From positions 12,399-76,398 of the forward strand of contig JAQTVM010000001.1 of the NCBI GenBank assembly GCA_028706745.1: a stretch of 64,000 nucleotides of DNA. The letters are read 5' to 3'. Below, piece after piece: positions 1-64,000 of the stretch; position 1 is the first letter of the stretch; each line of letters begins with the position of its first letter. The notes below the pieces were generated by a model. It had not been told where the DNA came from and did not search any database. It saw nothing but the letters and a program-made list of their open reading frames with translations. This DNA is from Candidatus Nanoarchaeia archaeon (lineage in GTDB: Archaea; Nanobdellota; Nanobdellia; SCGC-AAA011-G17; GW2011-AR17). The position numbers were made by a program, and so were the translations under genes.

Positions 1-29
1 TTGAAAAGCCCTTAACAGTGAGGGAAAGA

Positions 30-215
30 ATGGCGGAAAGAATTGGAATAAAGGACATTACATCAGACAAGGCAGAATACAGGTGCCCGAACTGCAAATA
101 CGAGTTTTCAAGGGCAAAAGCATTTCAGCTTACATGCTGCCCTTACTGCGGAAAGCCCGGCTTGGAAAAGAAGAAGCTGGTGCACCACGACTGGGTTGCC
201 GGAATGGAGCCTTAG
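30..215 (+). CDS. small zinc-ribbon protein (CPNC...CPYC)
   Basis: ATG at 30 in the frame of ORF 18..215; two CxxC pairs typical of a Zn ribbon; no further family recognised. Confidence 0.35.
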   Translation: MAERIGIKDITSDKAEYRCPNCKYEFSRAKAFQLTCCPYCGKPGLEKKKLVHHDWVAGMEP

Positions 216-300
216 TTTTCTTTTTAAAATTATTTTTAATAATTCTTATTTTCAATGTTATAATCTCTTAAAAAATAATTAAAGAATAAAAAATAGGATT

Positions 301-582
301 TTACTGCAAAACCCCAAAAGCCATGTAGTGCTTAATTGCAGGTATAGCCTCAAACCATTTGTCCTTGTTTTCATCGTGCCCCAAAAGCAAATGCGCAATG
401 TTGTTGTTTGCAGCAGCTTCGGGATATTTTCTTAGTATGTCTGAATACTGGTTTACTCTCAGCGCCTCGACATATTCAAAATAGAACTGCCTTATGTCGG
501 CAACAGTATTAAGTTTGTCCACTGCTGTCACCAGCACATTTTCTTTAGGATTTTCCCGCCTTAGTTTGTCCAATAAGCTCAT
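301..582 (-). CDS. hypothetical protein
   Basis: 93-aa ORF, no recognisable motif. Confidence 0.25.
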   Translation of the reverse strand: MSLLDKLRRENPKENVLVTAVDKLNTVADIRQFYFEYVEALRVNQYSDILRKYPEAAANNNIAHLLLGHDENKDKWFEAIPAIKHYMAFGVLQ

Positions 583-648
583 TTTAAATGCCTCCGCAAG
601 TTGATAAGAAGCAGAATAGCAGGCTTGTTTATAAGGATTATGCTTAAT

Positions 649-1551
649 TTAGAAAATAAAAGCAAGCACAAAAAAAAGCACATAAACCAAAGGCACCACT
701 CCAAGCATGCTGAACTCTGTCAGCCTGTGCATTCTCATCAGCTTTGCCTCCTGCTTTCTCTCGTGCAGCTCAAGCATTATAACATTGAGGATGAATGTAA
801 CAAGCAGTATGAAATAAGTCAATACCATAAACTTGTCTGCAAGAGTTAAATACCCTACAGGCGGAATCTGGTTTGAGATTGCTATGTGAAACATGACAGC
901 TGCAACCAGGCTTGAGCCCGCCATTCCCAATCTTGTTGTAATCTTGTCAGGGTCAAGCACAAAGCTGAACATGGTAACCATCATGATAAAGAACACAGGC
1001 AGGAATGTCTTCAGGAATGAGTTAAACACTATCCTTGAAATGTCAACATTGAATACATACTGCGAATATGTCTCATCATAGGGCTTGTAGTAATGCTCTG
1101 CAACGCTTGCTTCCCACCTGTCAATGTTCCAGCCTGTGAATGCAATGCTCTCATCAATTCCGCTTTCTTTCCCAATAGGAACATAAGCCAACTTGTCTAT
1201 TGTATTTTCCTTGTCCTCAAGTATAATCTGCATCTTCTGGCTGTCAAAAGGGAATGATTTCAAGTCAACAGGGCTGTTCAATGCAGCCTGTATCCTGTAG
1301 AACTTCTCGTTTGGCTCATCAATAATCCTGTCAACAGATGTGGCCCTTCCATTAACAAACTCAAAGTCAGAGCATTCATTATCACATTTCATTGAAAGAT
1401 AAAAGTCAGCTGTAAATGAGCCTGTGGAGATGTCAAACTTTCCAAGATTAAGTATGTACAAACCTACATCCACATTCTGCGCAGATGCCATTGGAGATGC
1501 TATTGAAAGCAGCATAACCAAAGCAAATGCAATCATTAAAATCTTCTTCAT
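649..1551 (-). CDS. pentameric ligand-gated ion channel (Cys-loop / GLIC-ELIC family) homolog
   Basis: Signal peptide (MKKILMIAFALVMLLSIASPMASA). The ~190-aa beta-rich ectodomain has FDISTGSFTADFYLSMKCD, resembling the beta1-beta2 region of pLGICs. Pre-M1 YYKPY...ISR is followed by four TM helices (M1-M4) with a short M3-M4 loop, as in prokaryotic pLGICs. Confidence 0.55.
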   Translation of the reverse strand: MKKILMIAFALVMLLSIASPMASAQNVDVGLYILNLGKFDISTGSFTADFYLSMKCDNECSDFEFVNGRATSVDRIIDEPNEKFYRIQAALNSPVDLKSFPFDSQKMQIILEDKENTIDKLAYVPIGKESGIDESIAFTGWNIDRWEASVAEHYYKPYDETYSQYVFNVDISRIVFNSFLKTFLPVFFIMMVTMFSFVLDPDKITTRLGMAGSSLVAAVMFHIAISNQIPPVGYLTLADKFMVLTYFILLVTFILNVIMLELHERKQEAKLMRMHRLTEFSMLGVVPLVYVLFFVLAFIF

Positions 1552-1663
1552 ATTGGAAGAATAATAAATGAGGTGTTTTATAAAGATTGCGGAATAATCT
1601 GAAAGCGGAAAACGGCTTTCCCGACGTAAGATTTAAATAAGCCCATAACTCTTATCCTCTATA

Positions 1664-4303
1664 ATGGACTTCAAGGCAATACAGGACAAGTGGCAGAAGC
1701 GCTGGGAAGAGAAGAAGATATTCAAAGTGAAAGAGAATTCAAAGAAAAAGAAGTTCTATGTCCTTGAGATGTTCCCTTACCCCTCTGCATCATACCTGCA
1801 CATGGGGCACGTAAGGAACTACACAATGGGCGACGTGGTCGCAAGATTCAAGCGAATGCAGGGCTTTAATGTTCTTTATCCCATGGGATATGACTCATTC
1901 GGACTGCCTGCAGAGAATGCAGCGAAAAAAGCAGGAATTCATCCAAAAGAATACACTGAAAACGCAATAACAAACATAATGGCTTACCAGAAAGCTTTGG
2001 GGAACAGTTATGACTGGGACAGGGTATTGGCAACGCACCGCCCTGAATACTACAAATGGAACCAGTATTTCTTCATCAAATTGTTTGAAAAAGGACTTGC
2101 ATACAGGGGGGAAGCGCCTGTCAATTTCTGCGATTCCTGCAACACAGTATTGGCGAATGAGGAAGTCGAGGCAGGCAAATGCTGGCGCTGCGGCACAGAA
2201 GTCACGACAAAATCCCTTAGCCAGTGGTTTTTGAAGACAACAGCATATACAGAGGAATTGCTGAATGACATTGACAAGCTTGACTGGTCTGACAAGATAA
2301 AGGAAATACAGAGGAACTGGATTGGCAAAAGCCACGGAACAATAATTAATTTCACAATTGACGGCAAAGTATGGCCTGTATTCACCACACGCTCCGACAC
2401 TGTTTTTGGCGTCACATTCATGGTAATATCAGCGCAGCATCCAAAGCTTAAAGAGCTTGTGAAAGGAACAAAAGAAGAAACAAGTGTTATGGCTTTCTCA
2501 GAAAAATGCAAAAAAGCAAGGTCAAGGGAAGAAATTGAAGAATTGGGGAAAGAAGGCGCCTTTACAGGCAAATATGCAGTCAATCCAATAACAAATGATA
2601 AAATACCTGTCTGGGCAGGAAACTTTGTTCTTGCAGAATACGGAAGCGGAATGGTAATGGCTGTCCCGACTCACGACCAAAGGGACTTTGAGTTTGCAAA
2701 GAAATACAGCCTGCCTTTGAAAGTTGTAATCCAGCCTAAGAATAAACAATTAAAAGAAAGTGAAATGTCAGAAGCATACACAGAAGAAGGTATTCTTGTC
2801 AATTCAGGGCAATTCAATAATATTGAAAATAAAACCGCAATTGAAAAAATAACAGATTACATTGAAAGCAAAAATCTTGGAAAAAGAACAGTCAATTACA
2901 AGATAAGGGACTGGCTAATCTCAAGGCAGAGATACTGGGGCACGCCAATACCAATGATTTACTGCGAAAAGTGCGGCATAGTGCCTGTGCCTGAGAAAGA
3001 GCTTCCACTCTTGCTGCCTGAAGATGTCTCGTTTACTGAAAAAGGCAATCCAATGCTTACAAGCAAAAAGTTCCAGAATGTTAAATGCCCGAAATGCGGG
3101 GCAAAGGCAAGAAGGGAAACAGACACAATGGGAGGATTTATGGACAGCAGCTGGTACTTCATGAGATACTGCTCTCCAAAGGAAAAGAAAACAGCTTTCA
3201 GCAAGGAATCAGTAGATTACTGGATGCCTGTTGACCAATATATCGGAGGCATAGAGCACGCTGTCGGGCATTTGATATACTCAAGATTTTTCACAAAGGC
3301 ATTAAGGGATATGGGGCTTTTGAAATGCGATGAGCCGTTCAATGCATTATTCAACCAAGGGATTGTTTACAGAGACGGCAAGAAAATGTCAAAGAGCGCA
3401 GGCAATGCAGTAATGCAGGATGAAATTGTAAAAGATTACGGCATTGACACTGCAAGATTGTTCCTGATGTTTGTAGCATCCCCTGAAAAGGAAATGGAGT
3501 GGAGCTCTGCAGGCATTGAAGGCAGTTTCAGGATTGTGCACAAGCTGATTTCATTGTTTGAGGATAAACCAAAAGGCAATGGGACAAAGGACAAGTTGAT
3601 AATCAGCAAAATGCACCGCACAATAAAGGAAGTGACTGCAGGTATTGAGGGGTTCAGGTTTAATAACTCGATTATTGCATTGATGGAATATGTGAATTAT
3701 TTGCATAGGGAGAAAGAAAATATATCTGAGAAAGTATGGAACAAGGCTTTGGAAACAGTGTGCGTATTGGCTTCTCCTTTCATGCCGCACATATGCGAGG
3801 AATGCTGGGAAAAGCTTGGCAACAAGCCGTTTGTATCTTTGGAAAAATGGCCTTCCTTTGACGAGAAGAAGATTGATTTGAAAGCTGAAGCAATTGAGCA
3901 GATTGCAGATAATGTTGCATCTGACATAAGAAAAGTCCTTGAGCTTGCAAAGATAGAGAAGCCTGCGAAAATCACTTTGTTTACAGCAAACAAATGGAAG
4001 TATGAGCTTGTAGAACAAGTGAAGAAATTAAACACAAGGAATGCAGGCGAGATAATAAAGTCAGTGATGCAAACATCCTTGAAACAGCACGGTCAGGATG
4101 TTATGAAAATTGTTCCTAAATTGGCAGAGAAGCTGCCTGAATTCGTGTTTGAGAAGAAAGAAGAGGAAAAAGCACTGAAAGATTCTGCTGCAGCGCTTGA
4201 AAAAGAGTTCAATTGCAAGATAGAAATTGTAGATGCAGAGAAAAGCACTCAGCAAAAGGCAAAACAGGCAATGCCGGCGAAGCCGGCGATACTGGCTGAG
4301 TAA
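1664..4303 (+). CDS. leuS: leucyl-tRNA synthetase (archaeal type)
   Basis: 879 aa; HMGH (class I HIGH) and KMSKS motifs; CP1 editing-domain features; overall LeuRS architecture. Confidence 0.9.
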
Positions 4304-4341
4304 TGCAAACTATTTTAAACATCGTTCTACACTAAATTCAC

Positions 4342-4899
4342 ATGCACGACAAATACACAGACAAGGCACTGGCTGAGGGCATGCGCGCAAGAAGCGCTTT
4401 CAAGCTCATTCAGGTTAATGAGAAGTACCACATTGTGAAGAGAGGGAATGACGTTCTTGACTTGGGCTGCTGGCCAGGCGGCTGGATGATTGCTTCAAAA
4501 CGGATGGGCGCAAACAAGGTTGTAGGCATTGATTTGTCAAAGATAGAGCCTGTTGTCGGAGCTGAATTCATACAGGGAAGCGTGACTGAAAAGAAAACAT
4601 TAAATAAACTAAAAGGCGCCTTTGATGTTATCCTGAGCGACCTGGCTCCAAAAACATCAGGCATACGAAACCTTGATGTAGCGAGATCTTTAGACTTAAC
4701 AAATACAGCGCTGAAGATTGCAATAAAGCATCTGAAAATAAACGGGAACTTTTTGGTCAAGGTATTTCAGGGAGAAGGATACCAGGAATTCTTCAGGGAA
4801 GTTAACAAGCATTTCCTCTTTGTGAAGACAGTGAAGCCAGAGGCATCAAGGCAAAGGAGCATGGAAGTTTATCTTTTGGGCATTGGCTTCAAGGGCTAA
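4342..4899 (+). CDS. rlmE: 23S rRNA 2'-O-methyltransferase RlmE/FtsJ
   Basis: ARSAFKL motif; LDLGCWPGGW SAM-binding motif; ~185 aa, typical FtsJ/RrmJ size. Confidence 0.8.
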   Translation: MHDKYTDKALAEGMRARSAFKLIQVNEKYHIVKRGNDVLDLGCWPGGWMIASKRMGANKVVGIDLSKIEPVVGAEFIQGSVTEKKTLNKLKGAFDVILSDLAPKTSGIRNLDVARSLDLTNTALKIAIKHLKINGNFLVKVFQGEGYQEFFREVNKHFLFVKTVKPEASRQRSMEVYLLGIGFKG

Positions 4900-5900
4900 T
4901 TAACCCTGAAATCAACACAGCCCCTGATAATACCCGGCCCGTACGTCCCGCACTGCACAGAATTAAGCAAAATAGCTTTTGGAAAGTATTTCTTTACCTT
5001 ATCAAAAGTCTCAGCCGGAAAAACATCCTGATTAAGAATCTCATAAATATGAATGACAGCAGAAGGCTTTGCAGCCTCTTTTGCAATGTCAAGGAAATCA
5101 GAAGCGCTCTTAGGCAAAGGCATTAAAATCCGGTCAAACTTCAATCCAAGCTTAGGCACAATCTTCCGCACATCGCCGCAAAACACCTTCACATTATTCA
5201 ATTTATTAATCTTCACATTCTCCAAAGCATATTTGTGAGCAGAAGGATTAATCTCAATTCCGTAAACCTCTTTTGCAGGAGTGTTCTTTGCAATCACGCA
5301 ATTGTAAGGCCCAACTCCTGAAAACATGACAAGAACTGATTCCCCTTGCTTAACTTGCCTTGCAACCCTCAGCCTTTCAGTGCTTAGCCTTGGAGAGAAA
5401 TAACAGGTCTCTGCATTCAGCTTAATCAAAACATTATTCTCTTTGCAGATTGTTTCTTTCCTTTTTGCGCCTGCAATAATCTTCAGCTTTTGCGTCCTGA
5501 AAACCCCTGAATGAATGCCTGCTTTTTTTGCAACAACTTTAATATGCCTGTTCAAAGACAAAAGCGCCTTTCCAATCATTGCCTCCTTCTTAACAAGTTC
5601 TGCAGGAATCTCGACAATTGCAATATCCCCTAAAGTGTCAAAAGCCCTTGGCAGTATTTCAAGCTGTTTTGCAGTTAATTTATTCTTTAATGCCTCATAT
5701 AAATTGCGAGGTTGCAATTCTCTCTTTTTAAGGGAGACATCAACAATCTCGAGCCCTTTAAGCCCTTTAACAGAAATAACAGGTATAATCAGGTGTTCTT
5801 TCTCAATCTTCAGGGCGTGCGAGCTGTCAAAAAGCCCCTTGGATTTCAGCATCTGCATTGTTTTCTCAGCATCTTTCTTAAGCACTTTTACCGCTTTCAT
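4896..5900 (-). CDS. trm5: tRNA methyltransferase of the Met-10+/Trm5-Taw2 family (tRNA m1G37 MTase-like)
   Basis: Class I SAM-MTase motifs (FSGVGPYNCVIA, VYGIEINPSA); architecture of archaeal Trm5b/Taw2. Confidence 0.6.
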   Translation of the reverse strand: MKAVKVLKKDAEKTMQMLKSKGLFDSSHALKIEKEHLIIPVISVKGLKGLEIVDVSLKKRELQPRNLYEALKNKLTAKQLEILPRAFDTLGDIAIVEIPAELVKKEAMIGKALLSLNRHIKVVAKKAGIHSGVFRTQKLKIIAGAKRKETICKENNVLIKLNAETCYFSPRLSTERLRVARQVKQGESVLVMFSGVGPYNCVIAKNTPAKEVYGIEINPSAHKYALENVKINKLNNVKVFCGDVRKIVPKLGLKFDRILMPLPKSASDFLDIAKEAAKPSAVIHIYEILNQDVFPAETFDKVKKYFPKAILLNSVQCGTYGPGIIRGCVDFRVN

Positions 5901-6014
5901 AAGCTAGAAGTTGCATATTCTGATTATAATACTTTCTGTAAGCAAGAACAAACAGAAAACCCGAACTAAAGTAAGAGCGTTAAGGGCATAAAAGAAACTG
6001 AAAGGAAAAAAGAA

Positions 6015-6063
6015 AGGCGGGGAAGAATTGGGTTGGGAAAAGAGGTGTTGTTTCCCCGCCTTG
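6015..6063. other. perfect 11-bp stem hairpin (AAGGCGGGGAA ... TTCCCCGCCTT) with 27-nt loop in an intergenic region
   Basis: seen directly; located between convergent or divergent genes at 5900-6265. Confidence 0.6.
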
Positions 6064-6265
6064 CTTGAACATTGACTTTTGGGAGGTGTCTGTTCAGGTA
6101 TACAAATTATATTGATGCAGGGTTTATAAAGCACTGTGAAAACCATATCTATAATAGTAATGCGTAAAGCTTAAAAAGGGTTTTTCGAGGGATTTTTCGT
6201 CGTGAAATCGGCGCATTAAGCCTTTTTCAGCAAGGTTTATAAATAAAGGAGAGAATAGATTAAAC

Positions 6266-6955
6266 ATGGTGGATTTAATAGTATCAATAAACGGGCCTGC
6301 ATGGTTCAACACATTTGACTCAATATTCCAGCTGCTTTTTGCAGTAATAACGCTCATAATCTGCGGATTCAGCTACAAGGCTTACCGCTTATTGCAGGAA
6401 AGAAGATACAAGTACTTTTCAGTCGGCTTTTTGATGATTTCAGCAGGTTTCTTTGTCCTGTCGCTTTCAAATCTTCTTATCTATCTCCATGTTTATGACG
6501 GGATAGTAACCAGGCTTGGCGGGCTTAATGTTGCAAATCTGCTTTATATGGGGCATATATTCCTCTTGCTTTTCGGCTATATGCTGCTTCTGGTAGTTGC
6601 AATGAAGCTCCAGCAGAGGCGCCTTACTGCGCTTTTATTTGCGTTTATTATACTATTTACTGTCTTTTCATACCAGTATTACCTTAAATTCCATATGATA
6701 TCCTTCATGCTCCTTGCATTCATGGCATGGCAGTTTTATGACAATTACAGGGAAAAGAAAAACCTTAACTCAGGGCTTGTGTTTTCAACATTCTACATGC
6801 TTGCATTTGCAGAGCTGTTTTTGCTGGCAATGGTTTTTATGCCTATATTATATGTTGTCGGGCATATACTGCAGCTGATAGGATACGGGCTATTGCTTTT
6901 GATGTTCATACTGGTTCATAAGGCAACAAAGGCAGTAAAATCAAAGAGGAAATAA
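6266..6955 (+). CDS. polytopic membrane protein, function unknown
   Basis: 229 aa with about 6-7 hydrophobic helices. Confidence 0.4.
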   Translation: MVDLIVSINGPAWFNTFDSIFQLLFAVITLIICGFSYKAYRLLQERRYKYFSVGFLMISAGFFVLSLSNLLIYLHVYDGIVTRLGGLNVANLLYMGHIFLLLFGYMLLLVVAMKLQQRRLTALLFAFIILFTVFSYQYYLKFHMISFMLLAFMAWQFYDNYREKKNLNSGLVFSTFYMLAFAELFLLAMVFMPILYVVGHILQLIGYGLLLLMFILVHKATKAVKSKRK

Positions 6956-6956
6956 G

Positions 6957-7238
6957 ATGGCTGAGCGAAGAAACAGGCTGGAAATAATATACGATATTCT
7001 CAAGTCAATACAGGACAAGAGAAACATGATGATTAAGCCGACTCATCTGCTCTATAAGTCAAACCTTTCCCACGACGGCATGAAAAGATACATTGACGAG
7101 CTTAAGGCAAGCAACATGATTATGGAAACAGAGGACCCTAAGACAAAAAACAAGATGTTCACATTGACTGAAAAAGGCTTGAAATTTCTTGAAGAGTACA
7201 ACAAGGTAAGGGCATTTACTGACAGCTTTGGAATCTGA
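6957..7238 (+). CDS. winged-helix DNA-binding protein (putative transcription regulator)
   Basis: 93 aa; pattern RLEIIYDIL...MKRYIDEL...TLTEKG typical of small archaeal wHTH regulators. Confidence 0.4.
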   Translation: MAERRNRLEIIYDILKSIQDKRNMMIKPTHLLYKSNLSHDGMKRYIDELKASNMIMETEDPKTKNKMFTLTEKGLKFLEEYNKVRAFTDSFGI

Positions 7239-8285
7239 TCATTTAAAGCTAAACAATCTAGTTTGCTTTTTTTCCTCTTTCTGCTTTTTCAGCTGCTCAA
7301 ACCCGGATTCAACCCTTTCAACAGAAAACTGGTGCTTGTCAATAAGTATTTTTCTTATTTTTTCCTCATCAAAATCATTAAACTCAATCTTGTAATCATT
7401 TAAAACAGGCATCTTCCTGAAAACATCCATTATCTCATCCAAATCAAACTCAGCGCCCATTTCTTCAATCTCTTTTTTAATCTCGGAAACTGATTTCTCC
7501 ATCACAAGCTTCAATGCTTTCTTTGAACCAATGCCCTTCACTCCGCCCGGATTAAAATCAGTGCCAACCAATACAGAAAGCAAAAGCAATTGCTCCTGGT
7601 TAATATTCAATGACGCAAGCGCTTCCTTAAGCTCAATCATCACTGGATAAATTTTTACATAACTACCATTTGGCATTTTCCTTTTTTCAGCAAGAGTCAA
7701 ATTTTGTATTACTTTGGGAGTTCCGTAAACCAGCGCATCATAATCCTGCGAAGCAACTGCCCATGCATCTGCATTCCTGCAAATCAATGAAGCCTGCGCC
7801 TCTGCCTCAGAGGGGGCCTGTATCACAGGCAAGCCAAAAGCAGATATCAATTCCTGCGCTTCCTTAATCATGTCCTTTGTCAGCTTCACAGACTGCCTTG
7901 AGTATTTCAGCATCTCTTCCTCATTGCCTTCCTCTTTTGCAATCTCAAACTTTTCATTTGCCTTCTCTTTTAACCCCCTTCTTCTTTCAATCTCCTGCTT
8001 CTTGAGCAAAGGAGGCTTTCCGTCAAAAACAAACACAGGCTTTATTCCCATTTCCATTAATCTGATTGTCCTGGGAAACAACCCAACAAGATGGCTTGTC
8101 ACATTGCCTTTTGAATCAGTTAGAAGGGTTCCGTCAGGCTTTCTTATCGAGCTTAGGAACTGGTAAAGGACATTCGGAGTATCGATTGCAATTGTCCTGC
8201 CTTTAAGCTCATCCCACTTTAGCTCTTTTCTTGGTATAATCTCAGTAAGCTTTACGCCCATAGAGAGTAGAGAGGAATAAGGCAA
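7239..8285 (-). CDS. fen: flap endonuclease 1
   Basis: 348 aa; N-terminal MGVKL...IAIDT, XPG N and I domains, C-terminal PCNA-interaction region. Confidence 0.9.
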   Translation of the reverse strand: MPYSSLLSMGVKLTEIIPRKELKWDELKGRTIAIDTPNVLYQFLSSIRKPDGTLLTDSKGNVTSHLVGLFPRTIRLMEMGIKPVFVFDGKPPLLKKQEIERRRGLKEKANEKFEIAKEEGNEEEMLKYSRQSVKLTKDMIKEAQELISAFGLPVIQAPSEAEAQASLICRNADAWAVASQDYDALVYGTPKVIQNLTLAEKRKMPNGSYVKIYPVMIELKEALASLNINQEQLLLLSVLVGTDFNPGGVKGIGSKKALKLVMEKSVSEIKKEIEEMGAEFDLDEIMDVFRKMPVLNDYKIEFNDFDEEKIRKILIDKHQFSVERVESGFEQLKKQKEEKKQTRLFSFK

Positions 8286-8361
8286 ATATAAATGTATTGC
8301 AGGTTATGGAAATGTTTATATCCTTGCAAACAATTGACAAACAGAAAAAGGGGCAGATATT

Positions 8362-8988
8362 TTGATTAAAAGCAAATGTTTCTGGCACGGGTGGAAGTAT
8401 GACTATGGGCTGCATAATAAAAAAGCAGAGGGGCTGCTCAACAATGGCTTTTCAGGATTAAAAGATTACCTTAATTCATTATTCACAAAATGCCCTGATG
8501 ATTATTTCAAGAACGGCCCAAGGGGCTCAAAGCTGAGATTCCAGCTTCCCAACCTTGACATAAAAAGGCACAATGACCACGAAGTAAGCTTATTGTGCAG
8601 CTACGGAATTGACATCAATGCGGAACGCTTCAAGTCAGAACACATGAAAGTCCAGATGTTCATGCTTGAAAATGACAAGAAAACAATTGCAATGGAAATC
8701 CCTGTCTGGTTTTCTTCTGAAGAAACACAGGAGCATAAGCCTATTGCAGGAAACTTCCCTCTCACCGGGCATATTGACCTGTTGAGAATAGAAGACAATA
8801 AAGTTTGGGTATGGGATTACAAGCCGAATGCGCAGAATGAAAAATACGCTGCAACACAAACCTATTTTTACGCATTAATGCTCAGCAAGAGGACAGGAAT
8901 TCCTATTGAAAATTTCATGTGCGGATGGTTTGACACCGCAAACGCGTTTGTATTCAGGCCAAATGCAAAATTTCTCGCAGAATACTGA
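8362..8988 (+). CDS. PD-(D/E)xK nuclease, Cas4/RecB-like (QxxxY motif), lacking the Cys cluster
   Basis: GHIDLLRIED (motif II), VWDYK (motif III D-x-K), ATQTYFY (QxxxY); no C-terminal Cys triad. Confidence 0.45.
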   Translation: MIKSKCFWHGWKYDYGLHNKKAEGLLNNGFSGLKDYLNSLFTKCPDDYFKNGPRGSKLRFQLPNLDIKRHNDHEVSLLCSYGIDINAERFKSEHMKVQMFMLENDKKTIAMEIPVWFSSEETQEHKPIAGNFPLTGHIDLLRIEDNKVWVWDYKPNAQNEKYAATQTYFYALMLSKRTGIPIENFMCGWFDTANAFVFRPNAKFLAEY

Positions 8989-8993
8989 AAGAG

Positions 8994-9872
8994 CTAGCTG
9001 TCTTCCCTGAACTGCAATTTTCTTATCAGCACTTCGAGCGGCTCAAGCCACGTTTTGTAAGTGCCGTAAGCCTCTATTTTCAGCTTTCCTTCAAAAAAAG
9101 ACCTGTTCATAAGTTCAGGATATTCAGGAAAATAATTGCCAACATCAAACTCAAAGTCGTACAGCCTTGCAATTGCGGGCGAAGCATATTCCTGCAGATG
9201 CCTTAATCCTGCATCAAACCCTTTTCTCTTTGCTTTTTTCAGCGCCGTCTTGTATATTCCTTTTGATGCCCTTATGCCCCTGTTTGCGCATATGTCAAAG
9301 CATAAGTCATAAAGGAGCAGGTATTTTCCATCTTCAATAAACCTCAGCCACGGAGATGAGTCAGAAAATACAGCCTCATCCCATTGAGGGATTATGTTTT
9401 GCGAAAACCTGTCAAGCACTTTTTCAAGCTCTTCCTCGCCGCAGTTCTGAACAAGAAGCTGTGTTTGTATGAAGCTGCTGCTAAGCCCAAGATATCTCTT
9501 GCCATAGCCGCCAATAACAGTTTCAATCACAGTTGCAGTTGCTTCCTCAATAAAATCACCTGCAGGAGAAACAAGCCCCAAGGCAGAAACTGTATTATGC
9601 CACTGCTCGTGAGCTATTATTGCCTTATCAGGATTTTCATCAGCATAGAGAGTTTCAGCCCCTGCAAAAGCGCCAGTCGTGCCAAGATAAGCAAGATGCT
9701 CTTTTTCAAGCTTAAAAAACGCTTCCTCTGCAAAACGGCATCCTGCCTTGTCATATTCATCCTGCGCTGACACATCAACATACAGCTTTACAGAATCCTT
9801 TACACGTCTGCAAGCCAAAAGTTCTGCCAGATAAGACATAAAATCGATAATCTTCTGCTGATTTATAAGCAT
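8994..9872 (-). CDS. hypothetical protein with HExxH (HEQWH) motif
   Basis: 292-aa ORF; single HExxH motif, otherwise unrecognised. Confidence 0.3.
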   Translation of the reverse strand: MLINQQKIIDFMSYLAELLACRRVKDSVKLYVDVSAQDEYDKAGCRFAEEAFFKLEKEHLAYLGTTGAFAGAETLYADENPDKAIIAHEQWHNTVSALGLVSPAGDFIEEATATVIETVIGGYGKRYLGLSSSFIQTQLLVQNCGEEELEKVLDRFSQNIIPQWDEAVFSDSSPWLRFIEDGKYLLLYDLCFDICANRGIRASKGIYKTALKKAKRKGFDAGLRHLQEYASPAIARLYDFEFDVGNYFPEYPELMNRSFFEGKLKIEAYGTYKTWLEPLEVLIRKLQFREDS

Positions 9873-9893
9873 TTATGTAATGCAGTTCAATAA

Positions 9894-12245
9894 TCAAAAA
9901 TCTCCCAAGTTCTTCTGTTTTACCCCTTTAGCGGCATCTTCAAATGTCTGCCCCATAAAGCATAGAATTGCGTCTGCAATCGGCTTGAGCTGCTTTTTAA
10001 GATAATGCTCATAGTCAATCTTATGCGATACAAAACCCATGGGCTCAGGCCCGTCTTCTGTCATCACGTATTCAATGATATTGCTTTCAACCTTCGGCAG
10101 TTTTCTTGCTGCCTTTATATGCGGCGGAGTTGTCTTTGTATATTCATCAATATTTTTTCTTGCTGTTTTCCTGTAAACAAGCCGGGAATCAAATTCCCCT
10201 TTCTCCAGTTTTTGCACAAAATCAGCTATGAAAGGAAGCAATTGCTTGTCATGAAAAAGCCTGTCAAGCAGTTCGTACTGAAACTTCTTTGCAAGCTCTG
10301 TCCAGTCTCCCCTTACAAACTCTAATCCTGTAATGTCAATCTTCTCCTTTCCTTCTTTTATAACCAGCCCCGCATACCTCTTTTTTGCGCCAACTTCTGT
10401 CTTGCGCAGCTTGGGCATCAAAAACTTCAAAAAGCACTTGTCAAACTGCATGTCAAGGAAAGAATCCCTCTTGAACTGCTTTTTCACATATGATTTATAA
10501 AATTCATTAATCTGAATCGCAAGCTTTCTTCCTATTTCCTCTGCCTCTTCCCTGTTTTTTGCCTTTGTAACAACAAAACAAGAGTCAGTGTCAGAGTAAA
10601 GCACTTCATATCCCCTTTTCCTGATTTCAACTGCAGTGTTCTGTATAATCTCCCTTGCAAAAGAGGTTATAGCATTCGCAATTGCCATGTTAAAGAACCT
10701 TGAATTAGGGGAAGCCATTGCGCCGTAAAAGCTGTTCATCAGTATTTTTATTGCATACCTTGCAAGCTCATCCTTTCTTTTTCTTGCTTCCTCCCTTGAA
10801 GCCCATAATTTATGTATTATTGAGGGCAAAATCCCGTCTTCATTCTTAAAGCACGCGCCATTCGGCGATTTTACCATTCCCTTAGCACACTTTTCAGAAA
10901 AAGAGGAGGGATCAATGTTAAAAGTTGTTATAATCGACGGATACAGCGATTTGAAATCAAGCACAGCTACATTCTCATAAATCCCCGGCTTTGGCTCCAT
11001 TACAAAAGCGCCTTTTACCATGGTTTCCTTTTCAGCATAAGACATAGACGGGCAGACAAGCCCTCTTTTCCTTGCCTCGCGAATGTACAATGAATCAAGA
11101 GAGGCAATCGAGGCAGAAACCCTGTCAATCTGCATTCCTGTCAGCAAACTGCGTTCAATCGCAAGGCTCAATGCATTTGACTTTTCAATTATCTTAATCA
11201 CAAGCCTCGCATCCTGAAGATTGTAATCAGCAAGCAATTGGGGATTTTTCACAAACATCTCGTCAATTTCATTCCCTTTGCTTGTAAATTTCACAAGCTT
11301 TCCCTCGCCTGTAAATGTTCTTGCGGCTGTCTCAAGCCTGTAATCCTCAAGCCTGATAAAAGCCCCCTTCAATAACTGCATTGCGTCAATTATCAGCCTG
11401 CCTTCTGCATCTGCCTTTGACTCTTTCATGAAATCCTTTTCAATCCTTAATTTGCACCTTGCATTTCCCCTTCCGAGAGCCAATTCCATTCCGTATTCCC
11501 TCATCCTGTCTTGCAAAACCTTAAGGTCAAAGTCAATCAGGTTCCATCCTGTTATTATGTCAGGATCAAACTCTCTCACTGCATCAATAAACTTCTCAAG
11601 CACTTCTTCCTCTGATTTGCAGCAGACTGCATTTTTTATTTTTTTCTTTGTGTTGATGAATGTATTTTCAAATGAATCAGCAGCCAATGAAATTGCATAC
11701 ACTTCGCCTGCATCCTGCCTTGTTTCAATGTCAAGAGAAAGCACTTTCAGCTTTGGAAAGAAAGAAGCAGGCTTAAAAGAAGGATTTTTGAAAACAAGAA
11801 GGTTGTCCTGATATTCCTGCTCTCCGTCAATATCAACACATCCTTTTATGTCGTTGTCAATAAGAAAGCGCTGCGCAAAACGTATGTCAGCTTCATAGCA
11901 AACAATGCCGTTTGATTCAAGCATCTGCCTGTATTCAGGAACGTCAGAAGGCTTTTGCGTGAAAATGCGCACAACCTTGTCGCCATTGAATGTCTTAAGC
12001 CCTGTCTTCTCAATCTCAAGCTCCTCAACTTCTCTTGCTCTTTTTAAGTCAGCTTCCTTTATGTAGAAATAAGGCTTGAAAGGAGCCACTGCTGCAAATG
12101 ACTCTCCTTTTTCCAGCCTTCCAAATAAGAATACATAAGGGCTGTCCCCTATAATCCTGTATGTCGAATACAATACAAAACCTTTCATGAGATGAAGTAA
12201 TAAAGGTATGATTAAAAGCCTTGCGGCTATATGATTTTCTGGCAA
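9894..12245 (-). CDS. polB: DNA polymerase, family B
   Basis: 783 aa; 3'-5' exonuclease motifs and polymerase motif C (LYSDTDS), motif A/B region. Confidence 0.9.
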   Translation of the reverse strand: MPENHIAARLLIIPLLLHLMKGFVLYSTYRIIGDSPYVFLFGRLEKGESFAAVAPFKPYFYIKEADLKRAREVEELEIEKTGLKTFNGDKVVRIFTQKPSDVPEYRQMLESNGIVCYEADIRFAQRFLIDNDIKGCVDIDGEQEYQDNLLVFKNPSFKPASFFPKLKVLSLDIETRQDAGEVYAISLAADSFENTFINTKKKIKNAVCCKSEEEVLEKFIDAVREFDPDIITGWNLIDFDLKVLQDRMREYGMELALGRGNARCKLRIEKDFMKESKADAEGRLIIDAMQLLKGAFIRLEDYRLETAARTFTGEGKLVKFTSKGNEIDEMFVKNPQLLADYNLQDARLVIKIIEKSNALSLAIERSLLTGMQIDRVSASIASLDSLYIREARKRGLVCPSMSYAEKETMVKGAFVMEPKPGIYENVAVLDFKSLYPSIITTFNIDPSSFSEKCAKGMVKSPNGACFKNEDGILPSIIHKLWASREEARKRKDELARYAIKILMNSFYGAMASPNSRFFNMAIANAITSFAREIIQNTAVEIRKRGYEVLYSDTDSCFVVTKAKNREEAEEIGRKLAIQINEFYKSYVKKQFKRDSFLDMQFDKCFLKFLMPKLRKTEVGAKKRYAGLVIKEGKEKIDITGLEFVRGDWTELAKKFQYELLDRLFHDKQLLPFIADFVQKLEKGEFDSRLVYRKTARKNIDEYTKTTPPHIKAARKLPKVESNIIEYVMTEDGPEPMGFVSHKIDYEHYLKKQLKPIADAILCFMGQTFEDAAKGVKQKNLGDF

Positions 12246-12299
12246 AATACAGCATTTTTAAAGGGAATATTTATAAACCTAAGTATTATTACTAATGCC

Positions 12300-14321
12300 A
12301 TGGCAGGAAAAGACGCCAAAAGCCTCGAAGAAAGGCTCAGATTGGGCTTTGACTGCGATGCACTATGTTCTACAGAGCAAAAAAAGGAAGAGCTCAGAAT
12401 TAACAAGGTAAACGGGATGGGCGCTTTCCTGAAAGAGGATTATTCATCAGCAAGGCAGTTCTTTATCAATGCAATTCCCAAAACAGGCGACAAGCAGGAG
12501 AAAGAATGGTTTTACAGGAAGATAATAGAGTGCTCAAAAGAGCTTTTTAAGAACCTGATGGACAACCAGCTTGAAGACAAGGCAGAAGAAGAGTTCAAAA
12601 GAGTATGCGCCGGGTATGAGCATCTGATAAAGGCATTTGAAACATCTGATAATTACCTTGACTATATGTCTTTTGTAGGCTTTGAGATGAGCGACAAATA
12701 TGACAAAAATCTTTTTGAAGAGGCAAAAAAAATAGGCGAAAAGGCATTATGCCGTTTCCCTGAAGACCATCGCCTTTACAAGGAAATGTATGACTTATGC
12801 ATTTACACGCAGGATGATGAACTGGAAGATAATTGTATACACACGGCTGCAAAGCTAAAATTCAACGATGCAGATTATATGCTTGATTCTTTCGGCAACG
12901 CATTATGGCAGAGGCATAAGGATAATGGGATTATTCCTTTTCAGACAATAATGGAATGCAGGGGCGGGGCTTTGTATGAAAACCCCGCAGCGCTGCAGAA
13001 ATACGGCAAATACATGGTTGACAATGTTGCAGGCAATGATAAGCTTGCGCTCCATATGCTTTATACAGCATACTGCAAAAAGCCGCTTATGCCCGGATTA
13101 AAGGAAGACCTTGTTGATGCTTTTGAGCAAACCATGGAATATATGAAAAAGAATAATGCGCCAATTGCAGAAAGAAAGCTTTTCATCGCCAGATACCAAA
13201 AAATTCTTGAAATCAGGAAAGAACTTGCAGGGGAAAATGAAAAAGAGAATGAAAAAAGCGCAGACCGGAACAGGTTTTCAAGCGAGATAGTTGTTGTGAA
13301 CCCAAAAGAAATAAAGCAGTACCTTGACCAGTATGTGATAGGGCAGGAGCAGGCAAAAAGAGGAGTTTCAGTGGGATATTACATGCACCTCCTGCGCCTT
13401 AAGCACCAGGGAGAAAAGAATTCAAAAATGGACAAGAGCAACATCCTTCTTCTCGGTCCTACAGGCTGCGGAAAAACATATATGCTGCAGATACTTGCGC
13501 AGATGTCAAAGGTTCCATTTGTAATATTCGACACTTCAAAGATAACATCAGCAGGCTATGTAGGAAGCGATGCAGAAGACTGCCTTAAGTCCCTCGTGAA
13601 TGCGGCAGAAGGGGACATTGAGCTTGCACAGAGAGGCATAGTTTACCTTGATGAGGCTGACAAGATAAAGGCAAAGCCCGGATACGGGAAAGATGTCGGC
13701 GGAGAAGGCGCACAGCAGCAGCTTTTGAAGCTTTTGGAAGGCTCGATTGTAAATGTCGGCGGGCATAATGAGAAAAAGTTTCAGATAGACACAAAAAACA
13801 TACTTTTTGTCGTTGGCGGGGCTTTTTCATACACAGAAGAAGGCGGCAGCATTGGTGACAGGATTCAGTGCAGGGAAAAGGTCGTAGGATTCAGGATGCA
13901 AAAAGACGAGCCGGAAGAAACAAAAACATGCAAAGAAGATAAAAAGAACATTGTTACAAAGCTCACTGACAAGGATTTGCACGAATATGGTTTCCTGCCT
14001 GAATTCATTGGCAGATTGCATTACAGAATTGTGCTTGACTCGCTTACAAAGCCCGAACTGAGAAGAATCCTCACAGAACCCGGAAATGCAATCATACCGC
14101 AATATGAAAACGCGTTCAGGCTGTCAGGAATAAAGCTGGTAATAAGGGATGATGCCCTTGACACAATCGCAGAAGAGGCATTTGCCTTGAATGCAGGCGC
14201 AAGAAGCCTCAAGACAATCTGCGACAAGATATTTGAAGACGCATTGTTCCACCTTCCGGGCAGCAGCACCACGGAGTATATTGTCAATAGAACGGAAGTA
14301 ATGCGCTACATAAAGAAATAG
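12300..14321 (+). CDS. ClpX-like AAA+ unfoldase with novel ~345-aa N-terminal alpha-helical domain
   Basis: C-terminal 330 aa match ClpX nearly motif-by-motif. Shared motifs: YVIGQEQAK, GPTGCGKT, GYVGSDAED, QRGIVYLDEADKI, GGEGAQQQLLKLLEGS, YGFLPEFIGRL and GARSL. A VGF tripeptide sits at the IGF-loop position. The N-terminal Zn-binding domain of ClpX is absent. ATG at 12300 is preceded by TTTATAAAC at 12269. Confidence 0.75.
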   Translation: MAGKDAKSLEERLRLGFDCDALCSTEQKKEELRINKVNGMGAFLKEDYSSARQFFINAIPKTGDKQEKEWFYRKIIECSKELFKNLMDNQLEDKAEEEFKRVCAGYEHLIKAFETSDNYLDYMSFVGFEMSDKYDKNLFEEAKKIGEKALCRFPEDHRLYKEMYDLCIYTQDDELEDNCIHTAAKLKFNDADYMLDSFGNALWQRHKDNGIIPFQTIMECRGGALYENPAALQKYGKYMVDNVAGNDKLALHMLYTAYCKKPLMPGLKEDLVDAFEQTMEYMKKNNAPIAERKLFIARYQKILEIRKELAGENEKENEKSADRNRFSSEIVVVNPKEIKQYLDQYVIGQEQAKRGVSVGYYMHLLRLKHQGEKNSKMDKSNILLLGPTGCGKTYMLQILAQMSKVPFVIFDTSKITSAGYVGSDAEDCLKSLVNAAEGDIELAQRGIVYLDEADKIKAKPGYGKDVGGEGAQQQLLKLLEGSIVNVGGHNEKKFQIDTKNILFVVGGAFSYTEEGGSIGDRIQCREKVVGFRMQKDEPEETKTCKEDKKNIVTKLTDKDLHEYGFLPEFIGRLHYRIVLDSLTKPELRRILTEPGNAIIPQYENAFRLSGIKLVIRDDALDTIAEEAFALNAGARSLKTICDKIFEDALFHLPGSSTTEYIVNRTEVMRYIKK

Positions 14322-14367
14322 TTTTCTTACAGATAGATTTATATTCTCTTTTTTACCTCCCAAACCT

Positions 14368-15234
14368 ATGGAAAACTGGGTAAAGGCAGGAAAAATAGCA
14401 GCAGAAAGCCTGAACTACGGCTGCGAACTGGCAAAGCCCGGAATCAAGCTGTTAGAGTTGGCAGAGAAGATAGAGGCAAAAATCAAAGAATTGGGCGGAA
14501 AGCAGGCATTTCCTGTAAATCTCTCCTTAAATGAGCTTGCAGCGCATTACACGCCTGCGTCTGATGACACAACAATCCTGAAGGCAGAAGACTTGCTTAA
14601 GATAGATGTTGGCGTGCATATTGAAGGGCATATAGGCGATTGCGCAAGAACAGTGGGAGATGACAAAGAATTAATACGAGCTTCAGAAGCCTGCCTTGCA
14701 GCGGCAATTCCACTTTGTGTTCCCGGAAGAAAAATAAGGGAAATCGGGAAGGCAATAGCGGAAGCTGCAAACGAACACGGATTCATTTCAATAAGAAACC
14801 TCTCCGGGCACGGAATTTCTCATTTTGACCTGCACTGCGGATTAAGCATCCCTAATTTTGACAACGGCGATGAAACAGTATTAAAAGAAGGCGCAATAAT
14901 CGCAATAGAGCCTTTTGTCACAAGAGGAAACTCAGCAAGAGTCAGTGAAGGAAAGCCCTCGGGCATATACAAACTTGAAAAAGTAAAGCCGGTAAGGGAT
15001 ATGAATGCCAGAAAGATTCTCAGTTTCATTGCAAATGAATACTCGAGCCTGCCATTCGCGTCAAGATGGCTTGAAAAGGAATTCCCGAAAGCAAAGTTCT
15101 ATATCCAATTATTAATAAAAGAAGGAATCCTGCGCAGTTATCCGCAGTTATACGAATCCTCAAAAGGAAATGTAAGCCAGGCAGAACATACAATACAAGT
15201 AAAGGAAAATCCCGTTATACTCACGCAAGCTTGA
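14368..15234 (+). CDS. map: methionine aminopeptidase, type 2 (archaeal)
   Basis: 288 aa; pita-bread fold metal ligands in a MetAP2-like arrangement. Confidence 0.85.
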   Translation: MENWVKAGKIAAESLNYGCELAKPGIKLLELAEKIEAKIKELGGKQAFPVNLSLNELAAHYTPASDDTTILKAEDLLKIDVGVHIEGHIGDCARTVGDDKELIRASEACLAAAIPLCVPGRKIREIGKAIAEAANEHGFISIRNLSGHGISHFDLHCGLSIPNFDNGDETVLKEGAIIAIEPFVTRGNSARVSEGKPSGIYKLEKVKPVRDMNARKILSFIANEYSSLPFASRWLEKEFPKAKFYIQLLIKEGILRSYPQLYESSKGNVSQAEHTIQVKENPVILTQA

Positions 15235-15276
15235 TAATTCTTAAAAAAGAAATAGGAAAATAAAAAGAAAAGAGGT

Positions 15277-16179
15277 TTACTCGTAGTGTATATTATTCTT
15301 CGTGGTGATTGTCTCTTCAATCTTATCGGCAAATCCTTTTCCTATGCTGTACCCGAAATGCGAGAACATTCTTCCGAAAAATGACGGGTTCTGCACCATC
15401 AGTGTGCCGACATAAGTGTTCTTGAAGTTCCCTCTTTTTTCGCAGGATTTTATTGCTGTCCTCAATGTGCCTGTCCTGTCAACAAGCCCCATTTTTGCTG
15501 CGTCAATACCGTCCCATACATAGCCGTTTGCATATCCTTCAAGCTGGCTCTTTGTCATCCTGTCGCCTGCCTTCTCTTGCCTGCTTTCATAAACAAGATT
15601 GACAAATCTCTCGTGGTGCCTCTTTACAAGGTATTCAAGGTGCTGCCTTTCCTCTGGTCTTAATTCCCTGAACATTGACATGAAGTCCTTTTCTTCCTTT
15701 GATTTTATTACCTCAAGCTTAACTCCAATTTTTTCCATCAGCTCCTTGACAACAAACTTGTTCATTATTACGCCGATGCTTCCGATTAATGCGTCTTCCG
15801 CAACAATTATCTCGTCGCAGCCGCACGCAGTCATGTAAGCGCCTGAAGCGCAAAGACTGTTCACGTAAGCCACCTTCGGCTTTTTCACTTTTCTTACCAA
15901 GTCATAAATTGTCTTGCTTGCTCCTGCCTCTCCTCCGCCTGAGCTTATGTCAAGAATAATTCCCTTTACCCTGTTATTTTCCTCCAAGCCCTTGAGAATC
16001 TTCTCAAGCCCCTGGGGTGTTGTGGGACCGGGCGCATAGTCCTTAGGTCCTGCATTCCCTATCTGCCCGTTGAAAGGCACTCTTATAATCTGGCTGTCTC
16101 CCTTCTTGTACTCGTCTATTTTCCTTTTTATCATGGGGTATCCTATCAGCCCCAGAAACAAAAGACTTATGTAATCCAT
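15277..16179 (-). CDS. sppA: signal peptide peptidase SppA (S49, ClpP/crotonase fold), 36K type
   Basis: ILDISSGGG oxyanion region and SLCASGAYMTACGCDEI catalytic-Ser region typical of SppA. Confidence 0.75.
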   Translation of the reverse strand: MDYISLLFLGLIGYPMIKRKIDEYKKGDSQIIRVPFNGQIGNAGPKDYAPGPTTPQGLEKILKGLEENNRVKGIILDISSGGGEAGASKTIYDLVRKVKKPKVAYVNSLCASGAYMTACGCDEIIVAEDALIGSIGVIMNKFVVKELMEKIGVKLEVIKSKEEKDFMSMFRELRPEERQHLEYLVKRHHERFVNLVYESRQEKAGDRMTKSQLEGYANGYVWDGIDAAKMGLVDRTGTLRTAIKSCEKRGNFKNTYVGTLMVQNPSFFGRMFSHFGYSIGKGFADKIEETITTKNNIHYE

Positions 16180-16373
16180 GTTGAATCGACCTCCGTTAAG
16201 GCTGATTATTCTCTGTCTATTTATATAAGTTGCGGGAAAAATCTCTTTTTTGCCTTTGATTAGCCACTATGCAATGCTATTTCCAACTGGGCCAAAAAGA
16301 AGGAGGTAAGGGGCTTTGCCCCTAACACCCCTTGTTTTCAGGAGAGTCAGCAGTTTTTAAGAAAAGTTTAAAT

Positions 16374-16416
16374 ACTTATTTAGTCCTTATTTAGTCCATA
16401 AATAGTCCTTATTTAA
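16374..16416. promoter_or_regulatory. direct repeats TAGTCCTTATTTA (x2) plus TAGTCCATAAA upstream of the RHH gene; candidate operator
   Basis: seen directly; immediately 5' of the RHH ORF at 16423. Confidence 0.4.
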
Positions 16417-16422
16417 TACAAA

Positions 16423-16572
16423 ATGGCGGAAATAAGATTTGGCATAACGGCGAAATTGGACGGGCTCCTTAAGGATATAGCCGGCAAGTACGGAGTTGAT
16501 AAGTCTGAATATGTAAAGAGCCTTATAATCTCTGACTTGAGAACTAAGGAAGCAAGACCAAAAGACAAGTAA
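16423..16572 (+). CDS. ribbon-helix-helix (CopG/Arc-like) DNA-binding protein, 49 aa
   Basis: Not in the ORF track (<60 aa). Translation MAEIRFGITAKLDGLLKDIAGKYGVDKSEYVKSLIISDLRTKEARPKDK has the beta-strand plus two-helix RHH pattern; sits upstream of the R-M genes. Confidence 0.45.
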   Translation: MAEIRFGITAKLDGLLKDIAGKYGVDKSEYVKSLIISDLRTKEARPKDK

Positions 16573-16750
16573 ATGGCAAGTGGTAAACGGTCATAAAATG
16601 AGAACAAAAAATAAGGCTTGCGAGGGAAGCAGGCGGAAGATTTGCGGAAAGTCCGAAGGACTTTCGGTTAAGGCGGAGAATCCGAACCAGTTGCCACTCG
16701 CCACCCGCACGGACAGGGCTTATAAACATCTAAAGTAAAGGAGAAAAGAA

Positions 16751-18748
16751 ATGATAAGAAAAAATGAATCACAGAAAGACATACTTTTGTTTAATTATTT
16801 GAAAGATAAACGTTCTTTTCAAGAAAAATGGAATACTAAAAAAACAACAAATAAGTTTATTCAACCAGTTCTTGATACTTCAAGTAAGAAAAAGAATGGG
16901 CAAAGAGGAGAACCTGATTTTGTATATGTAAACGAAAAAAGGAAAATATTAATATTAATAGAAAATAAAGATGATATTAATCAACATAAATCTAAAAATG
17001 AAGATAATCCTATAACTTATTCTGTAGACGGTATAAAACATTATTTAAGTTGTTTTAAGAAGGATTATCTAGAAAATTTTAATATTACAATTAAAAAATA
17101 TTTAAATGATTGGAAAATTGTTGGGATTGCTGTATCTGGAAATATTGAGGATGAATATAACCATTTAATCTCTACTTATACTCTCCAAGAAGATGAAGTA
17201 AAAGATATAGAAACAGAAGAAATACTTAATGAAGAGGATTACCTCTCTTTATTTGAGAATATCAATTTAGAAAAAATAACAAGAGATATATCCTTATCAT
17301 CAAATAAGATTAATAATCTTTTACGTTCTTTAGATTCACAAAAGAGACCCATTCTCCTTAGTGCTTTAATGATATGTTTATTTGAACCCAAAAATATTCA
17401 AAATGATTTCAAAAATAACTATTCTAATTGGACAGCAAACACAATTATAACGAATATTCCACTAATAATAAAAACGATTTTAGGAAATGAGGGGATACCC
17501 TCGGAAAAGATTGAAGTATTAAATAATGAACTGACATTTATTAAAACAGATTTAGAACTTAAAAATACAGATATATTGAAGGATATACTCAATGAGCTCG
17601 AGAATAATGTTATCCCACAATTTAATAAAAGCCATAATTATGATATTATTGGGAAGTTTTATGAAGATTTTTTGAGATATGCAGGAGTAACAAATGTAAA
17701 AAAAGGGATTATTTTAACACCTGCCCACATTACTAAATTATTTACAGAATTAATTGATGTTAAAACAAATGATGTTATTATTGATACTTGTTGTGGGACA
17801 GGGGCATTTCTTATTTCAGCGATGAATAAAATAATTGAGGAAATAACAGATTCAAGTATTAAAAATAAAAAAGATTTAATTGATAAAGTTAAACATAAAC
17901 AGTTAATTGGTATCGAAAAGAATACGACCATGTATACTCTCGCAATCTCTAATATGCTATTTAGGGGGGATGGTAAATCCAATATTTACCATTTAGATTC
18001 TTTTTCAAAAGAAGCAGATAAGATTTTATTAAATCTTAAAAAGAGGGGAATTATTCCAACAATCGGCTTTATCAATCCGCCTTATGGCGGTAGAGATAAT
18101 AAAGAAAATCCTACTAAAAAAGAAATTCAATTTTTAGAAAGATTATTGGATAATGTTAGCCGATACGGTATAATCATTGCACCATTGTCTACTTATTTTA
18201 AAGAAGAGATTATTAGAAGTAGAATATTATCCAAGCACACTTTGAAATATGTGATAAATATGCCAAAAGAATTATTTCAACCAAATGCATCTACACATAC
18301 AGCTATTGCAGTATTTAAAACAAATTTACCCCATAATAATAAAGAAGTTATATTTTATAATCTTCAAGATGACGGATTAGTTTTATCAAAAAATAGGGGC
18401 AGAACAGATGCATTAAATAAGTGGGCAAAAATAAAAAAGGAATTATTAACAAAATTGAATAATCCTAAAAAATATGCTGATGGAATAAATCTCGTTATAA
18501 CAAAAATCAGTAATGGGGATGAATGGATATTACAAGCTCATGCAAAAACAGATTATACTAAGATTAATGAAAGAGCATTTATTAATAGTATAAAGCAATA
18601 TATTATCTTTTCAACGAAGAGAAAACTAGGTCTATTAGACAGAGATATTGATGAAATAACCTTATTGGAGATACTTAATGAAAATAAGATAAATGCCAAT
18701 GCTTTACTAAGAGATGTTAAAATTAAAGAAAAAAATGAAAAGATATAA
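16751..18748 (+). CDS. fused restriction-modification enzyme (N-terminal PD-(D/E)xK nuclease plus gamma-class N6-adenine DNA methyltransferase), BcgI-A-like / Type IIB-IIG
   Basis: N-terminal EPDFVYV...ILILIENK (PD...ExK); MTase motif I VIIDTCCGTGAFL and motif IV FINPPYG (NPPY). Confidence 0.75.
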   Translation: MIRKNESQKDILLFNYLKDKRSFQEKWNTKKTTNKFIQPVLDTSSKKKNGQRGEPDFVYVNEKRKILILIENKDDINQHKSKNEDNPITYSVDGIKHYLSCFKKDYLENFNITIKKYLNDWKIVGIAVSGNIEDEYNHLISTYTLQEDEVKDIETEEILNEEDYLSLFENINLEKITRDISLSSNKINNLLRSLDSQKRPILLSALMICLFEPKNIQNDFKNNYSNWTANTIITNIPLIIKTILGNEGIPSEKIEVLNNELTFIKTDLELKNTDILKDILNELENNVIPQFNKSHNYDIIGKFYEDFLRYAGVTNVKKGIILTPAHITKLFTELIDVKTNDVIIDTCCGTGAFLISAMNKIIEEITDSSIKNKKDLIDKVKHKQLIGIEKNTTMYTLAISNMLFRGDGKSNIYHLDSFSKEADKILLNLKKRGIIPTIGFINPPYGGRDNKENPTKKEIQFLERLLDNVSRYGIIIAPLSTYFKEEIIRSRILSKHTLKYVINMPKELFQPNASTHTAIAVFKTNLPHNNKEVIFYNLQDDGLVLSKNRGRTDALNKWAKIKKELLTKLNNPKKYADGINLVITKISNGDEWILQAHAKTDYTKINERAFINSIKQYIIFSTKRKLGLLDRDIDEITLLEILNENKINANALLRDVKIKEKNEKI

Positions 18749-19745
18749 ACTAAATCTAAAAAATTGGAAATATTTTAATTTTAATGATATATTTTCATTT
18801 GAGAGGGGAAAAAGGCTTGTTGAATTAGACCAAATAGGGGGAGATATACCTTATATTGCATCTTCCAAAAAAAATAATGGTATAACAAATACAATTAATC
18901 CTCCTGAATTTATGAAATTATATCGGAATGTTTTAACTCTAAATAATAGCGGGAGTGTAGGATATTGTTTTTATCAAGAATCAGATATAGTATGTTCAGA
19001 CCATGTAACTGTAATATGGATTAAAGATGAAAATGTTAAACTAAATCCATATACTGCTTTATATCTAAAACCTATAATAGAATCAATGCAATATAAATTT
19101 AATTTTGCTAGAGAAATAAGTGATGCTAGGTTAAATAAAGAAAAGATATTACTTCCAACTGACAAAAATGGTAATCCTGACTGGTATTTTATGGAAAATT
19201 ACATAAAGCATATTTCTAAGAGAATAAAATATGATAAGGTAATAAATTTAAGAATAGCGAAGAAATTAGATACCCAGAAATGGAAATGGTTCGATATAGG
19301 AAGTTTATTTGAAATTAAAAAAGGAGAACGATTAATTGAAGAAGAACGAATTAGGGGTGAAATCCCTTTGATTACTGCCTCATCTGAAAATAATGGCGTT
19401 GTTGATTTAATATCCTACCCACATTTTAATAAAGAAAAAAAATGTTTTGAAAATAAGATAACAATTGATATGTTCTTCAATGTATTCTACCATAATTATA
19501 AATATTTTAGTGATGATAATGTTCATACTTTAATACCACTTTTTGAAAAAGTAAATACTTATATTTCATTATTTTTAGTAGCAGTTCTTAAAGAATTACA
19601 ATTTAAATATGCTTATGGTCGACAATTAAGAATAAAAAGATTAGAATTAGAAAAAATTAAGCTTCCCATAGATAAAAGAGGTAAACCTAATTGGGTATAT
19701 ATGGAGGATTATATTAAATCCTTGCCTTATAGCTCAAATCTTTAG
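18735..19745 (+). CDS. specificity (S) subunit with two target-recognition domains (HsdS/BcgI-B-like)
   Basis: Two internal repeats: WKYFNFNDIFSFERGKRL...PYIASSKKNNG and WKWFDIGSLFEIKKGERL...PLITASSENNG. ATG at 18735 overlaps the stop of the upstream gene by 14 nt. Confidence 0.75.
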   Translation: MKRYKLNLKNWKYFNFNDIFSFERGKRLVELDQIGGDIPYIASSKKNNGITNTINPPEFMKLYRNVLTLNNSGSVGYCFYQESDIVCSDHVTVIWIKDENVKLNPYTALYLKPIIESMQYKFNFAREISDARLNKEKILLPTDKNGNPDWYFMENYIKHISKRIKYDKVINLRIAKKLDTQKWKWFDIGSLFEIKKGERLIEEERIRGEIPLITASSENNGVVDLISYPHFNKEKKCFENKITIDMFFNVFYHNYKYFSDDNVHTLIPLFEKVNTYISLFLVAVLKELQFKYAYGRQLRIKRLELEKIKLPIDKRGKPNWVYMEDYIKSLPYSSNL

Positions 19746-19753
19746 GTATATAT

Positions 19754-20029
19754 TTAAGCATTCTTATCTAATTTATTCTTCCCCACTTTCCTGCCAGTTT
19801 TTATATTCCACTTTGCCATACATTCTTCAATAGTATACCACATATAGCATCCCCTATCGCCCTTAAATGCCCTGTATAAGAGTCCAAACAAAAACCATTT
19901 GGTTACTCTCTTTTGCTTTGAGAAAAAAGCCCTGAAAGCATATATAAACGCTATCGGACTCCAAATAATGTGCCTATAGAACCTTTTCCAGAAAGGGGGC
20001 TTAGGGTTTTGCGGTTTTGATGGATTCAT
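19754..20029 (-). CDS. hypothetical small protein
   Basis: 91-aa ORF, basic/hydrophobic, no family recognised. Confidence 0.2.
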   Translation of the reverse strand: MNPSKPQNPKPPFWKRFYRHIIWSPIAFIYAFRAFFSKQKRVTKWFLFGLLYRAFKGDRGCYMWYTIEECMAKWNIKTGRKVGKNKLDKNA

Positions 20030-20273
20030 TTCAATCCTGCTCTTACTGCAAAAATTATCAGTGTAATCATTATACCCACTAAAATACCTGCACCTGAACT
20101 TATTATAAGTTCTAATGTGGCAACCTTAAATCCTCTTACAAATTGTGATTCCATATTTCCACCCTTTATACTAAAATCATAATAATTTGTCATTTAAAAG
20201 CGTTTGCTTGATTTTTGTGCAACTTATAGTTTTTGTGCAAAGCTTTGTTTTCAGAAAAGCTTAAATATAAGTT

Positions 20274-20325
20274 GTATATACTCTCTGTGTATACACATAA
20301 AATATACACAGGAGATATACAACTG
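20274..20325. promoter_or_regulatory. cluster of TATACA(C) motifs including perfect palindrome GTGTATACAC; candidate operator upstream of the Zn-ribbon/AbrB gene
   Basis: seen directly; 45-100 bp upstream of ATG 20372. Confidence 0.3.
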
Positions 20326-20371
20326 ATGGTACTGAGCAAAAGCGAAGTGCCATATCGAACAAAGTGAGAAC

Positions 20372-20728
20372 ATGGCAGACATATTCGACGCGGACATTGT
20401 ATGCGACGCATGCAAAACAAAAACAGTGAAGGGGGAAATCCTCAAGGAAGGATTCAAGATAAGGGCATGGCGCTGCCCGAAGTGCGCCAAGATATGGCCT
20501 CACCCTCTTGACATGGCGCAGTACGAGGATTTCAAAAAGCTTAAGCAGAGGGATTTCGAGGTAAAGCTGAGGCAGGTGGGCAACAGCTGGTCTGTTTCAA
20601 TACCAAAGGAGATAATCAACTTTGAGGCTGTAAAAGCGACAAAGCTTGTCAGGCTTTCATTGGACAACCCGGGAAGGGTTTCAATTTCATTCACGCAGAT
20701 TAAAAGAGTAATCAACAGGGGGCAGTAA
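20372..20728 (+). CDS. Zn-ribbon plus AbrB/MazE (swapped-hairpin) domain protein
   Basis: CDAC...CPKC zinc ribbon; [18 protein letters not shown] matches the SpoVT/AbrB/MazE looped-hinge motif; 4 nt upstream of cdc48. Confidence 0.5.
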
Positions 20729-20732
20729 GAAA

Positions 20733-23597
20733 ATGGCAGAAAAAACAAGGGAAAAAAGATTGCAGGTAGTCGAGGCGCAGCAGGATGATGCGTTCAAGGG
20801 AATTGTAAGGATAGATTCTGAGATGCTCAAGGACATTGAATTAAGACCGGGAGACATAGTTGAAATAGAGGGCGCAAGAAAAACAGTCGCCATTGCAGAC
20901 AGGGCATACCCTACTGACATAGGCAGGGAAGTCGTAAGAATGGACGGCATAATGAGGAGAAATGCCAAGACAGCAATCGGCGAGAATGTCACAATAAGAA
21001 AGGCGGAAATAAAAGAGGCAAAGGAGATTATTATTGCTCCTGCTGAAAAAGGCATGATGATACAGGGAGAGCCGGACGTATTTTTGAAAGGATTGCTTGG
21101 CAGGCCGCTGCTGAAGGGGGATATTGTTGTCTTGGGCGGAGCAAGAACAAGGAGAAGGACAATGAGCAGCTCTCCTTTCGAGGAGATATTCCGCGGATTC
21201 GGGCTTGACATGGGGCATTTCGGCTTCAGCAACATAAGATTTGTCATTGTTGACACAAATCCAAAAACAGCAATCATAATCACAGAAGACACAAAAGTGC
21301 ATGTAAGACCTCAGCTGGAAGACAAGGATTTGTCAGAAGAAAAGGTTGCAGGCATAACCTATGAAGACATAGGCGGGCTTGATGATGAGCTGAAAAAAGT
21401 AAGGGAAATGGTTGAGCTTCCGTTGAAGCACCCTGAATTGTTTGAACGGCTTGGTGTGCAGCCTCCGAAGGGAGTCTTATTGCACGGTCCTCCGGGAACA
21501 GGAAAAACACTTTTGGCAAAGGCAGTCGCGACAGAGGCAGATGCCAAGTTTTATTCAATCAACGGGCCTGAAATAACTTCCAAGTTTGTGGGAGAGGCTG
21601 AAAAAAACATCAGGACAATATTTGAAGATGCTGAAAAAAATGCGCCTTCAATTATTTTTATTGACGAGATAGACGCAATCGCTTCAAAAAGGGAAGAAAC
21701 ATACGGCGATGTTGAGAAAAGAATTGTTGCGCAGCTTCTCGCCACAATGGACGGGCTTAAATCAAGGGGAAAAGTAATTGTTATGGCTGCGACAAACAGG
21801 CCAAATGCAATTGACCCTGCATTGAGAAGGCCGGGAAGGTTTGACAGGGAAATAGAAATAGGAGTTCCGTCAAAAGAAGGAAGATTAAGCGTTCTGAAGA
21901 TACACACAAGAAACATGCCGCTGAAATACTGGGACGACTCTGTTGCGTGCAATGTCCTGATGAAAAGGCTGAGCTCATTTGAAGAGGATGCCAAGGCAAG
22001 GATTAGCCAGAAAAAAAGTTCTGCAAGCCAGCTTAATGCCGAGCTGAAAGAAAAAAGCAAGGCGCTTGAAGAAAGCGCGGCTGAATTGAGAAAAATGGAG
22101 CAGCAGAAAAAAGACAGCCCTGACTCTTTCCTTACAGACATAATGGCAAGGATAAATTTCAAGCAGGGCAAGATTGCCGACTTGAAAAAGCAGATAGACA
22201 AGATTAAGTCTGAAATTGAAAGCATTCCGAAAGAGATTAAAAAAATCGAAGAAGATTTGATTGTGGACAAAGAGCTGCTGAAAGAGATAGAGAAAGACAA
22301 AAGCATCCTTCTCGAGCTTGAATCAAAGCTAAAGGAGATTATACACACAAAAGAGATTCGCTCTTTTGAAGACGCAAGGGATTTGTTCCTGAACAAGGAC
22401 TTGAAAGAATCACAGACAAAGATTAAGTCTGTCATTGAAAAGTTCATGAAATCAGGCATACTGTCAGGAGAGTTTGTGGGAGAGATATACAAGGAATCGT
22501 CTGTTATCCTGTTGAAAGGGCTTGCCCAAAAAACATACGGGTTTGTGGGAGCTGACCTTGAAGCATTATGCAAGGAAGCTGCAATGAATGTGGTGAGAAG
22601 AGTACTGCCTAATGTAAACTTCAAGGAAGACGTTCCGATAAAGCCGGAGATTTTGGAAAAATTGGTTATTACTCAGGAAGACTTTGATTCTGCAATGAAA
22701 AACGTCAGCCCTTCCGCATTAAGGGAAGTGTTTGTCGACATACCAAATATCAAATGGGGCGACATCGGCGGATTGAATGATTTGAAGCAGGAACTGAAAG
22801 AGGCAATTGAATGGCCCTTGAAATTCCCTGACTCATTCAAGAGAATGGGGGTTCGCCCGCCGAGAGGGGTAATGATGTACGGTCCGCCCGGCTGCGGAAA
22901 GACATTGCTTGCAAAAGCGGCTGCAAACGAGTCAGAGGCAAACTTCATTTTGGTAAAGGGGCCCGAGCTGATTTCAAAGTGGGTTGGAGAAAGCGAAAAG
23001 GGAATCAGGGAAATCTTCAAGAAGGCAAGGCAGAGCAGTCCCACAATAATCTTCTTTGACGAGATTGACTCAATTGCTCCGAGAAGGGGAAATGAGGCAG
23101 GCACGCACGTCACTGAAAGAATGGTTAACCAGCTTTTGACTGAGATGGACGGGCTTGAGACGCTGAATGACGTGATTGTGATTGCAGCGACAAACAGACC
23201 GGACATTATTGACCCCGGTTTGCTTAGGCAGGGAAGGTTTGACAGGATTATACTTGTCCCGCCGCCTGACACAAAAGCAAGGGAGGAGATTTTCAGGATA
23301 CACACAAAGAACATGCCTCTTGCAAAAGACGTGAAGATAGATAAGCTTGTTGAAAAAACAAACAATTATGTCGGCTCTGACATTGAAGGCATCTGCAGGG
23401 AAGCCGCCACAATTGCATTGAGGGAAAGCATTGACGCAAAGGATGTGAAGCTGAAGCATTTCGAAGAGGCGGTAAAGAAAGTGAAGAGCTCAATCCTGAA
23501 TGAAGAAATACAGAAGTACAGGGAAATTGAGAACAGCTACATACGAAATGCAAGAAGCATATCTGCCGGAGAAAAGGACAAGAGCTACTTCGGCTGA
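20733..23597 (+). CDS. cdc48: Cdc48/VCP-like AAA+ ATPase with ~180-aa coiled-coil insertion in the D1 helical subdomain
   Basis: N domain present. D1 Walker [12 protein letters not shown]; D2 Walker [11 protein letters not shown]; both second-region-of-homology motifs present. 954 aa versus ~740 aa typical. A K/E-rich heptad-like segment lies between IHTRNMPL and [11 protein letters not shown] (about nt 21920-22475). Confidence 0.85.
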
Positions 23598-23942
23598 TTT
23601 TTTTCTTTTTTAATAATTTTTTAATTAGGGATTTAATTTTTAAGATTTATGTATTTTTACCACACTCTAATTGCATTTTTGCGCATCACGGCAGAAACAT
23701 TTATATACAAGCATCATTGAGACATATACTCAGCATCGGGGAAGAGAGGCGAATTCAGGTTTTCCTCTATAAAATATGCAGGGTGGCGAGCTCTGCACGA
23801 TTCCATGGCTCTTGGCGGAGCCTTAGATGCACCTTGGTGGTTGGCTTTTTTTATTTTTTGCCAGCCCTTTAATTTTTTTCTTGAGTTTCAATTTCGCAAA
23901 CTATAAAAACCCCTGAATAAAAAGCTAAAGCGGTGAAAACAA

Positions 23943-24236
23943 ATGGCTGCAAAGAAAAAAACAATAAAAAAGCCCGCTAAGAAAAGCAGTAAGAAGGCAC
24001 TAATCAGAAAAGACACGCCCATAGGGGATGTAGTGCAAAAATACCCGGATACAGTTGAAGTCTTCGGAAACCACGGGCTCCACTGCATAGGCTGCGCAAT
24101 AGCCTCTTTTGAAAGCGTTGAGCAGGGCGCAAATGCCCACGGTATTGATGTTAATGCGCTGCTGAAAGACCTTAATGCAGCCGCTAAGAAAAAGAAAACA
24201 GCAGGACACGAAGAATGCTCGTGCTGCGGACATTAA
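23943..24236 (+). CDS. DUF1858-like redox-disulfide domain protein with Lys-rich N-tail and Cys/His-rich C-tail
   Basis: Core IGDVVQKYPDTVEVFGNHGLHCIGCAIASFESVEQGANAHGIDVNALLKDLN matches the hybrid-cluster-protein-associated DUF1858 pattern. Confidence 0.45.
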   Translation: MAAKKKTIKKPAKKSSKKALIRKDTPIGDVVQKYPDTVEVFGNHGLHCIGCAIASFESVEQGANAHGIDVNALLKDLNAAAKKKKTAGHEECSCCGH

Positions 24237-24257
24237 AAAACAAGGAGGAAAACAAAA

Positions 24258-24476
24258 ATGGTGAAGTACAAGATAACAGTGGACAATAATGCGTGCATAG
24301 GATGCGGCGCATGCGCCTCAGAATGCCCTGACAACTGGGAGCTGAAAGAGATGGATGAGGGCTATAAAGGGCACCCGAAGGTTGCAGTGCTTGAAACAGA
24401 GGAAGAATACGAAAAAAACAAGGCTGCAATGGATATCTGCCCTGTCCAGGCGATAAAGATTACAAAGGCAAAGTAA
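24258..24476 (+). CDS. fdx: 4Fe-4S ferredoxin (single-cluster, CxxCxxC...CP)
   Basis: CIGCGACASECP ... CP; 72 aa. Confidence 0.7.
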   Translation: MVKYKITVDNNACIGCGACASECPDNWELKEMDEGYKGHPKVAVLETEEEYEKNKAAMDICPVQAIKITKAK

Positions 24477-24550
24477 ATTTTTATTTTTTAGATATTTTAT
24501 TGGATTTTTCAGAAATGTTTATATAATACCGGCTCTACCGCCTTTTAAGA

Positions 24551-25351
24551 ATGGAAGAGCATAAAAAAAAGCAAGGAAGATGGATAAAAAGAATTGCCTG
24601 GGGAATGCTGGCAGGAAGCCTTTATGCTGTTTCAGGAAATATCTACACTTGCGCAAGAATAGAGGGAGATATCTTAGAAGCGGGAGAAGGGCATTTCAAC
24701 AGGTATCCGGATGAGGGATTTTATGATGAGTTTGCAAGGGATTTGGACTATCTTGATTTTGACTTGCAGGAAAAAAAGCCAAAAGGAAAAACAGTTGTGC
24801 CTATTGCAGTTTATGTGCATATCGGGCTGAAAAGCTATTTTGATGACGCAAACAACTCGGATGATGGCAACCTGTGGGCAAAAGAAGTCAGGAATGCGCT
24901 TGCCGGGCTGGATATGTATAAGGATTATGGGATAGAATTTGAAGTAAAAAGGGTAAGAGCAACTGAAACTGCAGCAGAGTTTGAGGAAAATGGCTATGCC
25001 TGCCTGTTTCACCCGGACTATAAGGATAGAGAAATTGCAATTGCATTTTATCCAATGAACGGCAGGCTTGGTAAAGAACAAGATTTAGGAAGGGCATACG
25101 TGGAAGGAAATTATGCAGAAGTATACCTCTCAAATAATGAGACATACAATAAAATAATAACTGCGCATGAGATGGGGCATATATTTGGGCTGAGACATGA
25201 TGAGGACATAAGCAGCTGGGCTGCACTCTATGATCCTTTTAGGATATTTTCAGGCCATCTTATGAGACAACATCTTCAATCCCAGGATTTGACATTAAGC
25301 GAAAATGATGAAGAAATACTGGAAAAAGCAAAAGAAAGGTTCAGGCGCTAG
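24551..25351 (+). CDS. membrane-anchored or secreted zincin metalloprotease (HEMGHIFGLRHD; metzincin-like HExxHxxGxxH)
   Basis: N-terminal hydrophobic segment; extended zinc-binding consensus. Confidence 0.5.
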   Translation: MEEHKKKQGRWIKRIAWGMLAGSLYAVSGNIYTCARIEGDILEAGEGHFNRYPDEGFYDEFARDLDYLDFDLQEKKPKGKTVVPIAVYVHIGLKSYFDDANNSDDGNLWAKEVRNALAGLDMYKDYGIEFEVKRVRATETAAEFEENGYACLFHPDYKDREIAIAFYPMNGRLGKEQDLGRAYVEGNYAEVYLSNNETYNKIITAHEMGHIFGLRHDEDISSWAALYDPFRIFSGHLMRQHLQSQDLTLSENDEEILEKAKERFRR

Positions 25352-25390
25352 AAAGGTTTTTATACAGAGGGAATATAGCAACAAATAGTT

Positions 25391-26200
25391 ATGAAAAGAG
25401 AGGTAGTAGACCGGATTTGCAAGGGCATAGGATATACCCTTCTTGGCTCTTTCTTGTATGTTTGTTCAGGACCCTGCTATGCCATGTACAAGTCAATGAA
25501 CATCAGTTCCAATATGGAAGGACAGAATAACAGGGAAAAAACAGAAGAGTATTACGAAGAGTTTGAAAAAGAAAGAAAAAGCCTTGAGCAGAGGTTAAGA
25601 ACAGACAATGATAATGAAGAGACAATAGTTGAAACAGACATCTACGTCTCTGAAAGCCTGAAATACTTCTTTGATGACAAGGACAATCTGAATGATAATG
25701 ATGATTGGGCAAGAAAAGTTGAAAAAGCGGTTTCAGGGCTTGACGCATTTGAGGATTATGGCTATGATTTCAGGGTAAGATATGTAAGGGTAATTCCCGA
25801 AAGTATAGAAAAAATGGGATTTAAGCATATAACTTATTATATGGCAGGCAGGGAAGATACAGCGGAGTTCAACATATCGCTTGTCCCAAACCCCCTGCAA
25901 AAATATTCATTTTGGGAAAGGATTCAGACAGACATGGTTTTCGGCATGGCATATGTCGGGCATGGGTACGGAATGGTCTATCTTGACAATAATGACTCCC
26001 TGAACAGGCACACGCTTGCGCACGAGGCAGGGCACATGCTTAATCTGATTCACAGGGAAGAAAACGCATTTCTTACTTGGTTTGACCCATTTTATTTTGG
26101 TGAAAGGGGGCTTATGTCTCAAGGCAACCTTAATTACAGCGACTATACGCTTAATGAGACGGAAATAGCAATAATTGGGGAATCAAAAAAGCGTTTCTGA
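25391..26200 (+). CDS. paralogous zincin metalloprotease (HEAGHMLNLIH)
   Basis: Same length and architecture as the upstream gene; shared YFDD...DDW..KV..A..GLD...DYG and HExxH blocks. Confidence 0.5.
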   Translation: MKREVVDRICKGIGYTLLGSFLYVCSGPCYAMYKSMNISSNMEGQNNREKTEEYYEEFEKERKSLEQRLRTDNDNEETIVETDIYVSESLKYFFDDKDNLNDNDDWARKVEKAVSGLDAFEDYGYDFRVRYVRVIPESIEKMGFKHITYYMAGREDTAEFNISLVPNPLQKYSFWERIQTDMVFGMAYVGHGYGMVYLDNNDSLNRHTLAHEAGHMLNLIHREENAFLTWFDPFYFGERGLMSQGNLNYSDYTLNETEIAIIGESKKRF

Positions 26201-26244
26201 CTTTCGCTAGGTTTAAATATGCAGGATTCTTAAATTAGTTTATT

Positions 26245-26808
26245 ATGCCGGAAGACATATTCGAAATAGTGGTGCACGGAAGGGCAGGACAGGGCGCAAA
26301 AAGCATGGCGCAGATAATTGCAGAGGCAGCCATGTTCAGGGGAAACTGCATACAGACTTTTCCCAGCTATAGCGCAGAAAAAACAGGAGCGCCCATGCAG
26401 GCGTATGTAAGAATTTCAAAAAAGCCGATAAAAACCCATTCCCCTGTAAGAAAAGCAGATGCAGTGATTGTTCTTGACCCGACGCTGCTTGAAACAATAG
26501 ACCTTAATATTAATCTCACGGATAAAAGTGTTTTAGTAATAAACACAACAAAGCCGCTGGAAAAAATAAGAAAGGGAATAAGATGCAAATGCAGGGTTGT
26601 TGCGTTTGATGCAGAGCAGGTTTCAATAAATCACGGCGGAAAAAATTTTCCGAATATGCCTCTGCTCGGCGCTTTTGCAAAAACAGCAGGCATACTTGAC
26701 TTGAAGAGCATTACAGAACATGTCAGGTGCATATTCCTCCACAAGCTGGGGCAGGAAATCACAGCCAAGAATATTGAAGCAGTAAAAGCAGGATATGGTG
26801 CAGTATGA
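26245..26808 (+). CDS. porG: pyruvate/2-oxoacid:ferredoxin oxidoreductase gamma subunit
   Basis: HGRAGQGAKS motif; 187 aa; first gene of a gamma-delta-alpha-beta operon. Confidence 0.8.
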   Translation: MPEDIFEIVVHGRAGQGAKSMAQIIAEAAMFRGNCIQTFPSYSAEKTGAPMQAYVRISKKPIKTHSPVRKADAVIVLDPTLLETIDLNINLTDKSVLVINTTKPLEKIRKGIRCKCRVVAFDAEQVSINHGGKNFPNMPLLGAFAKTAGILDLKSITEHVRCIFLHKLGQEITAKNIEAVKAGYGAV

Positions 26809-27122
26809 AAAAAGAACTCAAAGGCGCTCGAAAATCCGAGATTTTCGGCGCCCCGAGACAAAGTCTCGATGGCGCAAAAGTAAAGGCAGGGACAACTGCG
26901 GAAATGAAAACAGGCAGTTGGAAAACCCGGCGCCCGCTATGGGACAAAGCAAGGTGCATAAACTGCATGTTCTGCGTTATTTACTGCCCTGAAGCGTGCA
27001 TTCAGGCAAAAAAAGGAATAAGGAAAGAAACAGATTTATTTTACTGCAAGGGCTGCGGCATTTGCGCAAATGTATGCCCTGTGAAATGCATAAAAATGGA
27101 TGAGGAGCACAAGCACATATGA
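26805..27122 (+). CDS. porD: pyruvate:ferredoxin oxidoreductase delta subunit (2x[4Fe-4S])
   Basis: CINCMFCVIYCP and CKGCGICANVCP. Confidence 0.8.
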   Translation: MKKELKGARKSEIFGAPRQSLDGAKVKAGTTAEMKTGSWKTRRPLWDKARCINCMFCVIYCPEACIQAKKGIRKETDLFYCKGCGICANVCPVKCIKMDEEHKHI

Positions 27123-28282
27123 GCGGAAAAAAAGTCGCATTGACTGGAGCGCACGCAGCAGCAGAGGCAATGAAGCAGATTAATCCTGATGTTGTGCCTG
27201 TATACCCTATTACACCTCAAACCCCGATAATTGAAAAGTTCTGCTATTTCAAGGCAGAGGGGCAGGTAGATGCAGAGGTTGTGTTGGCTGAGTCAGAGCA
27301 TTCTGTAATGAGCATTTCAGTCGGGGCTTCAGCAGCAGGCGCAAGGGTGATGACTGCAAGCGCTTCGCAGGGAATATCGCTTATGAATGAAGTTTTGTCA
27401 GTTGCATCAGGAATGCGGCTTCCGATTATTATGACTGTGGTGAACAGGTCAATATCATCCCCCTTAAACATACACTGCGACCAGTGCAGCACCATGAATG
27501 TTAGGGATTTAGGATGGATACAGCTTTTTGCAGAAAATCCGCAGGAAGCATATGATTTTACAATAATTGCGACAAAGCTTGCAGAAGCAATAAACATGCC
27601 CGTAATGGTTTGCCAGGACGGATTCATAACATCACACTGCGTTGAGATGCTTGAGATAATAGACGATAAAAAAGTGAAGGGCTTTGTCGGAAAGTATAAT
27701 CCAAAAGAACATCTGCTTGACACAAGCAGGCCATTAACATTCGGGGCGTGGCAGCTTCCAAACACATATATGGAAACAAAGATTGAACAGCAGGAGGCAA
27801 TAAACCGGGCATTAAAGGAATATCCAAAAGTCGCAAAAGCGTTTGCAAAAATAACAGGCAGAAATTATGCATTTGTGGAAAAATACAAGACAAATGACGC
27901 AGATGCAATAATGGTCGCAACCTGCTCAACAGCAGGCACTGTAAAAGCAGTCATAGACAGGATGAGAAAAAAGAAAAAGAAAGTGGGGCTTTTGAAAATA
28001 TACATGCTCCGCCCTTTTCCAAAAACAGAAATAGCAAAGGCATTAGAAAAGGCAAATGCCGTATGCGTGCTTGACAGGGCAATCAACTTCGGCGCAGAAG
28101 CGCCGCTTTACACAGAAATAAAGAATGCATTGTTTGAATCAAAGAAAAAGCCAAGAGTGGAGAGCAGGGTGTTCGGTCTTGGGGGAAGGGATATTTTTGA
28201 AGAGCAGATAGAGGCAGTGTTCAATTCAATTCTTTCCAATCAAAACAAAGAAAAGAAGGGAGGAAATGTTTACATAAAGTGA
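27119..28282 (+). CDS. porA: pyruvate:ferredoxin oxidoreductase alpha subunit
   Basis: 387 aa; overlapping start/stop with neighbours; POR alpha N-terminal domain. Confidence 0.8.
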   Translation: MSGKKVALTGAHAAAEAMKQINPDVVPVYPITPQTPIIEKFCYFKAEGQVDAEVVLAESEHSVMSISVGASAAGARVMTASASQGISLMNEVLSVASGMRLPIIMTVVNRSISSPLNIHCDQCSTMNVRDLGWIQLFAENPQEAYDFTIIATKLAEAINMPVMVCQDGFITSHCVEMLEIIDDKKVKGFVGKYNPKEHLLDTSRPLTFGAWQLPNTYMETKIEQQEAINRALKEYPKVAKAFAKITGRNYAFVEKYKTNDADAIMVATCSTAGTVKAVIDRMRKKKKKVGLLKIYMLRPFPKTEIAKALEKANAVCVLDRAINFGAEAPLYTEIKNALFESKKKPRVESRVFGLGGRDIFEEQIEAVFNSILSNQNKEKKGGNVYIK

Positions 28283-29223
28283 CAATGGCAGCCAATATCA
28301 AAGAATTCGCGGAAATGGAATCTTATTTTGCCCCTGGGCACGGAAGCTGCTCAGGATGCGGATTCCCCATGATAGTCCGCACAGTGCTGAAAGCGGCAGG
28401 CAAAAATACAGTCGCCTGCATTGCAACAGGCTGCCTTGAGGTCACAACAACCCAATACCCCAGAAGCTCATGGAAAATACCCTGTATTCATTCGCTTTTT
28501 GAGAATGCGGGCGCAACAATCTCTGGAGTAGAATCAGCATACAGGGCATTGAAAAAGCAGGGAAAAATAAAGGATAATATTAATTTTGTAGCATTTGCAG
28601 GAGACGGCGGAACATATGATATCGGATTGCAAAGCCTTTCAGGCATGCTGGAAAGAGGGCACAAGGCAGTGTTTGTCTTGTACGACAACGGCGCTTACAT
28701 GAATACAGGAAACCAGAGAAGCAGCGGCACGCCTTACGCAGCAAAAACATCAACAACCCCTGTCGGCTCTGTTCTTAAGGGCAACATGCTGTTCAGAAAA
28801 GACATTGCAAGAATAGCGGCTGCACATAATATACCATATGCTGCGCAGGCGGCAGTGCACGACTGGCAGGACTTGTTTGAAAAGGCAAAAAAGGCATTTG
28901 CAGCAGACGGACCTGCATTCCTTAATGTCCTGTCGCCTTGCCAGCTGAACTGGGGGACAAAAACAGACCTGGCAATCGAGATTTCAAGATTAGCAGTGAA
29001 CACAAAGTTCTGGCCATTGTATGAAATAGAAAATGGAGTATGGAAGCTAAGCTATAAGCCTCAAACCCCTGTTCCAATCTCAGAATTCTTAAAGCACCAG
29101 AAGAGGTTCAGGCACCTGCTTGAGCCTGAGAACAAGAAATATCTTGAAAAAATGCAGGCAGGCATTGACAGGGAATGGGGATTGCTGGAAAAGCAGTGCG
29201 CAGGAGAAAAAAATGGAGTTTAA
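28279..29223 (+). CDS. porB: pyruvate:ferredoxin oxidoreductase beta subunit (TPP-binding)
   Basis: GDGGTYDIGLQ TPP motif; Cys ligands CSGCG...C. Confidence 0.8.
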   Translation: MTMAANIKEFAEMESYFAPGHGSCSGCGFPMIVRTVLKAAGKNTVACIATGCLEVTTTQYPRSSWKIPCIHSLFENAGATISGVESAYRALKKQGKIKDNINFVAFAGDGGTYDIGLQSLSGMLERGHKAVFVLYDNGAYMNTGNQRSSGTPYAAKTSTTPVGSVLKGNMLFRKDIARIAAAHNIPYAAQAAVHDWQDLFEKAKKAFAADGPAFLNVLSPCQLNWGTKTDLAIEISRLAVNTKFWPLYEIENGVWKLSYKPQTPVPISEFLKHQKRFRHLLEPENKKYLEKMQAGIDREWGLLEKQCAGEKNGV

Positions 29224-29506
29224 GGAAATCGCAAAAGACACATTCAAGCCGACTGTGCCAAAGATAGCGCTTTATGCTGCAATGACATTTGTAGTGCCCG
29301 GCGTCCTGAAAATCAGCGTTAATGACTGCAGCAGCAAGGTTGTTCCTCTTGCAGGATACAGGCTTGTCCTTAATCCTGAACAATACATGCTTACATTTCC
29401 AAGAATGATATTCATGTTTATCACTGCTTATATCTCTGCTTCAATTGCAATTTCTCTTGTTAATGCGGCAAGGCAAAGAGGCTGGTGGCATAAGCCAAAA
29501 GTATAA
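29213..29506 (+). CDS. small membrane protein (2 TM)
   Basis: ATG at 29213 in the frame of ORF 29120..29506; two hydrophobic helices; overlaps the porB stop. Confidence 0.25.
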   Translation: MEFKEIAKDTFKPTVPKIALYAAMTFVVPGVLKISVNDCSSKVVPLAGYRLVLNPEQYMLTFPRMIFMFITAYISASIAISLVNAARQRGWWHKPKV

Positions 29507-29532
29507 AAACAAGGCGGCAATGGGCAATTCTG

Positions 29533-30123
29533 ATGAAAATACTGGCATTTGTTGACACGCACGGGATAAAAAAGGCATTTGAAGAGATTTTGAAAAAATC
29601 AAAAGACGCAGATATTTTGCTATGCGCAGGAGATTTCACAAGCTGGGGAAAGGACACTGAAAAATGGATTCAGTTCCTTGAAAAAGCGGGAAAGCCCCTT
29701 ATTCTGACTTACGGGAACCATGAAAACGAAAAGGAAGTTGCAGAAGTATGCAGGAAATACAGTTTCTGTGTTTATTTGCACAGGGCGGCATATGAATACG
29801 GAGAATATCTGTTCTTCGGATTCGGAGGCGGCGGATTTTCTGAAAAAAATCCTGATTTCGAAAGAATAGCTGAAAGAGTAAAGAAAGATGCAAAAGGGAA
29901 GAAGCTTATTTTGATAACCCACGGGCCCCCATATGGGACAGCTCTTGACTACCTGCCAAGCACAGGGCACCGCGGCTGCAAGTCAATAAGAAAGTTCATA
30001 GAAGAGGCAAAACCGATGGCTGCAATCTCCGGGCATTTGCACGAAACATCAGGAAGAACAGACTTGATAGGAAAAACATTTGTTATAAATCCCGGACCTG
30101 CAGGCGCAATGCTTAAAGTTTAA
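29533..30123 (+). CDS. calcineurin-like metallophosphoesterase
   Basis: D-x-H-G ... GDF...GNHE motifs. Confidence 0.6.
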   Translation: MKILAFVDTHGIKKAFEEILKKSKDADILLCAGDFTSWGKDTEKWIQFLEKAGKPLILTYGNHENEKEVAEVCRKYSFCVYLHRAAYEYGEYLFFGFGGGGFSEKNPDFERIAERVKKDAKGKKLILITHGPPYGTALDYLPSTGHRGCKSIRKFIEEAKPMAAISGHLHETSGRTDLIGKTFVINPGPAGAMLKV

Positions 30124-31051
30124 TCTTCCTGCTTTTTTTGTCCTTTTTCATAAGAAGAACAACCCTTGAGTTTTGCTTTTCATCAATTATTTTTAATCCT
30201 GAAACAGCGCATATCTTTTTTGCAAATTCAATAATCTCATCATGCCTCGGCATCTGCTCATAAGCCATCCTGTACTGCGCATATCCTACAGGCATTGCGG
30301 CTTTTAATTCCACAAACATCGGCTTTGCTTTTGCAATTATCTCGGCATACTGCTCCGGGTTAACCATATTAAGCTTTTTTACAAGCGTCAGCCTTATTGT
30401 ACTCCTCTTGAACTTATGCAGAATAGAAAGCGACTTCTGAAGCCTTTTCCACCCATCCCTTACAAGCGGCTTGCAGGTTCTCATATAAACCTCCTCGTTA
30501 GGAGCAGGCAATGTTATGTAAAGCTGGGTAGGCATGTGCTTCAACAGCTTTTCAAGCATGTCAGGCTTTAATCCGTTTGTAACAAGAAAAGAAGTCATTT
30601 TTCTTTTCTTGATTTCATCAATAAGCCCGGGAAGTTTTGGATATAATGTTCCGTCTCCTGCCAAGGAAATGGCAACATGCTTCGGTGTCATTGCCTCATC
30701 AAAAAGCTTTTTCGGGACATTCTTGTTGCCCTTGAAACCCTGAAGATATTTTTTTTGCTCTGTTATCAGCCCGTCAAGTATAAATGAAGGCTCGTCGGGA
30801 TTCTCTACTTCTTTTGGAATTGTGTATTCCATGCATCTCCAGCAGAATTCGCACCTGTGAAAGCAGTTAAGCAATGTGACAGAAGACTGCACGCACCTGT
30901 GGCTTTGAATGCCGTAAAAGGTGTTTTTATAGCATACATCTTTTCCCTGTATTGCCCTCTTTACCCACAGGCATACTTTTACAGCAGAGTGGTTTCCCAC
31001 CAGCCTGTATCCCTGCTTTTCAAAATCAGCTTTTATTTTAGGGTTGAGCAT
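30113..31051 (-). CDS. taw1: tRNA 4-demethylwyosine synthase Taw1/Tyw1 (radical SAM)
   Basis: CFHRCEFC (CxxxCxxC) plus upstream Cys for the auxiliary cluster; 312 aa, typical archaeal Taw1 size. Confidence 0.6.
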   Translation of the reverse strand: MLNPKIKADFEKQGYRLVGNHSAVKVCLWVKRAIQGKDVCYKNTFYGIQSHRCVQSSVTLLNCFHRCEFCWRCMEYTIPKEVENPDEPSFILDGLITEQKKYLQGFKGNKNVPKKLFDEAMTPKHVAISLAGDGTLYPKLPGLIDEIKKRKMTSFLVTNGLKPDMLEKLLKHMPTQLYITLPAPNEEVYMRTCKPLVRDGWKRLQKSLSILHKFKRSTIRLTLVKKLNMVNPEQYAEIIAKAKPMFVELKAAMPVGYAQYRMAYEQMPRHDEIIEFAKKICAVSGLKIIDEKQNSRVVLLMKKDKKSRKIKL

Positions 31052-31062
31052 TTTTCAAAAAA

Positions 31063-31392
31063 TTAAAATTCCTCGGCAGCCTGCATTTCCTTTACAAGCC
31101 CTTTTCTCTTAAGCCATGCAGTTTGATTCCTTGTGTAAACATAAACAACGTCGCCTTTCTCATTGCCGCCAAGCTCCCACGGCTCAACAAGCACTGTGTC
31201 CCCGTCGCGAACCCATAATCTTTTCTTCAAACGCCCCGGAATCCTGCATATCCTTGTCTTGTTGTCAAAACAGCGGACTCTCATCCTGCTTCCGCCCAAA
31301 CGAGCCTCAAGAATTCCTATTACTTCCCTTCCGCGGGGGAGCTTTACTCTTGAGATTTCATCAGCCGCCTTTTGGGCTGCTTCCTCTGCCAT
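31063..31392 (-). CDS. eif1a: translation initiation factor 1A
   Basis: S1-like OB fold with RVRCFDNKTRICRIPGRLKKRLWVRDGDTVLV; start taken at the internal Met (MAEEAAQ). Confidence 0.8.
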   Translation of the reverse strand: MAEEAAQKAADEISRVKLPRGREVIGILEARLGGSRMRVRCFDNKTRICRIPGRLKKRLWVRDGDTVLVEPWELGGNEKGDVVYVYTRNQTAWLKRKGLVKEMQAAEEF

Positions 31393-31573
31393 TCTGTCTG
31401 CTATGCTCATAAACAGAGAAAGGAGCAAACCGCTTTATAAAGCTTTGCTTAACCACGAGGGAAAATGCAATATAATCATTGCAAAGCAGATATTCCATTA
31501 CATAAATGCTTAAAAAGGGCAGAATACAATATATTGTATATAAATCTTAAAAGGGGTACAAGGGGTTGATAAA

Positions 31574-32041
31574 ATGAAATGCCCGTATTGCGGCTGCAAG
31601 GAAACAAAAGTCACTGACAGCAGGGAAAGCAACGAAGAGCCTGTCACCAGAAGAAGGAGGGAATGCCCTAAATGCAAAAAACGATTCACGACATACGAGC
31701 GCCTTGAAACATCAAATGTCATTGTCGTAAAAAAAGACGGCAGGAGAGAGCAGTTTGACAGGGAAAAGCTCAGGAGAGGCTTGTTAAGGGCGTGCGAAAA
31801 AAGGCCCATCTCATCAGACAAAATAGATTCAGTAATCAGCGATATGGAATCAGACATAACTTCCTCGGGAAAAACAGAGGTTGCAAGCAGATTGCTGGGT
31901 GAAAAAGTAATGTCTGCGCTGAAAAAGCTGGACAAGGTGGCATACATCAGGTTTGCTTCTGTCTACAGGGAATTCACAGACCTTGAAACATTCCAGGAAG
32001 AGCTAAAGACGCTTCTCAAGAAGCAGAGGGGGAAAAGATGA
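31574..32041 (+). CDS. nrdR: transcriptional repressor NrdR (Zn ribbon plus ATP-cone)
   Basis: CPYCGC...CPKC; near-identity to the bacterial NrdR signature (KVAYIRFASVYREF). Confidence 0.85.
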   Translation: MKCPYCGCKETKVTDSRESNEEPVTRRRRECPKCKKRFTTYERLETSNVIVVKKDGRREQFDREKLRRGLLRACEKRPISSDKIDSVISDMESDITSSGKTEVASRLLGEKVMSALKKLDKVAYIRFASVYREFTDLETFQEELKTLLKKQRGKR

Positions 32042-35000
32042 TAACCCGGATTAAAAAAAGAGACGGAAGCATTGTTTTTTTTAACAAGGCAAAGATAAGC
32101 GATGCAATATTCAAGGCGGCAAAGTCAGTAGGGGGAAAAGACAGAAGAAGGGCTGAACATCTTGCCTTAATGTCTGTTGAGCTTCTTGAGCAAAGGGGCT
32201 TTTGCGAAGAAAAGATGCCCAATGTCGAGGATGTGCAGGATGCTGTTGAAAAAACGCTCATAGAAGAGGGGCATGCGCAGACAGCAAAAGCATACATAAT
32301 CTACAGGGAGCAGCACAAGAGAATAAGGGAATTCCATTCCTATGTAAACTCAAACGAAATAATGGACGGCTACCTTAACCAGCTTGACTGGAGGGTAAAG
32401 GAAAACAGCAATATGAGCTTCTCGCTCCAGGGATTAAACAACCATATATCATCCATAGTAAGCTCAAACTACTGGCTTCACAAGATTTACCCGCCTGAAG
32501 TGAGGGAAGCGCACATTGAAGGAGACATACATCTTCACGATTTGCAGATACTCGGCTCCTATTGCTGCGGCTGGGACATAATGGACTTGATGATAAAAGG
32601 ATTTGGCGGAGTTCCTGAAAAAGTCGAGAGCATGCCTGCAAGGCACTACAGGGCAATGCTCGGGCAGATAACAAACTTTTTCTACACTCTTCAGGGGGAA
32701 ACAGCAGGTGCGCAGGCATTTTCAAATTTTAATACAATGCTGGCGCCTTTTGTGAAGTATGACCATCTTGAATACAAGGAAGTAAAGCAGGGAATGCAGG
32801 AATTCTTATTTAACATGAATGTGCCGACAAGAGTAGGTTTTCAATGCCTTTCAGCAGACACAGAAATACTTACGCCCACAGGATGGAAAGGATATGGAGA
32901 TATTAACAAAGGCGAGATCATAGAAACATTTAATCTAAGAACAGGAATAATCGAGCATCAAAAAGTTGCCTCTTTTTTTAGAAAGGAATATACGGGCAAG
33001 ATGTACCGCCTGCAAAATCGCATCCAGGACCAGCTTATTTCTCCAAATCACAGAGTTGTAAGAAAAAAATTTCAGACAGGAGAGAATGTTTTGGAGCCTA
33101 TCGAGGAAATTTTGAAGCTCAAGTCTCCTTTTATTATTCCAATTGCCGGAAAAAATAGCAAGCCGGAAGCAAAAATAGAAGACAAGCAGATAAAATTGAT
33201 GGCATGGATTATAAGCGAAGGCACTATTGAAAGGCCAACAAAGTACAGATGCTGTTACAGGGTGAGTATATACCAGTCAAAGATTAAAAATAAAACCAAT
33301 TACAAAGAAATAAAATCACTTTTGCACTATTTTAAACTTGAATTTTCAGAATATGAAGTCGCCTCTTTGGGAGAGAGCGTAACAAGAATGAGGCTGAACG
33401 CAGAAAGCTCAAAAAAAATACATAAATGGTTTGGAAGCAGGGAAAATATCCATTTTATTCCTGATTATTTATTGAATTTAAGCGAAAGGCAATCGCGCTT
33501 GTTTTTGGATACATACATTAAAGGCGAAGGCTTTGAAGGCTGCAAAATATCTGTTTCCGACATAGCCTTGCTAGACAGGCTGCAGATTATCATTGTCAAT
33601 TCAGGATTTGGCTCGAGCATATTAAAACGAAAGCCGACAATCGGCAAGAAAGATATTTTTGTATTAAGGATTATAAGACATAAAGATACGTATATTTCAA
33701 AAGTAAGCCAAGTAAATTACAAAGGAATTATATGGTGCCCGCATACCAAAAATGAGACAGTAATTGCCAGAAGAAGAGGAAAAGTGTTTATTACAGGCAA
33801 TACGCCTTTTACAAATTTAACTCTGGATATTGAAGTGCCTGAAAATCTGAGAAACAGCCACGCAATAATCGGCGGAAAGCCCATGCCCGAAGTGTACGGC
33901 GATTTCCAGAAAGAGGCTGACATGGTAAACAGGGCTTTCCTGGAAGTTATGTCAGAGGGGGATGCAAAAGGGAGGATATTCACATTCCCAATACCTACTT
34001 ATAACATAACAAAAAACATTGATTGGGAAAACCCTGCCCATGACACATTATTTGAAGTTACGTCAAAATTCGGGCTGCCTTATTTTGCAAACTTTGTAAA
34101 CTCAGAGATGAGCCCTGACGATGCAAGAAGCATGTGCTGCAGGCTTAGGCTTGACAACAGGGAATTAAGAAAAAGAAGCGGCGGATTATTTGCTTCAGCC
34201 CCATTGACAGGAAGCATAGGCGTTGTAACACTTAACATGCCTAGGATAGCGTTTGCAGCAAAAGATGAAACAAAATTTGCAGAGCGCGTGGTTGAGCTTA
34301 TGAGAATAGCAAAAACAAGCCTTGACATAAAAAGAAAGGCGGTTGAAAGATTCACGGAGCAGGGGCTTTATCCCTATGCAAAAAAATACCTCGGCGGGGT
34401 AAAACAGGCAACAGGGCAATATTGGGGAAATCATTTCAACACAATAGGGCTTATAGGAATGAACGAGGCGTGCCTTAATATTCTTGGAGAGAACATTGCT
34501 TCAAACAAGGGCAGGAATTTTGCGCTCAGGATTCTTGACGTAATGCGCGAAGAGCTAAGGCAATACCAGGAAAGCACAAACGACAATTATAACCTCGAAG
34601 CAACCCCTGGAGAAGGATGCAGCTACAGGTTTGCAAAGATGGACAGGGAAAGGTTTCCGCAAATAAAAACAGCAGGAGAGCAAGTGCCTTATTACACAAA
34701 CAGCACCCACCTCCCGGTAGGATATACAGACGACATATTTGAAGCGCTTGACCTGCAGGATGAACTTCAGTGCAAGTACACAGGCGGAACAGTGCTTCAC
34801 GGGTTTGTCGGAGAAAGAATATCAGACCCGGAAACATGCAAGAAACTCGTTAAAAAAATAGCCAGTAATTATAAGCTGCCTTACTTTACAATAACCCCGA
34901 CATTCAGCGTATGCCCTGAGCACGGTTATATTGCAGGCGAGCATTCACAATGCAAGAAAGAGACAGCAGAAGGGGCATGCGGAAAGCAGTGCGAAGTTTT

Positions 35001-35142
35001 TTCAAGGGTAGTCGGCTATTACAGACCTGTCCAAAGCTGGAATAATGGGAAAAGAGAGGAGTTCAGGCAGAGAAAAGCTTACTGCGAAAAGAAAAGCATT
35101 GAAAGCATGGAAAAAAAACAGGGATTCAGGTTTGCGATGTAA
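32038..35142 (+). CDS. nrdD: anaerobic ribonucleoside-triphosphate reductase NrdD, intein-containing
   Basis: ATP-cone at N-terminus. The GFQ/TPFTN active-site region is interrupted by a 319-aa insertion. C-terminal Zn ribbon and glycyl-radical motif RVVGYY are present. Extein about 715 aa. Confidence 0.85.
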   Translation: MITRIKKRDGSIVFFNKAKISDAIFKAAKSVGGKDRRRAEHLALMSVELLEQRGFCEEKMPNVEDVQDAVEKTLIEEGHAQTAKAYIIYREQHKRIREFHSYVNSNEIMDGYLNQLDWRVKENSNMSFSLQGLNNHISSIVSSNYWLHKIYPPEVREAHIEGDIHLHDLQILGSYCCGWDIMDLMIKGFGGVPEKVESMPARHYRAMLGQITNFFYTLQGETAGAQAFSNFNTMLAPFVKYDHLEYKEVKQGMQEFLFNMNVPTRVGFQCLSADTEILTPTGWKGYGDINKGEIIETFNLRTGIIEHQKVASFFRKEYTGKMYRLQNRIQDQLISPNHRVVRKKFQTGENVLEPIEEILKLKSPFIIPIAGKNSKPEAKIEDKQIKLMAWIISEGTIERPTKYRCCYRVSIYQSKIKNKTNYKEIKSLLHYFKLEFSEYEVASLGESVTRMRLNAESSKKIHKWFGSRENIHFIPDYLLNLSERQSRLFLDTYIKGEGFEGCKISVSDIALLDRLQIIIVNSGFGSSILKRKPTIGKKDIFVLRIIRHKDTYISKVSQVNYKGIIWCPHTKNETVIARRRGKVFITGNTPFTNLTLDIEVPENLRNSHAIIGGKPMPEVYGDFQKEADMVNRAFLEVMSEGDAKGRIFTFPIPTYNITKNIDWENPAHDTLFEVTSKFGLPYFANFVNSEMSPDDARSMCCRLRLDNRELRKRSGGLFASAPLTGSIGVVTLNMPRIAFAAKDETKFAERVVELMRIAKTSLDIKRKAVERFTEQGLYPYAKKYLGGVKQATGQYWGNHFNTIGLIGMNEACLNILGENIASNKGRNFALRILDVMREELRQYQESTNDNYNLEATPGEGCSYRFAKMDRERFPQIKTAGEQVPYYTNSTHLPVGYTDDIFEALDLQDELQCKYTGGTVLHGFVGERISDPETCKKLVKKIASNYKLPYFTITPTFSVCPEHGYIAGEHSQCKKETAEGACGKQCEVFSRVVGYYRPVQSWNNGKREEFRQRKAYCEKKSIESMEKKQGFRFAM
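32845..33801 (+). mobile_element. intein (Cys1 ... terminal Asn, +1 Thr) with degenerate LAGLIDADG-like homing-endonuclease region
   Basis: Starts CLSADTEIL (block A) right after GFQ and ends ...VFITGN followed by TPFTNLT; internal LMAWIISEGT and FLDTYIKGEGF blocks. Confidence 0.7.
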
Positions 35143-35143
35143 G

Positions 35144-35836
35144 ATGGAGATTGCAGGATTAAAAAAAACATCTCTCGTGGATTATCCGGGCACCATATCT
35201 GCTGTTATTTTTCTTTCTGGATGCAATTTCAGGTGCGGATTCTGCCATAATCCGTCCGTTGTTTTTGGAAAGTCAGCAAAGATAGATGAAAAAGAGGTAA
35301 TGGATTTCCTTGAAAGGAGAAAAAGAGTTCTAGAAGGCGTATGCGTAACAGGAGGTGAGCCGACTATTCACGATAACCTTCCTATGCTTTTAAAAAAAAT
35401 AAAATCAATGGGCTTTTTGGCAAAGCTTGACACAAACGGCACAAATCCTGAAATGCTGAAAAAGATTATAGAAGAAAATATTGTGGATTATGTGGCAATG
35501 GACATAAAGGCGCCGCTTGAGACATATTCTTTTGCTGCAAATGCAGATGTTAATATCAAAAAAATAAAAGAGAGCATGCGGATTCTAATGGAATCAAAAA
35601 TAAAATATGAGTTTCGCATGACTTTACTGCCTAAGTTTGTCAGCATTGAAAGCTTTAAAGAAATATGCGAAATGCTCAAAGGGGCAAAACGATTCTATAT
35701 CCAGCAGTTTGAAAAAGGAAGCGAGATGATTGACTGCGCATTTAAGTCGGAAAAAGCATACACTAAAGAAGAGCTGAATGAGTTTCTTAATGTTGCAAAA
35801 GAATATTTTGAAGAATGCGGCATACGGAACGCTTAA
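35144..35836 (+). CDS. nrdG: anaerobic RNR activating enzyme NrdG (radical SAM)
   Basis: CNFRCGFCHN; the ATG at 35144 immediately follows the nrdD stop. Confidence 0.75.
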   Translation: MEIAGLKKTSLVDYPGTISAVIFLSGCNFRCGFCHNPSVVFGKSAKIDEKEVMDFLERRKRVLEGVCVTGGEPTIHDNLPMLLKKIKSMGFLAKLDTNGTNPEMLKKIIEENIVDYVAMDIKAPLETYSFAANADVNIKKIKESMRILMESKIKYEFRMTLLPKFVSIESFKEICEMLKGAKRFYIQQFEKGSEMIDCAFKSEKAYTKEELNEFLNVAKEYFEECGIRNA

Positions 35837-36204
35837 TCTTCCTGCTCTTCAGAGTCTTCGCTTTCCTCTTCAGAAGGTTCTTTTGGATTAAGCCTGAACA
35901 TTATTGTACCCCGGTAAATCTGCTTGCCCGTCATCCTGTCCATTGTATGAAGAGTTCTTGTAATCTTAAGCTCGCCCTTGAAAGCATGCTTCAGCTTTTT
36001 ACCTATTGCCCTTGCATAGCTCTGGGAAGACATGTAAATGTCAATTCCATAGTCGAATTCCTTTATTTTTGAAATTGAAACATTCGGCCTTTCTTTTATC
36101 CTGTTCATTACAAAACTGACAACTTCCTCATCTGCAGGCCTGAGCTGGATTACTGCCTCATAATATTCAGCATGCCTCTGTATAACCTGATTTGGCTTGT
36201 TCAT
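35833..36204 (-). CDS. conserved hypothetical protein with acidic C-terminal tail
   Basis: 123-aa ORF; no confident family assignment. Confidence 0.3.
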   Translation of the reverse strand: MNKPNQVIQRHAEYYEAVIQLRPADEEVVSFVMNRIKERPNVSISKIKEFDYGIDIYMSSQSYARAIGKKLKHAFKGELKITRTLHTMDRMTGKQIYRGTIMFRLNPKEPSEEESEDSEEQED

Positions 36205-36207
36205 TAT

Positions 36208-36498
36208 TCACACCGCAAATATGCATGCCACAGGCACTTTTCCTATCTTCTTTACGCAATTCTTGTCCACGAATCCGCGCTTGACTGCAAACTCAACCGC
36301 ATTTTTTCCGACAATTGTTGCATTGCCTGTCGCCTCGAGTATTTCAGCAACAAAATCCTCGCTTCTTGCCTCGCCCTTGAAAAACCGCTCGATAATTTCA
36401 ATTTTTTCTGTTTTTGTCTCGAAAGTTTTCCCTATTAGGTTTTCATCGCAGAGAGAAACAATGCCTTTCGGATGTATTTTGATAAGTATTCTAACCAT
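36208..36498 (-). CDS. small conserved archaeal protein (DUF424-like)
   Basis: 96 aa; the pattern and the aIF2-beta neighbourhood resemble DUF424. Confidence 0.35.
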   Translation of the reverse strand: MVRILIKIHPKGIVSLCDENLIGKTFETKTEKIEIIERFFKGEARSEDFVAEILEATGNATIVGKNAVEFAVKRGFVDKNCVKKIGKVPVACIFAV

Positions 36499-36519
36499 TT
36501 GCCACCAACTATAACCTGC

Positions 36520-36945
36520 CTAAGCTATCTTTGCCTTGACAGGGTGCTTTGCGCCGCAGGCAGAGCAGTGCATGAAAAGCACATTGCCTTCCTTCTTCAG
36601 CTGGGTGTCAGGCCTGTTGCATTCTGTGCAAAGCACGAAATCCTTTGCAAACTGCTCTACCTTTGAATTAATCAGCATTGAAGTCAGCTTTCTTCCAAGA
36701 ATAAGCCTTGCTCCGTCAATCGCGGCAGGTGTTGCAAGCTCTCTCTGGAGGTATTTCAAAACCTGCGCCGGCTCTCTCCTGAATATGCTGCAGATGTCTA
36801 TGAAGTTTGCGATTATTGTCTTGTTGCCCTCAACATGCCCTCTTACCTTGGGTATCTCAAACCTTTCTGATTTAAGATGCACGTCAGGCAAAAGCTCCTT
36901 TGCCCTCTTGAGCAATGCGCGGTAATCAAAGATGTTTTCAGCCAT
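36520..36945 (-). CDS. eif2b: translation initiation factor 2 beta subunit
   Basis: KTIIANF...ELAT...C-TEC-...CSACGA zinc ribbon; 141 aa. Confidence 0.85.
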   Translation of the reverse strand: MAENIFDYRALLKRAKELLPDVHLKSERFEIPKVRGHVEGNKTIIANFIDICSIFRREPAQVLKYLQRELATPAAIDGARLILGRKLTSMLINSKVEQFAKDFVLCTECNRPDTQLKKEGNVLFMHCSACGAKHPVKAKIA

Positions 36946-36968
36946 AAATAAGACGAAAATAAGGTGAT

Positions 36969-36992
36969 TTATAATACTTTGCCTTAAAGCGC
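36969..36992. repeat. 24-bp direct repeat TTATAATACTTTGCCTTAAAGCGC (copy 1)
   Basis: Identical to 38480..38503. Contains a TATA-like TTTATAATA/TTTAAGG on the minus strand about 25 bp upstream of the aIF2-beta ATG, and overlaps the HEPN stop codon. Confidence 0.9.
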
Positions 36993-37454
36993 ATTTAGCT
37001 TCATTAGTATCTCCTCTTTGAGCTTATTGAAATAAAGCCTGAATTGCAGCTCAATTTTTTTCCAATCATCAAAGTTGACAGGTGTACCATAATAATGGAT
37101 TCCATTCCTTTTGGTCCTCACTATTTCAAAGAAATCCCAATCAAAATCCAATTCAGGATGTATTTCACATAAATAAGCAAAAAGGCACTGGTGGTTATCA
37201 ATTTTAATCCTGTCAAAACGCAGAAAAGATTCAGCCATTTCATGCAGTGCATCATAATAAAGCTTGTATACGCTGTTCCATTCGATGCTGTCTTTAGGAA
37301 TATCTGCAATAAGGCGGTTGGCTGAACTTATGTCGCCTTCTGCAATATCCAATGTTGACTTTATCTTATGAATATCAACGAACTCAACAGCTAAGAATTT
37401 GCCTTCCTTTTTGCATCTGCAAAATGCATCTTTTAGCACAAGATATTCAGGCAT
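36984..37454 (-). CDS. HEPN domain protein (toxin-antitoxin component)
   Basis: R-x4-6-H motif RTKRNGIHY; 8-nt overlap with the upstream MNT gene. Confidence 0.6.
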   Translation of the reverse strand: MPEYLVLKDAFCRCKKEGKFLAVEFVDIHKIKSTLDIAEGDISSANRLIADIPKDSIEWNSVYKLYYDALHEMAESFLRFDRIKIDNHQCLFAYLCEIHPELDFDWDFFEIVRTKRNGIHYYGTPVNFDDWKKIELQFRLYFNKLKEEILMKLNAL

Positions 37455-38073
37455 TTATACTAGCCCTCACAAAATTCATGTCTCCTTTGATAAGATTGCC
37501 TTTTATTATGTTGCTTAATAGCCCTTCGCCAAATTTTTTAAGCTCGCCCTTGTCCTTGCAATTAAATATTTCAATATCCCTGTGAAGCTTTTGCTCAAAA
37601 CCGGCCATTTTCAGCCCGGAATAATCGCCATAAATAAAAATGTCAATATCACTCTTCTCATACCAGTCCGAGCGGGAAAAGCTGCCAAAAAGCACTACTG
37701 TGTCTGCCGCAGGCAAAGAAGCGAGATGGTTCAAAAGCCCTGAATTGTAAAGCTCGTTTAGCGCAAACAGCTTTTTTCTGTTCTTGTATGCCGCTGACTC
37801 GTAATTACCTATATAAAAAGGCATTTTTCCATTTTCCTTTGCCTTCTTTATAATGCCTTGCTTCAAAAATACCTTAAGCCAGCCCGCAGCCTTGCTTCTG
37901 GTAATTTTTGCCTGCTTGAGTATCTCCTCAAAATGCCATTCCCTTGTAGGATTATTGAAAAAGAGCCCAAGCACATTGTCTTCCTTGCTTTTCATAATAG
38001 TTTCTATAATGGGAACTAATTTATAAGCTTTGCTCTTGATGTCCATAAACCACAGTAAAAAGAGATTGTTCAT
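37447..38073 (-). CDS. wHTH plus minimal nucleotidyltransferase (MNT) protein
   Basis: GSFSRSD...DIDIFIY (GS-x9-13-DxD NTase motif); N-terminal winged helix. Confidence 0.65.
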   Translation of the reverse strand: MNNLFLLWFMDIKSKAYKLVPIIETIMKSKEDNVLGLFFNNPTREWHFEEILKQAKITRSKAAGWLKVFLKQGIIKKAKENGKMPFYIGNYESAAYKNRKKLFALNELYNSGLLNHLASLPAADTVVLFGSFSRSDWYEKSDIDIFIYGDYSGLKMAGFEQKLHRDIEIFNCKDKGELKKFGEGLLSNIIKGNLIKGDMNFVRASINA

Positions 38074-38091
38074 AAACTCTTCGGCTCAAAT

Positions 38092-38228
38092 TCCGCAATA
38101 TTTCCGGCAAACCTTGGAAAACCAAAGGAGGCAGCAGGAAAAATAGAGCCAAAATCACGCAAAAACCAATAAATTTCCAACATCTCCGAAAGGGTATTTT
38201 TACCTCTCGTCGTCAAAGCTGGCTTTGC
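38092..38228. repeat. ~140-bp noncoding element, copy 1 (about 70-75% identical to 46470..46620)
   Basis: Shared blocks ATTCCGCA..ATTTCCGGCAA.CCTTGGAAAACC, CCGAAAG and CTCGTCAAAGCTGGCT. Confidence 0.7.
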
Positions 38229-38456
38229 TTATTCATGCTCTTTTGGAACGCGAATGCGCAATGGCTTGTATGGCGGCTGTGATAATTCAAGCCCGGGCAA
38301 GCAATAATTATTCCTGCCCGTGGGGTCTTCCTTAACTGCCTTTCTCCAATATTTTACCGCCTTTCTGAATATTTCTTTTTTTTCTTTATCATCATTAAAC
38401 CCTAAAAGAATATCTTTCGCAAATTCTATCTCATATTCCAAGCTTTTGCCAGCCAT
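38229..38456 (-). CDS. hypothetical small protein
   Basis: ORF 38229..38477 uses a TTG start; first ATG gives MAGKSLEY...; no family recognised. Confidence 0.25.
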   Translation of the reverse strand: MAGKSLEYEIEFAKDILLGFNDDKEKKEIFRKAVKYWRKAVKEDPTGRNNYCLPGLELSQPPYKPLRIRVPKEHE

Positions 38457-38479
38457 AACAATCAAAATATCATTCAAAA

Positions 38480-38503
38480 TTATAATACTTTGCCTTAAAG
38501 CGC
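38480..38503. repeat. 24-bp direct repeat TTATAATACTTTGCCTTAAAGCGC (copy 2)
   Basis: Perfect copy; immediately upstream (minus-strand sense) of the small ORF ending at 38477. Confidence 0.9.
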
Positions 38504-39127
38504 CTGCACAAATCCGGCCTTCGGCTTGAAAACTTCCCCGTCCTTAATCAACTCATCAAGAATCCTCTCAACCATCTTTGCAGGCATTGCCGCTTTTGCA
38601 ATAAGCTCTTCAACATTAACCATTCCGTCATAAGAAGAAATCAGGGAAACAACCCTTCCTCTCGCCTCCATCGAAGGCTCAACAGGCTCTTCAATCACTT
38701 CCTCGCTTACCTTGAAGTGCTCAGCTTCCTGTTTTCCATAGACAGCATCAAGATATTGCCTTCTTGCAAATGCCCATTCAGCAGACATTTTTCTGACAAT
38801 TTCAGGGCGCACGAATATCTCGCCGTTTGACTCGTGAAGCATTCCAACAACAAGAGCCATATCGCCAATTGAAAGAGATGACATAAGTAAAGTGTCCTCG
38901 TCCCACGCCTTTACCCTTATCTGCCCTGAGCCGTCATCAAGAGTAAAGGCATTATACCTCTTGTCAGAATTTTCATAAGAATCAACAACAGCCGCAATCA
39001 AATTAACCCTTCTAACCTGCTTTCCGCCAACATTAAACACCTTGAATCCTGATTCATTAAGCAAAGGAGAAGCAGAAGCCAAATCCTTTATCCAGAAAAT
39101 GTAAGCAGTATTCCTCTTAATGTCCAT
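38495..39127 (-). CDS. OB-fold plus C-terminal winged-helix protein, RPA32/Stn1-like
   Basis: VRRVNLIAAVVD...TLDDGSGQIRVKAW...GDMALVVGML OB pattern; C-terminal wH; directly downstream of mcm. Confidence 0.45.
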   Translation of the reverse strand: MDIKRNTAYIFWIKDLASASPLLNESGFKVFNVGGKQVRRVNLIAAVVDSYENSDKRYNAFTLDDGSGQIRVKAWDEDTLLMSSLSIGDMALVVGMLHESNGEIFVRPEIVRKMSAEWAFARRQYLDAVYGKQEAEHFKVSEEVIEEPVEPSMEARGRVVSLISSYDGMVNVEELIAKAAMPAKMVERILDELIKDGEVFKPKAGFVQAL

Positions 39128-39144
39128 TGTATCTCCTTAATAAC

Positions 39145-41145
39145 CTACTTCATCAGTTCTATAATGCGGGGCTTGGGTTTATAGATATAGCCGTCTCTTA
39201 CTAGCTTATCAATTGCATCCTCTGCCTTAAACCTTGAAACACCTAGTTTTTCAGCCTCATCCAACACTTTCTCAATTTCCATTGATTTCTGCTCTTTGCT
39301 CATATTATAAATTAGCTCCCTGATTCCAACCACCTTTGCCCTTTCAGAAGTGGGCATTCCGCTGATTCTGTCAATGTCAATCTGCCCTGTTTCAGGGTCC
39401 TGGCCTACTTCCATAAGGCAGTATCTCTGCAGGTCAATCGCCCTTCTTGCATCCTCGACAGTTATCTTGTCAGAGAGCCTTACTTTCGCAGAAGCTTCTG
39501 CAAGCCTTACAATCCCGTCCAAATGTCTCGGAGTTATGGGAATTGGCTTTATTGCATCACCCACTGTGCCTGTATTTCTAAGCTTTACATAGAAGTTTTT
39601 AATTTCATCCCTTGCCTCGTCTGAAAGCATCGGGCGAAGCTGCTTTGCAAATGCAATGTATTTTCTCAATAGTTTTGCATCAATGTCAGGGTCAGCTCCG
39701 CTCATTATCTGGTTAAGCAAAACCTTGTTTGCAATATTTGTGTCTTTTTCTTTTTCAGGCAAATCCCTCATTACAAAAATCAGGTCAAACCTGCTAATCA
39801 AAGCAGGAGGCAGGTCAATCTGCTGCCCTATTATGCCGTAAGGGTCAAACCTTCCCAGCTTCGGGTTTGCGGCTGCAAGAACAGTTGTCTGCGCCCTTAA
39901 AGTTGCCTGAACATTTGCCTTTGCAATGCTGATTTGCTGCTGCTCAAGCGCCTCGTGCAAGGCGGCCGTGTCCTCATGCGACATCTTGTCAAGCTCGTCA
40001 ATGCAAAGCAGGCCCTTGTCAGCAAGAACCATTGCCCCTGCTTCCAAAGCCCATCCTCTCAAGAATTCATCCTTGACTACTGTGGCAGTTAGCCCTGCTC
40101 CTGAAGCGCCCTTTCCCGCTACAAACCTTGACTTAGGGGCAACTTTTGATATGAATATAATCATCTGCGACTTTGCAACCCCGGGGTCTCCGACAAGAAG
40201 TATGTGCATGTCACCCCTGATGAAAGTGCCGTCTTTCTTCTGCTTCCTTACTCCTCCAAACATCTGCAAAGCCAAAGCAAGCTTTACCATGTCATAACCG
40301 TAGATGCTCGGCGCAACAGAGGCGATGAGCTTTTGGTAAATATTTTTTTCTTTTGCAAGCTTCCTTATCTCTGTTTCCTCTTCCTTTGAGATGATTATTT
40401 CTGAAAAATCCTCCTGCAGAGGGTCAATATGATTTGCATCCATGGCAAGGTCAAACCTTGTCATTATTCCCCCCAGCTTGTGGGGTATTGGAACTTCGCG
40501 GATTATGCCTGAAACGCAAACACCGCATCCGGGAGTTGTCCTTCTTTCCATTCTTGGCTCAACAAGGTCTTCCCTTAGGAATACTGAAAGCCTTTTTGGC
40601 TGCGCATTTCCCTCCAATGTCTGCGGCGACTCTTCCAAAACAAGCCTCTGCGCATCAGTAAGCTCTTTTGAAAGAAGCCTGAATTGCCCTTTTCTTCCGC
40701 ATGAGCATCTTGACGGCTCCTTGAACTTTGAGTCAGTCTGCAGCATGGTGATTACATTGCCGCACGACGGGCATTCAAACCTTGCCGAAACAACCTCAGG
40801 TCTGACATCAGACGACTGCCTTATGATTCCTGTAATGGAAATCAGCCTTCCCAAATGCTCAGCCCTTACATTTCTTATGAAAGCCTGCTGGCTCTCTGGC
40901 AGGTTCTTGAACCTTATTCTCAGCTTAAAGCCCATTACCTTTGCAGCTTCCTCCATTGCCTTGAGCGTATTGTCAGGGTCATCCAGCAATTGTTCGGCTG
41001 CCTCTGACTTGAACTTTGCAAGCTTGAAGAAATCAACAGATATTGCCTTCTGCCCCCTTGCGGCAGCTTCCTGAAGCTCTATTATGTAATCTGATTCAAG
41101 AAAATCCTGAAAAAGTTCCACAAGGTCCCTTAGTTCTATTGGCAT
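39145..41145 (-). CDS. mcm: MCM replicative helicase
   Basis: Zn finger C-x2-C...C-x-C; Walker A GDPGVAKSQ; Walker B CIDELDKM; arginine finger SRFDL. Confidence 0.9.
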   Translation of the reverse strand: MPIELRDLVELFQDFLESDYIIELQEAAARGQKAISVDFFKLAKFKSEAAEQLLDDPDNTLKAMEEAAKVMGFKLRIRFKNLPESQQAFIRNVRAEHLGRLISITGIIRQSSDVRPEVVSARFECPSCGNVITMLQTDSKFKEPSRCSCGRKGQFRLLSKELTDAQRLVLEESPQTLEGNAQPKRLSVFLREDLVEPRMERRTTPGCGVCVSGIIREVPIPHKLGGIMTRFDLAMDANHIDPLQEDFSEIIISKEEETEIRKLAKEKNIYQKLIASVAPSIYGYDMVKLALALQMFGGVRKQKKDGTFIRGDMHILLVGDPGVAKSQMIIFISKVAPKSRFVAGKGASGAGLTATVVKDEFLRGWALEAGAMVLADKGLLCIDELDKMSHEDTAALHEALEQQQISIAKANVQATLRAQTTVLAAANPKLGRFDPYGIIGQQIDLPPALISRFDLIFVMRDLPEKEKDTNIANKVLLNQIMSGADPDIDAKLLRKYIAFAKQLRPMLSDEARDEIKNFYVKLRNTGTVGDAIKPIPITPRHLDGIVRLAEASAKVRLSDKITVEDARRAIDLQRYCLMEVGQDPETGQIDIDRISGMPTSERAKVVGIRELIYNMSKEQKSMEIEKVLDEAEKLGVSRFKAEDAIDKLVRDGYIYKPKPRIIELMK

Positions 41146-41259
41146 TTTTTTCCTTTTGGAGTATTAGCTGCTGATTCTATATTAAATGTAATCACTCCTT
41201 TCTTACTCACCCGAAAAGTGTTTTGTTTTGGTGTATTATAAAGCTTTTGGCTGATTTTT

Positions 41260-41281
41260 TGAAAATCCTTCGGGATTTTCA
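41260..41281. other. perfect hairpin TGAAAATCC-TTCG-GGATTTTCA downstream of tbp
   Basis: seen directly; between the tbp stop and the mcm start. Confidence 0.5.
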
Positions 41282-41318
41282 GAAAAATTGAAAAAATAAA
41301 AAATAAGGCAATTCGCCT

Positions 41319-41867
41319 TTACTTGTATCCCTTCTTTGCCAGGTTCACGACAAGCATGTCAACAGCCTCGTTAAGCTTTGATTCGCTGCGCGTGCCTGTG
41401 CATACTATCTTTCCGTTGCTGAACAATAGGAATGTGGCCCTTGTTCCCGGAAGCTTGTAAACAAGCCCTGGAAACTGCTCAGGCTCATATTCTGTGTTTT
41501 CCATGTCAATTGCAAGGGAGTTCAGGTTAAGGTCAATGTTTATGCTTCCTGAAGCAACCATGTTCTGCACAATCGCCTTTGGCTTGATTTTAATCTTAAT
41601 CTTTATTTTTTCAACATTTTTTATGATATTCAAAATAGCTTCATTGACTTTCTTCATTGACTTTGCGCCTGTGCACACGATTCTTCCTGAGCTGAATATC
41701 AGTGCAGAAGTCTTTGGCTCTTTTATCCTCATTACAAGCCCGGGAAACTGCTCGGGATTGTATTCTGTGTTTGGCAAAGCCTCAGCCAGCTTTACAAGCG
41801 GAATAGGCTGCTCAAGGCTGGTTGTCGCAACAATGTTCTGGATTTTTATTTCCTTTTTTACCGGCAT
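41319..41867 (-). CDS. tbp: TATA-box binding protein
   Basis: Two imperfect repeats; IQNIVATTSL...FPGLVMRIKEP / VQNMVASGSI...FPGLVYKLPG. Confidence 0.9.
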   Translation of the reverse strand: MPVKKEIKIQNIVATTSLEQPIPLVKLAEALPNTEYNPEQFPGLVMRIKEPKTSALIFSSGRIVCTGAKSMKKVNEAILNIIKNVEKIKIKIKIKPKAIVQNMVASGSINIDLNLNSLAIDMENTEYEPEQFPGLVYKLPGTRATFLLFSNGKIVCTGTRSESKLNEAVDMLVVNLAKKGYK

Positions 41868-41940
41868 TTTAGTCCCTCCAAAACACCCAAGGTATCCTCG
41901 GATGATTTATAAATGGTATAGAGAGGTAGATATATAGGGG

Positions 41941-41968
41941 GGTTTATAAAGGTAATGGTTTATAAAGG
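41941..41968. promoter_or_regulatory. tandem GGTTTATAAAGG (x2) TATA-like elements upstream of tbp
   Basis: 12-bp direct repeat with 4-bp spacer, plus a third TTTATAAAT at 41905, all within 100 bp of the tbp start. Confidence 0.4.
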
Positions 41969-41986
41969 CATTTATGCCGGAAAATT

Positions 41987-44872
41987 TTAAGCCTGCTTCA
42001 ATCCTATCTTGAAGCTCCTGCCCTTAATCTTCTCTTCCTTTGTCTTCTCAAAGCCCTTGTCTTCAAAGAATATGTTCTTGGCTCCTACTTTTGCCTTAAT
42101 AATTTTTTCTAATTTCTTCAAATCAACATCTGAAACAATGGATAATTCAATCATATCATCCTTCTTCAAGCCGGATTCCTTCCTCAGCTGCTGAACCCTT
42201 CTCATTATTTCCCTTGAAAATCCCTCTGCCTCAAGCTCAGGCGTCAAGGCAGTGTCAATAAGCACTGTTCCATTCCTGCATTCAGCCGCGAATATTGACT
42301 TTCCTTCAGCCTTTCCTGCCTTTACTTCTTTCACATTAACCTGCCCCATAATCAGTTCCTTAAGATGCACAACAGCCTCTTTCAATTCCTTGTCCTCTGT
42401 TGAAACATATGCGGCGGGCAAAGGCCACCTTACTCCAATCTGCGCCTTCTCCCTGGCAGAAAGCATTGCCTGTATTACCATCTGCGCATCAGCCATCTGC
42501 TTTTCCAGCTTTGCGTCAAGCATTTTCTCATCGTGCTTTGTCCATAAGCAGTGAGTTATGCTCTCTTCCTTCAATGCAAATGCTTCCTTCAAGTTCAAGT
42601 AAATCTTCTCAGATATGAAAGGCGCAACAGTTGAAAGCATCTTCAATAATTCAAAAAGCACATTGTATATTGTGTAAAGCACGGGCTCAGGCTCATTGTT
42701 TGCTTTTTCCCTTGTAAGCTGTATGTAAACCCTGCTTAATTCCAAAAACAAGGATTCAATCTTTTTAGGCACCTTGTCAATCTCATAGGATTCGTATGCT
42801 TCGCTTACCTCTTTTATTGTCCTGTGCAGTCTTGAAAACATGAACTTTTCTTCAATTGAAAGCTTTGGCTTTTTCATTGTTGAGGGATTAATGCCTGCGC
42901 TCTTGGCATATTCAATCAAATAGTTTTGCACATTCCATAAAATAGTCAGGTTCCTGTAGCACTGCCCTGCCATTTCCCACGAGAAGTTTATGTCCTCCCC
43001 TGCAGGAGTTGAGCAAAGGTAATACCTTAGTGTATCTGCTCCGTGCTTGTCAATCAGTTCGTAAGGAGAAATGACATTTCCCAGTGATTTTGACATCTTC
43101 TGCCCCTCTATGTCAGTAAGCATTCCGTGCATATATACTGCGTTAAAGCAGGGCTTGTCAAATGCAATCATTGAAGCAACCATCAAAAGGTTAAACCATC
43201 CCCTTACCTGCTCCTTTGCCTCTAATATGAAGTCAGCAGGGAAATACCTGTCAAACAGGTCCTTTCTTTTTGGATAATATAAGCAGTTCCACGAAGCGCT
43301 TCCCGCATCAACCCACACATCTATGATGTCAGGCAGGCGTTTCATTTCACCGCCGCATTTGCATGGAATTACTGTCTCATCAATCCACGGCTTGTGAAGT
43401 GACTCAGGAATATTCTTTGCTTTAAGCTTTTTCAGCTCATCAATGCTTTCAACAACAACATATTCATTGCACTTTTCGCATCTCCATATTGGAACGGGGG
43501 TGCCCCAGAATCTCTGTTTTGTGATTGAATTGTCCCTCAAATGATTAAGCCACGAGTCAAACGCGTTCTTTCCTGCTTCAGGCACCCAGTGCACTTTCGA
43601 GTTTGCCTTTATCATTTTTTCTTTCAAATCCTCAACCTTGAAGAACCACTGCTTCGTTGTCCTGAAAACAACAGGCTCGTGGCATCTTTCGCAGTGCGCA
43701 TAATCGTGCTCAACAGGCACTTCTGCAACAAGTATCTTGTAATCCTTCAAAGCATCGATGAATTTCCTGTCATCTGTCTTTGCCTTTAACCCTGAGAACC
43801 AGCCCATGCTTGAAGGGAAAATGCCGTACTGGTCAATGTTGTTGAAAGGCGGAACATTATTCTTGTACCCTACTTCATAGTCTTCAGGACCGCAGCCCGG
43901 CGCGCAATGGACCAGCCCAGAGCCTGCATCCAAGGAAACATAATCAGCTGACAATAATACAGTGTGAACTTTCGGATGCTTTTTCTTTAATTCTGCAAAA
44001 TCCTTGATCTGGTCGCTCCACGGATGCTCATACTCCATCCCTTCCAGCTTTTCTCCCTTGAATTCCTCAAGAACCTTCAACGGCTTTCCGACAACAGCCT
44101 GCATAACAGCTCCTGCCAATCCTTTTGCCATAATCCATTTCTCGCCGTCTCCTGCATCAACCTTAACATAATCAAGTTCGGGATTTGCCATTATTGCAAG
44201 ATTGAAAGCAATTGTCCAAGGGGTTGTTGTCCAGATTAGAAAAAATTCGTTCTTCTTTCCCTTTATCGGAAATTTCACGAATATTGAAGGCTCTTCCCTT
44301 TCCTTGTACTGGCATTCGTGCTTTGCAAGCGCTGTTCCGCAGCTTGCGCACCATGTGATTGTCCTTAAGCCTTCATACAATCTCTTCTTCTCGTGCGCCT
44401 TCTTAATCAGCCACCATATTCCCTCAATATATTCGTTCTTGATTGGCCAGTAAGCATTATCATAATCCATCCAGATGCCTAATCTCCATAGGTCAGTGTC
44501 CATCATCTTTGCCTTTTCAGACGAGAATTTGATGCATTCCTTTGCAAATCTGTCAAGTCCGAAATCAACAATGTCCTCTTTTGTCTTCAGGTTAAACTCA
44601 GCCTGCACCTTGTGCTCTGTTGGCAAACCGTGCATGTCATAGCCTGCCCTGTCCCAGACATCCAAGCCCTGAGCTCTTTTGTATCTTAAGACAAAATCTT
44701 TCAGTGAATTGTTCCACGCATGCCCCATGTGCAATCTGCCGCTTGTATAAGGCGGGCCCTGGAGGAAATAGAACTTCTTCTTGCCTTCTGCCCTTTTCTT
44801 CAGCTTGGGGTAAATCTTGTGCTCTTCCCAGTATTTGAGCACTTCCTGTTCAACTGCTTTGAAGTCATACAT
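41987..44872 (-). CDS. ileS: isoleucyl-tRNA synthetase
   Basis: HMGH, KMSKS, WTTTPWT (IleRS CP1 editing signature); 961 aa. Confidence 0.85.
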   Translation of the reverse strand: MYDFKAVEQEVLKYWEEHKIYPKLKKRAEGKKKFYFLQGPPYTSGRLHMGHAWNNSLKDFVLRYKRAQGLDVWDRAGYDMHGLPTEHKVQAEFNLKTKEDIVDFGLDRFAKECIKFSSEKAKMMDTDLWRLGIWMDYDNAYWPIKNEYIEGIWWLIKKAHEKKRLYEGLRTITWCASCGTALAKHECQYKEREEPSIFVKFPIKGKKNEFFLIWTTTPWTIAFNLAIMANPELDYVKVDAGDGEKWIMAKGLAGAVMQAVVGKPLKVLEEFKGEKLEGMEYEHPWSDQIKDFAELKKKHPKVHTVLLSADYVSLDAGSGLVHCAPGCGPEDYEVGYKNNVPPFNNIDQYGIFPSSMGWFSGLKAKTDDRKFIDALKDYKILVAEVPVEHDYAHCERCHEPVVFRTTKQWFFKVEDLKEKMIKANSKVHWVPEAGKNAFDSWLNHLRDNSITKQRFWGTPVPIWRCEKCNEYVVVESIDELKKLKAKNIPESLHKPWIDETVIPCKCGGEMKRLPDIIDVWVDAGSASWNCLYYPKRKDLFDRYFPADFILEAKEQVRGWFNLLMVASMIAFDKPCFNAVYMHGMLTDIEGQKMSKSLGNVISPYELIDKHGADTLRYYLCSTPAGEDINFSWEMAGQCYRNLTILWNVQNYLIEYAKSAGINPSTMKKPKLSIEEKFMFSRLHRTIKEVSEAYESYEIDKVPKKIESLFLELSRVYIQLTREKANNEPEPVLYTIYNVLFELLKMLSTVAPFISEKIYLNLKEAFALKEESITHCLWTKHDEKMLDAKLEKQMADAQMVIQAMLSAREKAQIGVRWPLPAAYVSTEDKELKEAVVHLKELIMGQVNVKEVKAGKAEGKSIFAAECRNGTVLIDTALTPELEAEGFSREIMRRVQQLRKESGLKKDDMIELSIVSDVDLKKLEKIIKAKVGAKNIFFEDKGFEKTKEEKIKGRSFKIGLKQA

Positions 44873-44993
44873 GATGGATATGGTATTCTACGGCTTTATA
44901 TATAAAGGTTTCTGCAAGTCGCAACGAGCAGGAACTTTCGAACGCAGTGAGAAATCTTTTGGCAAATTGACGGCGGAAAAAGGAGGCAAAAAT

Positions 44994-45323
44994 TTACTGT
45001 CTTAAGCCGGCCAGCTTTGAAACAAGCTCATTGAAAACAACCTGCTTTTTTTCTTTTGGCAAAGAAAACAATATTTTCTGAACCATTGCCTCTGATATTG
45101 TAAAGATGTAATTAAGCTTGATTATGCTGTCTTTTACAGCGCCTTCTTTCCTTGAAAGCGCAATCCCTTCCATTGAAGTGTTGGATGTTATCCCTGCAAC
45201 AGCCACATTGCCGTGCTCCTCAAATAATACAAGAGCAGGCCGCTTTTTAACTTCAAAAGTGTCCGCAAATTGGACAGAGGCAAGCACCACATCTCCCGCC
45301 TTAAGCATTCTCCCACACCTCAT
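44994..45323 (-). CDS. MazF/PemK-family toxin
   Basis: GDVVLASVQF...KKRPALVL...VAGITSN pattern of the CcdB/MazF fold. Confidence 0.55.
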   Translation of the reverse strand: MRCGRMLKAGDVVLASVQFADTFEVKKRPALVLFEEHGNVAVAGITSNTSMEGIALSRKEGAVKDSIIKLNYIFTISEAMVQKILFSLPKEKKQVVFNELVSKLAGLRQ

Positions 45324-45522
45324 CTTCCTTGTTGTCCCAAAGCTCTTTCATCTTTTGCTGTTGTATCTTGTGCAGGAATTCATCGTATTGGTTTCTTTTC
45401 TTTACGCTATGGAATACCTTTATCATATGCTCAATCAGCTCGGCATAAGTCTGCCTTGGATATTCCTTCAGCTCCTGCATTGCCTTAACAAGCGCCTTGT
45501 CTATCTGTATTGTCGTGTTCAT
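45301..45522 (-). CDS. ribbon-helix-helix antitoxin (partner of MazF-like toxin)
   Basis: Internal Met start MNTTIQIDKALVKAMQEL; 23-nt overlap with the toxin gene. Confidence 0.45.
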   Translation of the reverse strand: MNTTIQIDKALVKAMQELKEYPRQTYAELIEHMIKVFHSVKKRNQYDEFLHKIQQQKMKELWDNKEDEVWENA

Positions 45523-45600
45523 TATATATTCACTATAGTTGGCATATAATCTATTATATATAAGCCTTGCGGATGTTTTGGTTTTGACTATATTTTCCAT

Positions 45601-46434
45601 TCAGGCGCACCCCTCTTTCCTTAAGCCGTCATAAGGGCTTTTAACCGAAATAAAGGCAGAAGGGCACATGTGCACATAAACCATTGTTGTTTCCGCACTG
45701 CTGTGCCCCATCAGGGGCTGGACAGCTGAAACACTGTATCCATTTTCAATCAAATGAGTTGCAAAAGAATGCCTTAATGAATGCGGATGAACCTTCTTCT
45801 TAATGCCTGCCTTTCTTGCAGCATCCCTTACAGTCTCCTGCACGCTCCTCGGATGAAGCGGAAAGCCATTTCTTCCTGCAAACAGCCAATCCTCTCCTGC
45901 ATCACAAACAGCCTTTTTCAGCCTTTCACGCAGGCACTCTGCTATAATAAAAGGCCTGTCCTTGTTTCCCTTTCCGTGCCTTACCCATCCAATGCATCTC
46001 TCAAATTCAAAATCAATAGTTCTTAGGTTAAGAGCCTCGCTTACCCTTAATCCTGCAGAATACAACAACTCAAGAATAAGCCTGTGCTTTTCATTATCAA
46101 CAGCAGAAAAAAGTCGAAGCACCTCATCTTTTGTAAGGAATACAGGCAGCGTTTTCGGCACCTTTGAATACTTAATCCGCCAAGTGACTCTTTTGTGCAA
46201 AACCTCTTCCATCAGGAACTTCAGCGCATTCACGTGCACGTTCAGCGTATTGCCGCACTTATTCTCCGCAACAAGCACGTCGATATAATCCCTAACATCC
46301 TTTGACGTAACGCGCATGAATTCCTTAGGGCAAAAGCGCATGAACTGCCTGACACACTGTATATAAGTAAGGATTGTCTTTCGGCTTAGCCCTCTTCTAA
46401 GCATCTCTTTTTGCATGTTGTAGATAGCGTCCAT
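45601..46434 (-). CDS. tyrosine recombinase, XerC/XerD/XerA-like, without IntI-specific insertion
   Basis: C-terminal HPHSLRHSFATHLIENGYSVSAVQPLMGHSSAETTMVYVHM (R..HxxR...Y). Only ~55 aa lie between the KGNKDR and LRHSF boxes, versus ~100 aa in IntI. Start taken at MDAIYNM (46434). Transcribed away from the cassette array. Confidence 0.8.
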   Translation of the reverse strand: MDAIYNMQKEMLRRGLSRKTILTYIQCVRQFMRFCPKEFMRVTSKDVRDYIDVLVAENKCGNTLNVHVNALKFLMEEVLHKRVTWRIKYSKVPKTLPVFLTKDEVLRLFSAVDNEKHRLILELLYSAGLRVSEALNLRTIDFEFERCIGWVRHGKGNKDRPFIIAECLRERLKKAVCDAGEDWLFAGRNGFPLHPRSVQETVRDAARKAGIKKKVHPHSLRHSFATHLIENGYSVSAVQPLMGHSSAETTMVYVHMCPSAFISVKSPYDGLRKEGCA

Positions 46435-46469
46435 ATAAAGGAGGCAAGAAGCTCGTCCCTTAAAAAATC

Positions 46470-46620
46470 TTCGCACAAAATTCCGCAGGATTTCCGGCAA
46501 CCCTTGGAAAACCCACCAAGCCAGTCGAAAATTATATGCAAAAATAGGCAAAAGACACAAAAATTTACAACATCGCCGAAAGCACTTTTTGAGAACCCTC
46601 GTCAAAGCTGGCTAACTAAA
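46470..46620. repeat. ~140-bp noncoding element, copy 2, in the attI-like region between recombinase and first cassette
   Basis: see copy 1 at 38092..38228. Confidence 0.7.
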
Positions 46621-46705
46621 ACGTGACGACAAAAAATCAAACAATGGCTCTACCAAAAGCCGCCTGAAACCCGCAAAAAGAATGAATTCCTGTGTCTTCT
46701 CGCAT

Positions 46706-46736
46706 ATAGACTGTTAGGCAACATTTGGGTTTGGGC
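46706..46736. repeat. attI-like junction: unique left half (CATATAGACT) plus conserved right half GTTAGGCAACATTT plus left inverted repeat of cassette 1
   Basis: GTTAGGCAACATTTGGG is identical to the start of cassette 4; the left side is unrelated to the attC-like left half. Confidence 0.55.
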
Positions 46737-46748
46737 TAAAAACACTTC

Positions 46749-46979
46749 TTAGAATTTTGCATATAATGGTTCTTTGGGAATTTTTATCATGTAACTATGT
46801 TTACCAACAATTATAATTCCTTCTTCTAAGCCCCATTCAAATAAGTCTTGAGGATTAAACTCAGGAGGAACTCCACCCCTATAAGGTCTAGCCATTAAAC
46901 CTTCTATTCCCTTTCTTAATGCGATAGGCTCAAAAATATGTCCGTCTATTTCTGAAAAAAATTTGTATATATCAAACAT
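46749..46979 (-). CDS. cassette 1 ORF, hypothetical 76 aa
   Basis: Bracketed by the inverted repeats TTTGGGTTTGGGC (46724-46736) and GCCCAAACCCAAA (47038-47050). Confidence 0.35.
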   Translation of the reverse strand: MFDIYKFFSEIDGHIFEPIALRKGIEGLMARPYRGGVPPEFNPQDLFEWGLEEGIIIVGKHSYMIKIPKEPLYAKF

Positions 46980-47037
46980 TTTTTACTCCTATTCATTGTT
47001 AATATTATACCCCTATATAAGTATTATGGTTTTAAAC

Positions 47038-47162
47038 GCCCAAACCCAAACGCTGCGCCCCTGCGGGGGCTTGCCCGACCAGCTCTGGAGCTTGCTGTGA
47101 GGCTCACTTCGCTCGCACTCCAGCTGCGCTCCGAGGGTCGGGTCGCCTAACAGTCGTTAGGC
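47038..47162. repeat. attC-like site 1: cassette IR plus GC-rich module plus palindromic core GCCTAACAGTCGTTAGGC (47145-47162)
   Basis: about 70% GC in a <40% GC genome; conserved blocks AAACGCTGCGCCCCTGCGGGGGCTTGCCCG ... CGAGGGTCGGGTCGCCTAACAGTCGTTAGGCA. Confidence 0.7.
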
Positions 47163-47233
47163 ACAATTTGAGTTGGGACTTCCCCACCGACAAAAGCAAT
47201 ACATTTATATATTTCTAGCAATTTACAAAGGAT

Positions 47234-47566
47234 ATGGTTAGAAAAATATTAAGAAAAACAATAGAAGATTTACCTGTTTGGAAAATAAAATATGGATTAA
47301 CAAGAGGCGATCTAATTCTTATTCATGAATTAGCATTAATCACATTTAAACCTAATGTATTAAATAACTATTTTAAACAAGAGATGGGTGGGGTTCTTGG
47401 TCGTAATCAAGATTGCTCCATTATTTACTTTGCTCGCAATCTCCTTTTAGAAAAGGGTTTGCCACATGCTTTTGTCGGAATGAAATCTGATATGGATGGA
47501 GAAGATTATAAGTTAATACCTGTATCAGATATAGAATCTTACGAAACTCTTAAATTAAAACCTTAA
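47234..47566 (+). CDS. cassette 2 ORF, hypothetical 110 aa
   Basis: Bracketed by TTTGAGTTGGGAC (47167-47179) and GTCCCAACTCAAA (47579-47591). Confidence 0.35.
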   Translation: MVRKILRKTIEDLPVWKIKYGLTRGDLILIHELALITFKPNVLNNYFKQEMGGVLGRNQDCSIIYFARNLLLEKGLPHAFVGMKSDMDGEDYKLIPVSDIESYETLKLKP

Positions 47567-47578
47567 TTGTATATATTC

Positions 47579-47714
47579 GTCCCAACTCAAACTTCTCCGC
47601 TCCTCGCCTGCGGGCTGCGGTGCTCGACCTGCGCAGCTCTGGGCTCGTCAGGAGTGCTCGCTGTCGCTCGCCTCGACTTCGCCCGAGGCGCAGGGTGCCT
47701 AACAGTCGTTAGGC
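47579..47714. repeat. attC-like site 2 (divergent GC-rich module plus core 47697-47714)
   Basis: Same terminal GCCTAACAGTCGTTAGGCAACATT; the GC-rich body is more diverged than at sites 1, 3 and 4. Confidence 0.65.
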
Positions 47715-47766
47715 AACATTTTCCAAAAAGTCCGAAAACACAAAAAGGGAAAGGAAAAAGAATTAT

Positions 47767-48075
47767 CTAAATTCTAGCAGCAACCAAGGGATTATAATAA
47801 TAATCAAACACTAACATAACTGGGGATTTGTTATATATTTTCACTAATTGCCAACCACACTCTTGTTTAGAGGTATGTTTATATTGTTCAAGTACCTTAC
47901 TAAGAGTTCTAATATTTATATCATTTCCAAAAGTTATAGTAGCATGACAAGAAGTTTCATCAGAAGTATAATTATATTCCTTCTCCAATCTCAAAGCTTT
48001 ATTTAATGCTTTACGGATCTTTTGTTCAAGATTTTGATTTGGTGTTGTCTTATCTACTCTTAATTTTATATCCAT
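47767..48075 (-). CDS. cassette 3 ORF, hypothetical 102 aa
   Basis: Bracketed by ATTTTCCAAAAAGTCCG (47718-47734) and CGGACTTTTGGAAAAC (48193-48208). Confidence 0.35.
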   Translation of the reverse strand: MDIKLRVDKTTPNQNLEQKIRKALNKALRLEKEYNYTSDETSCHATITFGNDINIRTLSKVLEQYKHTSKQECGWQLVKIYNKSPVMLVFDYYYNPLVAARI

Positions 48076-48192
48076 TTTTACCCCCTACAATGTTGTTATT
48101 TAAGAGATATGACAAATATATAAGCCTTTCGGTGAGAGGTTATTTATTCCTTTCCCTCATTAACCTATCATTAAAGGGCTTCGCCCCGTTAG

Positions 48193-48313
48193 CGGACTTT
48201 TGGAAAACGCTGCGCCCTGCGGGGCTTGCCCGCTCATCCTCGAACTCGCCATGATGGCTCGCTCCGCTCGCCTCGGCTCGTTCGGGGAGCGGGTCGCCTA
48301 ACAGTCGTTAGGC
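48193..48313. repeat. attC-like site 3 (GC-rich module plus core 48296-48313)
   Basis: see site 1. Confidence 0.7.
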
Positions 48314-48332
48314 AACATTTGGGAACCGAAAC

Positions 48333-48560
48333 TCAGTCCCTTAAAGGCAATTTTCCACATATTTCATCAAAGTGTGTAACCTTGATATCATATAGAGAAT
48401 AAGTAGAATATTTTGTACCAAAGTTATCATTTATTGCATTTATTGCCAATGTGTAGGCTACTACTTTATCTTCATTAGGTTTTCCAAATCCATTTAATTC
48501 ATGTAATACCATATGTTGTAGCGATTTTACGACTTTGTCTAAAGAAGTTTGTTCTGTCAT
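48333..48560 (-). CDS. cassette 4 ORF, hypothetical 75 aa
   Basis: Bracketed by TTTGGGAACCGAAA (48318-48331) and TTTCGGTTCCCAAAC (48608-48622). Confidence 0.35.
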   Translation of the reverse strand: MTEQTSLDKVVKSLQHMVLHELNGFGKPNEDKVVAYTLAINAINDNFGTKYSTYSLYDIKVTHFDEICGKLPLRD

Positions 48561-48607
48561 TATAATACCACCTCAATAGGAAAGAATTATCTTTCAGTTT
48601 TTATAGC

Positions 48608-48754
48608 TTTCGGTTCCCAAACGCTGCGCCCCTGCGGGGGCTTGCCCGCCCAGCTCTGGGGCTTGCCCGCCCAGCTCTGGGGCTTGCCAGGATGGCTCGC
48701 TACCGCTCGCCTCGGCTGCGCCCCGAGGGTCGGGTCGCCTAACAGTCGTTAGGC
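48608..48754. repeat. attC-like site 4 (GC-rich module with internal 21-bp tandem duplication plus core 48737-48754)
   Basis: CTTGCCCGCCCAGCTCTGGGG occurs twice inside the module. Confidence 0.7.
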
Positions 48755-48810
48755 AAAATTACAGGCGGCTCATAAGACTAATAACAAGAAAAGAACAAAC
48801 GGCGGGCGGC

Positions 48811-49281
48811 TTATTGGCTGTTTTTCCATTTTTCCCACAAATGTGCAGCGTCTCTTACATTCAGGCTTTCAAATAGATAATTATACATATTTATTGCGGT
48901 TTGCCTGGCAGGGCGCTCTTCGTAAATCAGCCCAAAGCCATGTTCCTGTTCTGCTATGTCATATACGTCAAGAGTCTGGTTGCATCCTGTATCTATAAAC
49001 CTTTCATAAAAGAATCCGCCGGGCTGTGGCTTTTTGCTAATAAGGTTTTCACAGCCCCCATAAACAACTACTGTAAATGTAGGGCTATTATAGCTTTCGC
49101 GGTGCTCAAAGGTATATTCGCCACATTCTACCCTAAAGCCCTCTTCCATAAAGGCAACATTTGCTTCATTGCATATATTGCCTATTGTATCTATTGTCGT
49201 TTCTCTATTATTTACACCTGTTGTTGCGCATCCTGCTCCAAGTGCAAGTGCTGCTAATCCACCAAATATTGCTTTTTTCAT
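48811..49281 (-). CDS. putative secreted lipoprotein (cassette 5)
   Basis: Signal peptide with LGAGC lipobox-like Cys; paralogous to the next gene; locally elevated GC. Confidence 0.4.
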   Translation of the reverse strand: MKKAIFGGLAALALGAGCATTGVNNRETTIDTIGNICNEANVAFMEEGFRVECGEYTFEHRESYNSPTFTVVVYGGCENLISKKPQPGGFFYERFIDTGCNQTLDVYDIAEQEHGFGLIYEERPARQTAINMYNYLFESLNVRDAAHLWEKWKNSQ

Positions 49282-49335
49282 TTTGATTTACCTCCCTCAA
49301 TATATCTTATACAGCAATAATCTACTGCGGGCGGC

Positions 49336-49878
49336 TTATAATTTTTCTTTTGCCTGATGCCATTCCGCAATAAGTCGCTCAACATCAAATGTACTTGTGA
49401 TTGTCTGCATATATGAATCATATGCACTATTGCGGAATGCCTGCGCTTGCTCTTCCGCCCCGGGTTCCTCTAAATCAAAGGAGCACCGCAGCCCGCAGGT
49501 GAAGAGCGGAGAAAGAGGACCAGCAGGTCCATGCTCAAATGTCCTGTCGCAACCTTCGTCTGAAAAATATTGATGATTTATCTGTGCATCTGACTGAAAC
49601 ACGTCCAATGTTATTCTTACGCATCCTGTACTCTCCGCATATTCCTGCCTTCTCCATACTGTTTCTGATTCCAAATTGCCGTTATTTACAACTCTTACCG
49701 CAAGTTCTAATTGTTCTTCATTCCAATAAATATCGCCAGAAATAACTTCTGCCCCATTTTGCGTCAGGACATTACTACTTTGACCGTACAAAGGCAGATC
49801 CCTTGCGCAATCTAATCCGGCTGCTGCTAAAGTCGCCAATCCGGCAACCGCGACTGATGATATTATTCTTGCTTTCAT
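49336..49878 (-). CDS. putative secreted lipoprotein paralog (cassette 5)
   Basis: Signal peptide AAAGLDC; similar C-terminal region (..AEWHQAKEK vs ..HLWEKWKN); flanking sequence duplicated (ACAGCAATAATC..). Confidence 0.4.
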   Translation of the reverse strand: MKARIISSVAVAGLATLAAAGLDCARDLPLYGQSSNVLTQNGAEVISGDIYWNEEQLELAVRVVNNGNLESETVWRRQEYAESTGCVRITLDVFQSDAQINHQYFSDEGCDRTFEHGPAGPLSPLFTCGLRCSFDLEEPGAEEQAQAFRNSAYDSYMQTITSTFDVERLIAEWHQAKEKL

Positions 49879-50079
49879 TTTGATTTACCCCCTAAACATA
49901 CTTTCTACAGCAATAATCCACTCCTTCCTTATAAGCCTTACGGAGAACGCCGCCCGCCAACGACGAATATGCCGCCTGTAACTCACCAGATGTCGCTCGC
50001 TGCGGCTCGCTACATCGGTGCCGCGCAGCAGCAGGCTCGCCGTGAAGCTATATTCAACTGTCCGATATATTCGGACAAT

Positions 50080-50595
50080 TCAGCTAAAAATAATATCTTT
50101 CGTCGCATCAATTAATTCTTTACAAATATTTTTTAATTTACTTATCTTCGCCTCATTCTCAACAGAAATCTGCACGCCGTATGTATAGTCCTCCCTCATG
50201 CCAATAATGCTGTCCATATCTTCATATTCCAATAATTCAATAAACTTATCATCCAGGCTGATCTTTTTCTCTTCTTTCAAATATCTCATTAAAGCAATTG
50301 TGCATGTCTGGTTTCCGGATTCAAACCCGAATTTTGCCGCAATAGCCAAAAAGCAATGATAAATGCAATAAAACCCGGCTGACATTGACCAGTCTGAAAA
50401 TCCGTCTCTTTTAAAAACAGTTATCCCATCCAGGTCATGCTCTGCCTTTGCAAGATGCTTTTTTGCTTCCTCAATATCCGGCTTGCCTTTCAATAATCCC
50501 CTGTGCTTTAGCCTTTTCCCTAACTTTTTGCATTCTTCAATCTCTTTTTTTGCCTTGTTCAGGCACCATTCAATTTGGTTAAAAGCGTGCGGCAT
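50080..50595 (-). CDS. HEPN-like domain protein (partner of downstream MNT), cassette 5
   Basis: N-terminal helix pattern AKKHLAKAEHDL typical of HEPN; 17-nt overlap with the MNT gene; HEPN Rx4-6H motif not clearly identified. Confidence 0.35.
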   Translation of the reverse strand: MPHAFNQIEWCLNKAKKEIEECKKLGKRLKHRGLLKGKPDIEEAKKHLAKAEHDLDGITVFKRDGFSDWSMSAGFYCIYHCFLAIAAKFGFESGNQTCTIALMRYLKEEKKISLDDKFIELLEYEDMDSIIGMREDYTYGVQISVENEAKISKLKNICKELIDATKDIIFS

Positions 50596-51169
50596 CTTTC
50601 ATTATCTCCACATATTTATCCTGCCCATATAATACAATAGCATTTTTGACTATATCAATAATGGCTTTGTTTCTCTTTTTAAGGTTTTCCAGCAAATCTT
50701 GCTGTGTCACCATAATAGCATGAAGCTTTTTAGGCAGCATCTCTTCTTTTTTGTTAATGAATTTATTTATTTCTTTAATATCATTTTTATTCATCACAAC
50801 CATAATATCAATATCGCTTGCCTGAACATAGTTCTTAATGGCAGAGCCGTAAATCATTACAATCCTGCCTTCCTTAAAAACTTCCTTAAATTCCTCTTTC
50901 CATCTTTTGAAGCTATTGGCTTCATCAGCAAGCAAGAAAGCTATAAGCTGGCTGACATAAGCCTCCTCAAAATTCAGCCTGTAATTTATTGATTTGCCTA
51001 TTTGCCTGCTTATTACTAAATTTTCCTTAAACAGCCTTTTGAACAGCTTTTGGGCGCCAACATGGCTTATATCCAGTATCTTGCTTATGGAGTTGGCATT
51101 ATAAAATGCAGTGAACTCCTTGAATAAAACAAGCAAGCATTCCCTTTCAGTTAACGTTAAAGACACCAT
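50579..51169 (-). CDS. wHTH plus minimal nucleotidyltransferase protein (cassette 5)
   Basis: IYGSAIKNYVQASDIDIMVV NTase motif; N-terminal wHTH; same architecture as 37447..38073. Confidence 0.6.
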   Translation of the reverse strand: MVSLTLTERECLLVLFKEFTAFYNANSISKILDISHVGAQKLFKRLFKENLVISRQIGKSINYRLNFEEAYVSQLIAFLLADEANSFKRWKEEFKEVFKEGRIVMIYGSAIKNYVQASDIDIMVVMNKNDIKEINKFINKKEEMLPKKLHAIMVTQQDLLENLKKRNKAIIDIVKNAIVLYGQDKYVEIMKDAARF

Positions 51170-51312
51170 ATTAACTCCAAGTTACTATATAGAAACTATG
51201 AATTACTATATAAACCTTTCTATCCCTAATGACGAAAAACCCCACCTCCTTTATTTTTCGGACAAATAGAGCCTGCGGCGGAGAGATATATCGCCCACCA
51301 AGCCTTATGTCT

Positions 51313-51330
51313 TCCTAACAGTCGTTAGGC
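51313..51330. repeat. core site 5 (TCCTAAC-AGTC-GTTAGGC) without GC-rich module
   Basis: seen directly; followed by GAAATTACAGGCGGCTCACAAGACTAATAACAA, near-identical to the start of cassette 5 (48755-48790). Confidence 0.7.
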
Positions 51331-51395
51331 AGAAATTACAGGCGGCTCACAAGACTAATAACAACTATTAAATATCTGCAAAGCATAATCCTAAT

Positions 51396-51776
51396 ATGAA
51401 AAGAAAGGTTGGGCTCTTTGTTTACTGGACTCCAAGAATATTATCCATAATCTTCTTATTGTTCCTTGCATTAATGTCCCTTGACATCTTTGACGGCAAT
51501 TACGGATTTTGGGGCACAATACTGGGCTTGTTCATGCATAACATACCTGCATTTATCCTGCTTATAATCCTGTTAATCTCCTGGAATCACGAGATTGTGG
51601 GAGGAATCGGCTTTATCCTTGCAGGGATTGCATATGCCTCACTTATCATATCTCATCTGATTAAAACCGGATTTGAATGGTATTATCTGGCGTGGATATT
51701 GCAAATCTCAGGGGTTGCATTTCTTATAGGAATCCTTTTTCTTATTGGCTGGTTCAAGAAAAATAAGAAAAAATAA
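51396..51776 (+). CDS. membrane protein (4 TM), function unknown
   Basis: 126 aa, hydrophobic helices; after the last core site. Confidence 0.35.
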   Translation: MKRKVGLFVYWTPRILSIIFLLFLALMSLDIFDGNYGFWGTILGLFMHNIPAFILLIILLISWNHEIVGGIGFILAGIAYASLIISHLIKTGFEWYYLAWILQISGVAFLIGILFLIGWFKKNKKK

Positions 51777-51778
51777 AT

Positions 51779-52087
51779 CTACTTCTTCGCAACCTTCTCT
51801 TCCTTCATTATCTTCTTTGCGATAAGGAATACAACCAGAGCGATTATCACGAAGTTCAGCAATTCACCTAAGAAAGACCCCCAGCCGATAACTATCGGAC
51901 CTAAAGCAAATGTAGCCGCCTTCCACGCTCCGCCCGGAATAAACGGCGTTATCAAAGGCATAACAACATTATCAACCAGGGATTTTATCAAGGCAGTGGC
52001 TGCAAAGCCCATTACAAAGGCAATAGCCATGCCTACCACTTTGTATTCCCTTAAAAATCCCATAAACTCTTTCATCAGTTGCTTCAT
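51779..52087 (-). CDS. mscL: large-conductance mechanosensitive channel MscL
   Basis: KEF..F...VVGMAIAFVMGFA...SLV.NVVMPLI ... and second TM; aligns along its length to MscL. Confidence 0.75.
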   Translation of the reverse strand: MKQLMKEFMGFLREYKVVGMAIAFVMGFAATALIKSLVDNVVMPLITPFIPGGAWKAATFALGPIVIGWGSFLGELLNFVIIALVVFLIAKKIMKEEKVAKK

Positions 52088-52118
52088 TTTTCCCTCCAGT
52101 ATATATTAAATAAAAAAA

Positions 52119-52298
52119 TTACTTCTTCCTGCCTATGAAATAATAGACAATAGCGGTAATTATGCTGAACAGCACTGCGCAGATTATCCAAATCAGCTTA
52201 TGTGTCGAGTTCATTTTCTTGTTCTTCGCAACCACGTCATAAATTACCCATATTGCACACACAAGTGCAATAACGCCTACAATTCCTCCAAATGCCAT
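52119..52298 (-). CDS. small membrane protein (PLD-nuclease-N-terminal-like domain)
   Basis: 59 aa, not in the ORF track: MAFGGIVGVIALVCAIWVIYDVV...IWIICAVLFSIITAIVYYFIGRKK. Confidence 0.3.
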   Translation of the reverse strand: MAFGGIVGVIALVCAIWVIYDVVAKNKKMNSTHKLIWIICAVLFSIITAIVYYFIGRKK

Positions 52299-52349
52299 TT
52301 TATCTACCTCCTTTGCTTTTTATTAAAGCGCAAATATTATTAAATATTC

Positions 52350-53585
52350 CTATTCATACAGCTTCTTAATCTTTACCTTAATAATCTTCTTGGGCGTTGC
52401 CTCAACAATCGTAATCTCATTCTGGTTAATAGTCACAACTTCATCCTGCTTAGGAAATTTTTTTATGTTCTTCAGTATAATCTTGCTTAAAGAATCATTT
52501 GACGCTCCGGGCAGTGTCGTGTGAAAGAACCTGTTCAAAGCCCTTAATTCAGTCATTCCGTGAGCCAAAACAGTCTGCTTGTCCAATCTTTTAATCAAGT
52601 GCTGCTTTACATCACTTTCGTCAATTATCTCTCCAACAAGCTCTTCAAGCAAGTCCTCAAGTGTCGCCACGCCTATAAGCTCTCCGTGGTCATTCACAAC
52701 AACAGCCATGTGCATCTGCTTGTTCTGGAACTCCTTGAAAAGCTGGTTAAGAAGCATATGCTGAGGCACAAACTCTATTTTTGACATTATTGAAATTACG
52801 GGCTTGTTCTCCATGCCCTTGCCCATCGCAAGAAACATGTCTTTTATATGGACAACGCCAACAATATTCTCTTTAGATTTCTTGAAAACAGGGTATCTTG
52901 AGAACTGGTGCTCTTCTGCAACACCGGCTGCATCTGAAAGCTTCATTGCAGAATCAAGGCATATCATCTCGCTCCTGTGCGTCATTACTTCCCTGACCGT
53001 AATGTCATTAAACCTTAAAACAGATTCAATCATCTCTTTTTCTTCCTTTCTCACATTGCCTGAAGCAGCGCTCATCTCAAGTGTCGCCTTTAATTCCTCC
53101 TCTGTAACAATGGGCTGATTCATGCCCTGTCCCGTCTTTGTCAACTTTATTGCAACAAGCTCAAAAAGCAGTATTACAGGATAAAGAGCTTTCATCAGGA
53201 ATATTAAAATTGGCGCAAACCATACAGCAATCTTGTCTGCATTGTGTGTTGCATATGACTTTGGCACAATCTCTCCAAAAACAAGTATAACCAGCACCAT
53301 TGCTCCTGTTGCAATTCCTGTGCCTATGTCTCCAAAAGCCTTTATTGCAAGCATTGTGGCTATTGCAGAGGCAGCTATGTTTGCTATGTTATTCCCGACA
53401 AGTATTGTAACAAGAGTCTTCTTGGGGTTTGTCTTAAGGTATTCAAGCTTTTTCGCCCCGGGAATATTCTTTTCCACCATTGCCCTGAGCTTTGCAGCTG
53501 TTGTTGAAAATATTGCTATCTCGGCAGCGGAAAAGAACGCTGACATAAGCACAAGTACAATTAAACCTATAAAATATCCAAGCAT
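52350..53585 (-). CDS. corC: CNNM/CorC-family Mg2+/Co2+ transporter (DUF21 plus CBS pair plus CorC_HlyC)
   Basis: N-terminal 4-TM DUF21, tandem CBS region, C-terminal transporter-associated domain. Confidence 0.7.
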   Translation of the reverse strand: MLGYFIGLIVLVLMSAFFSAAEIAIFSTTAAKLRAMVEKNIPGAKKLEYLKTNPKKTLVTILVGNNIANIAASAIATMLAIKAFGDIGTGIATGAMVLVILVFGEIVPKSYATHNADKIAVWFAPILIFLMKALYPVILLFELVAIKLTKTGQGMNQPIVTEEELKATLEMSAASGNVRKEEKEMIESVLRFNDITVREVMTHRSEMICLDSAMKLSDAAGVAEEHQFSRYPVFKKSKENIVGVVHIKDMFLAMGKGMENKPVISIMSKIEFVPQHMLLNQLFKEFQNKQMHMAVVVNDHGELIGVATLEDLLEELVGEIIDESDVKQHLIKRLDKQTVLAHGMTELRALNRFFHTTLPGASNDSLSKIILKNIKKFPKQDEVVTINQNEITIVEATPKKIIKVKIKKLYE

Positions 53586-53638
53586 TTTACCTTATTGTCC
53601 ATAATAGGCACGATAAGTATATAAAACTAATGCAAGGG

Positions 53639-54232
53639 CTAAAGCTCAAGAATCTTGCCTTTCCTGCCTACATTAATAACAGTTGTATTGCCTATCTTCT
53701 CTTCAATGCCTTCTGCTTCGTGCACGTGGCTGCAGAATAATATGTCCGGCTGAAATTCCTCAATTGCCTTCTTCACTCCGTCGCTTCCGGGAACAAAGCT
53801 TGAGAACTTTGCCATCAATGTGCCTTTTGGATGAACATGAGTTACCATTATCTTCTTCCTGCAATCCTTTGTGTATTTGGCTCCTTTCTTCAAAGTGTCA
53901 AATATCTCTGTTTCAGTAAGCCCGAACTGCCCCACATTTGCAGAGCCGCAGCCAAAGAAGCCTAGATTGTCAACCCTGTACGCATAACCGTGCAGGTTCT
54001 TTCCGTCATACCTTTCTGCAAGAAAGTCAGCAATGTCATTGCCTTCGTGATTGCCGGGAACAAGCAAAACCTTCTGCTTGAAAGCCCCCACCAGATTGTC
54101 AGTTGTAAGCCCGTCCTGTGTAATATCACCGCAAATAACCACAAGATCCACTTTTTCCTTGTCAGCCCTTTCAGCGGCCTTTTTAGCCATCTGGGTGTCG
54201 CCGTGAAAGTCGCCTATTGCTAATATTTTCAT
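53639..54232 (-). CDS. calcineurin-like metallophosphoesterase
   Basis: GDFHG...GDITQDG...GNHE motifs. Confidence 0.6.
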   Translation of the reverse strand: MKILAIGDFHGDTQMAKKAAERADKEKVDLVVICGDITQDGLTTDNLVGAFKQKVLLVPGNHEGNDIADFLAERYDGKNLHGYAYRVDNLGFFGCGSANVGQFGLTETEIFDTLKKGAKYTKDCRKKIMVTHVHPKGTLMAKFSSFVPGSDGVKKAIEEFQPDILFCSHVHEAEGIEEKIGNTTVINVGRKGKILEL

Positions 54233-54306
54233 TTTTTATTCCCTAAATCGCTTATTTTTAGCTCAAAAATAGGTATTTAAACCTTATGGTTATTGAAAAG
54301 TAATAA

Positions 54307-55584
54307 CTATTTATTCCCCAAAACCTTCAAACCATTCATATAAGGAACAAGCACTTTAGGAACATTAACTGTCCCGTCCTTGTTCTGGTAATTCTCAAGA
54401 ACAGCAACAAGAGCCCTAGATGTGGCAACAGCAGTGGAATTCAATGTATGCAAAACTCTCTTTTCTCCGCCTTCCTTGCCGCACTTGATATTCAGCCTTC
54501 TTGCCTGGTAATCAGTGCAGTTTGAACAGCTTACAACCTCGCCGTACTTGTTCTGCCTTGGCATCCAAGCCTCAATGTCATACTTCTTTGCAGCAACCGT
54601 CCCTATGTCGCCTGTGCAGATATTTACAACATGATAAGGTAGCTCCAATCCCTTAAAAACATCTTCTGCATTCTTAATCATCTCTTCGTGAATCTTCCAT
54701 GAATCTTCAGGCCTGCAGAAAACAAACTGCTCAACCTTGTTGAACTGGTGCCTTCTGAAAAGCCCTTTTGTGTCAATGCCGTGCGCCCCTATCTCCTTCC
54801 TGAAGCACTGGCTGTAGCCTGCAAATTTTATAGGGAGCATTTTCTCATCAATTGTCTCATTCATGAAGAAAGCAGCCATCGGATGCTCTGAAGTCGCAAT
54901 CAGATATTCATCATCATTCTCAACCTTGTACATTACTTTTTCAAAATCACTCAAATCAGTTACTCCCTCGTACGGCTTTCTCTTAATCATGAAAGGAGGA
55001 AGGAATAACTTGTAGCCTTTTTTAATCAGTGTATCTATTGCAAACCTTGCGATTGCCTGCTCCAATAATGCAATCTCCCCTGTCAGAACAAAGAATCCGC
55101 TTCCTGATAATTTAGTTGCCCTGTCAAAATCCGCCCCAATTTTCTCTGCAATTTCAACGTGAGTTTTTAATTCAAAATCAAACTTGGGAATTTTGCCCCA
55201 CTTGCGAACCTCAACATTCTCAGAATCATCCTTTCCGTAAGGGACTGACTCGTGCAGTATGTTGGGCATTCTCATAAGATAATTTCTTAATTTCTCTTCA
55301 GCTTCAGAAACCCATTTTTCCCCTTCAGCAATCTCTTTGGGCAAGGAAGCTGCCTTCTTTATCTGCTTTGAAGCATCCTTTCCCTCTTTCTTCAAGGCAT
55401 TTATCTCCATGCTTACCTTGTTTCTCTCAGCTCTTAAGGAATCCAAATCAGCCTTTCTCTTTCTCCATTCAGAATCAAGCTTTATTATATCATCAACCTG
55501 ATTCAGTTTCTCAGAATCCTTCCTTTTTTCAAGGTTCTTTCGGATAATTTCCGGATGTTCCCTGAATAGTTGTATGTCAAGCAT
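54307..55584 (-). CDS. serS: seryl-tRNA synthetase
   Basis: N-terminal coiled-coil arm; class II motifs 1-3; 425 aa. Confidence 0.9.
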   Translation of the reverse strand: MLDIQLFREHPEIIRKNLEKRKDSEKLNQVDDIIKLDSEWRKRKADLDSLRAERNKVSMEINALKKEGKDASKQIKKAASLPKEIAEGEKWVSEAEEKLRNYLMRMPNILHESVPYGKDDSENVEVRKWGKIPKFDFELKTHVEIAEKIGADFDRATKLSGSGFFVLTGEIALLEQAIARFAIDTLIKKGYKLFLPPFMIKRKPYEGVTDLSDFEKVMYKVENDDEYLIATSEHPMAAFFMNETIDEKMLPIKFAGYSQCFRKEIGAHGIDTKGLFRRHQFNKVEQFVFCRPEDSWKIHEEMIKNAEDVFKGLELPYHVVNICTGDIGTVAAKKYDIEAWMPRQNKYGEVVSCSNCTDYQARRLNIKCGKEGGEKRVLHTLNSTAVATSRALVAVLENYQNKDGTVNVPKVLVPYMNGLKVLGNK

Positions 55585-55777
55585 TGTATCTGCTTATATT
55601 CCCCACCTATTTAATTCTTTTGCTGGTTTTTGGTGTCAACAGCCAGTAACTACAGGCAAAACTTTATATATTTTCCTGCATTAGATTACTAAGTTCCGAG
55701 TGAGTTTGAGAGTTTAAGCAAAGCTTTAAATATAAGTACTGGAATATATATGTTAGAGGATATAGGTTCCAAAGAGG

Positions 55778-56062
55778 ATGAAAATGGCAAAAAAAAGCAA
55801 GGAAATGTTTGATGTTTTTTTTAGGGCAAAGCCGGCTAATCTGCTGGTTGAATTAAGAAAGCAGGGCAAGAACAAGTATGGAAGCACCCTCGCGAAAGAC
55901 GTCAACTGCACATATTCGCACGCCGTAAAAATTCTTCAGGACATGGAAAAGGCAAGGCTTGTAAATTTTGAAAGAAACGGAAGGATAAAGACAATAGCCC
56001 TTACAGACAGCGGGCACAAGATTGCCGAGTTTATTGAAAAAATAAAAGAAATGCTTCCGTAA
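55778..56062 (+). CDS. winged-helix transcription regulator
   Basis: 94 aa; wHTH pattern (STLAKDVNCTYSHAVKILQDMEKARLV). Confidence 0.4.
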   Translation: MKMAKKSKEMFDVFFRAKPANLLVELRKQGKNKYGSTLAKDVNCTYSHAVKILQDMEKARLVNFERNGRIKTIALTDSGHKIAEFIEKIKEMLP

Positions 56063-56102
56063 GCGCATAAAGTTTTTATACCAGAAGTAATTCTCAAGCA
56101 AT

Positions 56103-57203
56103 ATGAGTGATGAGTTCAAAAAAGTCATACTTCTTGCAGATTATGGGAGCCTGAGCCTTGCGCAAAAAGTATATAATGAACTTTCAAAAAAGGATATATA
56201 CGGCGGACTGGAAGTTTTTGACCCTAACGGAGTGTATGTAAACCGGTTTGCAAACAGGGAAATAAATGTTGACATAATGCATCATGTAAGGGGAAGAGAT
56301 GTGTTCCTTTTCAAATCCTTTTGCACCTGCGAGCAGCCATGGGATAAATCTCAAAAATACCCGCCAAAAGACAAGATGGTTTTCAGCCCTACAGAAGCAT
56401 ATCACGAACTTTTTCTGCTGAATGATGCATTATGGAGGGGTGAAGCAAGCACCATTACAAATGTTCTCCCTTTCATGCCTTATCAAAGGCAGGATAGGAG
56501 GCCTGAAACAAACGGAAGAAGAACAAGAAGCCCCATATCGGCAAAAGTGTTTGCAGCTATGTTCAGCATAGGGGACGTAGAAAGAATCATAACCCTTGAT
56601 TCTCACTTCAAGCAGATAGAGGGTTTTCACGGCAATCATTACAATGAACTTGAAAGCTTTGTCTTATTTGCCGAATATATTGAAAAAACATTCTCAAATG
56701 ACATGGACAAGATAGTGTTTGTTGCTCCGGACCAGGGAAGCAGGGACAGGGCAAAAAAATATGCTGCATATTTTAAAAGACCTTATACTGTCGTTGACAA
56801 GGAAAGGAATATTCCGGGCGCATGCACTGCAAGCGGCATAGTTCCGGATATGAGCCTGACAGACGCAATATGCATAATACCGGATGACATAGTGGATGGC
56901 GGAGGAACACTTGTTGCTTCATCAGGCGTATTAAGAACAAAAGGCGCAAAGGAGATTATTGCGTGCTGCACGCACCCTGTATTAAGCGGCACTGCAAAAG
57001 ACAAGCTTGTTGGAAACAACATCAAATTGATTACAACAGAAAGCATTCCTGTAATGGACATTGACAGCTATCCGAATATTACTGTCCTTGATACATCTTA
57101 TCCAATCGCGCGGGCTATATGGTGCATATGCAACGGAAAGTCAATAAGCCAGCATCTTTTTGACTATGACAGGTACAAGGCAACAAGAGCTGCAAATCCT
57201 TAA
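56103..57203 (+). CDS. prs: ribose-phosphate pyrophosphokinase (PRPP synthetase) family
   Basis: PRPP-binding loop IIPDDIVDGGGTL; YQRQDRR motif; Prs fold order. Confidence 0.65.
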   Translation: MSDEFKKVILLADYGSLSLAQKVYNELSKKDIYGGLEVFDPNGVYVNRFANREINVDIMHHVRGRDVFLFKSFCTCEQPWDKSQKYPPKDKMVFSPTEAYHELFLLNDALWRGEASTITNVLPFMPYQRQDRRPETNGRRTRSPISAKVFAAMFSIGDVERIITLDSHFKQIEGFHGNHYNELESFVLFAEYIEKTFSNDMDKIVFVAPDQGSRDRAKKYAAYFKRPYTVVDKERNIPGACTASGIVPDMSLTDAICIIPDDIVDGGGTLVASSGVLRTKGAKEIIACCTHPVLSGTAKDKLVGNNIKLITTESIPVMDIDSYPNITVLDTSYPIARAIWCICNGKSISQHLFDYDRYKATRAANP

Positions 57204-57255
57204 AAAATCCCAGATTAGTTAAATATAAAAATACATTTCTTAATTCTAACCAAAG

Positions 57256-58560
57256 ATGAGAAAGCTTTTTGGCACAGACGGAATAAGGGGGAAAGCTTAT
57301 GAATATCCCATTAATGTTGACATTGCGGAAAAGCTTGGATATGCTGTTGCCTTATTCTCTAAACAAAAAAAAGTTGCAATAGGAAGAGACACAAGGATTT
57401 CAGGAAAAGAATTGGAACAGGCAGCTGCAAAGGGTGTTTCCAAAGCAGGAAAAGAAGCGGTCCTGTTAGGCATACTCCCGACTCCTGCTGTTGCATTCCT
57501 GACAAGAAAATTAAACGCAGGCGCAGGAATAATGATATCTGCTTCCCATAATCCTGCAGAAGACAATGGATTAAAGGTATTTTCCTCAGAAGGGTATAAG
57601 CTGGAGGATGAAAAAGAGGAAACGATAGAATCATATATGCTTAACACGCAAAAAGAAACAGCAGGCGGAAAAATAACAGAATATGCAGATGCAAAAAGGC
57701 AGTACATTGATTTTGCAAAAAAAGCATTCAATGGGAGCGCGGGCGGAATAAAAATTGTTGTTGATTGCGCAAACGGGGCTGCTTGCAATGTTGCAAAAGA
57801 TATTTTCAGCGATTTGAAAGCAGAAGTAACCGCAATCAACGACAGCGAAGACGGAAGCATAATAAACAGAGGCTGCGGCGCGCTGCATACAGGCAGCCTG
57901 AAAGAAGCTGTGCTGAAAGAAAAAGCGGATTTAGGCATTGCATTAGACGGGGATGCAGACAGGATTATTGCAGTGGATGAAACAGGCAGGGAGCTTGACG
58001 GAGATTATCTTCTTTACATCTGTGCAAAGCTGATGAAAGATAAAAACAGGTTAAAAAATAATACAGTTGTTGCAACAAGTATGAGCAATGGCGGTTTTGA
58101 AGAGTCAATGAGAATGGCGGGAATTGCAGTAAAAGAAACAAAAGTCGGAGACAAGTATGTTATTGAGGAGATGAGAAAAAACAATTACAGCCTTGGCGGA
58201 GAGCAGTCAGGGCATATAATCATTGCAGATTATTCAACAACAGGAGACGGAATACTCTGCGGACTGGAAATAATAAAAGCAATAAAGGAATACAAAAAGC
58301 CTCTTTCAGAGCTTGCCAACGAAGTTCAGAAATATCCACAAGTGTTAATCAACGTGCCTGTAAGGGAAAAAAAAGAAATTAAATCCCTTGATTCATATGC
58401 ATTAATACAAAAAGCAGAAAAAGATCTGGAAGGAAAAGGCAGGGTTCTTGTCAGGTATTCCGGCACAGAAATTCTATTAAGGGTAATGGTGGAGTCAAAA
58501 GAAACCCCGGAGATTTATGCAAAAGAAATAGCAGATTCATTAAGAAAAGAACTTAGCTGA
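57256..58560 (+). CDS. glmM: phosphohexomutase (phosphoglucosamine mutase GlmM-like)
   Basis: GTDGIRG; active-site SASHNPAEDNG; sugar-binding GEQSGH. Confidence 0.7.
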   Translation: MRKLFGTDGIRGKAYEYPINVDIAEKLGYAVALFSKQKKVAIGRDTRISGKELEQAAAKGVSKAGKEAVLLGILPTPAVAFLTRKLNAGAGIMISASHNPAEDNGLKVFSSEGYKLEDEKEETIESYMLNTQKETAGGKITEYADAKRQYIDFAKKAFNGSAGGIKIVVDCANGAACNVAKDIFSDLKAEVTAINDSEDGSIINRGCGALHTGSLKEAVLKEKADLGIALDGDADRIIAVDETGRELDGDYLLYICAKLMKDKNRLKNNTVVATSMSNGGFEESMRMAGIAVKETKVGDKYVIEEMRKNNYSLGGEQSGHIIIADYSTTGDGILCGLEIIKAIKEYKKPLSELANEVQKYPQVLINVPVREKKEIKSLDSYALIQKAEKDLEGKGRVLVRYSGTEILLRVMVESKETPEIYAKEIADSLRKELS

Positions 58561-61500
58561 ACCACTTATTAAGCCCTTCCTGCTTTTCAGAGTCCTTCCC
58601 AAACACAGATTCAATCCTTTTCCTTGTAATCTCAACAGACTGCCTCAGGTAAGAAGGCAGTTTATATCTCTTAATCAGGTCTTCAACAGGTTCAAGGTAT
58701 TTCACGACAGAGCCTTCTGAAATTGTAAAAAGCAGCTTCCCCTTGCACTTAATGCATTTTCCGCTCAAAGGCGGCCGCCTGTATTTTTCATTGCAGCTCA
58801 CGCACCTGAACTCCTGTGTTGAAAACTTACGCAGATTGCCCTTTATATCACGAATAAAGTGCCTTTCAATCACAAGCCGCGCTGTATCATCCGCATCAGC
58901 CGCCCTTATCTTCTCTGCAAGAATCATCTGCTTCTGCACCTTTTCCTTCATTGAAGGTATTGACTTGTAGGAACTGCAAAGCACGCCTGTATTGAAATCG
59001 GAAGTGTCGTGCGTAAATCCTATTCCCTCATACTGGCTTTCTTTTCCCAATCTCTGCCTGAATGTTTCAATTGTTTTCAAGTCAGAAGGCGATTTATACT
59101 GTTCAGCCATCTCATAAAGCTCAATAGGATATTTCCAGGCGGTGTCCATGTCAAACACCATGTCATCAACTTCAGCAGGTATTAATTTTGTAGTTATGAG
59201 CAATGGGGCGTCCTGAGTGGCTCCCCTTTTATCCGGCAAAAACTTTTTTGAAAAATTAAGCAGATGGTCCATAAGCATCATTACTGCTGCTTCATCTCCA
59301 TCACAATCGCGGCGCATAATGCAGTGCAATAATGGGTGGGCAAGAAAGCCCTGTGTTTTCGAAAACCCGACAATCCTGCATACTATGCCTGCCGCTGTGT
59401 GCGGAGACATTGCAACGCATAAGTGCCCTATTAAATCTTGTTTTGTTTCAAGCTTGTAATACGGCTCAACACCATAGAGATAAACAAGCATATCATCTAT
59501 GAAATTCGCAACCCTGAAAAGAACATTGTCAGCTCCTTCTTCAAGAGCAGCATCGCAGGCGGGCAGTATTACATCTTGGGCATTCAATTCAAGTATCTGC
59601 TCATTGCTTTCCAGGGGATTTCCATAACAGTCATGAGTATACCCCATCTCCTTTAATTTCTCAACAGAAGCCCCTACTTCTTTTGGCTTGAAATGCGTGC
59701 AAGACATTTCAGTCATGTCATACCTTATTGTCCCTTCTTTGTTAACATTAAGGTTGTGCTTCGCCCTCAGTATTCCTTTCAATATGTGCTCGGGTATGTG
59801 CTCAACATTTGAAGTTCCCCTTATTCCTTTCACAATCTCAGGCTGCTGCTGAAGCTTTGCTTTTCTCAATGCGTTGTTGTAAAAGAAATTAATGTCAATT
59901 GAATCTTTCTTGAACAAAAGGCATTTGCCGTGCGCAGGGCAGGTATCATTGTCCATCTCCTTGTTGCACTTCGGGCAGAAATATTTTCTTGCTGATTCAG
60001 AGCCGCATTCGTCACAATTGGTATAAACTGTCTTTTTCCCGCAGTTTTTGCAGTATCTTAATGGAAACTGTGCTGTAATCTTTCCTTTCCCGATTGCAGC
60101 CTGAAAGCTTCTAAGCCTGCCTCCTTCTTCTCCGACAGGAAACAATACGTGCGGGCTGCTTTTGAGCTTTCTCATCTTTGCCTTTTCAGGACGCCCCATT
60201 CTTGCGCCGATGAAAGTGCCGCACTTGTCTTTTATCTTGACAGAAGAAACGCTGTTTGCCATCTCTAATGGGGTTTCACCAACGGGCTGTTTCAAAAGTC
60301 CGCCCAAATTTTCCATTAATGCATCAGCATCATCTTTTTCAACAACAACGTGTTCGTTTCCGACAGCTATATGCTCAATTCCTATAAGCTCAAGAGCTCT
60401 TTTTGCATCCGGTGATGGAAGCGCAATCACTATCTTGCCTTTTTCAACAACAGCCTGCTTAAGAGATTCATACAACACCATAAACTGCTCTTTGGATATT
60501 GAATTCCAGTAATATACCCATCTTGGATGCAAAGGCATATCCAATAAATTGGACAATCCCATCGCTTCGCTAAAACTAAATTTTGAAATTAATGGATTTG
60601 CAACAGCCTCTTTTGTTTTTCCTGAATTTAATCCTGCTTTTTCATCAATTTGCTCGAAAGAAAGCGCTTTTTCCTTCATCTGCTTTTCAATGCACAAAGC
60701 CCACCATTCTTCATTAAATCCGCAAGGAACAAGCTTGTGCCCCCTGTTAAGGAAGTCGCCGTAATTAACAAGCAAATCCCCCAGATAAATTATTTCAGCA
60801 ACATCTTTCACATACTGCTTTGCCTCGTCTATTGTCTCAATTCTCTTCACGCTTCCGGAATTAAGCTTCACAATTGGACCGTCAATCATATCGCACACTG
60901 AAATTGTCGTTGACTTGCCTGGTCTTTCTGTCTTAAGCTGTGTTCCTATTCCAATAAATGAATCAAGTATAACCATTGTGGCAGGGCTTATTGCATCTGA
61001 AGAAAGACCGGTTGCTCTTGACCTTCCGTATCTTAACCTTAATCCGCCATTTCTTAGGGGATAAGCAATAATGGGTCTTCCTGCAACCAAATCCTTGATA
61101 AAAGTAAAGTCAGGCAGTATAGGGGCTTTTTTCTCGTCTGTTTTTGCAACAGCGCCTTTTGCTTTTATTTTGTCCTGCAAATCAAGAAATTCCCCAAGAA
61201 AATTCCACTGTTCCATGCCAAAGTCCTTGCCCCATTTTGAAAGCTGTTTCCAGAGTTTTTTTGCTTTTGCAGAAAGGCATTCGGCAGTTACAAGGCAGAA
61301 ACCCCCCCTTATCCTGTCTGACTCAATTCTCTTGAGCCCTTTGTAATTGCTTACATTAATCTCGGCAGTTCCGTCTCCGTCAATCTGCACAGGAAGGCGG
61401 CTTGTCATGAATGCAACCTCTTCATTTGAAGGCCTGTACTGAAGATTGGTTACTCTTTCATGATAATCAGCAACCTCTATGCAAGCCCTTTTAACTTCAG

Positions 61501-62086
61501 TTTCGTCAGGGTCATATTCAGCATAACCTAATTTTTTTCTTACATAATCAGCAATAAGAACAGAAACAGCCGCGCCTGTTCCACCTGCGCTTCTTACAGG
61601 TCCTGAATAAAACAATGCAAAATACTCCTTCCCGTTGTCATTTCTCTTGTTGAAATTTAATCCTGCAAAACCTTCAAGCGGGGAGGAAACAACCCCCACA
61701 GTAACATAAGCAAAGCCCATCCTTATTCCTGTTTCAATTGCTTTCTTTTTGTCTTCAAACTTGCAGAATTTTTCGCAGGCAACCTCTTCTGCTATCTTAA
61801 GCGCGACTCTCCAGTCCTGCGAACCGTATTGGGCTTCAAGCTCTGCAATCCTTGCAACAACCCCTTTGCCTACTATTTCAGGGGCAACAGTTGCTATAAG
61901 CCCCTCTACCCTCTCAGCCATGTTCTTTGCAAGAGGAATCATCACCCTGTCATCAGGGTCAAATCCTTTCTTTTTTGTCTCATTTGCAATAGAGTAAGCC
62001 CTATTAACCTCATCATCCATCCTCTTGAAGTATGCTAATATTTTTGGGCTTGCTTCCATATTATTTGTCCTATTTACTTCTTTCAC
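58553..62086 (-). CDS. polC: DNA polymerase II (PolD) large subunit DP2
   Basis: 1177 aa; DP2 Zn-finger clusters (CKNCGKK, CDECG); conserved catalytic regions; no intein. Confidence 0.9.
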   Translation of the reverse strand: MKEVNRTNNMEASPKILAYFKRMDDEVNRAYSIANETKKKGFDPDDRVMIPLAKNMAERVEGLIATVAPEIVGKGVVARIAELEAQYGSQDWRVALKIAEEVACEKFCKFEDKKKAIETGIRMGFAYVTVGVVSSPLEGFAGLNFNKRNDNGKEYFALFYSGPVRSAGGTGAAVSVLIADYVRKKLGYAEYDPDETEVKRACIEVADYHERVTNLQYRPSNEEVAFMTSRLPVQIDGDGTAEINVSNYKGLKRIESDRIRGGFCLVTAECLSAKAKKLWKQLSKWGKDFGMEQWNFLGEFLDLQDKIKAKGAVAKTDEKKAPILPDFTFIKDLVAGRPIIAYPLRNGGLRLRYGRSRATGLSSDAISPATMVILDSFIGIGTQLKTERPGKSTTISVCDMIDGPIVKLNSGSVKRIETIDEAKQYVKDVAEIIYLGDLLVNYGDFLNRGHKLVPCGFNEEWWALCIEKQMKEKALSFEQIDEKAGLNSGKTKEAVANPLISKFSFSEAMGLSNLLDMPLHPRWVYYWNSISKEQFMVLYESLKQAVVEKGKIVIALPSPDAKRALELIGIEHIAVGNEHVVVEKDDADALMENLGGLLKQPVGETPLEMANSVSSVKIKDKCGTFIGARMGRPEKAKMRKLKSSPHVLFPVGEEGGRLRSFQAAIGKGKITAQFPLRYCKNCGKKTVYTNCDECGSESARKYFCPKCNKEMDNDTCPAHGKCLLFKKDSIDINFFYNNALRKAKLQQQPEIVKGIRGTSNVEHIPEHILKGILRAKHNLNVNKEGTIRYDMTEMSCTHFKPKEVGASVEKLKEMGYTHDCYGNPLESNEQILELNAQDVILPACDAALEEGADNVLFRVANFIDDMLVYLYGVEPYYKLETKQDLIGHLCVAMSPHTAAGIVCRIVGFSKTQGFLAHPLLHCIMRRDCDGDEAAVMMLMDHLLNFSKKFLPDKRGATQDAPLLITTKLIPAEVDDMVFDMDTAWKYPIELYEMAEQYKSPSDLKTIETFRQRLGKESQYEGIGFTHDTSDFNTGVLCSSYKSIPSMKEKVQKQMILAEKIRAADADDTARLVIERHFIRDIKGNLRKFSTQEFRCVSCNEKYRRPPLSGKCIKCKGKLLFTISEGSVVKYLEPVEDLIKRYKLPSYLRQSVEITRKRIESVFGKDSEKQEGLNKWFS

Positions 62087-63534
62087 GCCATGAACTTTAC
62101 CACTTTCACTTCTCTTGTCTTCAAATTAACAACAGGCACCCTTGCAGGCTCAGGATTATGCCCTACTTTTTCCTGGAATGCTGTTTTTGACTGCCAGCAC
62201 GAGCCTGAAAGCAGAGTTGTGCTTTTGTAATTGCTTATTGCTGTCTTGTGTATGTGACCTGTTATGAAAATGTCAGGCACCTTGTCAATAACCAACGGGT
62301 CTGTTTTCTCATCAGGAATATACAATGAAGAGCCGTGCGTGGGACAGAGGTGCCTTTTTTGAAGCAAATGCTTCATCACAAGATCACCCCTATCATATCC
62401 GCCATTATGCCTTATGCTTTCAACATTTGAAATATAATAATCAAAGCTGTAGCCGTGGTACATCATTACATTGAATCCGGGAAAACCTTTAACAGCATGA
62501 ATATTAATCATCGCGGGGTTTGAAACAAATATTGCATTGGAAAGCGTATAAAGCGCAGCGGCATATGTCTTTTCAAGCACAGGCTGCGGCTCTGAAATCC
62601 TTATTGCATCGTGGTTTCCTCCGCAGATTATTATTGAAATATCCTTTCTTATTATTGAAAGATACCTTGCGCATTCATTATACTGCTCAATAATGTCTTT
62701 TATCTCAAGCTCATTGTCCTGCTCAGGATAAATTCCTATGCCGTCAACGAGGTCTCCTGCAATAAAAAGGTATTTGATTTTCATTGCCTCTTTTTTTTGC
62801 TCGTCAGTTCCTGTCTCGCCGTTAATCCAGCTTATAAATTTAAGAAATTCATCTTTCAGGAACATCTTTGAGCCTATATGCAAGTCTGATATGAATGCGG
62901 CGGAAACATCATCCGGTCCTTTTTTGAATTCGGCAACAGGAATGTCAGGCAATAACAAGTCATTTACAAAAAAAACTTCTCCATTGCAGCTTCCTGTCAC
63001 GCCTATGACTTCATCCATTGTAAGCTCATTTGCAGATTCAAATGATTTTCTATTGTCTTTTCGCACAATTGCTTTCATATGCCCTGACTGGTCTTCAAGA
63101 GTAAGGCAGATGTTTCCGTTTTTTGTTTCTTCCTTCTTAAGAACCATTCCGACGAGAGATGTTTTTTCCATTGTTTTTTTCTCAGTTGCCCGTTTTATGG
63201 AAATTGCGGACTGCATATCCAGCCTGTTCATAAGAATATCCCTTAACTGGTCATATCTTGCCCTCATATATGAAACAAAATGCCCTACTTCTCTTTTCTT
63301 TGGCTCTTCATTATAGGATTTTATAACAAAAACAGAAGGTTTCAGCTCTGCAGATGAAACAAACAAGGCATCTATCATTGAATTGTCAAAAAAAACAGGT
63401 GTATTTTTTCTTTCAATAAGGGAAGCTGCCTGCATTATGTCCTCTGCTTTCCTGCTTTTCAGAATATAATCCATGGCAGAAGGATTAAGGAATATGTTTT
63501 TTTGCATGAATGCAGAAACAATGTCAGCGCTCAT
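62083..63534 (-). CDS. polB2: DNA polymerase II (PolD) small subunit DP1 (calcineurin-like 3'-5' exonuclease)
   Basis: OB plus phosphoesterase motifs (DLHIGS, GNHD, GHIH); overlaps DP2 by 4 nt. Confidence 0.85.
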   Translation of the reverse strand: MSADIVSAFMQKNIFLNPSAMDYILKSRKAEDIMQAASLIERKNTPVFFDNSMIDALFVSSAELKPSVFVIKSYNEEPKKREVGHFVSYMRARYDQLRDILMNRLDMQSAISIKRATEKKTMEKTSLVGMVLKKEETKNGNICLTLEDQSGHMKAIVRKDNRKSFESANELTMDEVIGVTGSCNGEVFFVNDLLLPDIPVAEFKKGPDDVSAAFISDLHIGSKMFLKDEFLKFISWINGETGTDEQKKEAMKIKYLFIAGDLVDGIGIYPEQDNELEIKDIIEQYNECARYLSIIRKDISIIICGGNHDAIRISEPQPVLEKTYAAALYTLSNAIFVSNPAMINIHAVKGFPGFNVMMYHGYSFDYYISNVESIRHNGGYDRGDLVMKHLLQKRHLCPTHGSSLYIPDEKTDPLVIDKVPDIFITGHIHKTAISNYKSTTLLSGSCWQSKTAFQEKVGHNPEPARVPVVNLKTREVKVVKFMA

Positions 63535-64000
63535 AATCCCAATCCCTCCCTCAGCAGCCTTTCTATTTTAGGAGCGGTTGAGGGAGGTATTCCTAGCCCG
63601 AGATGCCTTGTCCTGCCATATCTTCCATGGCTCACTAATTTCGTATGCAAAATCCCAAGAAGTTCAAGTTCCCCCAAAATGTCAGAAAATCTTCTTTGCG
63701 TCAAAACCTTGTTCTTGAGGTTCAGGCAAAGATTTTTGTAGCCGTCGTACGCGTTGCCGCTTAAAACAGGCTTGCTATTATCCTTGCTGCAAAGCTCGAA
63801 CAAGGAAAAAAGAACCATCATGTTTTGCTTGTTCATGTTCTTGACAGCATCAAAATATTTGTCAGTGTCCAGCTTTTCATCAGCCTCGTCAAGGCTTTCT
63901 ATTGTTATCAAATTCTCATTTTTTCTTTCAGATATTTCCGCAGAAACCCTTAGAAGGTCTATTGCCCTTCTTGCATCCCCGTGAGTGGCGGCATACGCGG
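63531..64000 (-). CDS. cdc6: Orc1/Cdc6 replication initiator, C-terminal part (5' end beyond window)
   Basis: Translation of the minus strand to the window edge gives ...THGDARRAIDLLRVSAEI... followed by a winged-helix domain; overlaps DP1 by 4 nt. Confidence 0.8.
   Translation of the reverse strand, partial: AYAATHGDARRAIDLLRVSAEISERKNENLITIESLDEADEKLDTDKYFDAVKNMNKQNMMVLFSLFELCSKDNSKPVLSGNAYDGYKNLCLNLKNKVLTQRRFSDILGELELLGILHTKLVSHGRYGRTRHLGLGIPPSTAPKIERLLREGLGL

Follow-up and report, generated by a model that had tools for sequence, protein, structure and literature searches.

A compact, Cys-less pentameric ligand-gated ion channel homolog conserved across DPANN archaea

The 64,000-nt stretch of DNA analysed here (the window) encodes, at positions 649-1551, a protein which in all likelihood is one subunit of a homopentameric, Cys-less ligand-gated ion channel of the pentameric type (pLGIC, or Pro-loop receptor), belonging to a compact-ectodomain clade under strong purifying selection across DPANN archaea. 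This branch of the superfamily, which includes the nicotinic and GABA receptors, is unusually short and highly conserved; it is common in these tiny-celled archaea and was not recently acquired. An earlier note had recognized a pLGIC homolog in an archaeal genome, an assignment for which tests of sequence, profile, signature residues and fold give strong support. By homology, the protein would form a pentamer around an M2-lined pore and conduct ions upon stimulation.

Gene and genomic context

A single open reading frame covers exactly the interval which had been proposed, and the following features were delineated at its locus:

649-1551, minus strand: complete coding sequence of the pLGIC subunit, 300 aa, with an ATG start and the stop codon at 649-651
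1577-1584, minus strand: element resembling a TATA box, TTTATAAA, located 26-33 nt upstream of the ATG by direct reading of the sequence

The position of TTTATAAA suggests that the archaeal transcript would be leaderless or carry a very short leader. The archaeal nature of the genome, already suggested in the note, is confirmed by the presence on the same contig of PolD DP1/DP2, MCM, Cdc48, PolB, FEN1 and Trm5, and an identical protein has already been deposited under a Candidatus Nanoarchaeia MAG.

Clustering of the four neighbors on either side of the gene at 80 loci revealed no conserved operon partner. The commonest neighbor, a P2A-type ATPase resembling Ca-ATPase pumps, occurs at eight of the 80 loci (directly upstream at five), and a CPA2-like antiporter lies near the gene at four. 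The downstream 93-aa open reading frame (301-582), which is preceded by a GGAGG ribosome-binding site, was set aside, being absent from all related loci and devoid of any Pfam match. Similarly, a second 300-aa open reading frame (15277-16179, minus strand) was discarded as a paralog, its translation, read by eye, resembling an SppA-type signal-peptide peptidase, and tblastn found no second gene copy within the window. Apparent tandem duplicates at two related loci (L004 and L077) proved to be single genes split into two open reading frames. Scans of the window for tRNA genes and Rfam families were both empty.

Assignment to the pLGIC superfamily

The proton-gated channel GLIC from Gloeobacter violaceus (PDB 3EAM) is 19-22% identical to the query. 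A phmmer search against the PDB retrieved GLIC and a GLIC-GABA-A chimera with E-values of 1e-16 to 1e-15 over residues 82-300, and the clade profile matched GLIC with an E-value of 4e-40 (profile positions 32-310, GLIC 12-314). Curated families were matched below their thresholds, namely NCBIfam LIC (TIGR00860; E = 1.8e-17, 63.3 bits versus a cut-off of 280.2) and LGIC_1 (NF033918; E = 2.1e-14, 53.6 bits versus 500). The HMM search advocated in the note retrieved both expected Pfam domains, with E-values of 2e-5 and 2e-4, in the correct order, Neur_chan_LBD over residues 85-173 followed by Neur_chan_memb over residues 183-275, but under their gathering scores (21.0 versus 26.0 bits and 25.2 versus 28.1 bits, respectively). 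These low scores are an effect of divergence, outweighed by the profile and fold evidence, and they account for the "hypothetical protein" labels under which such sequences are deposited.

Table 1 of Jaiteh et al. [quoted passage not shown] All of them are present in the query (F100, P101, D103, W141, R173, P185 and P230), along with the arginine at M2 position 0' (R207). According to MAFFT and HMMER pairwise alignments, from which all residue correspondences to GLIC were taken, R173, W141, P185 and P230 align to GLIC R192, W160, P204 and P247. Among 130 clade representatives, drawn from clusters at 50% identity, the pre-M1 position is occupied by arginine in 106 and lysine in 19, while the tryptophan is retained in 122, the M1 proline in 124, the M2-M3 proline in 129, the Pro-loop proline in all 130 and the Pro-loop aspartate in 122.

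The fold leads to the same assignment. The single-chain AF2 model (pLDDT 88.8) displays an extracellular beta-sandwich followed by an M1-M4 bundle, and a Foldseek search with this model returned GLIC (E = 6e-21, TM 0.81-0.82). Rather than the absence of any significant HMM match and an unrelated fold, the outcomes which were to count against the note's proposal, profile matches are significant and the model adopts the fold of a pLGIC subunit.

A shortened extracellular domain

The extracellular portion of the protein comprises the following features:

1480-1551, minus strand: signal peptide, residues 1-24, MKKILMIAFALVMLLSIASPMASA, with predicted cleavage after ASA, assigned from sequence features
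1033-1479, minus strand: compact extracellular domain, residues 25-173, delimited by AF2 secondary structure and MAFFT alignment to GLIC
1372-1386, minus strand: CxxxC pair C56/C60 at the apical end of beta2, in place of the beta2-beta3 loop
1243-1254, minus strand: Pro-loop (beta6-beta7), F100-P101-F102-D103, invariant and without flanking cysteines
1066-1095, minus strand: hairpin of loop C, H153-Y162 (HYYKPYDETY), predicted to cover the orthosteric pocket as a lid, with an alignment offset of 19 to GLIC

In agreement with the signal peptide proposed earlier, MKKILMIAFALVMLLSIASPMASA, which precedes QN, appears to contain the n-, h- and AxA-regions of a Sec-type signal. It is modelled as a helix over residues 2-16, followed by low pLDDT at residues 19-21, and the 36-member family alignment shows a conserved mature part preceded by a variable N-terminal region.

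The ectodomain had been described as beta-sandwich-like and about 190 aa long. It is indeed beta-rich, with eight modelled strands (residues 25-36, 45-56, 68-79, 82-92, 104-112, 121-125, 141-155 and 160-173), but its length is only about 149 aa. MAFFT alignment to GLIC indicates that ~22 residues between beta2 and loop A, two 3-residue stretches and a 14-residue N-terminal lead-in are absent, for a total loss of ~43 residues versus a canonical ectodomain, ~28 of which fall between beta2 and the Pro-loop. The missing elements are the beta2-beta3 loop, beta3 and the loop-A W-x-P motif (GLIC residues ~50-71 and W72-x-P74), whose place is occupied by C60-S61. Accordingly, the spacing from beta2 to the Pro-loop (Y51 to P101) is 50 residues versus 78 in GLIC, while the spacing from P101 to R173 is 72, equal to that of GLIC. 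The corresponding beta2-to-Pro-loop spacing is 81 in nAChR alpha7, and its mode is 52 among the 130 clade representatives; the canonical ten-strand arrangement (spacing of ~78-81, beta3 and W-x-P) is thus not found here. A spacing of 24 given by hmmalign for GLIC was discarded, as the N-terminal half of GLIC lies outside the match states of the family HMM. The other solved prokaryotic channels sTeLIC, ELIC and DeCLIC have full-length ectodomains, with modelled chains of at least 307 residues versus 276 for the mature query, and DeCLIC has in addition extra N-terminal domains (589 residues).

The Cys-loop region announced in the note corresponds to the Pro-loop FPFD at residues 100-103, which aligns to GLIC Y119-P120-F121-D122 and is invariant in the 36-member alignment, but it lacks the cysteine pair. 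C56 and C60, which follow beta2, are the only cysteines of the protein and none flanks residues 93-110, so that the disulfide pair bordering the beta6-beta7 loop of eukaryotic Cys-loop receptors is absent. The CxxxC motif is found in 36 of 36 family members, in all named DPANN members and in ~60% of the 130 clade representatives, and may be a disulfide staple or a metal site.

Transmembrane helices and ion selectivity

The membrane domain and its coupling loop are organized as follows:

958-1029, minus strand: M1 helix, residues 175-198, in which P185 is the kink proline, the pre-M1 R173 lying just upstream
874-951, minus strand: M2 pore helix, residues 201-226, aligned by HMMER with both GLIC and the GLIC-GABA-A alpha1 chimera
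844-873, minus strand: M2-M3 coupling loop NQIPPVGYLT, whose signature proline is P230
760-843, minus strand: M3 helix, residues 237-264, from AF2
655-750, minus strand: M4 helix, residues 268-299, from AF2

The AF2 model thus reproduces the four transmembrane helices expected from the earlier reading as well as its short M3-M4 linker, a turn of ~3 residues without a cytoplasmic domain. M2 is rich in small and polar residues, as had been observed, with the Gly/Ala/Ser-rich sequence RLGMAGSSLVAAVMFHIAIS. It is numbered from T205/T206 (-2'/-1') and R207 (0') through G209 (2'), S213 (6'), V216 (9'), M220 (13') and H222 (15') to N227 (20'). The pore-lining residues are invariant, and the 15' histidine is near-universal in the compact clade.

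At the intracellular mouth, T205 and T206 stand in place of the acidic -1'/-2' ring of the cation-selective GLIC, the -2' glutamate being replaced by T205. The M1-M2 loop, LDPDKITTR, aligns without gaps to LNRESVPAR of GABA-A alpha1, whereas it is 2 residues longer than that of GLIC, against which a gap is needed. Without the acidic ring, and with an M1-M2 loop as long as that of GABA-A alpha1, the channel would probably let anions pass or show little selectivity, a prediction made with low confidence. Anionic Cys-loop receptors (GluCl, GABA-A and GlyR) are among the closest systems. In the other direction, the invariant D200 and D202 below the pore could attract cations, and the Ca-ATPase-like pump encoded upstream at five of 80 loci would, if anything, point to cations.

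Putative ligand pocket and gating

Sequence alignment to GLIC allows a putative pocket to be assigned. Residues R77, R105, E181, R133 and E177 of the orthotopic site of GLIC align to E64, R86, Y162, K114 and Y158, and R85, Y102 and E104 of its vestibular site to R69, K83 and Y85. E64, R69, R86, K114, Y158 and Y162 do not change among the named DPANN members, even where overall identity drops to 48%. In the 36-member alignment Y85 is invariant and K83 nearly so, while H153, Y155, Y158 and Y162 of loop C are invariant across DPANN phyla. The invariance of the orthosteric and vestibular positions, of the pore lining and of the M2 15' histidine argues for one conserved ligand.

A gating scheme can be proposed. 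Once exported by Sec and freed of their signal peptides, five subunits would assemble around the M2-lined pore and a small extracellular molecule would bind at the subunit interface, in a pocket contributed by loop C (H153, Y155, Y158 and Y162), loop A (E64), loop B (E112, D113 and K114) and loop E (R86). Since an acidic and a basic residue lie within the aromatic box, the ligand might be an amine/carboxylate compound, for instance an amino acid or a metabolite resembling GABA. Binding would be relayed to M2 by the loop between beta1 and beta2 (N35-D40), the FPFD motif of the Pro-loop, R173 just ahead of M1 and the loop joining M2 to M3 (P230), and would open a hydrophobic gate at 9'/13'/16' (V216, M220 and I223). 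A function as a chemoreceptor, for which the protein had been put forward as a candidate, would be plausible, and the invariant residues of the pocket are consistent with it. More speculatively, an environmental or host-derived metabolite would be sensed and converted into an ion flux or a change in membrane potential.

Alternatively, the channel could be gated by protons or an inorganic ion without any organic ligand, the conserved ectodomain residues serving as titratable or ion-binding sensors. We consider this rather unlikely. There are precedents, as GLIC responds to acid pH, sTeLIC to alkaline pH and DeCLIC is modulated by Ca2+, and, among relatives of known structure, GLIC and sTeLIC are the closest in both sequence and fold. 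The query also possesses invariant titratable residues (H153, H222, E64, E112 and D113), and its 15' histidine sits one helical turn above GLIC H235 (11'). The invariant H153 and H222 are as compatible with pH gating as with ligand binding. In GLIC, H235 is critical for gating, E35 in the beta1-beta2 loop is the main proton sensor and the -2' glutamate forms the selectivity ring; at these three positions, the query has A218, G44 and T205. In addition, invariant tyrosines together with one acidic and one basic residue would be more typical of organic-ligand sites. The stimuli of the other channels (alkaline pH for sTeLIC, primary amines and GABA for ELIC, Ca2+ for DeCLIC) cannot be transferred to the query.

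Distribution and ancestry

A first search yielded 533 clusters at 90% identity, the best 120 matches being 61-100% identical to the query. At least 111 species-representative genomes carry orthologs sharing 48-91% identity, and only one of these genomes is not labelled archaeal. The lone "Alphaproteobacteria" contig is AT-rich and looks mis-binned. Named members belong to the Woese-, Pace-, Aenigmat- and Micrarchaeota, Diapherotrites and Norongarragalinales groups, and named matches in the top lists are DPANN archaea without exception; distant clade representatives are all metagenomic proteins without names. Identity to the query is 87-91% in the closest relatives (Nanoarchaeia/Nanoarchaeota MAGs), 62-73% in Woesearchaeota, 59-62% in Pacearchaeota and 48-51% in Micrarchaeota and Diapherotrites.

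Earlier inventories of archaeal pLGICs, by Tasneem et al. (2005, as cited by Jaiteh et al., 2016) and by Jaiteh et al. (2016, PMC4795631), cover Methanosarcina as well as Thaumarchaeota and other Euryarchaeota. Like the query, these are archaeal, Cys-less members of the same superfamily; going by their description, the inventories name no DPANN lineage and no shortened ectodomain (PMC4795631). Among the papers searched, none pairs "ligand-gated ion channel" with DPANN, and no relevant recent work on archaeal pLGICs was found.

The earlier note regarded the gene as sporadic and hence likely horizontally acquired. Prokaryotic pLGICs are patchily distributed overall, with several of those from archaea clustering with bacterial sequences (Jaiteh et al., 2016, PMC4795631), and the gene neighborhood is not conserved. 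Nevertheless, a recent acquisition is very unlikely and this claim could not be upheld: 1) the base composition of the gene (GC 0.406, GC3 0.478) equals that of its neighbors and is indistinguishable from flanking housekeeping genes, 2) the closest relatives are found in Nanoarchaeia/Nanoarchaeota MAGs and a LeuRS gene is among the neighbors at three related loci, including the closest one (L001), and 3) nearly all carriers are archaeal, with identity declining along DPANN taxonomy. An ancient inter-domain transfer is possible, since a bacterial subfamily from Labilithrix luteola, at 34% identity, shares the compact design, CxxxC included.

That the protein is instead a degenerate, non-conducting relic whose ectodomain was shortened by decay in a reduced genome is scarcely credible: the lost ectodomain residues, loop-A W-x-P included, and the interrupted copies at L004 and L077 would fit decay, but the 36-member alignment has a mean column identity of 65% and 57 invariant positions, no coupling element or pore residue varies, the compact design holds throughout the 130 representatives, the model folds confidently, and 48-91% identity across phyla is not expected of relics.

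Implications

Since most members of the clade are labelled "hypothetical" and many have no Pfam match, inventories of prokaryotic pLGICs probably undercount the superfamily. To our knowledge, no studied prokaryotic pLGIC has an established physiological role, and the model proteins GLIC and ELIC stem from lineages where such a gene occurs sporadically. The DPANN branch, kept in many reduced genomes with its putative pocket unchanged, offers a clearer evolutionary signal of function with defined residues. Its ectodomain tolerates the loss of ~28 residues between beta2 and the Pro-loop, W-x-P included, which bears on the minimal needs for gating.

A bolder interpretation, which we consider improbable, is that the query represents the founding member of a DPANN-wide minimal pLGIC, the smallest natural subunit (~276 mature residues), by which episymbiotic archaea with reduced genomes would perceive a metabolite from their host or community. 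If true, this channel would offer structural studies of gating an attractive minimal scaffold, and its 48-91% identity and unchanged pocket across DPANN phyla would place it at the core of chemical sensing between symbiont and host.

A divergent pLGIC subunit

The gene under study encodes a compact subunit of the pentameric class of ligand-gated ion channels (pLGICs), hereafter the query, and is surrounded by the following features:

649..1551, minus strand: channel gene, a single long ORF of 300 aa with an ATG start
1577-1584, minus strand: TATA-like element TTTATAAA, 26-33 nt 5' of the channel ATG
1664-4303: LeuRS gene, divergent from the channel gene
301-582, minus strand: ORF of 93 aa with a GGAGG ribosome-binding site, 66 nt downstream of the channel gene

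The position of the TATA-like element would be compatible with a leaderless archaeal mRNA. The N-terminus of the protein (MKKILMIAFALVMLLSIASPMASA|QN), read by eye, displays charged, hydrophobic and AxA regions and thus has the features of a Sec signal peptide. An AlphaFold2 model computed from a 36-member family alignment (A1) proved confident (mean pLDDT 88.8, pTM 0.73), with an ectodomain of eight β-strands (25-36, 45-56, 68-79, 82-92, 104-112, 121-125, 141-155 and 160-173) followed by four helices (175-198, 201-226, 237-264 and 268-299), the M3-M4 turn comprising just ~3 residues. As the ORF, the N-terminal features and the model agree, the earlier note was right in describing a protein with signal-peptide features, a β-rich ectodomain, four helices and a short M3-M4 connection. 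Two details have to be corrected: the ectodomain spans ~149 residues (25-173) and not ~190, and the β6-β7 loop, taken for a Cys-loop, has no surrounding cysteines.

Membership of the query in the pLGIC superfamily, as first proposed in that note, is established by several lines of evidence. The Pfam profiles Neur_chan_LBD (residues 85-173, E 2.4e-4, 21.0 bits) and Neur_chan_memb (residues 183-275, E 2.4e-5, 25.2 bits) match in the expected order, yet below their gathering scores (26.0 and 28.1, respectively). Similarly, the NCBIfam models TIGR00860 (LIC, E 1.8e-17) and NF033918 (LGIC_1, E 2.1e-14) score far under their curated cut-offs. These low scores reflect sequence divergence, and as a consequence each named relative carries the label 'hypothetical protein'. 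Among solved structures searched by sequence, the top match is a GLIC-GABA-A α1 chimera (E 1.2e-16, query residues 82-300), and dozens of entries for GLIC, the proton-gated channel of Gloeobacter violaceus, match the same residues with E ~1e-15. A profile built from 42 diverse compact-clade members (A2) matches GLIC, the closest solved relative, over its full length with E 4e-40. Finally, the seven most conserved positions of the superfamily (Jaiteh et al., 2016, Table 1; PMC4795631) are all kept in the query: F100, P101 and D103 in the [F/Y]PxD Pro-loop, W141 in the β9 core, R173 before M1, P185 at the M1 kink and P230 in the M2-M3 loop. The 0' arginine, R207, is kept as well. The query is read as one of the prokaryotic Cys-less pLGICs, and would work as they do.

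A shortened ectodomain

According to MAFFT and HMMER alignments, the query lacks GLIC residues ~50-71, i.e., the β2-β3 loop, β3 and the loop-A W72-x-P74 motif, along with two further 3-residue stretches and the 14-residue N-terminal lead-in; the GLIC sequence in the MAFFT alignment agrees with the HMMER alignments at residues 15-58 and 101-314. While the loop-D position in β2 lies 50 residues before the Pro-loop proline in the query (Y51 to P101) and 78 before it in GLIC (F42 to P120), the distance from the Pro-loop to pre-M1 is 72 in both. C56-x-x-x-C60 takes the place of the segment missing between β2 and loop A and precedes F-E-F-x-N-G-R; both motifs are invariant in the 36-member alignment.

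A family-profile search over 1.84 billion representatives, clustered at 50% identity, returned 283 clusters at a threshold of E <= 1e-30; at E <= 1e-3 the number was 7,234. Spacing was scored in 130 of the best 150 cluster representatives: β2-to-Pro-loop distances cluster at 49-57 (mode 52), Pro-loop-to-pre-M1 distances are 72-73 in most, and the CxxxC pair occurs in ~60%. Judged from these spacings, the compact ectodomain is no peculiarity of one gene.

Putative ligand pocket and coupling

Positions of the query aligned with the GLIC orthotopic (neurotransmitter-site) pocket, its entrance and the vestibular pocket; GLIC residues from PMC10859675, correspondence from sequence alignment.
GLIC residue; site; query residue
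R77; orthotopic; E64
R105; orthotopic; R86
E181; orthotopic; Y162
R133; orthotopic entrance; K114
E177; orthotopic entrance; Y158
R85; vestibular; R69
Y102; vestibular; K83
E104; vestibular; Y85

A comparison of 17 named DPANN members, with overall identity down to 48%, showed no change at E64, R69, R86, K114, Y158 and Y162, nor at E112, D113, H153 and Y155. In the 36-member alignment Y85 is invariant and K83 nearly so, and E64, R86, Y155 and Y162 are widely kept in the broader clade too. A putative pocket composed of tyrosines, a histidine, a single acidic residue and a single basic one would be expected to fit a small amine/carboxylate ligand. The coupling elements are likewise invariant in the 36-member alignment: N35, G37 and D40 of the β1-β2 loop, the Pro-loop FPFD, R173, and Q228-x-P230...Y234 of M2-M3. 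A stimulus would be relayed to the pore through these same elements, namely the β1-β2 loop, the Pro-loop, pre-M1 R173 and the M2-M3 loop.

Pore selectivity and gating

With R207 as 0', the HMMER alignment places T205 (-2'), G209 (2'), S213 (6'), V216 (9'), M220 (13'), I223 (16') and N227 (20') along the M2 lining. S213 and M220 are invariant, as is H222 (15'), which does not face the pore; a histidine at 15' occurs almost throughout the compact clade. The acidic -2'/-1' ring of cation-selective pLGICs is absent, the query having T-T instead. In addition, the M1-M2 loop aligns with that of GABA-A α1 without a gap (LNRESVPAR versus LDPDKITTR in the query), whereas a 2-residue gap is required with GLIC. 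Both features make us lean toward an anion-permeable or weakly selective pore, at low confidence since the invariant D200 and D202 below the pore and an occasional Ca-ATPase neighbour point the other way. Across the wider clade the residues at -2'/-1'/0' vary, being PAR-like (e.g., in the database protein P0248), GE(K/R)-like or others, and selectivity thus probably differs among subfamilies.

Compared with GLIC, the query has G44 in place of E35, which we take to be the main proton sensor of GLIC, and A218 in place of the 11' histidine; it is thus no GLIC orthologue. Gating by pH may proceed through other residues, H153 and H222.

Distribution and origin

The contig also carries genes for PolD DP1 and DP2, MCM, Cdc48, a family-B polymerase, FEN1, Trm5, RlmE, several aminoacyl-tRNA synthetases and an anaerobic ribonucleotide reductase. 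The host belongs to the DPANN archaea and probably lives anaerobically. An identical protein, P0001, is encoded on a contig of 106,874 bp and bears the database title 'hypothetical protein PHO02_00075, Candidatus Nanoarchaeia archaeon'. The first homologue search gave 533 clusters at 90% identity; its best 120 matches range from 288 to 328 aa in length and share 61-100% identity with the query, and the names among the matches listed are all Woesearchaeota or Nanoarchaeia MAGs. When each GTDB species was scanned through a single genome, relatives were found in at least 111 genomes, a lower bound since the scan was restricted by short peptide patterns. The carriers, as labelled by the MAG depositors, are Woese-, Pace-, Nano- and Aenigmatarchaeota, with some 'uncultured Methanosarcinales' and one 'Alphaproteobacteria'; a distant-member profile adds Micrarchaeota, Diapherotrites and Norongarragalinales.

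Identity to the query falls in parallel with DPANN taxonomy, from 87-91% in the closest Nanoarchaeia to 62-73% in Woesearchaeota, 59-62% in Pacearchaeota and 48-51% in Micrarchaeota, Diapherotrites and Norongarragalinales. The GC content of the channel gene (0.406; GC3 0.478) resembles that of its neighbours and of the window (0.409). Given this wide distribution, the agreement of identity with taxonomy and the host-like composition, the earlier view of a sporadic, likely horizontally acquired gene is unsupported as far as a recent transfer is concerned; the channel gene is an old and widely retained DPANN gene.

Some carriers call for comment. At L025 (5193-6104), a member 61% identical to the query lies on a 7.5-kb AT-rich contig (GC 0.336) binned as 'Alphaproteobacteria bacterium', which is probably mis-binned as nothing on it looks proteobacterial. 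The 'uncultured Methanosarcinales archaeon' labels of several carriers are doubtful. Two members, at L028 and L071 (62 and 63% identical to the query), occupy different contigs of the Pacearchaeota MAG JZ-2_201901_bins_146, and some genomes hence appear to hold two paralogues. In two MAGs labelled Aenigmatarchaeota, the gene is broken into two ORFs (L004, 3714-4625, 108+193 aa; L077, 5989-6882, 106+156 aa), reflecting either pseudogenes or assembly errors; the GC content of L004 is unusually high (0.523).

The compact architecture also occurs outside DPANN, in the more distant P0264 group of bacterial and metagenomic proteins (~94 clusters). Almost none has a precomputed Pfam match, making these channels invisible to standard domain annotation. 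One member, P0348, is encoded on a 12.19-Mb contig of the myxobacterium Labilithrix luteola; its identity to the query is 34% (E 1.7e-49), and it shares the deletion and the Cys pair. An ancient inter-domain transfer, whichever its direction, is possible.

Genomic context

Clustering of four genes on each side of the channel gene in 80 related loci revealed no conserved partner: the channel gene stands alone at its loci. LeuRS is a neighbour in only three related loci, including the closest, L001. The 93-aa ORF has no Pfam match and is missing from all 80 loci, and for these reasons looks like a lineage-specific small gene. A P2A-type (Ca-ATPase-like; PMR1/SERCA-like) pump occurs nearby in 8 of the 80 loci, in five of them directly upstream on the same strand (L023, L049, L054, L059 and L063), with a gap of 9 nt in L049. 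This pair could be a sub-lineage operon tied to cation homeostasis, or could reflect shared ancestry alone. Four loci carry a fragment of a CPA2-like antiporter.

Further features of the window were recorded:

16751-18748 and 18714-19745, plus strand: type I restriction-modification pair (N6_Mtase/HsdM-like and Methylase_S/HsdS-like)
20733-23597, plus strand: Cdc48-like AAA ATPase, 954 aa
32038-35142, plus strand: anaerobic ribonucleotide reductase NrdD, 1034 aa

The restriction-modification pair lies in a low-GC island (16001-20000, GC 0.275-0.32 versus ~0.41 elsewhere), which is probably horizontally acquired defence DNA. The NRDD profile matches NrdD in two pieces (~122-271 and 588-1015) separated by a ~315-aa insertion that no Pfam family covers; an intein that has escaped recognition, or some other insert, could account for it. 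The Cdc48-like ATPase contains ~200 residues without Pfam match between its D1 AAA domain (248-377) and lid (~595-632). In the 64-kb window, ARAGORN found no tRNA genes, although split or intron-containing archaeal tRNAs might escape it, and Rfam gave nothing above gathering score.

Relation to known channels

Archaeal pLGICs are already known from Methanosarcina, Euryarchaeota and Thaumarchaeota (PMC4795631), and the same paper makes no mention of a shortened ectodomain. A search of mainly open-access literature found neither a description of a DPANN-wide pLGIC family nor a paper that links ligand-gated ion channels to DPANN. The channel gene is a real finding, correctly assigned to its family: a compact, unannotated pLGIC clade is strongly conserved across DPANN archaea. 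Its minimal ectodomain, unchanged putative pocket and broad retention in reduced genomes offer a handle on the role of prokaryotic pLGICs.

What the first reader, a model, noticed from the sequence alone, without database searches (positions are those of the whole stretch)
12300..16179. ClpX-like unfoldase with a novel 345-aa N-terminal domain, encoded next to MetAP and an SppA (ClpP-fold) protease
The C-terminal 330 aa align motif-for-motif with bacterial ClpX, including a VGF tripeptide where ClpX has the ClpP-docking IGF loop. Archaea generally lack ClpXP. The ClpX zinc-binding N-domain is replaced by a Cys-containing alpha-helical domain of unknown function. The gene is followed by methionine aminopeptidase and, convergently, SppA, a self-compartmentalising serine protease of the ClpP/crotonase fold. 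This raises the possibility of an unfoldase-protease pairing acquired horizontally, or a stand-alone unfoldase.
Basis: partly seen in the sequence, partly recalled or inferred. Interest (0 to 1): 0.65.

Follow-up and report, generated by a model that had tools for sequence, protein, structure and literature searches.

The report
TPR-fused ClpX unfoldase in DPANN archaea
A small-genome (DPANN) archaeon encodes a bacterial-type ClpX protein-unfolding motor whose usual zinc-finger head is replaced by a TPR-repeat binding domain; it still keeps the loop that normally plugs into the ClpP protease, an enzyme archaea are reported to lack.

Summary
Window 12300-14321 (+) encodes a 673-aa protein. Residues ~335-667 are a complete ClpX-type AAA+ module: 41.6% identity to E. 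coli ClpX, 357 bits on the NCBIfam ClpX model, top 50 Foldseek hits all ClpX. Residues 1-~300 are not a new fold. They form a divergent TPR-like helical solenoid (AF2 pLDDT 88). No zinc site is evident.

The protein belongs to a rare family of about 23 clusters. Every named member comes from Nanoarchaeota or Woesearchaeota MAGs. The [I/V/L]-G-F ClpP-docking tripeptide survives in 21 of 23 members, on a predicted flexible loop. The genes sit behind conserved archaeal TATA boxes.

The suggested SppA pairing is not supported. SppA is absent from all 11 other contexts. In this window it lies with a low-GC restriction-modification island at a rearranged junction. MetAP adjacency is limited to one collinear clade. 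No ClpP gene occurs in about 230 kb around 12 family loci, whereas the same test finds clpP beside bacterial clpX controls.

Best reading: a domesticated ClpX-family unfoldase with a built-in TPR substrate or adaptor receptor, probably docking to a ClpP-like peptidase encoded elsewhere. A stand-alone unfoldase is the main rival. New variant of a known kind; moderately interesting.

The parts
12270..12277 (+). TTTATAAA archaeal TATA-box-like element, 23-30 nt upstream of the ATG; implies a leaderless or near-leaderless transcript
   Evidence: Sequence. The same box sits at the same distance in 10 of 12 family loci. Promoter function is inferred, not shown.
12300..14321 (+). TPR-ClpX fusion gene, 673 aa (stop codon included)
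   Evidence: Identical to P0001, deposited by NCBI as 'AAA family ATPase [Candidatus Nanoarchaeia archaeon]'.
12300..13193 (+). N-terminal TPR-like alpha-solenoid, aa 1-~298 (about 15 helices, about 7 helix pairs); proposed substrate or adaptor receptor replacing the ClpX zinc-binding domain
   Evidence: AF2 pLDDT 88.4, all-helical. Foldseek top hits are all TPR proteins, probability 1.0 but TM about 0.3. The family profile hits the PEX5 TPR domain at E 0.007. TPR_19 and TPR_14 match 4 of 12 members.
13194..13301 (+). Charged Lys/Glu-rich helix and linker, aa ~299-334; variable in length and sequence across the family
   Evidence: Alignment A1 columns 320-385. pLDDT below 50 at residues 317-323, and pTM 0.52 indicates the two domains are loosely coupled.
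13302..14321 (+). ClpX-type AAA+ module (large and small subdomains), aa 335-673
   Evidence: NF003745 at 357.2 bits. PDB ClpX at about 250 bits. Foldseek top 50 hits all ClpX, TM (target) 0.73-0.85.
13455..13478 (+). Walker A motif GPTGCGKT (aa 386-393)
13554..13565 (+). Pore-1 loop GYVG (aa 419-422), the substrate-gripping loop
   Evidence: Invariant in the 12 core members. Aligned with E. coli GYVG. Low pLDDT, as expected for a flexible loop.
13647..13664 (+). Walker B motif LDEADK (aa 450-455)
13758..13778 (+). Shortened counterpart of the ClpX RKH loop (GGHNEKK, aa 487-493); the RKH motif is absent
   Evidence: the loop is 3-6 aa shorter than in E. coli, and no family member has RKH.
13884..13892 (+). 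VGF tripeptide (aa 529-531) at the position of the ClpX IGF ClpP-docking loop
   Evidence: Aligned with E. coli I268-G269-F270. G530 and F531 are invariant in the 12 core members. [IVL]GF is present in 21 of 23 wider family members. It lies in a low-confidence loop, residues 528-548.
14001..14018 (+). EFIGRL with the arginine finger (aa 568-573)
14196..14213 (+). Sensor-2 motif GARSLK (aa 633-638)
14368..15234 (+). Type II methionine aminopeptidase; a syntenic neighbour in one clade only, with its own TTTATATT box at 14338-14345
   Evidence: Adjacent in the window, L002, L003, L006 and L035. Absent next to clade B and clade C members.
15277..16179 (-). SppA (S49) peptidase with an N-terminal hydrophobic segment; part of the finding as written, but judged not part of the system
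   Evidence: TIGR00706 at 165.3 bits. Not found within about 10 kb of any other family member (and the context calls). Hydrophobic residues 3-17.

Best explanation
The gene encodes a ClpX-family AAA+ protein unfoldase found only in Nanoarchaeota (DPANN). The N-terminal C4 zinc-binding domain of bacterial ClpX has been replaced by a TPR-like helical solenoid of about 300 aa, joined by a flexible charged linker.

**Shown here**
- A complete, catalytically competent-looking ClpX AAA+ module: Walker A and B, arginine finger, sensor-2, GYVG pore-1 loop.
- A ClpX-like predicted fold.
- A TPR-like N-domain.
- Family-wide retention of the [I/V/L]-G-F tripeptide on a flexible loop.
- Archaeal-type TATA boxes and housekeeping synteny.

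**Inferred**
- The protein assembles as a hexameric ring.
- The six TPR domains sit above the pore and act as built-in receptors for substrates or adaptors. This would be the role played in bacteria by the zinc-binding domain together with trans-acting adaptors.
- Bound proteins are threaded through the pore by ATP hydrolysis.
- Because the hydrophobic IGF-type tripeptide is conserved across deep divergence, the ring most likely docks onto a ClpP-type, or at least ClpP-fold, peptidase encoded elsewhere in the genome, giving an ATP-dependent protease.
- In genomes with tandem paralogues, mixed rings are possible.

The adjacent SppA and MetAP genes are not part of the machine.
For: **ClpX identity**
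- NF003745 at 357.2 bits against HslU at 178.6 bits.
- E. coli ClpX 41.6% identity over 339 aa.
- PDB ClpX about 250 bits against HslU 136-155 bits.
- All 50 top Foldseek hits are ClpX chains, TM 0.73-0.85.
- All catalytic and pore motifs are conserved.

**TPR N-domain**
- AF2 pLDDT 88.4; Foldseek hits are exclusively TPR solenoids.
- PEX5 TPR profile hit; Pfam TPR_19 and TPR_14 in 4 of 12 members.
- An exhaustive profile search of 1.84 billion representatives gives 34 hits. Of these, 17 are 640-722 aa fusions of this N-domain with a ClpX module; most of the rest look like generic repeat matches, not checked individually.

**Docking loop**
- [IVL]GF is kept in 21 of 23 members while the flanking loop residues vary freely.
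- It lies in a predicted disordered loop, residues 528-548.
- Yeast MCX1, a ClpX that works without ClpP, has lost the IGF element (PMC10886707).

**Domesticated archaeal gene**
- A TTTATAAA box at -23 to -30 in 10 of 12 loci.
- Conserved synteny with PolB, FEN1, CDC48 and POR.

**Precedent for TPR modules feeding ClpX**
- S. aureus CxaR, a TPR-like adaptor that binds ClpXP and its substrate Sle1 (PMC12443321).
Against: **No ClpP gene found near the family**
- tblastn with E. coli ClpP finds no clpP gene in the 64-kb window or in any of the family loci then held, 10 further distinct contexts (about 210 kb); the Pfam tables show none in those or in L035. Together that is 12 contexts and about 230 kb.
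- The same tblastn found clpP immediately upstream of bacterial-type clpX in 7 of the 11 non-family loci (L024-L030 of L024-L034).
- ClpP is reported as absent in archaea (PMC6600665).
- Whole genomes could not be searched, so a partner peptidase is unproven.

**Departures from canonical ClpX**
- NCBIfam ClpX scores fall just below the equivalog cut-offs: 357.2 against 359, and 310.4 against 370.75.
- The RKH loop and pore-2 loop are shortened. In bacteria the pore-2 loop also touches ClpP.

**No direct evidence for function**
- Nothing here shows hexamer formation.
- No TPR ligand is identified. The conserved N-domain residues are mostly structural hydrophobics.
Confidence: 0.6

Rival explanations
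1. Stand-alone unfoldase or remodelling chaperone. The TPR-ClpX ring unfolds or remodels specific clients without any peptidase, like mitochondrial Mcx1/ClpX acting on ALAS. The IGF-like tripeptide would be retained for another reason, or would bind a non-proteolytic partner.
For: - No ClpP gene in about 230 kb around 12 family loci, while the control detects clpP next to bacterial-type clpX in 7 of 11 non-family loci.
- ClpP is reported absent in archaea.
- ClpX can function without ClpP in yeast (PMC7077987, listed).
- Woesearchaeota and Pacearchaeota are known to import bacterial chaperones (GroEL, DnaK-DnaJ-GrpE) (PMC8204110).
Against: - The one documented ClpP-less ClpX, MCX1, has lost the IGF element.
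- Here [IVL]GF is kept in 21 of 23 members, on an otherwise variable and flexible loop. That is hard to explain without a docking partner.
Confidence: 0.28
2. One reading: the unfoldase pairs with the adjacent SppA (S49, ClpP/crotonase fold) to form a new ATP-dependent protease.
For: - The genes lie about 1 kb apart in the window.
- SppA shares the ClpP fold superfamily, with a weak CLP_protease Pfam hit at E 1e-4.
- The VGF loop needs some partner.
Against: - SppA is absent within about 10 kb of every other family member: 11 contexts in three synteny groups.
- The two genes are convergent, not co-transcribed.
- SppA sits beside a low-GC foreign restriction-modification island at a rearranged junction.
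- SppA has an N-terminal hydrophobic anchor. Characterised SppA enzymes are membrane-anchored with octameric or pseudo-octameric domes (my knowledge of the family, not tested here). That does not match a cytosolic hexamer that docks on heptameric ClpP.
Confidence: 0.04
3. The IGF-type loops dock onto a different archaeal compartmental peptidase, such as the 20S proteasome or an SDH-type or NfeD-type ClpP-fold protease, giving an unfoldase-peptidase pairing not described before.
For: - A conserved docking tripeptide with no ClpP gene in view.
- An SDH-type ClpP-fold protease (PF01972) lies 5 kb from the fusion in one relative, L002.
Against: - That SDH protease sits next to a transposase and is absent from the other loci.
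- Proteasome activators dock by C-terminal HbYX tails. The family's C-termini are not conserved and show no such motif.
- There is no positive evidence for any specific partner.
Confidence: 0.07
4. Artefact: a bacterial clpX on a mis-binned or chimeric contig.
For: The AAA+ module's nearest relatives outside the family are bacterial ClpX.
Against: - The gene is embedded in archaeal genes on both sides: PolB, FEN1, CDC48, MCM, TBP.
- The same synteny recurs in five independent assemblies.
- An archaeal TATA box is conserved upstream.
- GC content is uniform at about 41-42% across the gene and its flanks.
Confidence: 0.01

Closest known systems
Bacterial ClpX (ATPase of the ClpXP protease; NCBIfam NF003745 / TIGR00382)
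   Same: - AAA+ module about 42-47% identical.
- Same Walker A and B, GYVG pore-1 loop, arginine finger and sensor-2.
- Same IGF-type tripeptide at the same loop position.
- Same predicted fold, TM 0.73-0.85.
   Different: - No C4 zinc-binding domain; a TPR-like domain of about 300 aa takes its place.
- RKH loop 3-6 aa shorter and without RKH; pore-2 loop 2-3 aa shorter.
- Scores just under both equivalog cut-offs.
- Lies outside the tight clade of sampled bacterial ClpX.
- Not in a clpP-clpX operon.
- Archaeal host and archaeal promoter.
Mitochondrial ClpX / yeast Mcx1 (ClpX working without ClpP)
   Same: - A ClpX AAA+ module with a non-canonical N-terminus.
- A precedent for peptidase-independent unfoldase function.
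- Human mitochondrial ClpX is among the best structural matches.
   Different: - MCX1 lacks the IGF element; this family keeps it.
- The N-terminal regions are unrelated.
HslU (ATPase of HslUV)
   Same: Sister AAA+ family in the same clade. The first roughly 100 residues of the module align well.
   Different: - Much lower scores: 178.6 bits against 357.2 for ClpX.
- No intermediate domain (I-domain).
- HslU docks by C-terminal tails, not an IGF loop.
TPR adaptors of AAA+ proteases acting in trans: S. aureus CxaR with ClpXP (PMC12443321); E. coli LapB with FtsH (PMC11046580; LapB structure 4zlh is among the Foldseek hits)
   Same: A TPR or TPR-like groove is used to bring a specific substrate to an AAA+ protease.
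   Different: - Those are separate small proteins; here the TPR solenoid is covalently fused to the motor.
- No sequence relationship was detected.
Native archaeal unfoldases PAN and Cdc48/VAT (proteasome activators)
   Same: Same general job in the same type of cell. A 954-aa CDC48 is encoded 6 kb away, at 20733-23597.
   Different: - Different AAA+ clade (classical AAA): PAN and CDC48 NCBIfam scores are only about 20 bits.
- They dock on the 20S proteasome through C-terminal HbYX motifs. The fusion has no conserved C-terminal motif.

Membership tests
ClpX (NCBIfam equivalogs NF003745 / TIGR00382) | Whole-protein HMM score above the curated equivalog cut-off | tested here: not met
357.2 bits against cut-off 359, and 310.4 against 370.75.
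ClpX | Single AAA+ module with Walker A and B, arginine finger, sensor-2 and a GYVG pore-1 loop | tested here: met
   GPTGCGKT, DEAD, EFIGRL, GARSLK and GYVG all align with the E. coli motifs.
ClpX | [L/I/V]-G-[F/L] ClpP-docking tripeptide on the IGF loop | tested here: met
   VGF at aa 529-531 aligns with E. coli IGF. It is conserved in 21 of 23 family members and lies on a flexible loop.
ClpX | N-terminal C4 zinc-binding domain (zf-C4_ClpX, PF06689) | tested here: not met
   No PF06689 hit. The precomputed Pfam list lacks it for P0001-P0012 but shows it for most of the bacterial hits. No CxxC motif is present.
ClpX | RKH loop around the pore entrance | tested here: not met
   The loop is shortened by 3-6 aa and has no RKH in any member. 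RKH is not universal among bacterial ClpX (my knowledge), so this is a soft criterion.
ClpX | Three-dimensional fold of the ClpX subunit | tested here: met
   AF2 model pLDDT 86.5. The top 50 Foldseek PDB hits are all ClpX, with target TM 0.73-0.85.
ClpX | Partner ClpP encoded in the genome, usually in a clpP-clpX operon | tested here: inconclusive
   tblastn finds no ClpP in the window or the 10 other contexts searched (about 210 kb); the Pfam tables show none in those or in L035, about 230 kb in all. The control detects clpP beside bacterial-type clpX in 7 of 11 non-family loci. Whole MAGs could not be searched with these tools.
ClpX | Groups phylogenetically with ClpX rather than HslU or other AAA+ families | tested here: inconclusive
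   HMM scores and motifs place it with ClpX. In NJ trees it lies outside a 100%-supported clade of sampled bacterial ClpX. Family monophyly relative to the single HslU outgroup has only 32% bootstrap. Bacterial sampling was limited to the best hits plus E. coli.
HslU | HslU-specific intermediate domain (I-domain) and a score above the TIGR00390 cut-off | tested here: not met
   178.6 bits against cut-off 362.45, in three broken stretches. PDB HslU alignments stop after about 105 residues.
TPR / TPR-like solenoid (the N-domain) | Repeated antiparallel helix pairs forming a superhelix; matches to TPR profiles | tested here: met
   About 15 helices, pLDDT 88.4. Foldseek hits are exclusively TPR proteins at probability 1.0, though TM is only about 0.3. 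PEX5 TPR at E 0.007. Pfam TPR_19 (best E 5e-6) and TPR_14 match 4 of 12 members, but not the window protein itself.
SppA / peptidase S49 (the neighbouring gene) | Score above the TIGR00706 cut-off; functional linkage to the unfoldase shown by conserved neighbourhood | tested here: not met
   Its identity as SppA is met: 165.3 bits against 155.45. The linkage is not: SppA is next to none of the other 11 family loci (and the context calls).
Known anti-phage defence ATPases (PADLOC) | Significant full-length match to a defence-system model | tested here: not met
   Only weak P-loop-local matches, at most 22 bits.

The most novel reading that the evidence does not exclude
These Nanoarchaeota truly lack canonical ClpP, and the conserved IGF-type loops of the TPR-ClpX ring dock onto a different self-compartmentalising peptidase: an SppA-, SDH- or NfeD-type ClpP-fold enzyme, or the 20S proteasome. 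That would be an AAA+ protease pairing not described in any domain of life, with a built-in TPR degron receptor.
Probability: 0.1. Interest if true: 0.85.

Novelty: new variant of a known kind. Interest (0 to 1): 0.55.

Why it matters
ClpXP is treated as a bacterial and organellar machine, and archaea are described as relying on the proteasome (with PAN or Cdc48) and Lon. A ClpX-type motor that is fixed in a DPANN lineage, driven by archaeal promoters, and still under selection for its ClpP-docking tripeptide leads to one of three conclusions:

- ClpXP-like proteolysis exists in some archaea.
- The docking loop has been re-used for a new partner.
- The loop has a function independent of ClpP.

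Each of these can be tested with a small recombinant system.

The fusion is also a natural experiment in how AAA+ unfoldases gain substrate specificity. A TPR receptor is hard-wired in place of the zinc-binding domain and its detachable adaptors.

It adds ClpX to the list of bacterial proteostasis parts (GroEL, DnaK-DnaJ-GrpE) already reported in Woesearchaeota and Pacearchaeota. Public annotation currently hides it as 'AAA family ATPase'.

Tried and rejected
**ClpP searches**
- tblastn with E. coli ClpP against the window and all the loci then held (L002-L034) gave no hit near any fusion. There were strong hits beside the bacterial-type clpX in 7 of the 11 non-family loci.
- Extending the window's contig with edge proteins returned only short Logan contigs and no ClpP.
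- Whole-MAG searches for ClpP were not possible.

**Family searches in contig collections**
- Repeated with 5 sequences, it found only 3 loci, all already known.
- The metagenome-contig scan added one new family locus, L022. It otherwise returned two loci already held (L021, L023) and 11 matches to the AAA+ module only, 7 of them with clpP beside the clpX.

**N-domain origin and identity**
- Profile-profile comparison of the N-domain with the TPR proteins encoded downstream of clade B members gave no relationship: probability below 2%.
- The Foldseek afdb50 library was unavailable.

**Defence system**
- PADLOC gave only weak P-loop-local matches.

**Literature**
- Searches combining ClpX or ClpP with DPANN, Nanoarchaeota, Woesearchaeota or TPR found no description of this family.
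- Supplementary tables of three DPANN and Woesearchaeota genomics papers contain no clpP or clpX entries.

**Rejected readings**
- HslU membership was considered and rejected.
- A zinc-binding role for the N-domain cysteines was rejected because they are not conserved.
- The longer ORF start at 12231 was rejected. The apparent 'IFIN' conservation in that extension is the TATA box read as protein.

**Technical failure**
- A first bootstrap run timed out and was redone with a faster script.

Full report
**1. What is there**

The ORF list shows a + strand frame open from 12231 to 14321. The real start is ATG 12300:
- Every homologue begins MA[GDS]K at this point.
- A TTTATAAA box lies at 12270-12277.
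- The same box sits 23-30 nt before the ATG in 10 of 12 family loci. That is the geometry of an archaeal TATA box on a leaderless or near-leaderless gene. Promoter function is inferred.

The product is 673 aa. Pfam finds AAA_2, AAA and ClpB_D2-small between residues 379 and 652, and nothing in residues 1-330.

Scores for the C-terminal half:

| Comparison | Result |
|---|---|
| NCBIfam ClpX NF003745 | 357.2 bits (cut-off 359), residues 309-667 |
| NCBIfam ClpX TIGR00382 | 310.4 bits (cut-off 370.75) |
| NCBIfam HslU | 178.6 bits |
| NCBIfam PAN, CDC48, FtsH | about 20 bits |
| E. coli ClpX, tblastn | 41.6% identity over 339 aa, E 3e-75 |
| PDB ClpX, phmmer | about 250 bits |
| PDB HslU, phmmer | 136-155 bits |

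- A type II MetAP at 14368-15234 (+).
- A convergent SppA at 15277-16179 (-).

The window is archaeal. It also encodes a B-family DNA polymerase, FEN1, CDC48, MCM, TBP, pyruvate:ferredoxin oxidoreductase and aminoacyl-tRNA synthetases. The identical protein is deposited as 'AAA family ATPase [Candidatus Nanoarchaeia archaeon]' on a 106,874-bp contig.

**2. The AAA+ half is a full ClpX motor**

Aligned with E. coli ClpX, the protein has:
- Walker A GPTGCGKT
- pore-1 loop GYVG
- Walker B DEAD
- the arginine finger in EFIGRL
- sensor-2 GARSLK
- VGF exactly where E. coli has I268-G269-F270

The differences are a pore-2 loop 2-3 aa shorter, and an RKH loop 3-6 aa shorter that lacks RKH.

A full-length AlphaFold2 model has pLDDT 86.5. 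Its 50 best Foldseek matches in the PDB are all ClpX chains, with target TM 0.73-0.85. The low-confidence segments are the interdomain linker, the GYVG loop, and residues 528-548, which carry VGF. These are the elements that are mobile in ClpX structures.

**3. The N-terminal half is a divergent TPR-like solenoid**

- An AlphaFold2 model of residues 1-330, built from the 12-member alignment, has pLDDT 88.4 and about 15 helices.
- All significant Foldseek PDB matches are TPR proteins: consensus TPR arrays, OGT, SPINDLY, BBSome subunits, PEX5, IFIT5 and LapB. Probability is 1.0 but TM is only about 0.3, so the superhelical geometry differs.
- The family profile hits the PEX5 TPR domain at E 0.007.
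- Four of 12 members reach Pfam TPR_19 or TPR_14. The window protein itself does not.
- The conserved positions are mostly hydrophobic or Ala/Pro, as expected for TPR packing.
- Only C78 is at least 90% conserved and there is no CxxC motif, so a zinc site is unlikely.

The domain is therefore not a new fold. As a sequence family it is nonetheless restricted. An exhaustive profile search of 1.84 billion representative proteins gave 34 hits at E up to 1e-3. Of these, 17 are 640-722 aa proteins that carry the same N-domain followed by a ClpX module (six of them already in the query alignment); most of the rest look like generic repeat matches and were not checked individually.

**4. The family**

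The 12 full-length homologues from the first search, plus 11 more from the profile search, make 23 clusters. Every member that carries a name comes from a Nanoarchaeota, Nanoarchaeia or Woesearchaeota MAG. Only three GTDB species-representative genomes carry it.

Motif conservation across the family:
- G530 and F531 are invariant in the core 12.
- [I/V/L]-G-F is present in 21 of 23 members. The exceptions are EGF and ISF.
- The residues around the tripeptide vary freely.

Two genomes carry tandem paralogue pairs: L002 (P0005 + P0121) and L017 (P0130 + P0137). The second copies have altered pore-1 (GIWG) or docking (ISF) motifs. This would fit mixed rings, which is an inference.

**5. Phylogenetic position**

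In NJ trees with E. coli HslU as outgroup:
- The sampled bacterial ClpX, including E. coli, form a clade with 100% bootstrap and about 68% mean pairwise identity.
- The archaeal fusions lie outside that clade, at about 45% identity to it.
- Monophyly of all 23 fusions relative to the single long HslU branch has only 32% support.

The family is thus ClpX-like by score, motifs and fold, but it is a separate, fast-evolving or old lineage rather than a recent copy of any sampled bacterial clpX. Horizontal origin from bacteria is plausible. Woesearchaeota and Pacearchaeota are known to carry bacterial GroEL and DnaK-DnaJ-GrpE (PMC8204110). Neither the donor nor the direction of transfer is established.

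**6. Genomic context**

Three synteny groups emerge:

| Group | Loci | Arrangement |
|---|---|---|
| A | window, L002, L003-5, L006, L035 | PolB (divergent), fusion, MetAP, then CDC48; collinear for more than 20 kb |
| B | L007-L010, L022 | DAGK-like kinase, PUA methyltransferase, fusion, TPR protein(s) |
| C | L015-L017 | RNase HII (divergent), fusion |

MetAP is a neighbour only in group A. In the window it has its own TTTATATT box at 14338-14345, after a T-rich tract. The adjacency is best read as inherited gene order.

SppA is next to the fusion only in the window. There it lies with a restriction-modification island of 28-32% GC, at 16751-19745. This is the junction where relatives have MetAP directly followed by CDC48. 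CDC48 is inverted in the window. SppA also has an N-terminal hydrophobic segment typical of membrane-anchored SppA (topology not determined). The proposed SppA pairing is therefore not supported.

**7. The ClpP question**

- tblastn with E. coli ClpP finds nothing in the window (best E 3.1).
- It finds nothing in the 10 further family contexts then held, about 210 kb with the window; L035 is covered by its Pfam table only, which brings the total to about 230 kb.
- The precomputed Pfam tables for those loci show no CLP_protease either.
- The method works: it detects clpP at 52-66% identity immediately upstream of the bacterial-type clpX in 7 of the 11 non-family loci returned by the metagenome scan (L024-L030).

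So the fusion is never in a clpP-clpX operon. Whether ClpP is encoded elsewhere in these genomes of about 1 Mb could not be tested here.

The literature states that ClpP is absent in archaea and mollicutes (PMC6600665). It also states that yeast MCX1, which works without ClpP, lacks the IGF element (PMC10886707). Against that background, retention of [IVL]GF across a family whose AAA+ modules have diverged to 34-46% identity (P0001 against the added members) argues for a docking partner.

**8. Mechanism proposed**

- Shown: domain composition, motifs, predicted folds, conservation, context.
- Inferred:
  - A hexameric ring.
  - TPR solenoids on flexible charged linkers above the pore, acting as fused substrate or adaptor receptors in place of the zinc-binding domain.
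  - ATP-driven translocation by the GYVG loops.
  - VGF loops docking into hydrophobic clefts of a ClpP-type or ClpP-fold peptidase encoded elsewhere.

A trans-acting TPR-like adaptor for ClpXP is already known: S. aureus CxaR (PMC12443321). LapB-FtsH is another TPR plus AAA+ protease example.

Confidence:
- About 0.6 for the overall statement.
- Roughly 0.5-0.6 for the sub-claim that there is a peptidase partner.
- About 0.28 for the stand-alone unfoldase, the main rival.
- About 0.07 for a non-ClpP partner.
- About 0.04 for SppA specifically.

**9. Novelty and score**

No paper in the searchable library describes ClpX in DPANN archaea or a TPR-ClpX fusion. Supplementary tables of three DPANN genomics papers hold no clpX or clpP entries. 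Databases label the proteins 'AAA family ATPase' or, at JGI, ClpX.

This is a new variant of a known kind: a ClpX-family unfoldase with a new architecture, in an unexpected domain of life, with an unexplained conserved docking loop. Interest is 0.55. It would rise if complete genomes show no ClpP, and fall to about 0.4 if they simply carry a transferred clpP elsewhere.

Noticed in passing
window 16751-19745: A low-GC island (28-32% against about 41% elsewhere). It encodes a 665-aa Type IIG-like restriction enzyme-methyltransferase (PADLOC E 4e-56) and a 343-aa specificity subunit. It looks like a horizontally acquired restriction-modification module. It sits with SppA at a junction where relatives have MetAP directly followed by CDC48.
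   Followed up: partly
window 20733-23597 (+): The CDC48 gene (954 aa) is on the opposite strand compared with relatives L002, L003 and L006, where it is convergent with MetAP. This points to a local inversion or rearrangement in this genome.
   Followed up: partly
window 649-1551 (-): A 300-aa protein with sub-threshold Pfam matches to both the ligand-binding and the transmembrane halves of pentameric ligand-gated ion channels (E 2e-4 and 2e-5). It may be a pLGIC homologue in a DPANN archaeon.
   Followed up: no
window 31574-35836: A bacterial-type NrdR repressor (zinc ribbon plus ATP-cone) lies upstream of a 1034-aa anaerobic ribonucleotide reductase NrdD and an NrdG-like radical SAM activase. 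The NrdD Pfam match is split into two stretches, which could reflect an insertion or intein.
   Followed up: no
window 9894-12245 (-): The divergently transcribed B-family polymerase scores above the cut-off for the NCBIfam 'DNA polymerase II' model NF004421 (755 bits against 570). Its real start is probably the internal ATG near 12188, since the model alignment begins at residue 19-22.
   Followed up: no
L002:10001-14092 and L017:753-5035: Tandem pairs of TPR-ClpX paralogues in two relatives. The second copies have altered pore-1 (GIWG) or docking (ISF) motifs, which suggests heteromeric rings.
   Followed up: partly
L002:3991-5004: An SDH-type ClpP-fold serine protease (PF01972, 337 aa, Lys-rich N-terminus) lies next to a DDE transposase, 5 kb from the fusion. 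It is absent from the other loci.
   Followed up: partly
family loci, 60 nt upstream of each start; window 12270-12277 and 14338-14345: A TTTATAAA or TTTATATA box at -23 to -30 from the ATG in 10 of 12 family loci, preceded by a purine-rich stretch. The geometry fits leaderless archaeal transcripts. MetAP has its own box.
   Followed up: yes
clade A loci (PolB) and clade C loci L015-L017 (RNase HII): In two independent synteny groups the fusion is divergently transcribed from a DNA-replication gene: PolB in one, RNase HII in the other. This could hint at co-regulation with replication, or it could be coincidence.
   Followed up: no
L007:6722-7276, L008:6667-7740, L010:5046-7069, L022:3805-4905: Clade B members are always followed by one or two separate TPR-repeat proteins. 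Profile comparison shows no specific relationship to the fused N-domain (probability below 2%).
   Followed up: partly
window 45601-46605 (-): A tyrosine recombinase (Phage_integrase family, E 1.5e-41). It is followed by several small ORFs without Pfam hits and two nucleotidyltransferase (Polbeta) genes. This may be a Xer-like recombinase or a mobile element.
   Followed up: no

Follow-up and report, generated by a model that had tools for sequence, protein, structure and literature searches.

Cdc48/p97/VAT is a central protein-unfolding machine whose regulation in archaea is poorly understood, and to our knowledge no archaeal adaptor comparable to the eukaryotic Cdc48 cofactors has been established. 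The locus described here lies in a 64,000 nucleotide window of a Candidatus Nanoarchaeia archaeon (contig JAQTVM010000001.1, positions 12,399 to 76,398 of the forward strand), and raises the question of whether an archaeal Cdc48 can carry a built-in module that recruits partners or regulates its activity. An earlier note, made from the DNA alone, had read the encoded protein as a Cdc48 with a coiled-coil insertion in the D1 alpha-helical subdomain. We found no description of a lid or coiled-coil insertion of archaeal Cdc48 in the searchable literature, and have asked whether the segment is genuine, how it is distributed and what it might do.

The assignment of the gene as a Cdc48/VAT ortholog, and its length of 954 amino acids, both hold. 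The open reading frame scores 1009 bits against the TIGR01243 CDC48 model (cutoff 802.65) over amino acids 8-938, and phmmer comparison with VAT gives an E-value of 7e-239. The exact protein is absent from the contig index that we searched. Matches to PF02359 (CDC48_N), PF02933 (CDC48_2), two PF00004 (AAA) and two PF17862 (AAA_lid_3) domains give the CDC48-family layout, in which an N domain made of a double-psi barrel and a beta-clam precedes two AAA modules, each with its lid. The catalytic motifs of both rings all read as intact, with Walker A at amino acids 252 and 717, Walker B at 307 and 772, and the arginine-finger motif RxGRFD at 366 and 832. Pore loop 1 is aromatic-hydrophobic in both rings (KFVG at amino acid 284, KWVG at 749); an aromatic pore loop 1 is lacking in p97 D1 and, when present in both rings, is a VAT-type feature (PMC6355894). 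With VAT of Thermoplasma acidophilum (PDB 5g4f, 5g4g and 5vc7) and eukaryotic p97/Cdc48 the protein shares the family, a double-psi-barrel N domain and D1 and D2 AAA modules, and its aromatic pore loops in both rings are a further likeness to VAT, as its possibly HbYX-like C-terminus may be. Within the N domain there is an extra segment, amino acids 136-164, that is found clade-wide and is predicted with low confidence. The HbYX motif, which docks on the 20S proteasome, is present in many, but not all, archaeal Cdc48 proteins. Here the protein ends in ...SYFG, which agrees with the pattern [LVIMGAPFYW][FY]x> (PMC3493965), although what the clade conserves is Y(-3) and G(-1) (Y952 and G954, invariant across 50 relatives) and not the penultimate residue.

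Table 1. Features of the Cdc48 locus, in coordinates of the window, with the basis for each assignment.
Feature	Position	Strand	Basis or remark
118-aa Zn-ribbon protein gene	20372..20728	+	ends 5 nt before Cdc48 start
Cdc48/VAT-type double-ring AAA ATPase gene	20733..23597	+	954 aa plus stop
N domain (CDC48_N aa 9-92, CDC48_2 aa 111-193)	20757..21311	+	domain matches
D1 AAA core (aa 248-377) with the first helix of the lid, alpha5 (aa 381-392), up to IHTRNMPL	21474..21908	+	domain matches, AlphaFold2
D1-lid insert, aa 398-585	21924..22487	+	VAT alignment, homolog spacing
Predicted ascending helix of hairpin, aa 402-461	21936..22115	+	AlphaFold2 (H402-461, pLDDT 72-88)
Conserved tip region E451-L452-x3-E456-x-x-K-K and predicted turn, aa 462-463	22083..22121	+	conservation, AlphaFold2
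Predicted descending helix of hairpin, aa 464-542, strong heptad pattern	22122..22358	+	AlphaFold2, heptad statistics
Arm base: invariant D547-x-R549-x-x-F552 motif and predicted third helix, aa 550-574	22371..22454	+	conservation
Canonical lid resumes: alpha6 aa 579-600 (ending ...LAQKTYGF), alpha7 aa 606-627	22467..22613	+	VAT alignment, AlphaFold2
D2 AAA module, ~aa 672-943	22746..23561	+	domain matches, VAT alignment, AlphaFold2
C-terminal Y-F-G	23586..23594	+	HbYX-like pattern

When aligned with VAT (PDB 5g4f), query residues 10-399 correspond to VAT 9-378 and query residues 593-932 to VAT 386-723, which leaves approximately 190 query residues without a VAT counterpart. The spacing from IHTRNMPL to GFVGADL in the D1 lid is 205 amino acids, compared to 19 in Thermoplasma VAT and 14 in most relatives (HT.NMPL to GFVGADL is 13-14 amino acids in about 85 of 120 close homologs). 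Together with the helices that AlphaFold2 places around the site (381-392, then the insert, then 579-600 and 606-627), the alignment locates the segment inside the D1 alpha-helical lid, as had been claimed, and specifically between its first and second helices, alpha5 and alpha6; none of the solved Cdc48, p97 or VAT structures has a module in this loop. The limits first given for it, 21920-22475, stand on the 5' side but fall about 12 nt short on the 3' side (refined limits 21924-22487), and the estimate of '~180 aa' was somewhat low, the length being 186-191 residues.

The description of the insert as K/E-rich, helical and heptad-like is borne out. Lysine makes up 17.4% of its residues compared to 8.7% in the remainder of the protein, glutamate 13.3% compared to 9.6% and serine 11.3% compared to 4.1%. 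AlphaFold2 models it as an antiparallel helical hairpin of 60 + 79 residues plus a third helix (pLDDT 67-88), and we have fair confidence in this predicted architecture, in which a long two-helix hairpin of roughly 9 nm is followed by the third helix. Heptad periodicity is strong in the descending helix, where none of 2000 shuffles reaches it and 90-92% of the a/d positions are hydrophobic, and is no more than suggestive in the ascending helix (p = 0.07). Conservation is concentrated in three clusters: W400 and A405, the ascending helix beginning right after the near-invariant W400 and containing A405; E451, L452 and E456 just before the hairpin turn, with E451 invariant and the other two near-invariant in 12 class A inserts (see below); and D547, R549 and F552 before the third helix. 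The long helices between these clusters vary quickly. The base and tip motifs persist among proteins whose cores are merely 53-57% identical.

The segment is genuine: its reading frame is continuous with that of the gene, and the selection acting on it is purifying. A contig from an independent Nanoarchaeota MAG (L001) carries it with zero indels across 2862 nt, and at a dS of about 1 the dN/dS is 0.11 for the insert and 0.03-0.05 for the core, the insert evolving 2-3 times faster. It is found in several independent assemblies (P0001/L001, P0002/L085, P0003 and others) and its codon usage is native, with a GC3 of 0.52 that lies between the values of the two core halves. The frameshift or assembly artefact for which the earlier note had allowed is ruled out by the intact frame in L001, and foreign DNA was rejected on the same evidence together with the native codon usage. 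Inteins (PF14890/PF14528) are hosted by relatives of the gene (P0003, P0025, P0031 and P0082) and could suggest that the segment is another; however, neither these nor any other Hint domain is matched in the 954-aa protein, and the insert, which starts K-Y-W and ends ...Y-K-E-S where an intein would have Cys/Ser/Thr at its start and His-Asn plus a nucleophile at its end, and which is predicted to be all-helical, was rejected as an intein. A search with the insert alone against an index of 5.8 billion proteins returned no matches, which could speak for an artefact or a selfish element, but the empty result is a limitation of the search, because there are full-length relatives whose insert is 78% identical, P0001 among them. 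We therefore regard an artefactual or selfish origin, be it by frameshift, chimeric assembly, intein or recent insertion of a mobile sequence, as extremely improbable.

The insert is not private to this protein. For the purpose of comparison we define a long D1-lid insert family, with classes A and B, as segments of ~150-240 residues between HT.NMPL and GFVGADL of D1 in which an aromatic residue (W/F) lies close to the start and the motif ED.R..F lies ~40 residues before the insert end, and whose profile similarity is collinear; the query insert has each of these features. Homologous long inserts, with a spacing of 161-256 residues, occur in about 25 DPANN Cdc48 proteins and a few other archaeal ones, and many close relatives are without them. 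Identity to the query insert is 78% in P0001, 74% in P0003, 51% in P0002 and 23-37% in ten more distant class A members. Classes A and B have the ED.R motif at the arm base in common and are matched by hhalign with a probability of 98.9% (E 3.5e-17, 138 columns); by profile comparison they are homologous and constitute a single family, seen solely at this position in archaeal Cdc48. Searching 1.84 billion representatives with the insert profile gave clear Cdc48 matches with the segment at the same position (P0121, P0123 and P0124, of which P0123 and P0124 are non-DPANN-like) and matches to Cdc48 fragments (P0122, P0130 and P0138), most of the remainder being multi-stretch matches of a pattern typical of generic coiled coils. 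The concern that the segment might be common to a known Cdc48 subfamily is thus justified insofar as it recurs in DPANN orthologs, but we found no literature description of such a subfamily.

Among close orthologs the insert is patchily present and absent. P0004, with a core 82-89% identical to the query, is without it and reads LKEVNLDVLAATTH at the insert site, and most DPANN Cdc48 proteins are likewise without it; the arm is therefore dispensable for core function. At least six insert-bearing proteins have an insert-less nearest relative (bootstrap 88-100). The gene directly upstream encodes a Zn-ribbon protein that is a conserved operon partner of DPANN Cdc48, whether or not the latter has the insert. 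It takes this place in about 50 of 80 loci, and the query's copy is 88% identical to its counterparts ahead of P0004, which has no insert, and of P0002, which has one. Since the same conserved gene lies upstream, the two forms are orthologous, and we rejected the idea that they are paralogs, there also being no second Cdc48 in the window. The rank order of similarity differs between insert and core, P0002 being 86-90% identical to the query in the core and 51% in the insert, and P0003 81-83% and 74%.

Such a distribution would also fit an expansion that a permissive loop at the surface simply tolerates, a stable helical decoration without a specific partner, kept in frame as its disruption would harm folding of the lid but otherwise free to be lost. 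The insert-less nearest relatives, the highly variable length, the faster evolution relative to the core and the ease with which K/E-rich coiled coils evolve would all be consistent with this. So would the unrelated inserts at the same site: P0015 has a pentapeptide-like repeat in this D1 loop, while Archaeoglobi, Thermococci and other DPANN have shorter inserts there, and further unrelated inserts occupy the equivalent D2 loop of archaeal Cdc48, so the repeat and the short helical inserts fit a merely permissive site. On the other hand, the dN/dS of the insert is far below neutrality, W400, E451, L452, E456, D547, R549 and F552 persist over deep divergence, some of them just before the hairpin turn, class A/class B homology has been kept over 138 columns, and the same insert family appears in the non-DPANN-like P0123 and P0124. 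On balance we consider pure decoration possible but unlikely; were it correct, the arm would be a minor structural curiosity.

The short inserts deserve separate mention. A profile of the lid plus insert, run against the 5.8-billion-protein index, matched only proteins of no more than 536 aa, mostly fragments, and revealed the short Archaeoglobi and Thermococci inserts. Those of Archaeoglobus/Archaeoglobaceae, Thermococci and DPANN class C (P0267 and others) are helical and lie in the same alpha5-alpha6 loop of D1, but are ~60-90 residues long, in proteins annotated 'AAA family ATPase', and we found no literature description of them. Homology to the long insert was considered and is unsupported (hhalign probability 0.7%). 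Taken together, the inserts mark the alpha5-alpha6 lid loop of archaeal Cdc48, in D1 and D2, as a hotspot where lineage-specific modules are placed, which is useful for engineering and also for annotation, because such proteins are now labelled merely 'CDC48 family AAA ATPase'. M. jannaschii MJ1156 is also unusually long, at 903 aa.

Among known systems, the M-domain of ClpB/Hsp104 (shorter in ClpC) is likewise a coiled-coil module of a double-ring unfoldase, built into the small subdomain of its first AAA ring. There, at the periphery of the ring, the M-domain engages a partner (Hsp70, MecA) and gates the activity of the motor. The query has a predicted helical, heptad-like insert in the D1 small subdomain, the comparison with ClpB being made at the level of the subdomain. 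No sequence or fold similarity between the insert and the ClpB M-domain was found, and comparison with Pfam, NCBIfam and PDB sequences gave sub-threshold, generic coiled-coil matches alone (SMC, Rad50, spike HR1 and GCN4), with no sequence or fold match beyond these. The best reading is that the function we infer for the arm would be analogous to that of the M-domain, and that the two are not homologous. Vps4, a classic-clade AAA protein, has a beta-domain in its lid that docks the cofactor Vta1, although this is a small beta structure at a different lid position. Functional insertions are also known in Cdc48-family lids, in Rix7/NVL (D1 and D2) and after alpha7 in p97 D2 (PMC6355894; PMC5070193), but they follow alpha7 and not alpha5, are short (one helix, or ~50 aa in NVL) and are eukaryotic; ClpB and p97 D2 are listed among lid insertions, and deletions of the Rix7 lid insertion lead to growth defects (PMC6355894). 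The PS2i of clade 7 AAA+ proteins (MCM, MoxR and dynein) is a helical insertion at the same topological alpha5-alpha6 loop (PMC7973254), but belongs to a different clade and shifts the entire lid against the large subdomain, alongside a helix-2 insert and a pre-sensor 1 hairpin. Unlike PS2i proteins, the query is a classic-clade AAA by family models and has flanking lid helices predicted as in VAT; membership of clade 7 was rejected, as only the topological position coincides.

The protein is a Nanoarchaeota Cdc48/VAT unfoldase in which the D1 alpha5-alpha6 loop has been expanded into an accessory module, and we propose, with a probability of about 0.5, that this module serves for docking, regulation or both. 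As in VAT, the aromatic pore loops of the unfoldase core would thread the substrate, and the 20S proteasome could be docked by way of the C-terminal YFG. The lid probably forms part of the outer D1 rim and would move with the nucleotide cycle, and in p97 the equivalent loop adjoins the N-D1 interface (residue N387), so the hexamer would carry six peripheral arms beside the N domains. The conserved tip might bind a partner or adaptor, or the arm might touch the N domain or an adjacent protomer, and by analogy such contact may be coupled to the ATPase state. Precedents for this mode of action would be the M-domain of ClpB/Hsp104/ClpC, a coiled coil set in the lid of the first ring, and the lid beta-domain of Vps4. 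The earlier suggestion that the arm would project from the D1 ring and could recruit substrates or partners is likewise an analogy. Selected and recurrent but dispensable, such a coiled-coil arm in the D1 lid would give the Cdc48 family its first M-domain-like element, and a natural handle on archaeal Cdc48 partners. The insert-less orthologs such as P0004, the variation in spacing from 161 to 256 residues, the unrelated inserts in the same loop, the lack of sequence or fold similarity to the ClpB M-domain and the weak heptad statistics of the first helix (amino acids 402-461) count against an arm role.

The arm might instead be an intramolecular or inter-protomer element and not a recruitment site, bracing D1 modules, restraining the up/down movement of the N domain or possibly linking hexamers into higher-order assemblies. 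The insertion point presumably adjoins the N-D1 interface, as in p97. In Rix7, the post-alpha7 insertion of the D1 lid touches the AAA module next to it, in the neighbouring protomer, and would collide with the N domain as placed in p97 (PMC6355894), and the Hsp104 M-domain contacts the AAA1 small subdomain and tethers adjacent ATPase modules (PMC5130295). However, a hairpin of ~9 nm is far longer than reaching a neighbour requires, and the extra N-domain segment of this clade, which could speak for such a role, is present with or without the lid insert, so the two do not co-vary. We regard a bracing role as rather improbable.

A bolder version of the docking arm would make it a convergent M-domain-like element whose conserved tip recruits one specific partner, such that the unfoldase is partner-gated and the arm is a modular cassette that orthologs gain, lose or exchange by recombination, as the discordant ranks of insert and core similarity suggest. 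Candidate partners might be a chaperone, the Zn-ribbon/AbrB-like protein of the same operon or, in view of the episymbiotic lifestyle, something at the surface or derived from the host. This is decidedly doubtful as a whole. On the downstream side of the gene, a tblastn screen of other loci found no gene conserved with the insert, a DUF1858 gene and two zincin-like genes being absent from them; at the L085 locus a DUF1858 gene is present, on the opposite side of Cdc48.

By sequence, the 954-residue protein belongs to the CDC48/VAT family, scoring 1009 bits against TIGR01243 (cutoff 802.65) with domain matches to CDC48_N, CDC48_2, two AAA cores and two AAA lids. Walker A/B motifs, arginine fingers and aromatic pore loops (KFVG at 284, KWVG at 749) are found in both rings, and on these motifs the motor is intact and VAT-like. 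Alignment with VAT, the Thermoplasma acidophilum homolog (PDB 5g4f), pairs query residues 10-399 with VAT 9-378 and 593-932 with 386-723, leaving about 190 query residues in the lid of the first ring (D1) that have no VAT counterpart. The spacing from HT.NMPL to GFVGADL, the motifs either side of this site, is 205 residues in the query versus 13-14 in the approximately 85 canonical loops of the 120 top-ranking full-length homologs, a set drawn entirely from DPANN-type MAGs (Nanoarchaeota, Woesearchaeota or Pacearchaeota by name). The limits of the insert were set from the VAT alignment, the motif spacing and the C-terminal end of the segment, because the latter still resembles the canonical xKDVNLxxLAxxTHGF. 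The claim of the earlier note, a coiled-coil insertion of about 180 residues at 21920-22475 in the D1 alpha-helical subdomain, is essentially correct, with the limits refined as tabulated.

Features of the window and of the Cdc48 protein, with predicted elements of the insert
Feature	Window (nt)	Residues (aa)	Strand	Remarks
ClpX-like ATPase	12231-14321		+	696 aa; NF003745 357 bits (cutoff 359); AAA_2 and ClpB_D2-small
Type I restriction-modification genes	16751-19745		+	HsdM-like N6_Mtase 665 aa; HsdS 343 aa
Zn-ribbon gene	20372-20728		+	118 aa; ends 5 nt ahead of Cdc48 start
Cdc48 ORF	20733-23597		+	954 aa; CDC48-family ATPase
N-domain segment	21138-21224	136-164		arginine-rich
Insert	21924-22487	398-585	+	D1 lid
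Helix		402-461		AlphaFold2
Two-residue turn		462-463		AlphaFold2
Helix		464-542		AlphaFold2
Helix		550-574		AlphaFold2
Helix running into canonical second lid helix		579-600		AlphaFold2
C-terminal YFG	23586-23594	952-954
Two tandem paralogs	24551-26200		+	about 267 aa each; N-terminal hydrophobic segment, zincin HExxH

In a scan of species-representative genomes the nearest relative was L001, a contig of 'Nanoarchaeota archaeon Yes70-37' (91% identity), against which the query gene aligns with zero indels across 2862 nt and with synonymous sites near saturation (dS about 0.75-1.2). In this comparison dN/dS is 0.11 for the insert versus 0.034 and 0.052 for the core halves. The insert has a GC3 of 0.52, intermediate between the core halves (0.44 and 0.54). 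The same insert is present in other independent assemblies, namely in the homologs P0002 (on a 54-kb contig) and P0003 and in further ones, and a domain search of the query detected no intein or Hint domain, the segment being predicted as all-helical. Because of the lack of indels, the low dN/dS, the native GC3, the independent assemblies and the lack of a Hint domain, a frameshift, a chimera, an intein and recent foreign DNA are excluded; the indel-free L001 alignment and the independent assemblies likewise dispose of the frameshift or assembly artefact that the earlier note had considered. The insert, an accessory hairpin within the D1 lid, is under purifying selection.

Relatives also carry the insertion. 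Among the 120 best homologs, long inserts that we name class A are found in 13 members plus the query (spacing 205-256 residues) and class B in 6 (161-219). The two classes are homologs by hhalign, with a probability of 98.9%, an E-value of 3.5e-17 and 138 collinear columns that take in the ED.R motif. Short inserts occupy the same site in Archaeoglobus profundus/Archaeoglobaceae, in Thermococci and in 7 DPANN proteins, class C (82-93); hhalign detected no relationship between short and long inserts, and homology of the euryarchaeal and class C inserts with the long insert is unsupported at a probability of 0.7%. One further protein, P0015 (874 aa, spacing 128), has a different insert at this site, of about 115 residues with pentapeptide-like repeats (..NVDLK..NIDLS..). 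The D2-lid alpha5-alpha6 loop carries inserts of 40-88 residues in P0121, P0296, P0338, P0344, P0359 and P0371, that of P0121 being an 88-residue, Zn-ribbon-like segment with two CxxC pairs in a protein that also has the long D1 insert. Unrelated inserts at one D1 site, together with those in the D2 lid, thus make the alpha5-alpha6 lid loop a hotspot for lineage-specific modules. Inteins (PF14890/PF14528) are found in many DPANN and Aenigmatarchaeota Cdc48 genes (proteins of 1250-1450 aa), including P0003, P0025, P0031 and P0082 and loci L015, L041, L046, L049, L054, L056, L061 and L064; P0003 and P0025 combine an intein with a long lid insert.

Searching 1.84 billion cluster representatives with the class A profile gave fewer than 10 convincing matches; those inspected were either whole or fragmentary Cdc48 sequences carrying the insert at this site, or chimeric/truncated fragments (P0125, P0127, P0128), and the remaining approximately 130 matches were mostly multi-stretch, as is typical of generic coiled coils. 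The convincing matches include two divergent Cdc48 sequences with an ..AYR C-terminus, P0123 and P0124; the contig of one of them carries genes for fumarase, EPSP synthase and aspartate decarboxylase and has no DPANN upstream gene. Given this divergence and gene context, the long-insert family is probably not restricted to DPANN. A word-indexed protein search with the insert alone returned no match, despite the 78% identical insert of P0001, and with the lid profile only matches of 536 aa or fewer, and its negatives for low-complexity or coiled-coil queries are untrustworthy.

Given an alignment of 50 full-length sequences of relatives, AlphaFold2 produced the elements tabulated (mean pLDDT 73.5, and 67-88 inside the insert); the same elements came out when the D1 lid was predicted by itself with 12 insert-bearing relatives. 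The helical, heptad-like character that the earlier note noticed is borne out, strongly in the longest helix (3.5-residue hydrophobic period matched by 0/2000 shuffles, a/d positions 90-92% hydrophobic) and more weakly in the Ala/Ser-rich helix before the turn (p = 0.07). Against PDB sequences, Pfam and NCBIfam the insert profile found only sub-threshold generic coiled-coil matches. Taken together, these predictions, periodicities and searches point to a long two-helix hairpin on a small helical base with no recognisable relative outside Cdc48, which would measure about 9 nm provided the 60-residue helix is straight.

Within 12 aligned class A inserts, whose distant source proteins are only 53-57% identical overall to the query, invariant or near-invariant residues lie at the insert start (W400, A405), right before the hairpin turn (E451, L452 and E456, within EL[KR]xLExxKK) and ahead of the third helix (D547-x-R549-x-x-F552), and the remainder of both long helices keeps its heptad character in a fast-changing sequence. 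Identity to the query is 78% in the insert versus 92-96% in the core for P0001, and 51% versus 86-90% for P0002. This pattern, with anchor and tip conserved and the stalk between them variable, is as expected for a spacer bearing a binding site.

Of 80 related DPANN loci, about 50 have a homolog of the Zn-ribbon gene immediately upstream of Cdc48, irrespective of the insert. P0004 lacks the insert, and its core shares 82-89% identity with the query; its upstream Zn-ribbon copy is 88% identical to that of the window, the same value as for insert-bearing P0002. Given this shared gene and the absence of a second Cdc48 from the window, paralogy is rejected, and the forms with and without the insert are orthologs. 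In a neighbour-joining tree (753 core columns, 100 bootstraps) the query and P0001-P0005 form a clade with 100% support, within which monophyly of the insert-bearing members receives 1% and P0004 falls among them in 88% of replicates; five further insert-bearing proteins each pair with insert-less ones (99-100%). Core and insert ranks also conflict, as P0002 is closer in its core and more distant in its insert and P0003 the opposite. These patterns argue for repeated loss of the insert cassette, possibly with exchange by recombination. The insert is dispensable in close relatives; that it is a tolerated decoration we consider possible but doubtful.

The lid, as the outer rim of the ring, would move with the nucleotide cycle. 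The p97 residue that corresponds to the N of ..TRNMPL, N387, is at the N-D1 interface, and for this reason six arms would protrude beside the N domains. Among modules in AAA lids, the Hsp104/ClpB M-domain binds Hsp70, ClpC binds MecA and the Vps4 beta-domain binds Vta1. The M-domain also touches the AAA1 small subdomain and tethers neighbouring modules (PMC5130295), and the Rix7 D1 post-alpha7 insertion contacts the adjacent protomer and is important for growth (PMC6355894). Since all these precedents are regulatory or docking modules, we favour a docking or regulatory arm, with a probability of about 0.5; a purely intramolecular brace seems unlikely, more so than decoration. The insert does not belong to the M-domain family, homology having been tested and not found, nor is it the clade 7 pre-sensor 2 insert, which shares its topological position but occurs in another clade (PMC7973254).

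Searchable reviews and family surveys cover lid insertions in NVL/Rix7, Pex1, p97 D2 and ClpB and mention none in archaeal Cdc48, and targeted literature searches found no description of an archaeal Cdc48 lid insert; insert-bearing proteins are already in public databases, labelled merely 'CDC48 family AAA ATPase'. The insert is real, recurrent and apparently undescribed: the earlier note had asked whether it is common to a known Cdc48 subfamily, and it is shared with class A and B relatives, of which no literature description was found. It is usable as a lead to archaeal Cdc48 partners and would mildly surprise a specialist; alone it opens no long-standing question.

Elsewhere in the protein, the arginine-rich N-domain segment (pLDDT <50) is absent in VAT and conserved across this DPANN clade with or without the lid insert. 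At the C-terminus (...SYFG), 50 relatives all share Y(-3) and the terminal G but vary at the penultimate position. YFG matches the HbYX pattern of Forouzan et al. (PMC3493965), which makes proteasome coupling plausible; SYFG may be a variant, functional or not, of this proteasome-docking motif. The upstream protein, which may be a cofactor of Cdc48 or a partner co-regulated with it, has a CxxC...CPxC zinc ribbon with a weak DUF7479 match, and its C-terminal half weakly resembles AbrB/MazE-type 'doc_partner' antidotes (TIGR02609, E 5.8e-6, below cutoff).

The restriction-modification genes form a low-GC island (0.27-0.32 versus about 0.41), flanked by an M24 peptidase on one side and the Zn-ribbon/Cdc48 pair on the other. 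The otherwise syntenic P0002 contig (L085) lacks this island, which is therefore probably a recent insertion. The tandem zincin-like paralogs, with weak Reprolysin/Matrixin matches, were not found adjacent to Cdc48 in any related locus. The ClpX-like ATPase, unusual in an archaeon, is extended at its N-terminus by about 330 residues, and L085 has a counterpart of 683 aa in the corresponding neighbourhood, with PolB and the M24 peptidase.
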